Part shown: in pieces, positions 1-49,668 of the stretch
How positions within the stretch are numbered: position 1 is the first letter of the stretch
How the letters are laid out: each line of letters opens with the position of its first letter
DNA from: Octopus sinensis
Taxonomy: Eukaryota
DNA length: 49,668 nucleotides
Direction of reading: 5' to 3'
NCBI RefSeq assembly: GCF_006345805.1
Contig: NW_021834456.1
Coordinates: 1-49,668, forward strand
The notes under the pieces: generated by a model
Seen by the model: only the letters and a program-made list of their open reading frames with translations
Database searches by the model: none
Told to the model about the DNA's origin: nothing
Program-made: the position numbers and the translations under genes

Positions 1-55
1 TATCTATATATATATATATAGTATATGTATGATGTATAATTATATATATAATATA

Positions 56-92
<37 letters not shown>

Positions 93-132
93 GTATGAAT
101 ATATATCTATATATATATATATAAAATATATA

Positions 133-163
<31 letters not shown>

Positions 164-165
164 AT
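1..165. repeat. (TA)n-dominated microsatellite
   Basis: Near-continuous TA dinucleotides with scattered G/C substitutions. Dozens of similar tracts occur through the window. Confidence 0.95.
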
Positions 166-1080
166 ACACGAATCTCTTCAAGCAAATTCCTTCAGGTTTA
201 TGGGTTTGACCAGCTTTATGAGAAAGTTACTCACTCGAAATTGCCACAACATAAGATTGTACCAGATGTCACTTCACTATGAAGGAGACATGAAGTACAT
301 ATTTGTGTTTCTTTGAGTGTGATTATATGTATTCATCTGTCGCACAAGTAATATGGGAAATATGTTTTTAAAACATATATGTGCAAATACATCATCAAAT
401 ACGAATTCAACACACACGCAAATTTAACCTCATCAATGCACACGCCTACACACATGCACACATACATATATAAACATCCATATTTATACATATATGCATA
501 CGTATAAATAAATGCATAAACACACTCTCTCATATATTTATGCATACATAAACACAACCACAATAAACAAATTTAAGAGCATTGCATCTCAATTTTCACC
601 TGGAAATTTACACGTTAGTTATTTTACAAATTAATAGTAAATTAATAACAGAATATGTCTTTTGGCTTCGTTTCGTGCAAATTAGAATGAAAAATTCAAT
701 TACACCAGTTGTTTACTTACATTTTTTCCTCTATTGACTTCTATATTTTATGTATTTGCTGTTGCTTTTTTGTACTTGTTTTATATGTTTAATCTATATG
801 TGTGTATCATTCATTGAGTTGGGCAAAACTGGAGTTGTTTCTCTCCCCTCTCTCTCTCTCTTCGTGTATAATTATATATATATATATATATATATTATAA
901 TATATATATATATATATTCTGTGTGTGTATATATATATTTATATATGTACTTATAAATATGTATGTGCATGTATGTCTGTATCTATGTATGTATATTATA
1001 TATATATATATATATAATATATATAATATGTATGTATGTATGTATGTATAGTATAGTATGTGTATATATATATATGTATG

Positions 1081-1125
<45 letters not shown>

Positions 1126-1137
1126 CTATGTATATGT

Positions 1138-1471
1138 AATTGAAAACAAAGAGGAGAGTATAGATTTATTCACATCCAAATTTGTTTATTAAAAAACGTT
1201 TTCTACGGTATATACAGCATATATATATATCAATGAACAACATATGTTTCAATTACACCATCTACACATCATTCCGTATGCAAGTAGGCATCCCAGTCGC
1301 TGCAATTTCATCAAGGGTCCATCACTGACGATGTTTTCGAAGTGAGCTAATTTAAATGAGCTTCCTTGAATGCCAGCGCTGTAGGTCATTCTTGTATATA
1401 CCATAAAAAACATTTTAGTAAAAAGTTTTTTTTCATGTGAATTAATCTCCATCACCTCTTCGTTTTCAATT
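1138..1471. mobile_element. Small TIR-bounded non-autonomous DNA element (Tc1/mariner-like MITE), old
   Basis: Left AATTGAAAACAAAGAGGAGAGTATAGATTTATTCACAT matches the reverse complement of the right end (AATTGAAAACGAAGAGGTGATGGAGATTAATTCACAT). About 40-bp imperfect TIRs, TA-rich flanks, no intact ORF. Confidence 0.5.
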
Positions 1472-1670
1472 TTATACTCTACAGAAAATTTGCAGTTCTG
1501 AATAAGAACAAGGAACTACTCAACAAGTGGAGTTTACAAGTACCAAATTCTATTTACACTTGAGTACTATGTAATTTGAATGTTATAGATAGCAGGCATC
1601 TATACCATCTTATGAAATAATTCAGTATACGCTAGGATAATCTATCCGTTTTGTACTCTGAGAGAGAGAG

Positions 1671-1887
1671 AGGCGGCGAGCTGGCAGAAACGTTAGCACA
1701 CCGGGCGAAATGCGTAGACGTATTTCGTCTGTCGTAACGTTCTGTGTTCAAATTCTGCCGAGGTCGACTTTGCCTTTCATCCTTTCGGGGTCGATAAAGT
1801 ACCAGTTACGCACTAGGGTCAATGTAATCGATTTAATCCCTTTGTCTGTCCCCTCTTTGTTTATCCCCTTGTGGGTAGTAAAGAAAT
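1671..1887 (+). mobile_element. tRNA-derived SINE, family C (head GGCGGCGAGCTGGCAGAA)
   Basis: tRNA-like head with B-box-like GTTCAAATTC, then GAGGTCGACTTTGCCTTTCATCCTTTCGGGGTCGATAA. Homologous copies lie at 23.06 kb and 29.1-31.9 kb. Confidence 0.85.
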
Positions 1888-1894
1888 ATATATA

Positions 1895-2362
1895 TAGGCT
1901 ATATTAGTATATATACATACATATATAGGCTATAGTAGCATACATACATACATATATATATATATATATTAGCATATATACATATATATATCACATCACA
2001 TGATCACATGACCGATCAGACCATCAGATGTTGCTACACATCGCTGATCACAATGCGTTCGCATTGTTTTAGCCTTCGAACGACGCCACCCCGCTGGCTA
2101 AGCGAGCAGGCCATATATATGTATATATATTATATATATATAATATATATATTATATATATATATAGGCTATATTAGTATATATACATAAGCTATATTAG
2201 TATATATACATATATATATATAGGCTATATTAGTATATATACATATATATATATATGCTATATTAGTATATATACATATATATATATATAGGCTATATTA
2301 GTATATATACATATATATAGGCTATATTAGCATATATATATATATATATATACGCTATATTA
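1895..2362. repeat. Minisatellite of about 25-30-bp TAGGCTATATTAGTATATATACATA units, interrupted by a SINE fragment
   Basis: The motif GGCTATATTAGTATATATAC recurs about 9 times between 1895 and 2362. Confidence 0.8.
2001..2112 (-). mobile_element. tRNA-derived SINE family A, 3' fragment
   Basis: Matches 7275-7380 (ATCAGATGTTGCTACACATCGCTG..CACAATGCG..CATTGTTTTAGCCTTC..GCTGGCTAAGCGAGCA). Confidence 0.8.
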
Positions 2363-3274
2363 AATCTCTGGGTGAGAGGAAAACACTATCAGTACTAACA
2401 CAATATATTTGCCAACTAAATGTGGCGATCCCATACAGGCCGATGTTACTTTTGTTTTTAACCCCAAGAAAACATCTCCTCCAGCTGGCTAACGATCAGA
2501 TATTCTGTAGATAGGATATCCTGTAGGACAGTAGATAGAAATAGCATAGTGTTTTCTCTTTATTACAGGGAAAAGGCCTAAATATAGAGGGGGACATACA
2601 AAGACATGCGGGAACATAAAAGACATGAAGGATGATATGTGAAATGATATATAAACAATGCAAATGAGACGGTCATCGCAGCCCCGCTGCGAAATGAAAC
2701 CGTGAATTCCTTTTTACTCTTAAACCTTTCGATAACGTTTAGTTTCGCTCTGATTCGAAACAGCAACTTCTTCCTTTGTTCTCTGCCTTTTCATTATAAC
2801 ATTTACAATAAATGTTTATACTGTTCTTTCGTAATTTCTTTTTTTAAACAAAAAGAAACCGTTTATCACAGTTTAGAAAAACTTAAAGAAACCTCTTCAT
2901 TAACGGTTCAAATTTACATTATTTCTCTCTTTTTTTTTAAATCTGTAAAGTTCAAAATATATGATTTGTATTTTTCAGTTACAGTCTTTTCACAAATTAA
3001 ATACCATTTAGTATCCGATCTCCACATTTTTGTTTTCCGCGTTGTTTCTTTTTCCTTCCATGTTCCTGTTGTTCCTGTATTTCCCTCCTCAATCTGCGAA
3101 TTCGTTCGTTTGTACGTCCATGCCTTCCTGCATTTGCGTATCTGTGCGTTCATCCGACTGCAATTCTGTGTTTTCCCTCAGTGTATTTTTATCATTTGGT
3201 TTCCGCGATTCTAGGTTTTTCTTCCTTTTCTTGCATAATCATTTATAAGTTCATTATAGCAGAAATAGCATAGG

Positions 3275-5600
3275 TTGTCCACAGTTCAAGTTGTCGGCTA
3301 CACAGACCACAAATTTGTGATCTGCACAGTCGACCACGATAGGATCCATAGGCAAAGCCCCGGGTATGGGAAGCTGAACGCGTCTTTCCCAGCGCGTCAA
3401 GCATTCAGAAATCGGGTTAGCAAGCTAGTCCATCAGAAGTTGGCGAGCGGAATTGTCAACAATCATTGGTGGATAGCACTCAAAAGAGCATTTACAGTAG
3501 ATGCAGTAAGATAGTAAAGAAATAGTCTTAGAGAAATCTAGGATAGAGGGAGAGCTAGTTAGGAATCTAGATGAGGTTTTTAGGAACGGTATTGCGACTG
3601 GCGTGATGACGGCAATATTGGTTCTTGGTCAATTCTCCAATGTCAAGCACGAAGGCTGCATTGTCAGAGCTAGGGTGCGTACTCTGAGATATGAAGGGAC
3701 TAGAGTCGTTCGATGGGCCCGGGTGGCAGAGGTGCAACGTGGCAACAAAGCTACAATTCGGTCTTTCTCGAATCCAGCACATGTGTACGAAATTTCGGCA
3801 ACACTTCGCCGAACTGTTCTTCATACGCCAGGCTTGTTCAATGACCTCTTAGCAAATGTCTACCACAGTTGGCAAAATAAATACCCTGAGCTGTGAGCCA
3901 TGGCGTGGTGGTGCTGCTGAGAAAGGACCAATAAGATAATTTGGGGCCTATAACCTTGCTATAACATTTTAAGATTTTGGCCAAGGTGTTCGCCAAGAGA
4001 TTGGCGTTTGTCGTCGGTAACTTGGTCGGTAATGCGCAGATATGCGCTATTCCGAATAGATCTACCCACGACAAACTCCACTTCACTTGCTACATCATAG
4101 AGAGTGGTGGGGAAGCAACCTGGTATGGGTGAAGCTCTGATCAATTTGGATCAATGAAATTTGTTTGACAGAATACTTGGAGGCTGCCCTCGCAGCAGCC
4201 GGCTTCGGTTCCGTTTTCAGAGGCTGGATCGTTGTGTAGCGGTATCTCTTCTGTGGTCAAAGTAAACGGCTTATCTTTCGGAATTGTTTAGCAGCACCCG
4301 TTCGGTCCGTCAAAGAGGCTCACTCTCTCCTCTTCTGGAAGTGCTGGATATCGACCCATTACTGAGGAAGTTGGATTTTCGAGGAGCATCCCGGGTGATG
4401 CAGAATGCAGGGGGTTTGTGTCGGCTTATGCGGACGACGTCACCGAATAATAATAATAACAATAATAATAATAATAATAATAAAAATAATAATAATAGTG
4501 TTGGACAGCTCGGAAATCGAGGTGATCGGCTCTACTTTAAGAGAGTACGAAGCAAAGATAGGAGCAAAAATCAATCAAGAGAGTGAGCCTGAAACTCGAC
4601 AACTGGAGAGGTAGGTCCATGCCATCCAACAGCGTTGTAGGGCGCTGGACGGAAGGACCAGTTAAATTGCTCGTGGTCTGTTTTGGTTCGGACTTCTAGG
4701 CAGACAAGAACTGGGGGGGGGGGCGAGCAGGGTAGCCAATCACACTTGGCAGACAGGAAGCCGTCCCTGAAAGGTTTGGCAGAGGTGGCGAATGCGTACA
4801 TCGCTTCTGTCCTCTACTACCGCCTGACCGTCGTCTCTTACTCTGCTTCATGGCTGACCAAACTGAAACGCTTGCTCTTCCACGCGTTAGACGGTCCATC
4901 GGCTGTCAACAGCTGCTGAGTGGAGGTCTGGGCATGCCGTGGCTAAGGTTGCGGAGACACGCGCTTAGGCTGCAGCATCTCCAGTAATTTTCAAAGAGTG
5001 AAAAGGTGTAGTCACCGTTTGTCAAGCAGGATTTCCACAGCTCGTCTCATTGAAGGAGCTACAGTCCTGGATCAAACGTAGGCAAAGAAAGGGCGCTAAG
5101 CACCTGGAGTGCCGGCAAGCACACCCTGCTGTCAGTCGGGCAACGCGGTCAGTGGAAGTTACACTATGGAATTTTATAGGGGAGTAGTGATGTGCAAAAG
5201 CGACGAAGTCAACAGGGAAACATTGGGTTTTGGGAGGGATCAATTAACTGGTGTTTTTCGGAGAACTTTCGGGCCTTGGCCTATGGATAACTTCCAGAAA
5301 TCCCTGGCGTGCTACCGGGGGGCTCTGCCGGTACGAGAAAACTCTACAAACGTAGAAGTGCCGTCCGACGGACCTGTCCGAGGTGTGCACAGGGCGACGG
5401 AACCGTCCTGCACGCACTCGGCCAGTGTCCGTGCATTGCTAACTTGTGGAGCTTTGTCGAACAGCCGTTATCACGTGCAGGACGGATCCGGTCATCAGCC
5501 GAGTTCATCGTGAACATCGCCCCACCGCCTTCGTTTAGCCGGGAAGGAAAAGCAGTTTTCCTCTGTCTGATGGCTATGGCGAAGGAAGTAGTGCTCAGGT
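3275..5600 (+). mobile_element. Decayed L1/Tx1-like LINE ORF2 (end of endonuclease, RT, C-terminal CCHC knuckle)
   Basis: Broken frames give TDHKFV..SPGYGKLNAS (EN end), GVVVLLRKD..PITLL..FKILAKVFAKRL, SVRQRGSLSPLL..DPLLRKL, VSAYADDVT, and ALPVRE..TCPRCAQGDGTVLHALGQCP. Many stops and frameshifts. Confidence 0.85.
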
Positions 5601-6258
5601 CTCTGTTCACATCTCTTTAGTTTATGCGCATTAGCTTTGATCCTATGTTTTACTTCCTCATTCACAACATTGATTCCCTTTCTCTTTAAAATATACTCCC
5701 CCTCTAGCTCGACAAATTTCTCTCGTAGAACTTCATTTCTCCTTTTCCGTTCCAGAATATTAATATGCTTTTTGGTTTCGTTAATAGACTGCGTTATTCT
5801 TCTTTTCTAGCATGGTTCCTTCAGGTGATGTTGATATTAGCCTTTGGTTTTCAAACCTATCTTCTGGGCTACAAGTGAGAGTCAACGGTCAGGAAGGCAG
5901 TACCACCAGACATTGGGGTGCGTCTACAGCACGACGAGACACTATGGAATCAACGTCATCCTGATTGTCCAATGCAGTTGTGAGAGTCCCCAGTTGTAAC
6001 GATGCTCCAGACGAATTGGTTTTCCTGTTTGATTTTGTTTCGGTAAAAATAACAGTAAAAATAAAATTTCAGTAAATGTTATGAATATATTTTAACCGTT
6101 AATAACCTCAAACTATTCGACAAAGAGTACTTTTAGTATCAAATTAATCTAGTTTCTCTTTCTCGTATAACGTTACGGTGGACTTGAAATGAGTTCAGCT
6201 TCTCTGAGAGGCGATAATTAGAAAGGGGTGTAGTTAGAAAAATAAACGTAGCAGTGTA

Positions 6259-6767
6259 CGTGGTCTGATCAATAAGTATCCGGGATGTTGCCATAGTAAT
6301 GAAGCTAAAGCATGCAGAGTAAACCCCCTTGTTACACATTGACCTTGAGCGCCGCCGAGCGCGCATACTAAGTTTTAACGTTCTAGCTCACTTTCACTGT
6401 TTACAGCAGTGCTTGGAACGAACGTATGTAGCATAGACCATGTTAGAGAAAGTTATCATGGTGATACCTGCTCAGAGACCTACGCAAAGTTGCAGAAAGT
6501 ATATGGAGAAGTGTGTGTGAGATGCACACAAGTGTACGGGCGGTTCAGATGTTTCCAAGATGGCCGAAATAATGTTGATATTGAGGAACGCTCTGGAAGC
6601 CCCGAAACCTGCAGAACTGATTAAAACAGCGGAAGTGAGCTAGAACGTTAAAACTTAGTGCACATGCAAAGCAGAGGTCGTGGTCAATGTGTGCCAAGCA
6701 GTCTCACTATGCGTGCTTTAGAGTCGCTAGTATGGCAACAGTCCGGATATTTATTGATCAGACTACG
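6259..6767 (+). mobile_element. Non-autonomous mariner derivative with about 140-bp TIRs and a transposase HTH remnant
   Basis: TA|CGTGGTCTGATCAATAAGTATCCGG at left mirrors CCGGATATTTATTGATCAGACTACG at right. Internal SETYAKLQKVYGE..TQVYGRFRCFQDGRNNVDIEERSGSP matches the mariner N-terminal HTH. Confidence 0.85.
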
Positions 6768-7211
6768 AATGAGGGAAAGCAATGCGAAGTAAATGTAGCA
6801 GTGTAAGCAAGAACGTACCGTTACGAAAATTAAAGATACAGTGGCTGAACCATTTCACTCGTCCGACGCCATGCACATCAAACCTATAAGGAATGTGCTG
6901 ATTTCTACTTCCATTTGCATTCCTTACGTGCAATAAAAGTCTGGTTTAAGAAAGTAAACTGACATATTAAAATTAGTAATTTTTGTTAGCGCTTTGTTTC
7001 TCACTTGTACTCCGCATAAGCAGCACATAGATGAAAATTTTTTTAAACTTGGCCATCACGTCGTAATTTCATAAATTGCATCAGTCTAAATTATTCAATC
7101 TGATTTTATGTTTTTAAGTTTTAAGATGGTAAGGTAAAATTTGATGGTGAAGTGAGTGTCTTCATAGATCAAGCACTTATGTGAAAATTTTCATTTAGTT
7201 GGTTTTAATTG

Positions 7212-7264
<53 letters not shown>

Positions 7265-7274
7265 ATTCGGATAA

Positions 7275-7575
7275 TATCACATGACCGACCAGGGCATCAG
7301 ATGTTGCTACACATCGCTGGTCACAATGCGCTTCACATTGTTTTAGCCTTCAATGACGCCACCCCACTGGCTAAGCGAGCAACCCAATAGAAGAAAGAGT
7401 GAGAGAAAGTTGTGGTGAAAGAGTACAGCAGGGATCACCACCACCCCTTGTCGGAGGCTTGTGGAGCTTTAGGTGCTTTCGTTCAATAAACACTCACAAC
7501 GCCCGGTCTGGGAATCGAAACCACGATCCTACGACCGCGAGTCTGGTGCCCTAACCGCTGGGCCGTTGCGCCTCC
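7275..7575 (-). mobile_element. tRNA-derived SINE family A, near full length (tRNA-Arg-like head)
   Basis: Minus-strand head GGAGGCGCAACGGCCCAGCGGTTAGGGC..ACTCGCGGTCGTAGGATCGTGGTTTCGATTCCCAG has A- and B-box-like motifs and no tRNA acceptor 3' end. Resembles described octopus tRNA-derived SINEs (OK/OR type); exact family not assigned. Confidence 0.85.
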
Positions 7576-7604
7576 ACGTATGTATATATATATATATATA
7601 TATA

Positions 7605-7790
7605 GGGAGAATTTACAAAAACCCAAGAAAAGACGAAGGCAGGTGGTGTAGACAACAAACAGATATATTCGTTTAACACCCAGGAAGTGAAGAGGTCTTT
7701 AACGCTTCGAGCCTACGCTCTTCCACAGATAGGAACACAGAATGAAACAAGGAGAGAAAATAAAGAATGTGTAGTGGCTGGCGATCTATA
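7605..7790 (-). mobile_element. PLE-like terminal relic with a decayed minimal hammerhead-like motif (7695-7730)
   Basis: Minus strand CTATCTGTGGAAGAGCGTAGGCTCGAAGCGTTAAAGAC. Homologous to 40440-40620. Flanked by (TA)n on both sides. Confidence 0.5.
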
Positions 7791-10318
7791 TATATATATA
7801 TATTTGTCGTGAACACTAGTAGATAGTCACTGATATTTAAGTAGTCTAGATATATTCTAACTTTGAATCGCACTTCTACCACCCTTTTTTTTAGCGTTGA
7901 TAAAACAAGCGTCATCCACAGTAATTTACTGGGGCCGTGTTAATCGACTGATTATACTATGCCTGAAATAAGAATGAATTGCTGCGCGCAGAACATCTAT
8001 CAATCGCTTAAGCGGATGTACATTAATGGTTGCAAAGAGCAGAAATGCAAATATATATAAACAAAAGAAAAAAGTGTTAAAATGTGTCTGTAGATCTTCA
8101 GAGTACGCGACCTCTAAAGATCGTCTCCAGCAGAAATAGTTTATATTTTAAATCGTTTATTTAAAACACGAAACTTTCAATATTTAGTCGTCCAAGTCTA
8201 TGAGTTAAATTCTATTGATTTTGTCCGTTCCTTTCAAATATTTCGAGATCAATAAATGTCCTGATGTAATATAGGTACCAGTTACAGGGGATATAAAGCT
8301 CTCCTCAATTTATGATGCGAAATCGACTGTGTGTAAACAAATCAATAGTACTACCTAAAATATTTTCTTTGAAAAGTATAATGTGGTAGAAAAAAATCAC
8401 TAATAGGAAATTGATAAATATTATATACAAAAATGACTGGATAGATATAGATTAAACATAAGCAAAATATAAAAGAAATGTTGTAAAATACAGACGTATG
8501 TAATACGATCTGTAGTCATATCACAAGGCTAATATTTGTTAGGAAATCGTATAATGGATTTATTGAATAACTATATTATTGAATCATATTTAATCAACAT
8601 AGGCGGGAGTAAAAAAAAAAATAATAATTCAATAAGGTCTCGGCCAATAATACAGCGTCTAGGAATTTGTTGGGATTGCAAGAAATAAAAACAAAAATCA
8701 TTTTCACACCAACGATAAATCAAGGCCCTTCCTCCCCTTCCACATACTGTTTATGTTACATTTTGTCGCGTTCGGCCACCATATTTAATGGAGTATGACT
8801 TAGCGACAGACAAGATTTTGGTTTATGAATAAAATAGTGTACTATACTACACAGACATGACAGAAGTAAATAGACAACTTCATAATCATTAAAATTCATT
8901 TAAATCTGAAATTATACATTCTAATTATTTATTAATTCATATATCTTAATATTGTATTTTTTAAATGCAAGGACCCTGATTCTTGTTTTCTTGAAGTTTC
9001 ACCCATTTCAACAACAGTTTTGGGGCTTCACTGAATTTTCATATACTCACATGATGGAAATTTTGTTTCGGACTTCTATAACTCATAGAACATAGCGTTG
9101 AGGATATTAGTGCCTCCATTTGTACGACTTAAAATGAAAACATTTTAAAAAAATCGTCATACATATACAGTTTTCGAAATATGACACAGAGCCGAACCTT
9201 AATATCTATTAACGCCATGAGAACACTAAATATTTCTGCCACTTTGCAATTCTGTAACAGCCATATGCGTCATTATTCTAAACATACTTAACCTTTAATG
9301 ACCAGAAGACAACTTTACTAATTTAATAGGATCCTTTATAACGTGTCACTGAAGACGTAATTGACACTATCCACTTGCAAGAAAAAAGTTTTCAACATGA
9401 GCCTTGTAAGGAAAAATATAAATCAATCTTCCGTTAATCGATTAATCTAATACATCAATACAGTTCGTTTTTTTTTTTAATATTCAATTTGAAACGCTGA
9501 AAGCTTATTGATAAATCGCAAATCAATAACACCCGTTACTTCAATATATTATCATTTCTATTTTGTTCACCCATTCTATGTGAGCTGATTAATTCGAATT
9601 ATTTTCTCAAAGGAAATAGAACTTCAGGTGAAAGTAGTTTAAAATCAATTACAACATATAGAATTATTAAAATTAATAACAATAATAACGATAATAATAA
9701 TTGTAGCAATACCAAAAATAGTAACTACAACAACATTGACAATGAGGAAGATGATAATAATTAAACTGTCAATTCAAACCTAAATAATAAATTTAAACTA
9801 ATAAATATATAAGAGGAACAATGTTTTAAAGATTGGTAGACATCGATTTAAATAGTTCAATATTCCAGCTCTTGTAATATTGTGTTTTATTATTGTTTGA
9901 TTGAATGTACATACATACTTGCATAGCAACACTCATATATGGCATTATATATATATGTGTGTTTGTATGTGTATGTGTACGTACGCGTGCGCGCGTGTGT
10001 GTGTGAGTGCGCATGTTCGCGATTAAGTAGTAAAATGCTTTGACTTTCAAAAGATCTGCGACTTTTCATATCTTTTTATCCGATTCGAATTGCATTTAAT
10101 ATTCAACAATAATATTCTCTCGTGGACTGAATTTAAATTTTAATCTTTCACATAAGTTCTTTTCTCGATAATCATACTTTATCGTAGTTATCTTGATAAT
10201 AGCATTGTATATTCATATATGTCTATAACATACACACTAAAATGAATATTTTACATACACAAATTATTAGTATAAGTATTGTGAGGTCTGAGTATGTATG
10301 ACAAAATTTTATTGTATA

Positions 10319-10354
<36 letters not shown>

Positions 10355-10525
10355 TTTGTAAGCGTACATTTATATCCAAATCTATTGAATAAAGCAGCAG
10401 AGTCGATAAAAGCATGCGCAAAAATATTAACATTTAAAGAATACAGAAAAATACCCGTACATACTTCTAAATGATTATTTGGAAAAGATAGGTGTCAACA
10501 TATGCTTTGCTCAACATATATACTG

Positions 10526-10608
<83 letters not shown>

Positions 10609-12036
10609 TGTATGAGAGAGCAGAAGGGTATCATGTGTGTATTTAATTCATATGTAATGCATATATACTCAATATGAATGTAGACATGAACATTACTATA
10701 TATATATATATATATAAATATATATGTATATAAACATATATATGAACATATACATATATATATATACAGAGAGAGAGAGGGGAGAGAGAGAGAGTTATTC
10801 ATGGCTATAACGATAGAGTTTTGTCGCACAAATAAGAGGCAAGTGCAGCACAAAACAACTCGCAGAGACTTAAATTTTAGTCTATCGATTTCAGAAGTAC
10901 ATATGCAATATTTTACATGGAATGTTAAACATTTGTATGAAATGTCTGCCGTTTTGTATTTTCGGTCTTACATACATATACATGCACGCGCGTGTGCGTT
11001 TGCGTATTTGTGTGTGTAAATGATGGTTTAAAGGTCAATTACAAATTCCTTTTCTATTGAAATAATTGCATTTAATTTCTTAGAATGGATGTTCCTCACA
11101 ATCAACTTAGAAACGGCTGTCAAGTTATAGGATAATTTTGATCTCTGCAATACATGCATATATCTCGATCGATCATTGTTCTTTTTTAGAAAATGGTAAT
11201 TGATTAACACTATTGGTATTACTGTCTTTCATTGAGCAAAGTCAAACTCTGTAGAATTATCATTAAAATTACAATAATTACGTTTAGAGAGAATATTGCA
11301 CGAGTATTTGATTTTGTAGAAGTTATGAAATTGACATGAAGAGAAGTTTGTATGAAAAACATTTCTCCCTTTTTTAGATATCGAATTAAACGACTTTACA
11401 GAAAATGTGTGCAAGCAGGTTGAGAGAAAGAATAAGAAATAAAATGAAGTATAAATTGCAATCTAAAATAAGATGAAAACAGAATAATTGATATTATTTT
11501 ATTTCTACAAGAAGAATTTCATATGATATGTGTAAATATTTATATTTTGGATTTGTGACTAATATGCTAAAGTTGAAGATGTGTTATATGTGTGACTAGG
11601 GATTTAGATGCCAACTTAATATATGTGTCCTTGAGTTTCGTAAATTATAATCAGATTGGGTGTTTGTGAAAATGGTTTAATATTAGAAATAGGTTACTGT
11701 GGTATAGAAATCCCACAAAAATACAAAACAAAACAAGCACAAATGTAAAAGAAAAAGAACCAACTTCAAAAAAAAAAATTCCGATGGTGAGAGATTATTA
11801 ATAAATACAACCTGTGGCCACATGGTGTTTTGTAAGACGCCGAATTTAATATCAACATTATGTATGTAACCAATATGTGCATTCTGTTTTCCAATAATAA
11901 TAGGGTTATATCAACACATAATTGCTTATAGCAGAAAGGATATAATTATCAAGATAACAAAATTATAGGTTTTTGCTCTCGAGATATAATTAGTGACGTT
12001 TTAGGATGTATTATAATGAGTTGGGAGGGTCGCATT

Positions 12037-12092
<56 letters not shown>

Positions 12093-12401
12093 AGATAGAT
12101 AGATAGATAGATATGTATTAGAATTACACTGAAGTTAAAAGAACAACGTGAATTTGTTGGAAATGTCGATTTTAAGTCTACAGAAGGTTTTCAAAATGCG
12201 AATAATTATGGTAAAATTGATGAGAAATCCAGGGATAATTATAAGTATATATTTTATTCAATATTTACACACACAACACACACACATATATGTATGTATA
12301 CACATGTATATATATATTATATATATATATATATCTTAGGTGATAAATCGTATAGTATATACCTGGTAGCTTACCGGTAAAGCACATTCACTCTTATTAA
12401 C

Positions 12402-12444
<43 letters not shown>

Positions 12445-12530
12445 GTGTGTGTGTTTGTGTGTGTGTGTACAATTTTGATTAATAGAATATTCTCGTATAT
12501 TCTATCGGTCTTTCGTTTGTTATATATGTA

Positions 12531-12582
<52 letters not shown>

Positions 12583-13531
12583 TACATATAAAGAAAGAAA
12601 GACAGAAAATGGAATGTACGAGAATATTTTATTTATCACAACAATCATTTCGATACATCTAGCATCGATTCCTCTTGTGGGACACTCAGCAACTGGTTCA
12701 AGAGTATCCGATGATGCAGACATATCTCGTATGTCTGCACCATATATACATATGCTGAAAGTCCTAGTGAGAATATACTAATAGATAAGATTTCCTTTTC
12801 AGCAGTAGCACCTTACTTGTGTAAATAGCAATATACCACATTGAATATGATAGGATATGTGTTCTCAAATATCTACACTTAAGCTGGCGTAATATTTGAG
12901 TTTACGATTAACATATATGTGGGAAGATGAGTGAATAGAAAATGAGGGTCGATAAGAATTTCGGTTGCAATAAACGTTAGAAAAATATAATTACAACACA
13001 AAATTCATCATCCAACATTTTTACTTTTGTACTATGATATATATATCTGATAAAAGAAAATACTTCATATCCCAAAGAAAAAAAATTCAATAATATTACA
13101 GATTTTTCTTCTGTCTCGTTCTTACAATGTGTTAATATTGTTAATATAAATTTAGAATAAAGTTGCGCATAATTCGCTTTTTTTATCGACGCCTATTTCA
13201 TTAAACATTTAGCAATATTTTCCTTCTGACACTCCATATTTTAATATATACACACATCCCTGTAGAAATTATGGCTCATTTCTACGAGTATCTATACATG
13301 CAGGACTTTTGCCTTCTTCTCTGATTATATCACAGAATCATAAGATAAAACGATAAAAAGTTGTGGGGATGGTTTAGCTTTCAGTTAAAAGACGAACTGC
13401 ATACAAATTCTAACTTATATACACATATTTATGCATACAATTATATACACATATATACAAGAACGAATGAATGCATCTATATATGCAGAAGCGATATAAA
13501 TACACACACAGACATATAGAAATATATGTAT

Positions 13532-13598
<67 letters not shown>

Positions 13599-13716
13599 GT
13601 TTGTATGTATGAACACACTTACACACAGGAATAAATACACATATATTCCTTCAACCATATATGAATGCCTTCCCCACCTCTCTCTCTCTCTCACTATATA
13701 TATATATATTATATAT

Positions 13717-13762
<46 letters not shown>

Positions 13763-13996
13763 ATGTACAGGCAAATTGACAGATGTCAGAATATATTTAG
13801 TGAGATTCTATGGAAGTTGGTTAATAAATTAAGGTACGATCAATGACAGAGATACGTATTACTTCGATAGGAGAGATGAAACGGAGTGAAATTATAAATA
13901 ATTTCATAATATGATAATTTTCTATATTTCAGTATTACATTTGACATATTATAATACGGTTGTGTTTATTTGTAAAAATATTGTAAGCATACATGC

Positions 13997-14031
<35 letters not shown>

Positions 14032-14219
14032 CAATCTGAATATGGAAGTAAAATGATTCTACAAATATACAACTGTGTCTATGCTACATATGCAGAAGAT
14101 TTGTTGCGTATAGATAAAACGTACTTGGAAAAGGATGCGTGGAGCTCGATCATGTAATAATATAAATAGTATATAAATATATGCATATATTCAATTCAAT
14201 TCAGTTTTTATTAGCTCAA

Positions 14220-15025
14220 AAAGCAAAAGCAAGGCCATGTAGGGGAACAGGGAGTTATGTACAGGGAGGGTGGTCATACAAAGAGTTCAGGCCATTTCTA
14301 TTCAAGAGAGACTTTGAACCGAGCGGGCGTCGGCATCTTCACTATCTCGTCCGGCAGCTTTTTCCACGGATCCGCAACCCAGACGGAGAAAGCCCCTGAT
14401 GAAATCGTCGCAGATAGAGCTTTTCGGAGTGACCCCACAGCCCACGCTCTGGAGCACGAGTGAAGAACAGCTCTTTTGAGGTTACACTTTCCGCTTATGA
14501 TGTTGGGAGCGAGAATGAGATCACCACAGCGTCGTCGTTTTTCGAGAGAATAAAGATCGAGCGTCTTCAGCCTTTCTTCATAAGACAAATGCTTGAGACA
14601 AAGAACCATGCGGGTAGCCAGCTTCTGGACTCTTTCCAGATGATGCATGTCTTTGAGGAGACAAGGAGAAGAGGCTTGAATCCCGTACTCCAATATGGGT
14701 CTCATATTGAGCATTCCGAATGACCGTAGAATCAAAAACAGAACTCCGCGTGCTTTGTTGGCAGCATGGACGCATTGGGCCGAAGGCGAAAAGGAAGAAT
14801 CCACCAAGATACCCAGGTCCTTTACTTGGTCGGTTTTCTCCATCAGCAGACGACGCGGCTCGAAGTCAAGTTGACTTGCAGAAGAGGAGCCAACAGGCGG
14901 ATGACAGCACTTTGACACGTTCAGACACAGGTCCCATTCGTTTGATCATCTCCAAACTTGGTGGAGGCATCGACGAAGATCATCTATATCACTGTGAGGA
15001 ACGACCAGTTTGAAATCGTCGGCAA
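14220..15025 (-). mobile_element. 5'-truncated CR1-group LINE (end of RT plus 3' UTR)
   Basis: IFADDFKLV..LNVSKC..VKDLGILVDSSFSPSAQCVHAANKARGVL..RPILEYG..LERVQKLATRMV..LSYEERLKTLDLYSLEKRRRCGDLIL. Short (TTTGC)-type tail at about 14220. Confidence 0.9.
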
Positions 15026-15555
15026 ATATACACACATATATGTACATACCTACATATATATGTATGTATACATGCATATATGGGTACAGGACATAAAAAA
15101 TAACTAGGAACATAATAAGAAACAGAAGCATAAAAACAAAAAGATAGAAAAAGAAATTTTGTTTCGAACAATGACAAAAACAAAGATGGAAACGAGACAT
15201 GCAACATAAAGAATATTCACATTCTTCAGTTGTCACTGTTTCTTTCATTCCGCTTTTTCGAAGGCAAGGACAAGACGTGACTCCGTTGAAACAGTTCTTC
15301 CCGTAAAGCAAATTAAATAAAATTTGGGATTTTTTGCGAAGGGTGAAATGGTAACAAGAACAGGACAGTGAGAAGAAACGGTGAGGTCTGTTAAGCAAAG
15401 GCAATTTGTTTTGGCTATCACGTTGTTTTGTCATGTAGTTTTGTCGGTTCGTAGGAGAAACTAATGTTTGGACATGAATGGATTGAGTTACATTTGGTTT
15501 AAGACAGAGGAATAGTACTAGAAGAAGGAAGGTTAACATAAATACATACAAATAT

Positions 15556-15627
<72 letters not shown>

Positions 15628-16398
15628 AGGATAAAATGTTTTTCGAAAAAATACCGTCAAAGTGGCCAGCATATTAAAATACTTCTAAAGGTGAAAGTTA
15701 TAAATATTTTCTTCTGCCCTTCTTTATATTTGTATCCATACATATATATATGCTTAAATACATACACATACACAACATACACACACGCACACACACACAT
15801 ATATATATATATGTGTGTAAACTGGCTGTAATATCTTGAGGCGAAAGGTTGCTTAGCTAACTAACGAAGATTAGGTGCATATACACACATACGCACACAC
15901 ACTTTCGCTCTTACGTACACTCACATATGGAAAGTCTCCTCCCCCATAGGTCTATCTCGGCTGTTGGTCGTGTAGATTATGGTTGGAAGATAATGTCGTG
16001 AGTAGTGTGTCGTCCCACTCGCATCGACAGTGGGATAGCACGCAGTCAGTCTAAACCACTCGACGTCTATATCAAAGAGGTTGAGCCACACACCGCTACA
16101 CCGATATATATATATATATACACTTGCGTTCATACACACTTGTGTTCATTCACTAACACATATACAAAACTGTATGTATGTGTTTACACTTATACATACG
16201 CGTACGCCCCTGGACACATGCATATATAAATATATGCAATCTGTGAGTGGAAGTGTAAAAATATGCAAGACTTTTCTCAAGTTCCATATGTAAATTTGTC
16301 TGTGTTAACTACATCCCAATCACGGAGCCTTGTATCTCCGTTGGAATCTGTCTCTTTCCTCAGTAGAAGACTTCTAATAATTAAAATATAGAAGAGGC

Positions 16399-16465
<67 letters not shown>

Positions 16466-16887
16466 GGCGGATGGTTAGATATGCAAAGACACGTGGGAGT
16501 TGATGCACACACACATTTATATATAAACATCCTTAGTGAAATTCAAATTTTTATGCACAATCAATAGAATTAGTGGGCGAGAAACGTGAAAAAATAATGT
16601 CGGTATTTGCATATGCATATCTGCTCAATAGCTGTCGATGGTCATACAACTTTTCATTGCCTCGGTCCGTCTGGGAAGAAATGTTCCATTGGAAAGTATT
16701 CATAATGTATCCTATTGTTTAACCTGTTAGAAAGTGTCCGTCATTTTATCGACCAAGTTGAAAGGCAACATGAAAGACTACACTGTATATATTCATATCA
16801 ACACACACACATACATACAAACACACATACGTACACACAAACACATTCTCACAGATATAACTACTTATGTGAATATTGACATAAATG

Positions 16888-16930
<43 letters not shown>

Positions 16931-17339
16931 CATACATACTTACACGTATAATATTCCCATTCATATATCGACTTATACTTGTGAATGTCAATCTATCTAT
17001 CTACGTTTCTGTATTTCTGTCTGTCTGTCTCTCTCTGTCTGTAGGTATGTGTCTATTTATCGATCTGTCTATTTACCTGCCAACCTACTTACATACCTCC
17101 GTCCCTCCCTACCTACCTACCTATTGATCTATACGTATGTGTATATATATATGTGTGTGTGTGTGTGTGCTTATGTGTATATGTGTGTGCTTTTGTGAGT
17201 GTGTGTGTATATATGTGAGTGTGCACATATATAGCTAAATATATACAATCAAGTCAGCACTACATACAACGACAGAAACACCGAGGCTTACTAGCGAAAG
17301 AGCTAGCCATTCTCCTAACCATAGAAGATCGCCTGAAAT

Positions 17340-17800
17340 CCTTCCACATCTGCCCCACCCCTTATGTGAACTTAAGGATCATAAACCCAACTTCATTTCC
17401 AATCCCAAACGTCGTTCACGATGTATTATCAGCTGCGATGTTAGAAGGGTAAATGGGGTTAGTCCAGTCGTATTTATTACTGCACCATAGTAATTAATTG
17501 TCTCCTAGATTTCGAAAATGAAGTAGCCTGCATTTTCATCCATGTTGACGTTGCAGATTTCTAATCTCTCCCACTGAAGGTTTCAAATTTTGGCAAGCAA
17601 TTTACCAATATTTGTGACATTGATGTCGGTTTCATCATGAACGCCAGAACGTCAAAGATGTTTTAATAGAATTCCTGCTGGGTGCAGAAAGCTGTGAACG
17701 ACAGTTAACGTAACCACGGGAATATGCCGGAGCCGATATCGCAGAACTCGTCGGGTTATTTATCTTGGACATTCTTAGAAAGCACACCCATATATTTCGG
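17340..17800 (+). mobile_element. Penelope-like element reverse transcriptase relic
   Basis: Decayed motifs in the correct PLE order: ELKDHKPNFISNPK, CIFIHVDVADF*S, FGKQFTNICDIDVGFIMNARTS, NVTTG/YAGADIAELVGLFIL (PLE-type KDHKxNF..NPK, FxxFDIxDFYPS, FDVTMGSYDGAExCELVGL). Confidence 0.8.
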
Positions 17801-17889
17801 CCTTGAACAAAAACACTGGCCTGGCAGTGTGTATGTATATACATACTCTCTTTTACTCTTTCACTTGTTTCAGATGATGGGGGATACAA

Positions 17890-17935
<46 letters not shown>

Positions 17936-17939
<4 letters not shown>

Positions 17940-18094
17940 GACGGGCGTCTTTCAGTTTTCGTCTAACAAATCCACTCAAGGCTTTGGTCGACCCGACGCT
18001 ATAGTAGAAGACACTTGCCCAAGGTGCCACGCAGTGGGACTGAACCCGGAATCATGTGGTTGGTAAGCAAGCTACTTACCACACAGCCACTCCT
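17936..18094 (-). mobile_element. tRNA-derived SINE family B, 5' half
   Basis: Minus strand AGGAGTGGCTGTGTGGTAAGTAGCTTGCTTACCAACCAC..GGGTTCAGTCCCACTGCGTGGCACCTTGGGCAAGTG. Truncated at the internal (TA)n. Confidence 0.9.
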
Positions 18095-18170
18095 ACGACA
18101 TTTTTATATGTATATATATTCATGTAAATTTGTTTACATTTATTCATATTTGTTTCTTTAATCTTATGTA

Positions 18171-18790
18171 CGAGCATAAGCTAAGAATCATACACACTCT
18201 TGTTGAACAATTACATCAGTTTTCGACCTAGCTTCTTTGCTTTTCAATGCACTTCTTCCAGCGGTCCACAAGCTCGCTTATTCCATGCAAGAACATTACC
18301 AGCTGGTCAGGAATCCATGTGTGCACCACTTCCAGTATTCTTCCTCTGTAGCAGATCGTAAAGGTCATTTGAGCAGTGCAAAGAAGCGGTAGCCGGAAGA
18401 GGCGGTATCTGGATAACATGTGGGTTGTTCCAGCGATTCGAAACCAAATTGGTCAATAGTTCCAACAATGTGTGGGGACGTGAAGCGATGTACAACACTA
18501 GAACTCGCTCGGTTTCATAATACATCCCAGGATTTAATGCAAATTGCTGGTTTCAGTTTTTTTGGCCAGTATCACACTGTAGTCTCCACTAGTGACTATA
18601 GACCGCTTTTCCAAGTAATGTTCTTGTACTGACTATTTTACGTCCTACAAAAATGGTTAGCATCACTGCTGGCGATTCCCAGTGCTTCTGCATCATTCTC
18701 TGCATTTTCGATTCTGAATCAAGGTGATCGACCAGGTCTCATATCATTTGACTATATGAAAAATCAAGTCTAATCTCTCATGTCCACATG
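18171..18790 (-). mobile_element. Decayed mariner transposase relic
   Basis: Minus-strand frames give DDMRPGRSP (N-terminal linker), KLKPAI..IDQFGFESLEQP and VHTWIPDQ..FLHGISELVDRWKKCIEKQRS (mariner C-terminus). The end TA|CGAG is TIR-like. Confidence 0.75.
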
Positions 18791-20172
18791 AGAGAACCAT
18801 CCATCCATACATACATACATACATATGTACATACATACGTACATACATATAAAAATACCCTGTTTTTGGTGTTGAAAATTCAATGACGGAGCCTTGGATC
18901 TAGGTTAGAAACCGGTTCATTCTCTACTGGCAAGAAATCTTGAAATAAAGCTGAATAATGACATGTATACATACATACACTTTCATAAAGGCACACACTA
19001 AGCGCAGAGAAAACATTTTTGTGCTTTCATTACACTCTGGCGGCGTTTATGTCAATGTAAACGTAATTGTAATGGTAAATTTAGATGATATCTTAGGCTG
19101 TATGTTTACATTCCATTGTCGTATTTTCATATTAGTAATTCAGACACATTTTTCTTAATATAATTTAAAGCTCTGGGCATGTATATCTTCCGAAATCTTT
19201 GTCAGAAAATAGGAGCAGAGAATGTGTTACGATTAGGTGAAAGTCATACACGTGATATGTATGGAACGTTCTATTTATGAGTTCCACTTTGAAGATATTA
19301 TAATGAGCGAATACATTTTGATGCGCCTTGCGTGTATCTTAGCAACGTTACATATTAGAAATCTTGATGGCAGTTATATTAGATTTATTAGATTGAATGT
19401 TGTATGCCACACACTAGTCCAGAAAAAAAATGGAATTAATAAAAACTTAGAAACATCTTTTGCGTGTCATATGTTGTAGTGCGATTTTAGGAACTTTATA
19501 TTTCATAATTTTTCAAAAATTACAAGGTGCATTCCAGAAGGTTTCAGACTTTTTGAGGAAGAACATTTATTAATTTCAAAGACGCACAGAGCATTCATAT
19601 CCTTCAAAGTTAGGATCCTCTCACTTCAGTGCCTAGTTATTTTGAACTCATAACAAAATACTGATTTATATTTCATCTTTTACTTATTTCAGTCACCAGA
19701 CTGCGGATTTGTTGATTCAATGCCTGCACGAATAATTTTAATCCAAATAATCGACACTAGTATTATTATTATTACTTACTTTTATTTTTGTTCTTGTAAG
19801 ACTAGTACTTATTCCGTTAATACATTTTGCCGAACTGCTAAGATGCGGATTAAATATACCAACACCAGTTGTCAAGCGGCGGGAGGACGACAAAAACAGA
19901 TACAATATATATGTATGTATCCATCTTCCATTGTCTTCAAAGCCCCGCCCCATCCCCCCAAAAACAAAACAAAATCAATGTTCTCTTATAAACAAAATCC
20001 CCCTAAACATCTGTTTTATATAAATAACTAAGATATCTGTATATTCACAGAATTGTATTTGACAAGTTCGAAAGACGAACGAAAGCGCTAATATGAAAAT
20101 GAAGATATATTAATACTAAAAGATCTTTCCAAAATTCTGACAGCTTTTTTTCAACACAAACACACACATATA

Positions 20173-20222
<50 letters not shown>

Positions 20223-20226
20223 ATCT

Positions 20227-20335
20227 TAGGCCGTGACTATAGTAGAAAACACTTACCCAAGTTGGTACATAGTGGAACTGAACCCGATGCCACCTGCTTG
20301 GAACCATTCTACTTTCCACTCAGCCACGCTTAACA
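20227..20335 (-). mobile_element. Degenerate SINE family B 5' fragment
   Basis: CTATAGTAGAAAACACTTACCCAAG..GGAACTGAACCCG..CCACTCAGCCAC aligns to the family B head. Confidence 0.65.
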
Positions 20336-21025
20336 CCACTATGCATTTTTTCTTTTATTTTACTGTTATCTTGGTTGTTCTACCGATCAGAGTTGGCATA
20401 CGAGAAATTTTAGTGGTGCATAATATCAAAACAAAAATCCAATTTTCTTCAGTCTATTATTCGCTATACAAAAAGACACCCGTTTGGGGTTCAAACTTTA
20501 TATTTCTAATATTTTTTCAGAATTTTCCTACTATGCAGATAACCCGTTAAGGCCAAATGTTTTCATTTATAACGTTTGCAAAACTAATTTTCTGAAAGGT
20601 ATGAATAGCAAGGCTATATATCTTGGAAAATCTTTAATCGCTATTGAATAAAACCTTTGTTCCTGTAGGTCCGCTAGGATATCTATTTGAATTCCATAAA
20701 TAAAAAGATACCGATAGCTGAACGAAAATTAGTTGTTTATGGCGTATTATGTTCAGTAGAAACTGAAAATTTTCGGCTGAATACTCAACCACATATATTT
20801 CCATCCGCTCTCTTTAAAGTATACAATGAATTCAATACTTTATTTCGTATATTATCTTGATATCCGAAATATTTATTTATTTACATATTAGTAATCTATT
20901 ATTAGCAGGCAGTTCCAATAAAACACCTATTATTGTTTGTGCATTTCAATGCAGCTATGCACACATTTATGCATTTCTACACATTTATATATTCAACCAT
21001 TAATAAATTTTTACATTTGAACACG

Positions 21026-21085
<60 letters not shown>

Positions 21086-21584
21086 TAGATAGATAGATAG
21101 ATAGATATGTGTGTGTGTGTGTGTGTACAAATATACAAATATATCTTTCATGTATATTGCTTTGATATAAAAATATTTCCAAAACGTTCGGCTTCGCACA
21201 CATAAATCGTATTATTCAACATAATTTATCTTCAGAGCTATAAAGTATCGCATGCAAACAACCAATATCTTAACGCATCTTTTTATTACAAATTTCCTTA
21301 TGATTATTGGTATTATTTGTTACTGAAAACTGGAAAATGCTGTCATGTGATCTTTTGTAACGTTATTCTTGGATATTATACATCATGAGTATTGCACATT
21401 CAACTTGAAATACAAACTAGATATGGTATGAATATTTTCGGCGTTCAAAACAACACAGCCAGTTTAAGTTGGATGTGGAAATTAATATCCGTTATAAAGG
21501 CGCCTTCCGTCTTAAATAGTTGATTTACACTCACCTCTCCACATTTTCCCAACGTCACTCACTGTTTAGTTAGTGTTAAACTAT

Positions 21585-21979
21585 ATCCATCTGACAGACT
21601 TTGACCTGGCATTCATTGTTTGATTGTTGAGCGAAGCGGTCTTCATCCCAGTGCTCGTAGTGGGAGAAGTCCGAAACGTGGTCCTTTGATATTCGTAAGA
21701 CCCGCAGAAGAGAAAGCAGGTCAACCCCTGACACCGAGAGCATCGACGGATGGATGAATGCGCATCCAGGCTCAGCGGTTGCGTAGGAAGTCGGGGACAT
21801 GAAACATGAAGAAAGGGTGAGAGAAATTTGGCGCCAAAGAGTACAACGCGGGTCGCCACCACGCCCTGCCGGAGGCTCGTGGAGCTTTAGGTGTTTTCGC
21901 TCAATAAACACACACAACGCCTGGTCTGGGAATCAAGACCGTGATCCTCCGTTCGCGAGTTCGCTACCCTAACCCCTCC
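21585..21979 (-). mobile_element. SINE family A variant with a different 3' region
   Basis: 21830-21979 aligns with 7410-7575. The part toward 21585 differs from the 7.3-kb copy. Confidence 0.7.
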
Positions 21980-22656
21980 ACGACTGTTGCTGCTGAATAG
22001 CAATTAAACTGAAATGATGAGATGTAACAGTCCCATCCACCGGCAATGACGACATTCAGTCTGCCGGTATAATCTGAGGTGTTTTTAGCTCTGAACATCT
22101 ATACGAGCTGATTTCTCAGGACTATTACTTCTGCTTACGACGTTCAGAATAGCACATCAGAGTTAAGTTTGATGTACAAATTAATATATGTTTACAAGTG
22201 TCGCTTCCTTTCCTAATAGCTACGCTACACTAATCGATTTTTATCACAGATGCAAACCATCAAATTGTTTGTGCAGTTCAGTATATCGTTCTTCATGATT
22301 GAGCTGATATATATTTTGTCGAAACGGAAGGACACAGTGTAAAGTAGATTTCGGTGGTATTTGAAATCCAATTCTGACTATTGATCATTTAAACTAGGAT
22401 TCACTATACGTTCAGAGAGAAGGATGAACAGAATATTACTCAAATGATACCCTACGAATTATACATTGTAAACTAATAGACGTATTAGTCATATCTGGGC
22501 TGACTATAATTATGGATCTGCTTGATTGTGAGGTAACATAGGATAAGCAACGGTGAGAATAACAATAAAATTTATTAAGGCGAATGGATCTATTGCATAA
22601 ACTAGAGCAAGTGATACTTTCCTCTATGAGACTCAGGCAAAACGCTTAGAGGCATT

Positions 22657-23056
22657 CTTCTCTTTGACTCTTTTACTTGTTTCAGTCATTCGACTGCGGC
22701 CATGCTGGAGCACCGTCTTTAGTCGAGCAAATCGACCCCAGGACTTATTCTTTGTAAGCCTATTATTTATTCTATCGGTCTCTTTTGCCGAACCGCTAAG
22801 TTACGGGGACGTAAACACACCAGAATCGGTTGACAAGCGACGTTGGGGGGACAAACACAGACACACAACACCCTTCACACACATATATATATATATACGA
22901 CGGGTTATATTCAGTTTCCGTCTACCAAAATCAACTCAGAAGGCTTTGGTCGGCCCGAGGCTATAGTAGAAGACACTTGGCCAAGGTGACACGCAGTAGG
23001 AGTGAGCCCGGAACCATGTGGTTCGTAAGCAAGCTACTAAGCACACAGCCACTTCT
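22657..23056 (-). mobile_element. SINE family B, full length
   Basis: Head at 23056, internal (CA)/(TA) tract, and the tail TTTTACTTGTTTCAGTCATT.GACTGCGGCCATGCTGGAGCACC shared with other copies. Confidence 0.9.
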
Positions 23057-23059
23057 ACG

Positions 23060-23200
23060 TTCATTTTCATGCTTGGAATTCAAATTTCGCCGAGTTCGAC
23101 TTCCTATTTCTTCCTTTCTGGGTTGATAAAATAAGCACCAGTCGAACTATCTGGTCGATGTAATCGACTCAAACCCTACTCCTAACTGGCTAGCCTTGTT
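23060..23200 (+). mobile_element. Degenerate SINE family C
   Basis: TTCAAATTTCGCCGAGTTCGACTT..GTTGATAAAATAAGCACCAG..GGTCGATGTAATCGAC. Confidence 0.65.
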
Positions 23201-23795
23201 CCAAGATATTTGAGAGTGTAGTGGTTGATACAAGAAGCAGAGAGACACACAACAGTTTATGCAGTATTTACGTAGGTTTCAATATGTCCTGAGTTGAAAT
23301 ATCACCATGGTCAACTTTAACTTTATCCTCTTCAAGTTCCGTAAAAAACATACGTTTCAAGTCCAATGCGAATCCAATGCTGTAACTGTATTATAAATCA
23401 CTATTTCCATACATCTGAAACAAGTGTGAGTGACAGAGAGGGGCCGCTGATAAACGTCATTTACTAATGTATGTCAATCTTTTTGCTATCCTAGCTTAGT
23501 TCCCAACGATGTTTACTCTTTGTATTACTCGTCTAGAAAGTCAAAACTTAAACCTGTTCTGAGTTTGCAATAACCGGCAAAACGTTTTCCCTAAACGTGT
23601 AACTTTTCGTTATTGCTACAAGTAATTTTTGTCGATATATTGTTTGATCCTAGTTACCAATTTAAATGGTAGCTGACTGATTATTAAAAATACTATCTTG
23701 TAATTGCTCCCAATACGAAATATTGTGCACTTAACTGATATATCTACGGATATATATATATATATAACCAAGAAAAAAGCAACAAGAATGGATCG

Positions 23796-23890
23796 GTAGA
23801 TTAGTACAATTGTTTCATACTAAAAACATTTAATTTCAAGCTGCAAATATTACAGAAAATATAATGTCAAGTATTCATCAGCTAAATCAC
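23796..23890 (-). ncRNA. Type I hammerhead ribozyme, long stem II, palindromic stem III
   Basis: GUGAUUUAG-CUGAUGA-AUACU..(58-nt stem II)..AGUAU-GAAA-CAAUUG-UA-CUAAUCUAC. Predicted GUA cleavage after 23805. Stem I is bulged. Confidence 0.7.
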
Positions 23891-24173
23891 ATATAGGTTT
23901 TCCATATATTCTTAGAGAGTGTAAATTCTTAGAGAGTGAGTTCCATGAATTTGAAGTAAGATTCCAAGCAGACTATATATGTTTTCCAACAATACAAACT
24001 TCTTCTTGGAATCTTACTTCAAATTCATGGAACTCACTCCTATAACTTCATAAGGATATTTACACTCTCTAAGACTATATGGAAAACCTATATGTGATTT
24101 AGCTGATGACCTCGGTGGAATTTGAAGTCAGAACGAAATACCACTATGTTAGACGAAATACCACTATGCATTA

Positions 24174-24253
24174 TCTCTATATATATAAACGGCAAAATGT
24201 GTGTGTGTGTGTGTGTGTGCGTGCGTGTTCTTTATACAAATTCACAATTTTTC
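24174..24253 (+). mobile_element. Helitron-like non-autonomous 5' end fragment
   Basis: Begins TCTCTATATATATAAACGGCAAAATG after an A, followed by a (GT) tract and CTTTATACAAAT.CACAATTTTTCA. Homologous to 33050-33120. Confidence 0.4.
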
Positions 24254-24467
24254 ACATTATATTTGCTGTAATATTTGCAGCTTGAAATTAAATGTTTTTA
24301 GTATGAAACAATTGTACTAATCTACCGATCCATTTTTGTTGCTTTTTTCTTGGTTATAATCACACCACATAATTTTATGGTTAATACCATAAAGAATCTT
24401 GGTGCATCTAAGTTAAGTACCATATTCATTTGAAATCTTTTGAATCTTAATTGAATTTGCTGAAATT

Positions 24468-24536
<69 letters not shown>

Positions 24537-26615
24537 CTGCGAAGAATTAAATGTATGTTATAGTTATTTACTCAATGGTCCGTCATGTCCAGTCCTGTCA
24601 ATGCTTTGTTGTTGGGTTTATAATAAGTCTAAAATACGTTCTGGGTCTTAATTTGCGCTTGCTTAAAATTATATTTAAATATTGCTAATATTGTTTTGAT
24701 TTTCTTCCGACACAATGAATTCTTACTGTTTTAAAATTTCACTGCATTAAATATATTAGCAGCAACAACTACAGTTGATTATATTGACTCTAGCAATTAC
24801 TTTGTATCTATATTATAAATAATATTTATGTAGCTGATTATATTACTGATCGAGACTGAATATGATTTAAAACGGCATGCGATTTTGGGATCTAGTATGG
24901 GAAACTCTAGATGTTGAGAACAACGAAATTATATCTTTGACCCAGAACTGTCGCACGGGCAAGAATTACACAGCATGCGGCATTTACTGGAACACTTCGA
25001 TCCTACATTAATTCCTGGATTTAGCTATAATCAAATAATGAATGATTCATTGCAGGAGAAATGTGGACGTCCAAATTCTGAGGTAACTTTTAAGCAGAAA
25101 AAAGCTACCGCCTTGGATTATAGTTATCAAATAGAAAACAGTTGTTGAACGAGTTGCGCTCTCAGCAGATTTCACAACGCTCGTAGTGAATTCACAACAC
25201 AACAAACGGTTAGAGTAAGAAAATTCTGATTGAATAGTAGTTCTGAAGAAGAATAACTAACGTGGAACCAAATTGTCATGGAGGGACCAGTCCTTACAGA
25301 GACAAGATGACACCGTCTCGTTTGTTAAATACTTGACAAGAGACCGTATGTTGTAACTACTGTACTATTTGCATTATCCCAAAAGTTTAATGTTAGCCAT
25401 TTAAAAATACATACAGAAACTGCTATATTCACGTTTGCACATCTGCTTAACACATTTTGATGTGATGAACCCCACTATTCAACGTCATACTTCCTCTTAG
25501 CGTCTGAAAGTATTCCACTTCTTCTGTAAAAAAAAAGTCAGTCACAGGCAACTTTATATAAGCCGCAGGAACTTTTCCTATTTCTACTATTATTCATTTT
25601 CATTCGTGTTTGTATTCTTCTTATGGTTTCTTTCTTGGTTGCATTCAACTTTAAACATGTCAGCTTCATATATAAAGTAATTACTTTGTCTTGTTCGGTA
25701 GTATTTTTATGCGACTGAATTAAAATTTTGTTTAACCTTTCGGCTGTTCGTCTGCTGTATTGTTGCATCAAAGATCTGGACTAGTGTATCTCTTGTTAAT
25801 TTCATATTCAATTCATTTTTTAAAACTTCCCTGTGCATTCTATCACATACATACACACATACACGACAATATGTAATACATACATGCATACACACACTCA
25901 CACACACATAATGTGTATACGCGTGCCTGCGCGCAGTTGCTTATTAAGTTAATTAGTATTATTTCTATAAAGTCTATTGCATTCTTTTTAATCCGGAGGC
26001 GACTTTTAAACATTCAGAGACTTTATTCATTTAGTATTTATGAAGCATTTCAATATCTTAATAATGAATGTATATAGACTTTTTCATATAGGAATCGTGC
26101 TAGTTTTACGTATTTAACCCTAATTTGCAGGTATATGCATCAACGTAACAAAACTAATATAAAAATGGTTATAATATATTCATATATTTCAAACATATAT
26201 ATTTTCAATAAATATATATAATAAATAGCATATAAGGAAATCTCATCTTAAAATGAGGAAAATTACAGACATATAAACTGCAAAATGCATCAAAATGCAG
26301 AAATGAAATTCGAAAAATAAAACGTGAAAATAAAAGGGAAGATTCATTTACACACAAAGGAGCAATTGACCGAGATATAGAATTATTTGATGTGTAATAT
26401 TGATATAGATACCAAGCCAACTACAAAAAATCTTTCACTTAACAGAGATACATATAAATTGTTAAGTTTTATATCGAATGAAACCCGTAACTAAAAGACG
26501 AAAGGAAAAAGGCATGTGAAGAACACAGCCCCTTTATTAATGGTAAACTAACTTTTACATAATGTAACTGGGACCTATCTATCTATCTCTCATTCACTCT
26601 CCCCCTCTTTATATA

Positions 26616-26662
<47 letters not shown>

Positions 26663-27085
26663 ATGTATGCCTGTGTGATACGAATATAGCCATAGAAACA
26701 TGATTTCACCCAGAGTACACGATAGTTATTAAGTTACGTTTGGCTTCGTAAGCATATATAGCCAAAGTAATACGATAACAAAAGTTTGCGTTACAGAAAG
26801 TTACTTGAAGCATAAATAGAACGCCTAAAAAACCACGCACAGAATATTCATTCACATGCTTTGAAATGAATGGATCTTAATAGAGTTGAATATACTCAAA
26901 CGAACACCCCGGAGGATGAGTGGATGAAGTAATTTGGAATATATAATACATAATTACAGACATGCATATATAATAGCAACATGCGTCTGCACATGCTCAT
27001 TTAGCTAAACAATCACACACACACAATATATACACACATATACATATGCATAAATACATTTATATTTATTTACGCAAGCATACAT

Positions 27086-27136
<51 letters not shown>

Positions 27137-27286
27137 ATGTATATCTATGTATATATATATATATATATATATACATACATATATATATGTGTATATATAT
27201 ATATATGTGTGTGTCTATGTATATTATGCAAGTTACTATTTATTCATGTGTATTTTAAATCACTTTATCCATATTACTATATATAT

Positions 27287-27345
<59 letters not shown>

Positions 27346-27956
27346 ACGTACCCAGTTATAATAATAACTATGTATGAATGTGTCAATCTATCCATGTAGG
27401 TGTGTAGTTTGTATGCGTGTTTGAAAGGTTGAACCTTGTTTTTCAAAAGAAGTCTATTCTGTCGGTGAGTTATGAATACTACTGGAATCATATCAATTTA
27501 ATTCAATAAACGATTGCAATACTATGCCTTTCTCCTTTGTACAAAAGTGTTACGTACACGATCCACCAAAATGCATTTTGCAGTGATCTCTTATTGAACT
27601 TATAATATTTTAATCCTTCATGTTCTCGTCTTTTAGTATCAGAAAGTCTTTTAAAGAGATGTAGGCTGTATTTCTTAATTCTATTCTATATGTTATGTGC
27701 ATGACTTTTTTTTATGTTCCTTCCCTCTCTCTGTCACTCTATCCTCCTCCTTGGTTTATCAAGCCAGCATTTAGTGTCAGCAAAATATCTCTTTTTTTAT
27801 TTCTTAGAATAATATGGTGTTCGTAGAGACATAAATACTATGTTCATATATCTATATTAGGATTACTGAGGTTTTGGTTTCTTTATTGAAACGATATATC
27901 TATCTATATATATATATATACACAAAATAAGCAACAATAATAACTCCCGTAATTTG

Positions 27957-27998
<42 letters not shown>

Positions 27999-28002
<4 letters not shown>

Positions 28003-28375
28003 ATAAATATTAGGCAATAAATCCAAATTCACAGGGAAAAATCAGATTTAGGATTGAATCCAATTTTATAGCAAAATATTATATAATATTAATTAGAGAC
28101 AAAACCACTATTTTGCAAATCAAACAAAGAAAGACTTAATCCAATACATAAAAAAATTTAATATCAGGTGGATTTCAGATCTTCTATTCAATTTTAAGTT
28201 ATTAATAAATTAAAATTGAATAGAAGATCTGAAATCCACCTGATGAATGTCATTAGAAGAGACACGAAACAATTGTAGTGGCGAATTTAATTTAATTTAA
28301 TTTATATTAAATTTTTTTATGTATTGGATTAAGTCTTTCTTTGTTTGATTTGTAAAATAGTGGTTTTGTCTCTAA

Positions 28376-28390
<15 letters not shown>
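27999..28390. mobile_element. PLE-type foldback element in (TA)n
   Basis: 28076-28163 is the reverse complement of 28304-28390. 28163-28196 is the reverse complement of 28210-28243. (TA)n lies at 27960-27998 and 28385-28418. Confidence 0.85.
28236..28281 (+). ncRNA. Minimal type I hammerhead ribozyme (PLE type)
   Basis: CCAC-CUGAUGA-A-UGUC-auuagaaga-GACA-C-GAAA-CAAUUG-UA-GUGG. Stem I is 4 bp, stem III is the palindrome ACAAUUGU, and cleavage is predicted at GUA after 28277. Confidence 0.8.
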
Positions 28391-28421
<31 letters not shown>

Positions 28422-29102
28422 AGAAAAAGGGAGAGAGAGATACACACACATACACATAATACATACATATGAACACGAAATTTGCGGCGCAGGGGAATAC
28501 GGCATATTACCAGATGTTTTTGCTACAGTTGATAAACCCCACAATCTATTGCTGTATTTGATGTACTTCGACGATAACCCTCATAACTATAGATTCTCTA
28601 GAGTACGGTTTCCACACAATGATAAAGAAAATGTGCAGATAAAATATAGTAGTTATTTTATGCTATAAAGTATGTATACGTGCTGCAGAAAATGGTCTGT
28701 CGTTATTGCGTATTACGTATTAAAACAGTGACAGCTCACTTTGTCAACTTGAATGGAAAATCTACATAAAAATTTGTAGATGCATAGACAAGTATGCAAA
28801 TGAGTACAATTTGGTCATTATAACAAAAGAAATGAATAGAGAACGAAGAAAGTGAGAGAGTATGAATGTGTGAGAGAGTTGAGTGATTGAGTGAATAATG
28901 GAAGGCTGTTAAAGCCAATCCTTACCGCCATACAATTTTCGGTGGTTCTTTACGCATTTATATACGCTCACATAAGCACAAATAACTTACAGAGGATAAA
29001 GTCAGGATGAAACATACGCTGTACAACGTTGTATCAATGGTATGAAGAATAGTGACAAAAAACTATATTAACAAAAAGTATAAAAAAGTAACAAAAACAA
29101 TA

Positions 29103-29299
29103 GTATTGGTTTCAAATTTTGACCTAAGGCCAACAATGTTTGAGAAGGGATTCGTCGATTGCAGAGGGCCCCATTGCTTAAATAGTGTTAATTTTTTCAA
29201 ATAAAAGGCAAAGTCTACCTCGGTGAAATTTGAACTCAGAACACAAAGACGGACTGAATGCCGTTAAGCATTCTAACGTTTTCAGAAGTTCGACGACTT
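29103..29299 (-). mobile_element. SINE family C (degenerate)
   Basis: GGTTTCAAATTTTG..AAGGCAAAGTCTACCTCGGTGAAATTTGAACTCAGAAC. Confidence 0.75.
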
Positions 29300-29312
29300 A
29301 ATAATAATAATA

Positions 29313-29873
29313 TGCCCTGATGCAGTGCCAGACAATGGCTCCTGATCTTAACTGATTGGAAGTGTTATCATGTACATATTTTGTCTTCGCATAAAAGATA
29401 GGCTACAGCAAATATTCTGCTCAATACCACAAATTTGCTTGTCAGTTGTTTGACCTTAACCAGTTGACCATGTCCCTTAGTGGCTGACGATTTGTGCATC
29501 TCTGATCACGAGCAGAAGTAGTGGGGGAGCATCATAGCCATGTGTTGAAAGGAATTCTTGGAGGTTTGGATAATTCACCTTTGGAAACATGGGTGTTTTG
29601 TTCAACATCCTTAAACAACCCTTATTCAGGGACCTTTTGAGCGGGATGGGCTACTCGACCAGAAGAAAGTTCTAACTGGGCCCCACCTGCAAGGTCATGC
29701 GCTGTTTATCTTGATGCGAGATCACCATGTCGTGCACATATGGTTGTGATGCATGTGCCTGGCGTACCCTTATCAGACAGGTAGTCATGATAGGTATACT
29801 GGGCTTCGTATATTTTACCCCTGTGTCACTTTGATGGCATGCACTGCTCTCTCACTTGATGATGATGATGATG
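29313..29873 (+). mobile_element. Unclassified non-LTR 3' region (family D) ending in a trinucleotide tail
   Basis: About 540 nt homologous along its length to 30092-30602. Both end in CTCTCTCACT plus a (GAT)n or (AAT)n tail. No ORF. Confidence 0.65.
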
Positions 29874-29894
29874 AGAAGAAGAAGAAGAAGAATC

Positions 29895-30093
29895 TTTTCT
29901 ACTATACGTACAAGGCCTAAAATTTTGGGGAAGGGGGTCAGTCGATTAAACCAACCCCATTACGCAAATGCCACTTAATTTTTCGACCCCGAAAGGATGA
30001 AAGGCAAAGTCGACCTCGGTGGAATTTGAAGTCAGAACGAAATACCACTATGTTAGACGAAATACCACTATGCATTTCGCCCAGCGTGCTAAT
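29895..30093 (-). mobile_element. SINE family C with an internal 19-nt duplication, head cut by family D
   Basis: CGACCCCGAAAGGATGAAAGGCAAAGTCGACCTCGGTGGAATTTGAA, then ACGAAATACCACTATG twice. Confidence 0.8.
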
Positions 30094-30602
30094 GCAGTAC
30101 CAGGCGCTGGATCTCATAGCTTCTGATCTCAATTGGTTGGAAGTCTTATCATGTGCATGTTTTGTCTTGGTATAAAAGATGGACGACAGCAAAATTTCTT
30201 CTCATTACCACAGATTTGCTTATCAGTTGCTTGACCTTTACCAGTTGAGCATGTCACTTGGTGGCTGACGATATGTGCATTTCTCATCATGACCAGAAGT
30301 AGTTGGGGAGGGGCAGCTTAACCATGTGTTGAAAGGAATTCTTTGGGGCTTGAATAATATAATTCACCTCTGGAAACATGAGCGGTTCGTTCAACATCAT
30401 TAAACAGCCCTTATTCAGGGACCTTTTGAGGAGGATGGGTTACTTGACCCGAAGAGAATTCTAACTGGGCCTCATCTATTTATCTTGATTATAAGATCAT
30501 CACGTCGCGCACATATGTGATAAGGTGTACCCTTATCAGGCGAGTAGTTATGATAGGTATACCGGGCTTCGTATTGCTCTCTCACTCAATAATAATAACA
30601 AC
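30092..30602 (+). mobile_element. Family D, second copy
   Basis: Colinear with 29313-29860, with internal deletions. Confidence 0.65.
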
Positions 30603-30812
30603 GGTTTCAAATATTTGGTACAAGTCCAGCAATTTCGGGTAAAGAGCTAACTTCATTGGAATGACTCCAACACTCAACTGGTATGGAATTTGTCGATCCC
30701 AACAAAAGCAAAAGTCAACTCCTATGGAATTTGAATTCATAATGTGAAGATGGACGAAACGCCGATAAGCATTATGCCAGGCGTGCTAACGATTCTGCCA
30801 GTTCACCGCTTT
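30603..30812 (-). mobile_element. SINE family C
   Basis: Head reverse complement GCGTGCTAACGATTCTGCCAGTTCACCGCTTT. Confidence 0.75.
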
Positions 30813-30987
30813 AATTATAATAATAATAAGAAGAAGAAGACGAAGAAGAAGAAGAGGAGGAGGAGGGAGGAGGAGGAGAAAAAGGAGAAGAGGAGGAGGA
30901 GAAGAAGAAGAAGAAGTAGGAGAAGAGGAAGAAGAAGAGGAAGGAGTAGCAGAAGAAGAAGAAGAAGAAGAAGAAGAAGAAGAAGAG
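30813..30987. repeat. (AAT)n followed by a (GAA)/(GGA)n polypurine tract
   Basis: About 160 nt almost entirely purine on the + strand. Confidence 0.95.
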
Positions 30988-31204
30988 TGACTTTGAAAAA
31001 AATATGGAAAAAAACCTAGCATCAAGAAATTGTGCAAAAGAATGCGTTCCACACACAAGGCAATCTATCTTTTAGGTTTCTTTTTTCTTAAACTTAGCAG
31101 AACTTGAAGCTTTCTTCATAATGCCTGCTTTCGGTGAATGGTCGTCGATCGGAAGGTATTTATCACCCAGCCCATACTAAAACAAACAAAATTAATAATA
31201 TTAA

Positions 31205-31845
31205 TAATACTTTCTATAGGGCTACAGTACTTGTGGGGAGGGCTCGTGAATACTTGACTGGTACTTATCTCATCGATGCCTGAAGAATGAAAGATAATGT
31301 TGGCCTGAGTGGTATTTAAAATTAGTGCTTAAAGACGGATGAAATACCGCTAAGTATCTTGTCCTGCATGCTAACGATTTAGCACCTTATACATGATAAT
31401 GATAATCTCTTCTACAATAGGTACAGGACGGAATTTGTGAGAGATGGGACTATGCGATTACACCAACTCCAGTGCTGAACTGGTACTTATTTTGTCGACG
31501 CTAGATGGATAAAGGGAAAAATCGACCTCGCCAGAAATTGAACTAACAACATAAAAATGAATGAAATGCATCTAAGCATTTTTCTCAGTGTTCCCAAGAT
31601 TCTGCCGGCTCATCGCCTTAGTAGTCAATAGTCTTTTCTACTGAAGACACAATGCCTGCAATGTTTGGGGCACAGGACCAGTCGATAACGTCGACCCCAA
31701 TGTTTCACTGGTACTTAATTTATCCACCTGGAAAGGATAGAAAGTAAAGTCGACCTCGGAAGAATTTGAACTCAGAATAAAAAGACGGACGAAATGTTTA
31801 ACAGCATTAACCCGGCGCTTTAACGATTTTGCCAGCACACCGCCT
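31205..31845 (-). mobile_element. Three further head-to-tail SINE family C copies (about 31205-31388, 31405-31620, 31632-31845)
   Basis: Each shows remnants of GTACTTA..GTCGAC..AAAG..GACCTCG..GAATTTGAACT and a head ending in GCC(G)CCTT. Confidence 0.7.
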
Positions 31846-32262
31846 GCAGTAGTAATAATAATAATAATAATGATAAACGTTTCCTACTATGGGATCAAAG
31901 CTGAAATGTGGGGCCAGGGTAATAATAAAGGCAGTAGACCCACGCATGAATTTTCAGTGACAATTAACACATGAACAAAGGAACAGATTTATGCAATTTA
32001 GCTACAAAGAACGCAATTTAGTAGAAGCGGCAAACGTTATATGGTTCCAAACAACGTTAAAAATCTCAAGATTTCAGATAAAATGTCTACCGTTATCGCT
32101 ACATACACGCATATAAGTTAATTCATTGAGATATGTTCACACGCACAAACATGCCCCGATGCAAGTACATTCTCAGTGTAGTCGGCGAGTATTGCGCAAT
32201 AGAGCATGTGAGCTTATGCACTAATGGTGCACTAATGAATTAATGAAACGCGTATATATTAT

Positions 32263-32692
32263 CTCTCTTTACTCTTTTACTCTTTTACTTGTTTCAGTCA
32301 TTTGACTGCGGCCATGCTGGAGCACCGCCTTTAGTCGAGCAAATCGACCCCGGGACTTATTCTTTGTAAGCCCAGTACTTATTCTATCGGTCTCTTTTGC
32401 CGAACCGCTAAGTGATGGGGACGTAAACACACCAGCATCGGTTGTCAAGCAATGCTAGGGGGACAAACACAGACATACAACCACACACATATATATATAT
32501 ACATATATATACATATATATATATACATATATCATATATATATATATATATACATATATATACATATATATATATATAATACATATATATACATATATAT
32601 ATATATATATACATATATACATATATATAATATATATACATATATTATATATATACATATATATACATATATATATATATATACATATATAC

Positions 32693-32739
<47 letters not shown>

Positions 32740-32790
32740 ATATATATACATATATATACTATATATATATATATACATATATATACTATA

Positions 32791-32822
<32 letters not shown>

Positions 32823-33011
32823 ATATATACATATATATATATATACATATATACGACAGGTTTCTTTCAGTTTCCGCCTACCAAATCCACTCACAAGGCA
32901 TTGGTCGGCCCGGGGCTATAGCAGAAGACACTCGCCCAAGATGCCACGCAGTGGGACTCAACCCGGAACCATGTGGTTGGTTAGCAAGCTACTTACCACC
33001 CAGCCACTCCT
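32263..33011 (-). mobile_element. SINE family B, full length, with the internal (TA/CATA)n expanded to about 370 nt
   Basis: Head at 33011 and tail (CTTTTA)n at 32263. Confidence 0.9.
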
Positions 33012-33049
33012 GCGCTTAGTGATATATATATATATATATATAATATATA

Positions 33050-33330
33050 TATATATATATAAACGGCAAAATATATGTCTGCCTGTGAGTGTGTCCTTTA
33101 TACAAATCCACAATTTTTCAGTTAGAGGGCTTCCATTTCCTATGGTTATTTAAAGCCGGCTAAGGGTTGGTCGTGCACATCTGTACATTTCCCCAGTTAC
33201 CCCACAAAGCCATTAAAGATGAGTAGAAGTGACTTTTTTGTGAATTTTCTATCCAAAACCCAATCAAAATGCCCGAAACTTGATACGCCAGCTAACTGTA
33301 TGTAATTGGTCGGAGATTTGGACAGTACTC
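33050..33330 (+). mobile_element. Helitron-like non-autonomous element, 5' part
   Basis: TATATATAAACGGCAAAAT..GTCTGCCTGTG..CCTTTATACAAATCCACAATTTTTCAG, shared with 24174-24253. No 3' CTRR hairpin identified. Confidence 0.35.
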
Positions 33331-34814
33331 GCGTGTATGTGCGCACGCACGCAGCTGTATATGCCTTACCAGAGCTGCACACACACACACATACAACATA
33401 CACACACATATTCACTACTGTATGGTTGTTGACTTTCATGAAATCCTCCACACTTTGACGGGTATTCTTTTTCGTCCCGCACAATACCCCGTAATCACCG
33501 TCATTACGAAGCAAGGTTGGAGTTCCTTGAACCCGACTATAATGTTCTACATGCATCTGGCATTTGTCCCACTCAGTCAACAATTTAGGAAAATGAGTGG
33601 CGATGATCTGGACATATATGTCTGTATGTCCGATGAGCACACCCTAAGGAGCTGATTTATGGGGAAAGGAACAGTGTAAGAGATAGAGTTTGATGGAGAA
33701 CATAAAAATGTAGTATTTGATCAAAAGTATATGAAAACCTTGGAAGCAGATCGCTGTATGTAACGTCAAAAAATATGGGATGGTATAGTATGAAAACTTT
33801 TGCCTAAAACATGCTAATGCGGGTAAATATTAAGAGAAACATGAGAACAAAAATAGCCAGTAAGATAACATGAACTTGTTAGAGCTGATTCTAATTGTAG
33901 TGTGTCCTTAAGCTGCTGTCTGAAGCTGGACTTGAGTCTCACACAAGAACATTTTAAATAGAATACTACCCATTATAGAAAGTACCTGTCAATTTGCCCA
34001 TGTCAATATGTAACCGGATCTGGAAATCTCAAGGTCTGAAGAAACATTTTAAGGTTCATAAAGGTCATACATTATAGGATGTTGACACTCTAACAAAACT
34101 TCTATTGTCTAAAACGTCACACAAGTTCTCAGGCTAGACTTAAGCCTTGTGTTCACTGACAAAGTGAAGCTTTGCAATGAGCACACGTATACAGACATAC
34201 GCACGCGCACACAGAGACGCGCGCGCACACACACACACACACGCACTACACATATGTAGACTCACACCTATATGTATGTATGTACGTGACAATATCATTA
34301 ACGTTATGAGAGGCGCGAAGCAGAGCCTGAAAGTAAACAAACGTTAAACCAAATTCAAATATATTTGAATATTATTTAAACACGTAAAGAGCTTTTCAGT
34401 CATAGAGAAAACATTTTTGTGTAAGATAATTTTGTTGAAAAAAAAAAACCCATACGTCTGAATGCGTATGTTTGCATATACTTTTGTGTATTTTCACATA
34501 TGTGTGTAAATAGGTATGTGTATATTTGTTAGTGTATGCGTCAGCTTTTCTGCATGTAAATGAAATATAGTTAGAGGCAAGATGTATATGACAATCTAAA
34601 ATAGTTACTGTCTCGTCAAGTGAGCAGAAAAAATTCCGTGACTATTTCTATATATCTGTGTCGTACATAAAAGTTTCGTTTTTGTAAGCATGTAAGTCAA
34701 ATAGAAAATTTATCTTCCTTGTCATTACAGATATATCCAGATCAAAATCCATAAATAATTTGGGGATTGCTGTGGAGAGATTTGCTGATCGTATCTAGAA
34801 AAGAGATAAATAGC

Positions 34815-34882
<68 letters not shown>

Positions 34883-34948
34883 TAGCGAGATAGGAAAAAA
34901 TATTGATTGACTGCTGGAGTGTTTGATATGTATATATATATATATATG

Positions 34949-36701
34949 CTCTGTTTTCAGCAATCCTGATATGGCCGATCTGGGCTGTATCAGTGATGTC
35001 AACCCCCAACACACTATATCGGACATAACGTTTAGTGCCCCTGATGTCTTAGCGGCGATAAATGAAATAAAACACAATTCAGCAGTAGGCCCCGATAGGT
35101 TCCCTGCTTGTGTCCTGAAGGTGTGTCGACACCAACTTGCATCTCCCCTTGTTAATCTGTGGAGAAATCACTGGATGCTGGCTATATTCCAAAAAACCTT
35201 CTGTCCAGTCTGTTGTCCCAGTTTTCAAAAAGGGAAACAAGTCCCTTGCAGTGAACTACCGTCCGATCTCACTCACCTCTCATATCATCAAGGTATTTGA
35301 GAGGTGGTGAGATCTCGAATAACCCAATTTCTGGAAAGCAACAGACGGCTGATCTCTAACCAACATGGGTTCCGTAATGGAAGGGACTGCCTAACGCAGC
35401 TCCTGCATCACTTTGAGGACATTTTGAGAGCTTTGGGAGAGGGCTCCAACACCGATGTCATCTACCTTGATTTCAGTAAGGCCTTCGACAGGGTCGATCA
35501 CAAGATCCTATTGAAAAGACTATCCAACATTGGTGTCTCTGGAAAGTTACTGAAATGGATCAAGTGTTTCCTGACAGACAGATCTCAACATGTTGTAGTT
35601 GAAGGGGTAAAATCAAGCCCAGCCAAAGTCAGTAGTGGCTTTCCGCAAGGCACTGTGCTGGGCCCACTTATTTTCATCATCTACATTAATGACATCAATG
35701 ACATCATCAAGTACAGCAACATAAAAATCTTTGCAGATGATTCCAAGCTACAGAAGGTCATAAATGAGGCGAGTGACCGGACATGCCTTCAGTCAGATCT
35801 ACTGGCTGTTATCCAATGGGCAGAAAAAAACAATATGCTGCTGAACGAGGATAAATTTGAGTTAATCCACTTTGGAAAAGAGGATGCCCTGAAACTCCCA
35901 TACTCCCTTCCTTCAGGTGAAACTCTCGCAGCGTCCAACAACATCAGAGACTTGGGAGTAATTGTGGACAACAACATAAGCTGGGCCACTCATATAAACA
36001 CCAAAGTTGGCATGGCCCGCAGAATGTGTTCCTGGATTCTCAGAACTTTCCAGTCGAGAGATATCCACACCATTATCCTTCTCTTCTCCACTTTTGCCCG
36101 ACCCCAACTTGAATACTGTTGTCCACTGTGGTCTCCCCACTAATACAAAGTATCATAAAGGTTGAAGCACCTCAAAGGGCAATCACAAGAAAGATAGATG
36201 GCATGACAGGCCTCGACTATTGGGGTCGACTAGAAAAGCTAAAACATTATTCTCTCCAACGTCGTCGTGAGCGCTACATCATCTGCATGATGTGGAAAAT
36301 ATTCCATCAGCATTGCCCAAATGATGTTGGCATCACTTTTAAGGTACATCCAAGGCTTGGGCCCCGTGCCATCCGCCCAAAACAAAAATCGCACTCTCAT
36401 CTCATAACAACAATACGGCACAATTATTTCACCTCAATTGGACCCGCTCTCTTTAACATTACACCAAAACACATTAAAACAGAAACTGACCCTATAGGGT
36501 TCAAAAAGTCCTTGGACAAATTCCTTCAAGAAATCCCGGATAAACCCCCTACACCCGGATATGTCTCTGTAAACAATAACTATCTACTTGAGTGGGCCAT
36601 AGTGCCCAAATTCTGACTTGAAAGACTTCACCAGGTGGTGCTATTAAGTTAGATATGGCCTGGGCCAATAATGGCCAAAACCTATCAAAGTATCAAAGTA
36701 T
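34949..36701 (+). mobile_element. Young 5'-truncated CR1-group LINE with a complete RT domain and 3' tail
   Basis: SAVGPDRFP..NYRPISLTSHIIKVFER..QHGFRNGRDCLTQL..DVIYLDFSKAFDRVDH..SGFPQGTVLGPLIF..IFADDSKL..RDLGVIVD..RPQLEYCCPLWSP..YWGRLEKLKHYSLQRRRERY. Ends in a (TATCAAAG)x2 tail. The endonuclease domain is absent. Confidence 0.95.
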
Positions 36702-38804
36702 ATGTTTATAATGTATATATTCATACTTATACGTATAAATATATATAAATATATATATGTATATATTCATACATATATACATAAATATATATATGTATAT
36801 ATTCATACATATACGTATAAATATATATAAATATATATATGTATATATTCATACATATACGTATAAATATATATAAATATATATATTCATACATATACAT
36901 ATAAATATATATAAATATATATATGTATATATTCATACATATACATATAAATATATATATATATGTATATATTCATATACATATAAATATAAATAAATAT
37001 ATATATGTATATATTCATATACATATAAATATATATAAATATATATATGTATATATTCATATACATATAAATATATATAAATATATATATGTATATATTC
37101 ATATACATATAAATATATATAAATATATATATGTATATATTCATATACATATAAATATATATAAATATATATATGTATATATTCATACATATACATATAA
37201 ATATTTATTCAATATAGGGTAGCAAAAAAAAATTCAGCAGAAATTATTTGCCACCAGCGTCTAGTAGGAAAAATAGATAGTCAGAGACTATTAATACATT
37301 CAACATCATGTTTTTTTAAAATTTTCTCCTGGTTTTTCGAATTAATACTTGTTTGCGGTTTAAGCCTTGGCTGCTATTTCTAGTAGGTTGAACAGCCTAT
37401 TATGGCTGTTCCTATATTTTGATGATATACATATAAATATATATATATGTATATATTCATACATATACATATAAATATATATAAATATATATATGTATAT
37501 ATTCATACATATACATATATATATAAATATATATATGTATATATTCATATATAGTAGTACCCTCAATATAATATAAATGAATATTTTCAAAGAGGAAGAA
37601 TTTACGGATTTTTTCTCTTACGAGGTTTTTCACGCTGACTACTGATAATTTCTTTTAAAGATTTTATCCTCAATTGTTAATTTATATATATTCATATACA
37701 TATAATAATATATATACATGTATATATATATATATAAATACATATAAATATATATATATACATGTATATATATATATATAAATACATATAATATATATAT
37801 ATATACATGTATATATATATATAAATACATATAATATATATATATATGTGTGTATATATATATATACATATAAATATATATATATGTGTGTATAGATATA
37901 TATACATATAATATATATATATGTGTGTATAGATATATATACATATAATATATATATATGTGTGTATATATATATACATATAAATATGTATATATGTGTG
38001 TGTATATATATATACATATAAATATGTATATATGTGTGTGTATATATATACATATAAATATGTATATATGTGTGTATATATATATATACATATAAATATG
38101 TATATATGTGTGTATATATATATATACATATAAATATGTATATATGTTTGTATATATATACATATAAATATATATATATTTGTGTATATATATACATATA
38201 ATATATATATATGTGTGTATATATATACATATAAATATATATATATGTGTGTATATATATACATATAAATATATATATATATGTGTGTATATATATATAC
38301 ATATAACTATATATATATGTGTATATATATATATATACATATAACTATATATATATGTGTATATATATACATATAAATATATATATATATATATGTGTAT
38401 ATATATACATATAACTATATATAAATGTGTATATATATACATATAACTATATATATATGTGTATAGATATACATATAAATATATATATATATATATGTGT
38501 ATATATATACATATAACTATATATGTGTATATATATACATATAAATATATATATATGTGTATAGATATACATATAAATATATATATATATATATGTGTAT
38601 ATATATACATATAATATATATGTGTATATATATACATATAAATATATATATATATAATGTGTATATATACATATAACTATATATATGTGTATATATATAC
38701 ATATAAAATATATTATATATATATGTGTATATATTACATGTAAATATATATATATGTGTATATATATACTTGTAAATATATATATATGTGTATATATATA
38801 CTTG

Positions 38805-38845
<41 letters not shown>

Positions 38846-38876
38846 ATATATATATATGTAAATATATATATATATT
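36702..38876. repeat. Compound AT-rich micro/minisatellite with two unique islands (about 37205-37420 and 37555-37680)
   Basis: Higher-order 30-45-nt units such as ATATATGTATATATTCATACATATACATATAA and TATATGTGTGTATATATATACATATAA. Confidence 0.9.
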
Positions 38877-39277
38877 GGAGTGGCTGTGTGGTAAGTAGCT
38901 TGCTAACCAACCACATGGCTCCGGGTTCAGTCCCACTGCGTGGAATCTTGGGCAAGTGTCTTCTGCTATAGCCCCGGGCCGACCAATGCCTTGTGAGTGG
39001 ATTTGGTAGACGGAAACTGAAAGAAGCCTGTCGTATATATGTATATATATGTATGTGTGTGTGTTTGTGTGTTTGTCCCCCTAGCATTGCTTGACAACTG
39101 ATGCTGGTGTGTTTACGTCCCCGTCACCTAGTGGTTCGGCAAAAGAGACCGATTGAATAAGTACTGGGCTTACAAAGAATAAGTCCCGGGGTCGATTTGC
39201 TCGACTAAAGGCGGTGCTCCAGCATGGCCGCAGTCAAATGACTGAAACAAGTAAAAGATAAAAGATAAAAGAAAGAT
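38877..39277 (+). mobile_element. SINE family B, full length, young
   Basis: GGAGTGGCTGTGTGGTAAGTAGC.. through to an (AAAGAT)n tail. Highly similar to the 32.3-33.0-kb copy. Confidence 0.9.
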
Positions 39278-39465
39278 ATATGTATATATATACATGTAAA
39301 TATATATATATATGTGTATATATATACATGTAAATATATATATATATATTTGTGTATATATATACATGTAATATATATATATATGTGTATATATATATAC
39401 ATATAAATGTATATATATACATATATATACAAATGTGGTGTATATATTATACATATATATACAAA

Positions 39466-39509
<44 letters not shown>

Positions 39510-40254
39510 ATATAACACCACACATATATTATTATTTATATATATATATATATGTATATATTCATACATATGCTTATAATATATGTATTTATATATGTAT
39601 AAATGTATAAATTCATACACACACACACATATTATTATCTCTTTGAAAATATAGCCATGAAACATGCGTAGTCTTTTTACTACTGTTTACTAGTTATTGA
39701 GCTTTACTGTTTTAAACTAAAGCTTTTTTATAGTATATGTTTTCTATATGGTGTGAATAACATTTCTTTATTGAATTGTTTGATAGTGGTTTTTCTCTAA
39801 ATTATATACATATAGTACAACTTCTGAAATTGGATATTAAATTGTTAAATTAAATCCTTCCCTGTAAGTTTTGGAATTATATTATTATTATTATATATGT
39901 ATATATATATTAGAAAGCAAAAGCAAGAAAATTACATCATAAACGTTATACTAGAGATACGTCTATGGTATTAACAATATTGTATGAAAAAATAAATATA
40001 TAAGTATGATTACTTAACAGGTTTTGAGATATCCTACGACCGTTGCATGACTGTATTACCTTTCGAAATGAAATTCTACATTGATAATCATTATTAAGTA
40101 GTACATTTACATAGAGAAAAAATACCAATTTTCCTGTAGTCAATTAGTCAATCCAATGATAGAGATGCTATTTAAAATTTTATAAGCATAAACTTTTAGC
40201 CCAAGTGTATGCCAATGTACGTCTATACAGATACATTTTTAAATGACACCACAT

Positions 40255-40382
40255 ACAATACCAGATTGATATGGATCATACATTTGCTGGGAAAGTCGGA
40301 GAACTCAATACTTGAAAGTAAAATCTTCCTGGACTTGTGATTCGTGACGGTGGACTGGGTACTCGGTTAAGTTATTAGAATC
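40255..40382 (+). repeat. Unassigned dispersed repeat (second copy 44541-44680, minus)
   Basis: Shared ATTTGCTGGGAAAGTCGG.GAA..GTAAAATC.TCCTGGAC..GTGATTCGT..C.GTGGACT..GTACTCGGTTAAG.TAT.AGAATC. Confidence 0.65.
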
Positions 40383-40439
40383 CTGTCATAAGTGTATATA
40401 TATATATATATATATACATATATATATCTATATACATAC

Positions 40440-40620
40440 ACACCGCTAGCCACCAAACTTTTTGTTTTCTCTCCCTGTTTATTTCTGTGTCCCTTTCTGC
40501 CGAAGAGCGTCAGCTCAAAACGTAAAAAACTTTCTCACTCCCTAAGCGTGAAACTAATACATCTGTTTGTTGTTTACACACTTGTCTTCATCTTTCGTTG
40601 TTTTTTTAAATTCTCACTAT
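40440..40620 (+). mobile_element. PLE-like terminal relic with a decayed minimal hammerhead-like motif (40493-40530)
   Basis: CTTTCTGCCGAAGAGCGTCAGCTCAAAACGTAAAAAAC, homologous to 7605-7790. (TA)n flanks. Confidence 0.45.
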
Positions 40621-41026
40621 ATATACATTAATATATATGTGCATATATATATATATGTGTGTGTGTGTGTATGTATATATATATATATGTTTATACATAC
40701 ATATATATATATATGTGTGTATACATACATATACATGTAAACATATTCATACACACACACGCACGCATATATATCAACTCAGTATCAATCTGATCAATTT
40801 ATCATTAAACTTTGAATACATAACCATATATGGCATTTCGCCCAGCCAAAGCTACAAGTTGCTGTCAAGTGATGAATTGAACTTTTTAATATATGTGTAT
40901 TTGTGCATGACTGTGTGTGTGTGCATTTGCTTGTGTCGGTGTTTCTGCATGTGTATGTGTGTGTGAATACACAGAATTTTCTCTTACTTTATGCATATAT
41001 GAACCAAGCGATACAGAAATACACGC

Positions 41027-41088
<62 letters not shown>

Positions 41089-42240
41089 ATACATATACGC
41101 ATAAATAATTCACCTGCCTATGCTCTCATGTCCGCAAATATTTATACTTACGTTTGCATATGCCGTGTGTGTGTGTGTGTGTGTATATTTATCTATCTAT
41201 ATATATATATATCATATCACGTCTGTTTACATATAAAAAGACTTGCATGTGTGTATGAAGCTATTCATGATTATTCTTTAAAAGTGTTATGATATATTAC
41301 TTCGTTGTATATTAAGGTCACTTATATGTGTGACATGAATTATATTACTCTATCAAAGTTCCATTATTTCGTTTTCGTCTTATATATGACGCATGTGTGC
41401 CCTAGTTACGCGCATTGATTTGGGGTGCAAAATCATTAGAAGGTCGTTATAAATCAATACGCAATTTACGTTCAAGAAAATAGATGTCCTGTCAACGTCC
41501 ATGACAGATAAACGGTAGAGATTCGTGATGCCTCGCTACTAACTAATGCACATTATCTTCCGTCGAATTTCATCAGTTTTCTTGTCTCATATACATACAT
41601 ATATATGCATACGTACATACAGATAGACAGACATTCATACATACATAGTTCTAACATATATTCATAGATATATCTATGTTTCTGAGTTCGCTTATAAAGA
41701 TAAAATTAGGCTTTTTATATGCATAACGGCATCGAATTGACTATTAACAAAATAATACCGAGGTGTGCAATTAATTCAGTATTTTATATAAAGTTTCATC
41801 TGTCCTGCCCGCCAAATTTGGTTCTGGTGTTCGCTGAATTTTTCCTCTAGAGAACTTTCTTTGTAGTTTGATCGTTGAAGATCTATTTCTAGCATACGGC
41901 CGACTACCTAGTAGTTTTGCCCTGCCAATATACTCATATATTAGAATTTTCTCTGATTTCTCAGATTTTTTGTATGCTAGAATACTGGTTTTAAATTGAT
42001 ATTAAAATTAATATTAATTTATCTCCCTCATTATTTAAATATTGAAATAAATACGTTCTCTAGTAGTAAGCACTAACCGCAGTTAATTATTTACTGCAGT
42101 TCTTCGTTTCAGGAATTCATTAGCGCGCCGGAACTAAGACATTTGAAATTGTATACCTAATGTAATCGGTAAAACTGAAAACGAGTCTGTTTTGGCACAA
42201 AATGCTGGGGTTAGTTTTGTCGATTGCATTTACACTGAAC

Positions 42241-42319
42241 GATTGTACTGATGAGGCCACGGACATTTGAATTATGTAAGTTATTCTTTTGTTAAAGGCC
42301 GAAACCGAGGTGTGCAATT
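42241..42319 (+). ncRNA. Type I hammerhead motif, array 1 copy a (G at position 17)
   Basis: GAUUGUA-CUGAUGA-GGCC..(38 nt)..GGCC-GAAA-CCGAGG-U-G-UGCAAUU. Confidence 0.75.
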
Positions 42320-42786
42320 AATTCTGTTTTTTATATAAATTTTCATCTGTATGCCCGCCAAATTTGGTTCGGGTGTTCGCTGAATTTTTCCTCTAGAGAA
42401 CTTTCTTTGTAGTTTGATCGTTGAAGATCTATTTCTAGCATACGGCCGACTACCTAGTAGTTTTGCCCTGCCAATATACTCATATATTAGAATTTTCTCT
42501 GATTTCTCAGATTTTTTGTATGCTAGAATACTGGTTTTAAATTGATATTAAAATTAATATTAATTTATCTCCCTCATTATTTAAATATTGAAATAAATAC
42601 GTTCTCTAGTAGTAAGCACTAACCGCAGTTAATTATTTACTGCAGTTCTTCGTTTCAGGAATTCATTAGCGCGCCGGAACTAAGACATTTGAAATTGTAT
42701 ACCTAATGTAATCGGTAAAACTGAAAACGAGTCTGTTTTGGCACAAAATGCTGGGGTTAGTTTTGTCGATTGCATTTACACTGAAC

Positions 42787-42865
42787 GATTGTACTGATGA
42801 GGCCACGGACATTTGAATTATGTAAGTTATTCTTTTGTTAAAGGCCGAAACCGAGGTGTGCAATT
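42787..42865 (+). ncRNA. Type I hammerhead motif, array 1 copy b
   Basis: Identical to 42241-42319, offset by 546. Confidence 0.75.
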
Positions 42866-43332
42866 AATTCTGTTTTTTATATAAATTTTCATCTGTATGC
42901 CCGCCAAATTTGGTTCGGGTGTTCGCTGAATTTTTCCTCTAGAGAACTTTCTTTGTAGTTTGATCGTTGAAGATCTATTTCTAGCATACGGCCGACTACC
43001 TAGTAGTTTTGCCCTGCCAATATACTCATATATTAGAATTTTCTCTGATTTCTCAGATTTTTTGTATGCTAGAATACTGGTTTTAAATTGATATTAAAAT
43101 TAATATTAATTTATCTCCCTCATTATTTAAATATTGAAATAAATACGTTCTCTAGTAGTAAGCACTAACCGCAGTTAATTATTTACTGCAGTTCTTCGTT
43201 TCAGGAATTCATTAGCGCGCCGGAACTAAGACATTTGAAATTGTATACCTAATGTAATCGGTAAAACTGAAAACGAGTCTGTTTTGGCACAAAATGCTGG
43301 GGTTAGTTTTGTCGATTGCATTTACACTGAAC

Positions 43333-43411
43333 GATTGTACTGATGAGGCCACGGACATTTGAATTATGTAAGTTATTCTTTTGTTAAAGGCCGAAACCGA
43401 GGTGTGCAATT
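43333..43411 (+). ncRNA. Type I hammerhead motif, array 1 copy c
   Basis: Identical to 42241-42319, offset by 1092. Confidence 0.75.
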
Positions 43412-43696
43412 AATTCTGTTTTTTATATAAATTTTCATCTGTATGCCCGCCAAATTTGGTTCGGGTGTTCGCTGAATTTTTCCTCTAGAGAACTTTCTTT
43501 GTAGTTTGATCGTTCATGATCTATTTCTAGCATACGGCCGACTACCTAGCAGTCTTGCCCTGCCAATATACACATATATTAGAATTTTCTCTGATTTCTC
43601 AGATTTTTTGTATGCTAGACTACTGGTTTTAAATTGATATTAAAATTAATATTAATTTATCTCCCTCATTATTTAAATATATATATATATAAGCGT

Positions 43697-44053
43697 AGGA
43701 GTGGCTGTGTGGTAAGTAGCTTGCTTACCATCCACATGGTTCCGGATTCAGTCCCACTGCGTGTCACCTTGGGCAAGTGTCTTCTACTCTAGCCTCAGGC
43801 TTACGAAAGCCTTCTGAGTGGATTTGGTAGGCAGAAACTAAAAGAAGCCCATCGTATATATGTATGCGTGTGTGTTTGTGTGTCTGTCCTCGGAACATCT
43901 CTTGACAACCGATGGTGGTGTGTTTACGTCCCCTTAATATAGCGGTTTGGCAAAGGAGACTGATAGAATAAGTACTAGGCTTACAAAGAATAAGTACCGG
44001 TGTTGATTTGTTCGACTAAAGGCAGTAATCCAGCATGGCCACAGTTAAACGAC
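43697..44053 (+). mobile_element. SINE family B
   Basis: AGGAGTGGCTGTGTGGTAAGTAGCTTGCTTACC..CACCTTGGGCAAGTG..CCAGCATGGCCACAGT. Confidence 0.9.
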
Positions 44054-44115
44054 AGATGTTTTCGCTATATTTTCGCATATCATTACACATACACAAAAGG
44101 ACGCACTTGCGCGCT

Positions 44116-44433
44116 AACAAATCGACCCCAGGACTTATTCTTTGTAAGTCTAGTACTTTTTTTATCGGGCCCTTTTTCCGAACCGCTAAGTTACGAGGAC
44201 GTAAACATACACTAGCATCGGTTGTCAAGCGATGTTGGAGGAGGCAGACAAACACACACATATATACATATATACGACGGGTTTCTTTCAGTTTCCGTCT
44301 ACTAAATCCACATACAAGGCATTGGTCGTTCCGAGGCTATAGTAAAAAAACACTTACCCAAGGTACCTCGCAATGGGACTGAACCTGGAATCATGTGGTT
44401 GGTAAGCAAGCTACTTACCACACAGCCACTCCT
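44116..44433 (-). mobile_element. SINE family B, inverted relative to the neighbouring copy
   Basis: Head reverse complement GCTACTTACCACACAGCCACTCCT at 44410-44433. Confidence 0.9.
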
Positions 44434-44540
44434 GCGCCTATATTTACTTTCATTCGATCAATCACGGACATCATCCTCACAGTTCACCTCTGAGTGTCAC
44501 TCTGTTCTTGACCTTCATATATGGCTACATGTCTGATCAG

Positions 44541-44680
44541 TATCAGATTCTGATACCTTAACCGAGTACTAAGTCCAGCGGTACGAATCACCACTGTCCA
44601 GGAGGATTTTACTTCGCCAATATCGGTTTCCCCGACTTTCCCAGCAAATATGTGTTCCGTACCATTCTGGTATTTCATGT
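44541..44680 (-). repeat. Unassigned dispersed repeat (copy of 40255-40382)
   Basis: See 40255-40382. Confidence 0.65.
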
Positions 44681-46055
44681 GGGTAGACGTTTTCTACATC
44701 AAAATGCATATCATCATGACAATGCCTTCGTCACCTTACGCAGGTACGTCTGCCCCGTGACCCAAGTGGGATATCATTCATAATCTTCCAAGACAATGTT
44801 TTTCAAAGCCAAAACATTTAGATGAGGATTGAAAGGACAATCGTGACGGAAGAAACATCCGATGTCAAATTACTTAGGGAGTGTCATGCCGCCTCCTTTA
44901 TTTCCTGTCACTATTAAGATACACACTACTTGTCTGGTACGGCTGGCATCATGCAATATTCCCTAATGTACTCACGCGTTTGTCCTTTGTTCGCCACTAA
45001 TAAATTCCATTTTCTAGTGTGATCTACGCCATAAAATGTTCCTGATTCTCCTTTCCAAGCAAGCATACAACCTTCATAGTATTCCTCGCCTGACTATGTT
45101 TTACTGCAGCAGTTACCTAACAGCTTTTCAAGCAGAATATGCAATATATATGTATTACTTTTTTCCAAAGAATGTATGAAGTCTAAGGCTAATTTTGGTT
45201 TTCTTTTTACCTTGAGACAAAACCATTGAGACAAAAATTGGAAGGAATAGATAGATAGAATGCGAAAGAGAATGATAGGCTGTAATAGATATAGTTGGTG
45301 ATAATATGGACTCACTTAAGTAACATTTGGCTGCTTATTCTAGAGGCTGTCAAATTTGTAAAGGCTCTGACGTTAGTTCACTTCAGTCGACATTGCTATA
45401 ATTATTGTCCTTTAGACCCAAGTTATGCCTAATAGACAGGACATATGTTGGGAGATTTCTAGACTTAGAAACATGAAAATCTATTGAATTTTTTTAGGAA
45501 AAAATGTTGTCACCATCTTTATTACTACAAGCATGTTGTACAATCATTGCCGAATAAACAAAGCATATACATATACACTCTGTGGTTTCAAGTATTTATA
45601 TTCTTGGCTTACCGAATAATCAATAAAAGAAGTGGACATTCAATACAATACTGTGTAACATTCGATAATATCCTGGTTATCTCAGTTTTCTCTTATCAGT
45701 AAAATAACTGAAATGTACCATCGATCTGTGCTTCAAGCTTAGACATATGTGTCATAGATGCATAATTTGAGAGAACATCTATTATCTTGATAAAATAGTC
45801 TGAAAGAATCAATGATGCAAACGGCATAGAAATATTTTTATTGAACTTCGGATAACAGCTGTGGAATTAATAAGGGTCGTCTGATGATTCTGTTATTCTG
45901 AAGCGCACGATATATCATACGTGTGTAGCTATCGGTATACGCATCTAGCGTTGCATATATGCTTACAAACACACACACACAAAAGTATATATGTGTGTAT
46001 GAATTTATCTATCTCTCTATCTATCGAGCTAGCTACCTTTCCCTCTCTATCTATG

Positions 46056-46109
<54 letters not shown>

Positions 46110-46271
46110 AATCAAATTGCGATAAAATAAAAATAATTATAATCGCTGGTATTACTAACAAAGCCATATATTTTTCATATATCAGTACATTAAGGCGAAA
46201 TATGTGCTAGGAATACAGAAGCTTGATAAATTAAGTGAAATGAAGATAAAAACATTTACTAAACCGGTAAT

Positions 46272-46343
46272 TCTCAGACTGCAGTTTCTTTCTTTTCAGC
46301 AATAAAGATAATTTATTTGCTCAGGGAGGATTCTTCAGTGAGA
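46272..46343 (-). ncRNA. Type I hammerhead ribozyme, array 2 copy a
   Basis: UCUCA-CUGAAGA-(43-nt stem II)-GAAA-CUGCAG-UC-UGAGA. Perfect 5-bp stem I, stem III palindrome ACUGCAGU, GUC cleavage after 46277. Confidence 0.8.
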
Positions 46344-46667
46344 CCCTGTTTTTCTGGGATCCTAACTCACTAGAAGCATGTGCGTCTAATGATTTACTCT
46401 CCCTAACTAATCATATCACTGCGCAGACTCCGAACGTCCCGACAACACTAGGGAATTCTGGTATATCGCCTGGCGCTCACAATTTATCGAGAAATATGTA
46501 AACAAATCAAATTGCGATAAAATAAAAATAATTATAATCGCTGGTATTACTAACACAAGCCATATATTTTTCATATATCAGTACATTAAGGCTAAATATG
46601 TGCTAGGAATACAGAAGCTTGATAAATTAAGTGAAATGAAAATAAAAACATTTACTAAACCGGTAAT

Positions 46668-46739
46668 TCTCAGACTGCAGTTTCTTTCTTTTCAGGATTA
46701 AAGATAATTTATTTGCTCAGGGAGAATTCTTCAGTGGGA
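46668..46739 (-). ncRNA. Type I hammerhead ribozyme, array 2 copy b
   Basis: UCCCA-CUGAAGA-AUUCU..AGAAA-GAAA-CUGCAG-UC-UGAGA. One mismatch in stem I. Cleavage predicted after 46673. Confidence 0.75.
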
Positions 46740-47189
46740 CCCTGTTTTTCTGGGATCCTAACTCACTAGAAGCATGTGCGTCTAATGATTTACTCTCCCT
46801 AACTAATCATATCACTGCGCAGACTCCGAACGTCCCGACAACACTAGGGAATTCTGGTATATCGCCTGGCGCTCACAATTTATCGAGAAATATGTAAACA
46901 AATCAACTTGCGATAAAATAAAAATAATTATAATCGCTGGTATTACTAACACAAGCCATATATTTTTCATATATCAGTACATTAAGGCGAAATATGTGCT
47001 AGGAATACAGAAGCTTGATAAATTAAGTGAAATGAAGATAAAAACATTTACTAAACCGGTAATTCTCAGACTGCAGTTTCTTTCTTTTCAGCAATATATA
47101 TATACACATAACTCTACACATTCTTTTATTCTCTTATGAATTTCAGTTCAAAGGCTGTGGCTATGCTGGGTAATCACGCACACACACAC

Positions 47190-47225
<36 letters not shown>

Positions 47226-47465
47226 AAATAAAGATTCAGATAGAATCATGCACTTGAAAGGATGTGCACCTCAGTAGGGTTAGATAATCTCTATGGTTGG
47301 TGAGTAGCAAATAGGATATTTCGGTTGTGTACACAGAGGAAACCAACTCTATGTGAATTTAGCACCAAGGGGCTGGTCCAAATTTTGCGTTGCTTTGAAT
47401 TGTATATTGTTGGTATTATCTAAGGTGTCCTACAAATCTTAAATTCCCTTGGTGTATTATGGTCA

Positions 47466-47760
47466 CATGCATAATAACATGCAATGAATCATTGTCAGCT
47501 CATTGCAGGTGTTTCCTTCGTAACTTTTTAATAGAATAACGAGGAGAATAATTTTGTTACAAACGACTGTAATCATCAGTCTATCGAGGCCGACCATTTC
47601 ATAGTTTAGCTCGACAGACTTCAGCCACATCGCTGCTGTATTCTTGGGATGTTCTTTTGTTTGTAAAATCACTTCTCATCAGGGGATTATGGTCATTTGT
47701 AATCGAGAAGTAAGAAACAGCTGTAATGAGTTAACACTTATGCATCGTTTGTTGTTATTC
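47466..47760. mobile_element. Old inverted-repeat element (possible MITE)
   Basis: Reverse complement of 47470-47575 (GATTACAGTCGTTTGTAA..GAAACACCTGCAATGAGCTGACA) aligns at roughly 70-75% with 47682-47755 (GATTATGGTCATTTGTAA..GAAACAGCTGTAATGAGTTAACA). Confidence 0.4.
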
Positions 47761-47761
47761 C

Positions 47762-47792
<31 letters not shown>

Positions 47793-49668
47793 TATATTCT
47801 CAGCTGTAAAGTTGCTGGCATTCCACGTAGAGATGAGGGGTTCATGTGCCCACCTAGCCAGCTCGGTACCATCATTCAAAAGCAAAATGATTGTGAAAAA
47901 CCGTATGGTGAGCAACGAAGTATAACAATAACAACATAACGTATATCTTACACATACATGTGCACGTACGTATGTATCCGTTTATTCGCGAAAGTGTGTA
48001 CAATGTTCCTATAATTTTGATGTGGTATTTCTCTTCATTTGGCTAATTTTGAATGTTGATATTGGAATCTGTGTGACTGTCCGTGTGTAGATGGTTGTAT
48101 GTGTGTGCGGTTTGTTGGCGCTAGATGCGTGCATGTGTGCGTACTTGTGAGAGAATTATGGATAAGTAGGGGAAAGTATCATATATAAAAGAAAAAATAT
48201 GAGAGAAAAGATGTCAGATGACACTATGAAAAGGTGGCAAATTACAGCTAAATTGAATAGAGCTCAAAGTATTTGGCATAATTTCGCTCAATTCCATCTA
48301 CTCTTACAGAAATATCATGGAAGATATTTTTTGTAACTGCAATTACTGTAATAGTTTTCTCCTGATTTCTTCTCTTGAAGACAACTTTTTCACTGAGACA
48401 CGGTGACATATTCTATTAAAGTAATACATTGTCACTATGGAATAAAATATTTCTTTACATCCCTTTACAGCTGAAATCCATTCTATGGGTGTTCAAAACT
48501 TGTGTCTGCCCAGTTTCACCCATTTCTTTTGTCAAATTGCAACCATGATAAAAATCCAAGATTTTACGCCGTAGGTTAGAACCAAGAACTACGTGATTGC
48601 ATCATGAACTGTTTAAATATCCTCCGTTCCAAATTATATACATAAGAAAACATCAGTAGACCTGTTTCTCTCTTTTATCATAAATTGATTATTATTTTTT
48701 GATAAAACACAATTTATGTGCTTATTGGGAAAAGTGGTAACGTAATATATAATGCGGTCAATAGTTACGTGAATGATATGAGCTTGTCTAAATAGTGACA
48801 TTCTGTAGAATTGGTTAGATTGGTGGACAACATCAATAACGCCACAGGTTCAGGCATTTTCTAAACATGTCAACTGGGGTTTCGAATCTGGCGAATTAAT
48901 GTCAGTACGCGATGCAGCAACTATGCCTCTATTCGTTGGCAAAAGTGAACATGCCATCTTCAAACACATTCATCTCTTCTCTCTTTCTTTTTGTCTCCAT
49001 ACTTTCTCGTTTTCTTTATCTCTTCTTCCCTCTATCCCTCATTATCTTTTCGTTATAAGATGACTGTGACAACTTGAATAGAGGCTTGAGAGCATTTTCC
49101 TGTTGTTATCCATAAGATGAGTGAACGTTTTATGCTGATTACGCGTACCTTGTGTAACAAACTTTGAAAGAAAGTCTTTAGTTCTGTCTTCCGAGACACG
49201 TACTTTTGTCTCCCGATTCCCTCCTCCCACACTATAGTATGTTGACCAAATAACCAATAAATAATAAACCTAACGAGGGATTGAAACAAGCCATCTCTTT
49301 CGAATCGATCACGCATTATCAATAATTATCGAAAATCGATAAATAAATAAGCAGAAAATAAAATCCCAACATAAAATATAGAAAGCTGACAACGTCAGTG
49401 CAAAAAAAATAAGTGAGACATCAAAGAAGCGATATCAATTTATTAAACATATTGTATACATAATAATTTACATTGAACTAATAAATCCAGTGCTCAAAGG
49501 CATAGGACATCAACAAATTACCCAAAAGCTAAGTAAAAGTTTTACACTCCCAAATAATCACTCTGAAAGATCATTCGAAATTCACAATAAAGTTTCGGCA
49601 AAAATTGTAGTCAAAGAGAAAAAAGTACATCGAAAGCATTAATGCCGCTTTAAACCGTTATGGAATCA

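What the first reader, a model, noticed from the sequence alone, without database searches (positions are those of the whole stretch)
46107..47095. 396-nt tandem unit carrying one hammerhead ribozyme per copy: candidate octopus retrozyme / circRNA cassette
Seen: 2.5 tandem copies of a non-coding 395-396-bp unit. On the minus strand each junction folds into a type I HHR with an intact core (CUGAAGA, GAAA, GUC triplet), a 5-bp stem I (UCUCA/UGAGA), an extended stem II, and a perfectly palindromic stem III (ACUGCAGU). Cleavage sites fall at 46277, 46673 and 47069, exactly 396 nt apart. Established: tandem type I HHR satellites (newt satellite 2, schistosome SM-alpha, metazoan non-LTR retrozymes) are cut to monomers that can circularise. 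PLE-associated HHRs with palindromic stem III act as dimers, which tandem copies allow in cis. Inference: a read-through transcript would release a 396-nt monomer or circRNA mobilised by a PLE RT. Internal T runs argue against Pol III, so transcription would need Pol II read-through. I cannot tell whether this family has been described.
Basis: partly seen in the sequence, partly recalled or inferred. Interest (0 to 1): 0.92.

Follow-up and report, generated by a model that had tools for sequence, protein, structure and literature searches.

The report
Weak hammerhead ribozyme in tandem repeat
A 396-bp DNA unit repeated 2.5 times carries a recognisable but sub-standard self-cutting RNA motif (a hammerhead ribozyme), one of four such motifs in this 50-kb stretch, so it is probably a mobile 'retrozyme'-type element of a known kind, and whether this copy can still cut itself is doubtful.

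Summary
The 396-bp, 2.5-copy tandem array is real. The minus-strand type I hammerhead (HHR) motif is also real and beyond chance. Rfam Hammerhead_1 aligns end to end to copy A at 23.1 bits, but only when about 100 nt is submitted, and a candidate-quality descriptor gave 0 hits in 40 Mb of composition-matched random sequence.

- Only copy A has all parts.
- Copy B has a C.A mismatch in helix I and a broken distal helix II (17.6 bits).
- Copy C lacks the CUGAAGA box, so no ribozyme serves the 47069 site.
- Helix II does not close on the core (A.A at 10.1/11.1). The score is below Rfam's 34-bit threshold, and a competing fold is about 6 kcal/mol better.

The best support came from outside the given coordinates. 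The window holds four independent type I HHR-like loci (0.01 expected). One is a second tandem array (546 bp x 3.5, 41757-43691) with a canonical helix II but G at position 17. On their HHR strands both arrays start inside the ribozyme and end in (TA)n, as expected for elements mobilised by Penelope-like elements (PLEs).

Verdict: probably a retrozyme-type insertion with a crippled or weak ribozyme. It is a new member of a known kind, and its activity, copy number and expression are untested.

The parts
46107..47096 (-). Tandem array of a 396-bp unit, 2.5 copies (A 46107-46505, B 46506-46901, C 46902-47096). Read on the hammerhead (minus) strand, it starts 5' inside the ribozyme and ends 3' at a (TA)30 tract.
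   Evidence: TRF period 396, 97% matches; alignment A1; copies 98% identical; no other copy in the window.
46272..46343 (-). Hammerhead-like motif, copy A. Helix I UCUCA 46343-46339 / UGAGA 46276-46272; CUGAAGA 46338-46332; 43-nt helix II region 46331-46289; GAAA 46288-46285; helix III C-UGCA-G 46284-46279; U16.1 46278; C17 46277.
   Evidence: Rfam RF00163 at 23.1 bits, E 7.6e-4, model positions 1-45 of 45, gathering score 34. The only hit of the strict descriptor in the window. Hammerhead fold -5.7 vs MFE -11.8 kcal/mol.
46668..46739 (-). Hammerhead-like motif, copy B. The core and helix III are intact, helix I has a C.A mismatch (UCCCA), the proximal helix II is better (UUCU/AGAA), and the distal hairpin is broken by two substitutions. 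C17 is at 46673.
   Evidence: Rfam RF00163 at 17.6 bits, E 0.047, with helix II skipped.
47064..47096 (-). Half motif, copy C. It keeps the 3' part of helix II, GAAA, helix III, C17 (47069) and UGAGA. There is no CUGAAGA box and no helix I 5' strand, so it is not a ribozyme.
   Evidence: The array ends at 47096, and the flank has no CUGANGA in register.
46048..46109 (.). (TA)30 tract abutting the array, ending in ATATATATATATACA (46095-46109). This is the left copy of a 15-nt direct repeat that brackets the array, either a TSD or a (TA)n target.
   Evidence: TRF; direct repeat D7; 0 nt from the array end to a (TA)>=5 run, where only 6.3% of window positions lie in such runs.
47094..47108 (.). 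Right copy of the bracketing direct repeat, ATATATATATACACA.
   Evidence: D7, 14 of 15 identical.
46272..46343 (+). Competing plus-strand hairpin over the same bases: 27 bp, -22.4 kcal/mol, z -3.7 in copy A. It has decayed in copy B (-14.1).
   Evidence: The minus-strand C.A mismatches are G.U wobbles on the plus strand.
41757..43691 (+). Sister element: a tandem array of a 546-bp unit, about 3.5 copies at 98-99% identity. It starts 5' about 8 nt upstream of position 17 and ends 3' in (TA)6.
   Evidence: Self-BLAST; sequences; alignment. TRF missed it because the period exceeds 500.
42241..42319 (+). Hammerhead-like motif of the 546-bp unit, identical at +546 and +1092: GAUUGUA-CUGAUGA-GGCC[38 nt]GGCC-GAAA-C-CGAG-G-U-G17-UGCAAUU. 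Helix II is canonical (G10.1-C11.1), but position 17 is G.
   Evidence: The MFE (-18.5) is the hammerhead fold with C3 paired to G17. Rfam Hammerhead_3 gives only 14-16 bits.
28236..28281 (+). Solitary type I hammerhead-like motif of canonical size: CCAC-CUGAUGA-A-UGUC[9 nt]GACA-C-GAAA-C-AAUU-G-U-A17-GUGG. It lies inside a palindromic element (28076-28393) that ends in (TA)21.
23801..23885 (-). Solitary type I hammerhead-like motif: UUAG-CUGAUGA-AUAC[50 nt]GUAU-GAAA-C-AAUU-G-U-A17-CUAA. It sits at the edge of a 235-bp inverted repeat (23875-24109), with (TA)n on both sides.
   Evidence: No Rfam hit at E<=10.

Best explanation
The array is an insertion of a retrozyme-type element: a non-autonomous, non-LTR tandem retroelement that carries a type I hammerhead and is mobilised in trans by a Penelope-like element (PLE).

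Inferred mechanism. A unit-length or multimeric RNA of minus-strand sense was reverse-transcribed more than once round and integrated at a nick in a (TA)n microsatellite. That left a 5'-truncated 2.5-mer bracketed by a (TA)n-CA duplication.

The hammerhead in each unit is a true relative of the animal type I / PLE-type ribozymes: intact core, 5-bp helix I, 2-bp helix III with a palindromic tetraloop that allows dimer pairing, and a GUC site. In this lineage it has a long imperfect helix II. At this locus it is sub-canonical: A.A at 10.1/11.1 and a C.A inside helix II in copy A, a helix I mismatch plus a broken distal helix II in copy B, and no catalytic half in copy C.

I therefore expect weak or no self-cleavage here. 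At best, a minus-strand read-through transcript would release a single 396-nt monomer (46672 to 46277).

Shown: the array, the motif anatomy, its statistical excess, the sister motifs and the (TA)n ends.
Inferred: homology to hammerheads, retrotransposition through RNA, the PLE as mobiliser, and impaired catalysis.
For: Motif beyond chance:
- Rfam Hammerhead_1 aligns full-length at 23.1 bits, E 7.6e-4.
- There were 0 hits at candidate quality in 40 Mb x 2 strands of Markov-1 sequence.

Four independent type I HHR-like loci in the window against 0.010 expected:
- All share CUGA(U/A)GA...GAAA-C-N4-G-U-N17.
- Three of the four have an A directly after A9.
- Helix II closes on the core with 3-4 of its first 4 pairs in the three other loci, although the scan did not require it.
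- Three of the four have a 43-58-nt helix II region, so the 'extended stem II' is a local family trait.
- The 28240 motif also has a mismatch (A.C) at the helix II base.

Parallel with the second array (546 bp x 3.5): on their HHR strands both arrays begin inside the ribozyme and end in (TA)n.

Insertion signature: a 15-nt direct repeat brackets the 396-bp array. (TA)>=5 runs cover only 6.3% of the window, yet both ends of this array, and three of the four elements' 3' ends, lie at 0 nt from one.

Literature:
- Animal retrozymes are 150-450-bp, low-GC tandem repeats with type I HHRs and TSDs longer than 4 bp (PMC7229834).
- PLE-type HHRs have a 4-5-bp helix I, a larger helix II, an extra nucleotide after A9 and a palindromic helix III (PMC4209133).
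- Naiad and Neptune PLEs target (TA)n (PMC8557442).
- The axolotl HHR_Amex2 tolerates a U.U mismatch at the helix II base.

Impairment.
Against: - No other genomic copy of the 396-bp unit could be reached, so there is no family consensus and no within-family covariation.
- The Rfam score is below the gathering threshold (23.1 vs 34).
- G10.1-C11.1, called highly conserved in PLE HHRs, is absent.
- Four of the eight A/B differences fall in the 74-nt motif (binomial P 0.045), so there is no sign of purifying selection.
- The same bases fold far better on the plus strand (-22.4, z -3.7) than on the HHR strand (-11.8, z -0.4).
- The monomer is not unusually self-paired.
- No PLE ORF is in the window; the only RT is LINE-type RVT_1.
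- The sister motifs were found with a descriptor that demands helix I pairing, so their helix I 'covariation' is partly built in by the search.
- (TA)n is low-complexity sequence, so the TSD call is soft.
Confidence: 0.6

Rival explanations
1. A fully functional retrozyme cassette. Minus-strand read-through transcripts self-cleave, probably as dimers through the palindromic helix III, and release a 396-nt RNA that is circularised and retrotransposed.
For: The core, helix I (copy A), helix III and the GUC site are intact. Cofolding two motif copies uses the 8-bp ACUGCAGU intermolecular duplex (-11.1 kcal/mol) in its MFE. PLE-type HHRs are known to be weak in vitro, to act as dimers or to be protein-assisted (PMC4209133; PMC11167929). 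A mismatch at the helix II base is tolerated in HHR_Amex2.
Against: Monomer release needs two active ribozymes. Copy B has a helix I mismatch and scores 17.6 bits, and copy C has no core. The additive estimate for the dimeric hammerhead (-19.6 for A+A, -15.0 for B+A) is well above the cofold MFEs (-27.9 and -27.2). There is no 10.1-11.1 pair, the monomer is not highly self-paired, and no expression data could be consulted.
Confidence: 0.13
2. The element is HHR-derived, but the array arose at the DNA level by unequal exchange or replication slippage between flanking (TA)n tracts, starting from a single inserted unit. It did not arise by more-than-unit reverse transcription.
For: The window is full of microsatellites and other few-copy duplications. 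The copies are 98% identical. (TA)n lies at both ends.
Against: The junctions between units contain no (TA)n, and the array ends in a partial unit cut inside the ribozyme. The independent 546-bp array has the same polarity and the same kind of 5' truncation, which fits a shared template-copying mechanism better.
Confidence: 0.15
3. An ordinary minisatellite whose unit contains an imperfect inverted repeat. The hammerhead boxes on the minus strand are coincidental.
For: 'Stem I' is the base of a 27-bp plus-strand hairpin (z -3.7), while the HHR strand is no better than shuffles. Helix II fails the canonical test. The score is below Rfam's threshold. A looser descriptor is expected 0.07 times per window, so thousands of chance hits are expected per genome.
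Against: At the candidate's actual quality, 0 hits in 40 Mb. Rfam E 7.6e-4. Three further independent motifs of identical architecture lie in the same window against 0.010 expected in total, one of them in a second array with matching polarity.
Confidence: 0.08
4. The functional feature is the plus-strand hairpin, for example a pre-miRNA-like or other structured RNA, and not a minus-strand ribozyme.
For: Plus-strand hairpin of -22.4 kcal/mol; only 0.2% of shuffles do as well.
Against: It has decayed in copy B (-14.1, z -0.6). No Rfam family matches. The strand asymmetry is explained by a G/A-rich arm facing a U/C-rich arm. The substitutions give no directional signal.
Confidence: 0.03

Closest known systems
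Animal non-LTR retrozymes (Cervera & de la Pena 2020, PMC7229834), e.g. the 350-390-bp repeats of Mytilus galloprovincialis
   Same: Head-to-tail repeats of a few hundred bp, low GC, one type I hammerhead per unit, a short helix III, TSD-like flanks longer than 4 bp, arrays from dimers upward, and no LTR, PBS or PPT.
   Different: The ribozyme here is below Rfam's threshold and lacks the 10.1-11.1 pair. Its helix II region is 43 nt rather than about 4 bp plus a small loop. The monomer is not predicted to be highly self-paired. Copy number and circRNA expression are unknown.
Minimal / atypical hammerheads of Penelope-like elements (Cervera & de la Pena 2014, PMC4209133)
   Same: Short helix I (4-5 bp), a larger-than-usual helix II, an extra nucleotide after A9, palindromic 15.2-16.2 / loop 3 that allows dimers, and expected low intrinsic activity.
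   Different: Those motifs keep a highly conserved G10.1-C11.1 and sit in the pLTRs of an RT-EN element. Here 10.1/11.1 is A.A and no PLE ORF is nearby.
Axolotl HHR_Amex2 and newt satellite 2 hammerheads
   Same: Tandem ~330-350-bp repeats. Helix III is 1-2 bp with a tetraloop. Amex2 has a mismatch (U.U) at the base of helix II and cleaves efficiently only in dimeric constructs.
   Different: These are vertebrate families with short helix II and conserved loop 1 - loop 2 contacts, tens of thousands of copies and demonstrated cleavage and circRNAs.
Naiad PLE 'HHR_core / HHR_half_core' remnants (Craig et al. 2021, PMC8557442)
   Same: The CUGANGA and GAAA halves lie 35-50 nt apart and fail standard stem/loop descriptors. 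Naiads prefer (TA)n targets, and cephalopods carry Naiad remnants.
   Different: Those lie in the UTRs of RT-EN elements. Here they sit in short non-coding tandem units, and helices I and III are well formed.

Membership tests
Type I hammerhead ribozyme (Rfam RF00163) | Conserved core: C3 U4 G5 A6 N7 G8 A9, G12 A13 A14, and H (not G) at position 17 after U16.1 | tested here: met
   CUGAAGA, GAAA and GUC are present in copies A and B. Copy C has only the 3' half.
Type I hammerhead ribozyme (Rfam RF00163) | Helix I flanking the core and the cleavage site | tested here: met
   Copy A has 5 Watson-Crick pairs, UCUCA/UGAGA. Copy B has a C.A mismatch at the third pair.
Type I hammerhead ribozyme (Rfam RF00163) | Helix II stacked directly on the core, with a 10.1-11.1 base pair (usually G-C) | tested here: not met
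   A.A at 10.1/11.1. Copy A then has U-A, C.A, C-G, U-A, and no 2-bp core-adjacent helix is possible. Copy B has UUCU/AGAA, but its distal hairpin is broken.
Type I hammerhead ribozyme (Rfam RF00163) | Helix III with A15.1-U16.1 (short, with a palindromic loop, in animal type I) | tested here: met
   A-U and C-G pairs plus a UGCA tetraloop. The 8-nt palindrome ACUGCAGU is identical in A, B and C and forms a -11.1 kcal/mol duplex.
Type I hammerhead ribozyme (Rfam RF00163) | Score at or above the curated gathering threshold (34 bits) | tested here: not met
   23.1 bits (A) and 17.6 bits (B) in ~100-nt searches. No hit in larger searches.
Type I hammerhead ribozyme (Rfam RF00163) | Site-specific Mg2+-dependent self-cleavage | not testable with these tools
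   Needs in vitro transcription. Thermodynamics are unfavourable (hammerhead fold -5.7 vs MFE -11.8).
Animal non-LTR retrozyme | Head-to-tail repeats of 150-450 bp with low GC | tested here: met
   396 bp x 2.5, 34.8% GC.
Animal non-LTR retrozyme | A competent type I hammerhead in each unit | tested here: inconclusive
   One complete sub-canonical motif, one damaged and one truncated.
Animal non-LTR retrozyme | Insertion signature (TSD longer than 4 bp) | tested here: inconclusive
   A 15-nt direct repeat (14 of 15 identical) brackets the array, but it is (TA)n-rich low-complexity sequence.
Animal non-LTR retrozyme | Monomer RNA predicted to be stable and highly self-paired | tested here: not met
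   Circular minus-strand monomer is 62% paired vs 61% in shuffles, z -1.8.
Animal non-LTR retrozyme | Multicopy family dispersed in the genome; expressed as linear and circular monomer RNA | not testable with these tools
   No eukaryotic genome or transcriptome collection can be searched by DNA here. Indirect routes found nothing.
Penelope-like element (autonomous) | ORF with a telomerase-like RT and a GIY-YIG endonuclease between pLTRs | tested here: not met
   Of the ten ORFs submitted to Pfam (chosen from those of >=90 aa), one LINE-type RVT_1 fragment (35304-36143) and one weak zf-RVT hit were found, and no GIY-YIG. The remaining ORFs were not scanned.
Penelope-like element (autonomous) | Insertion preference for (TA)n (Naiad / Neptune clades) | tested here: met
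   Both array ends lie at 0 nt from a (TA)>=5 run, and so do three of the four HHR-element 3' ends. The background is 6.3%.

The most novel reading that the evidence does not exclude
The window samples an undescribed cephalopod lineage of type I hammerheads. Its marks are a 43-58-nt imperfect helix II and, in some members, a mismatch in place of the G10.1-C11.1 pair. The lineage is spread into (TA)n microsatellites as few-copy tandem arrays and as solitary or inverted copies. If members such as the 396-nt unit are catalytically active, as dimers or with protein help, they would relax the accepted hammerhead consensus and add cephalopods to the hosts of retrozyme circRNAs.
Probability: 0.25. 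Interest if true: 0.6.

Novelty: new member of a known kind. Interest (0 to 1): 0.4.

Why it matters
If confirmed genome-wide, this would add cephalopods to the animals known to carry hammerhead-bearing tandem retroelements. I found no paper describing this. It would also provide natural hammerhead variants with a very long helix II and no 10.1-11.1 pair, which are useful for defining what the ribozyme tolerates. And it would tie such elements to (TA)n-targeting PLE machinery.

There is also a practical lesson. Standard settings hid most of the evidence. Rfam's speed filters dropped the motif in every search longer than about 100 nt, because of its 29-50-nt loop-2 insertions. Tandem Repeats Finder's 500-bp period limit hid the sister array. 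Genome-wide censuses of hammerheads may therefore miss this class.

Tried and rejected
1. 'Not a hammerhead at all.' I held this view after Rfam found nothing at gathering thresholds or at E<=10 on 1.4 kb and helix II failed. I dropped it when a 106-nt search gave a full-length 23.1-bit hit, the 40-Mb simulation gave 0 hits and three sister motifs appeared.

2. Reaching other copies of the unit. All of these failed:
- exact look-ups of the unit ORF, two flanking ORFs and the distal LINE RT ORF (35304-36143)
- protein searches with the 52-aa and 96-aa frames
- a viral-contig pattern scan
- a metagenome scan, which gave one unrelated coding-like hit (L001) with no helix I and no repeat, about the number expected by chance

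3. The supplement of Craig et al. with Naiad consensus sequences is not held as text.

4. Directional signal from the A/B substitutions (plus-strand hairpin vs minus-strand hammerhead). One change favours each structure, so there is no signal.

5. A 'hybrid' helix II that takes the pairing allele at each A/B difference folds well (-5.9 kcal/mol; 0.15% of shuffles do as well), but it involves choosing alleles, so I treat it only as a hint of a better ancestor.

6. tRNA or SINE origin of the unit: ARAGORN found nothing.

7. A plus-strand hammerhead in the 396-bp unit: none.

8. A type III reading of the 546-bp motif: poor helices I and III, 14-16 bits. The type I reading fits, apart from G17.
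Full report
OBSERVATION

The tandem repeat is real. Tandem Repeats Finder gives 46099-47096, period 396, 2.5 copies and 97% matches. By alignment, copy A is 46107-46505, copy B is 46506-46901, and a partial copy C is 46902-47096. The unit is 34.8% GC. It has no other copy in the window. Its longest stop-free frame is 96 aa, with no homologue.

On the minus strand, copy A reads UCUCA-CUGAAGA-[43 nt]-GAAA-CUGCAG-UC|UGAGA, with C17 at 46277.

Three points are overstated:
- Copy C ends at 47096 inside 'stem II'. It has neither the CUGAAGA box nor the 5' strand of helix I, so no ribozyme serves the 47069 site.
- Copy B reads UCCCA, a C.A mismatch in helix I. Two more substitutions break the distal hairpin of helix II.
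- Helix II does not close on the core. Positions 10.1/11.1 are A.A. Copy A then has U-A, C.A, C-G, U-A, followed by an internal loop and a distal hairpin.

IS IT MORE THAN CHANCE?

My first answer was no. Rfam found no hammerhead at gathering thresholds, none at E<=10 on 1.4 kb and none among the 150 best of 275 permissive hits over the whole window. A descriptor loose enough to ignore helix II is expected 0.07 times per window.

That answer was wrong. When only 106 nt is submitted, so that the filters are at their laxest, Hammerhead_1 (RF00163) aligns over all 45 model positions to 46271-46344 (minus strand). The score is 23.1 bits with E 7.6e-4, against a gathering score of 34. Copy B gets 17.6 bits, E 0.047, with helix II skipped. 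The earlier misses were filter losses caused by the 29-nt insertion in loop 2.

I then ran a descriptor at the candidate's real quality: 5 Watson-Crick pairs in helix I, CUGANGA, a spacer up to 60 nt, GAAA, a 2-bp helix III with a tetraloop, and UH. It gave 0 hits in 40 Mb x 2 strands of Markov-1 sequence with the window's composition. That bounds the expectation at roughly 1e-5 or less per unit.

COUNTER-EVIDENCE WITHIN THE UNIT

- The hammerhead fold of copy A is worth -5.7 kcal/mol, against -11.8 for a competing hairpin on the same strand. That hairpin pairs CUG of the core with CAG of helix III, and G12-A13 with 10.2-10.3. For copy B the figures are -1.1 and -9.1.
- The same bases fold much better on the plus strand: 27 bp, -22.4 kcal/mol, z -3.7, versus z -0.4 on the minus strand. 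The minus-strand C.A mismatches are G.U wobbles on the plus strand.
- Four of the eight A/B differences lie in the 74-nt motif (binomial P 0.045). They give no directional signal between the two structures.
- The 396-nt monomer, linear or circular, is no more paired than shuffles: z -1.8, 62% vs 61% paired. Retrozyme circRNAs are described as highly self-paired (PMC7229834).
- A cofold of two motif copies does use the 8-bp ACUGCAGU duplex (-11.1 kcal/mol). The additive estimate for a full dimeric hammerhead (-19.6) is nevertheless well above the cofold MFE (-27.9).

EVIDENCE FROM THE REST OF THE WINDOW

No other copy of the unit could be reached in any collection. The only metagenome hit was an unrelated chance match. 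A self-comparison of the window then showed a second long-period array that TRF had missed because its period exceeds 500: 41757-43691, 546 bp x about 3.5, 98-99% identity.

Each of its three full units carries, on the plus strand, GAUUGUA-CUGAUGA-GGCC[38 nt]GGCC-GAAA-C-CGAG-G-U-G-UGCAAUU. This is the same architecture as the finding, with a canonical helix II (G10.1-C11.1) and again a long helix II region. Its unconstrained MFE (-18.5) is the hammerhead fold. However, position 17 is G and pairs with C3, which the NUH rule forbids. Rfam gives it only 14-16 bits, as type III.

A scan for core plus a 4-bp helix II is expected 0.017 times per window. It found this motif and one more, at 23881 on the minus strand.

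A uniform type I scan required CUGANGA, a spacer of 8-70 nt, GAAA, a 15.2-16.2 pair with a tetraloop, U16.1, any N17, and a helix I of at least 4 bp. It is expected 0.010 times per window and found four independent loci:
- 23881 (-): UUAG-CUGAUGA-AUAC[50]GUAU-GAAA-C-AAUU-G-U-A-CUAA
- 28240 (+): CCAC-CUGAUGA-A-UGUC[9]GACA-C-GAAA-C-AAUU-G-U-A-GUGG
- the 546-bp array (+), three copies
- copy A of the 396-bp array (-)

What the four share:
- Helix II pairs in the other three loci (3-4 of its first 4 pairs), although the scan did not require it.
- Three of the four have an A directly after A9. Cervera & de la Pena list this extra nucleotide as an emergent hallmark of PLE hammerheads (PMC4209133).
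- The 28240 motif also has a mismatch (A.C) at the helix II base.
- Three of the four have 43-58 nt between A9 and G12.

Rfam found no hammerhead at 23881. The helix I 'covariation' among the four is partly built in by the scan.

ELEMENT STRUCTURE

Read on their hammerhead strands, both arrays begin with a partial unit that starts inside the ribozyme, between the CUGANGA box and the cleavage site. The 396-bp array starts 27 nt upstream of C17, and the 546-bp array about 8 nt upstream of N17. Both end 3' directly in (TA)n: (TA)30 at 46048-46107 and (TA)6 at about 43680-43691.

The 396-bp array is bracketed by a 15-nt direct repeat, 46095-46109 ATATATATATATACA and 47094-47108 ATATATATATACACA.

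Perfect (TA)>=5 runs cover 6.3% of the window. Three of the four elements' 3' ends lie at 0 nt from such a run, and the fourth at 24 nt. The two solitary motifs sit in or beside inverted repeats (23875-24109 and 28076-28393).

These features match published descriptions:
- Retrozyme arrays run from dimers upward and have TSDs longer than 4 bp.
- PLEs insert as partial tandems, often with an adjacent inverted 5'-truncated copy, and the Naiad and Neptune clades prefer (TA)n (PMC8557442).
- A PLE endonuclease cleaves AT-rich DNA, and hammerhead cleavage is not required for insertion in vitro (PMC11167929).

No PLE ORF is in the window. The only RT is a degraded LINE-type RVT_1 fragment at 34923-36616. 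Its best named relative is an Octopus sinensis protein at 67% identity. A cephalopod origin is therefore plausible but not proven.

MECHANISM

Most likely (about 0.6), this is a retrozyme-type insertion. An RNA of minus-strand sense, circular or multimeric, was copied for more than one unit length by a PLE-type RT at a nick in a (TA)n tract. That left a 5'-truncated 2.5-mer.

Its hammerhead is a true relative of animal type I / PLE hammerheads, but it is sub-canonical here. I expect little or no self-cleavage. At most one 396-nt monomer (46672 to 46277) could be released, and only if the damaged copy B ribozyme also works.

The sister 546-bp array looks disabled in a different way (G17). Both arrays are probably dead-end copies of families whose active members, if any, lie elsewhere.

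Shown: the anatomy, the statistical excess, the sister motifs and the (TA)n ends. Inferred: homology to hammerheads, the RNA route, the PLE mobiliser and impaired catalysis.

Rivals:
- a fully active cassette (0.13)
- array growth at the DNA level from a single HHR-bearing unit (0.15)
- a chance motif on an inverted repeat (0.08)
- a functional plus-strand hairpin (0.03)

COMPARISON AND NOVELTY

The element works like an animal non-LTR retrozyme. It meets the structural criteria of repeat size, GC content, type I topology and helix III style. It fails or leaves open the ribozyme-quality criteria: the 10.1-11.1 pair, the Rfam threshold and a self-paired monomer. Copy number and expression cannot be tested here.

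I found no paper describing cephalopod hammerheads or retrozymes. The 2026 preprint that links retrozymes to PLE pLTRs covers vertebrates.

I rate it a new member of a known kind, of moderate interest (0.4). A specialist would expect such elements in a mollusc. The unusual points are the very long helix II, the missing 10.1-11.1 pair, and the way default Rfam filters and the TRF period limit hide these motifs.

Noticed in passing
window 41757-43691 (+): A second long-period tandem array: 546 bp x ~3.5 copies at 98-99% identity, missed by TRF because the period exceeds 500. Each full unit has a type I hammerhead-like motif with canonical helix II (GGCC/GGCC) and a 38-nt insertion, but G at position 17. 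The array starts just after GAAA and ends in (TA)6.
   Followed up: yes
window 28076-28393 (motif 28236-28281, +): A palindromic element (about 75-bp outer inverted arms plus a 31-bp perfect inner hairpin at 28167-28240). It carries a canonical-size type I hammerhead-like motif (GUA site, AAUU loop 3, A.C at the helix II base) and ends in (TA)21. Rfam's miRNA-like hits here only reflect the hairpin.
   Followed up: partly
window 23801-23885 (-) and inverted repeat 23875-24109: A solitary type I hammerhead-like motif with a 58-nt helix II region and the same GAAACAAUUGUA as the 28240 motif. Its CUGAUGA box lies in one arm of a 235-bp inverted repeat whose other arm carries a second GAUUUAGCUGAUGA on the plus strand. 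This recalls the inverted 5'-truncated copies described for PLEs.
   Followed up: partly
window 43668-44446; 38819-39286; 22658-23070; 32253-32509 and 32808-33061; 17894-18127: At least five copies (80-93% identity), one as an inverted pair, of a ~390-bp interspersed repeat. Its 5' end looks tRNA-derived (GGTTCCGGATTCAGTCCC), so it is probably a SINE. One copy directly follows the 546-bp array.
   Followed up: no
window 34923-36616 (+) and 36707-38875: A degraded LINE-type reverse transcriptase (RVT_1, three consecutive broken frames; best named relative Octopus sinensis LOC115227543, 67% identity). It is followed at once by a 2.2-kb AT-rich 42/84-bp minisatellite.
   Followed up: partly
window 14298-14918 (-) and 5309-5620 (+): Further retroelement debris: an ORF resembling the C-terminal region of the LINE protein, and a weak zf-RVT match (E 0.003).
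   Followed up: no
whole window: Method note. Rfam's permissive scan is swamped by about 270 false miRNA-type hits (mir-297, mir-3149, mir-1277) caused by (TA)n and (CA)n tracts. Its speed filters dropped the one hammerhead hit that a ~100-nt search recovers (copy A, 23.1 bits).
   Followed up: yes
window 29335-29811 / 30116-30574; 30828-30986: A diverged local duplication (79% identity over ~480 bp), and an (AAG)53 microsatellite that gives long spurious Lys/Arg/Glu and Ser/Leu/Pro ORFs.
   Followed up: no
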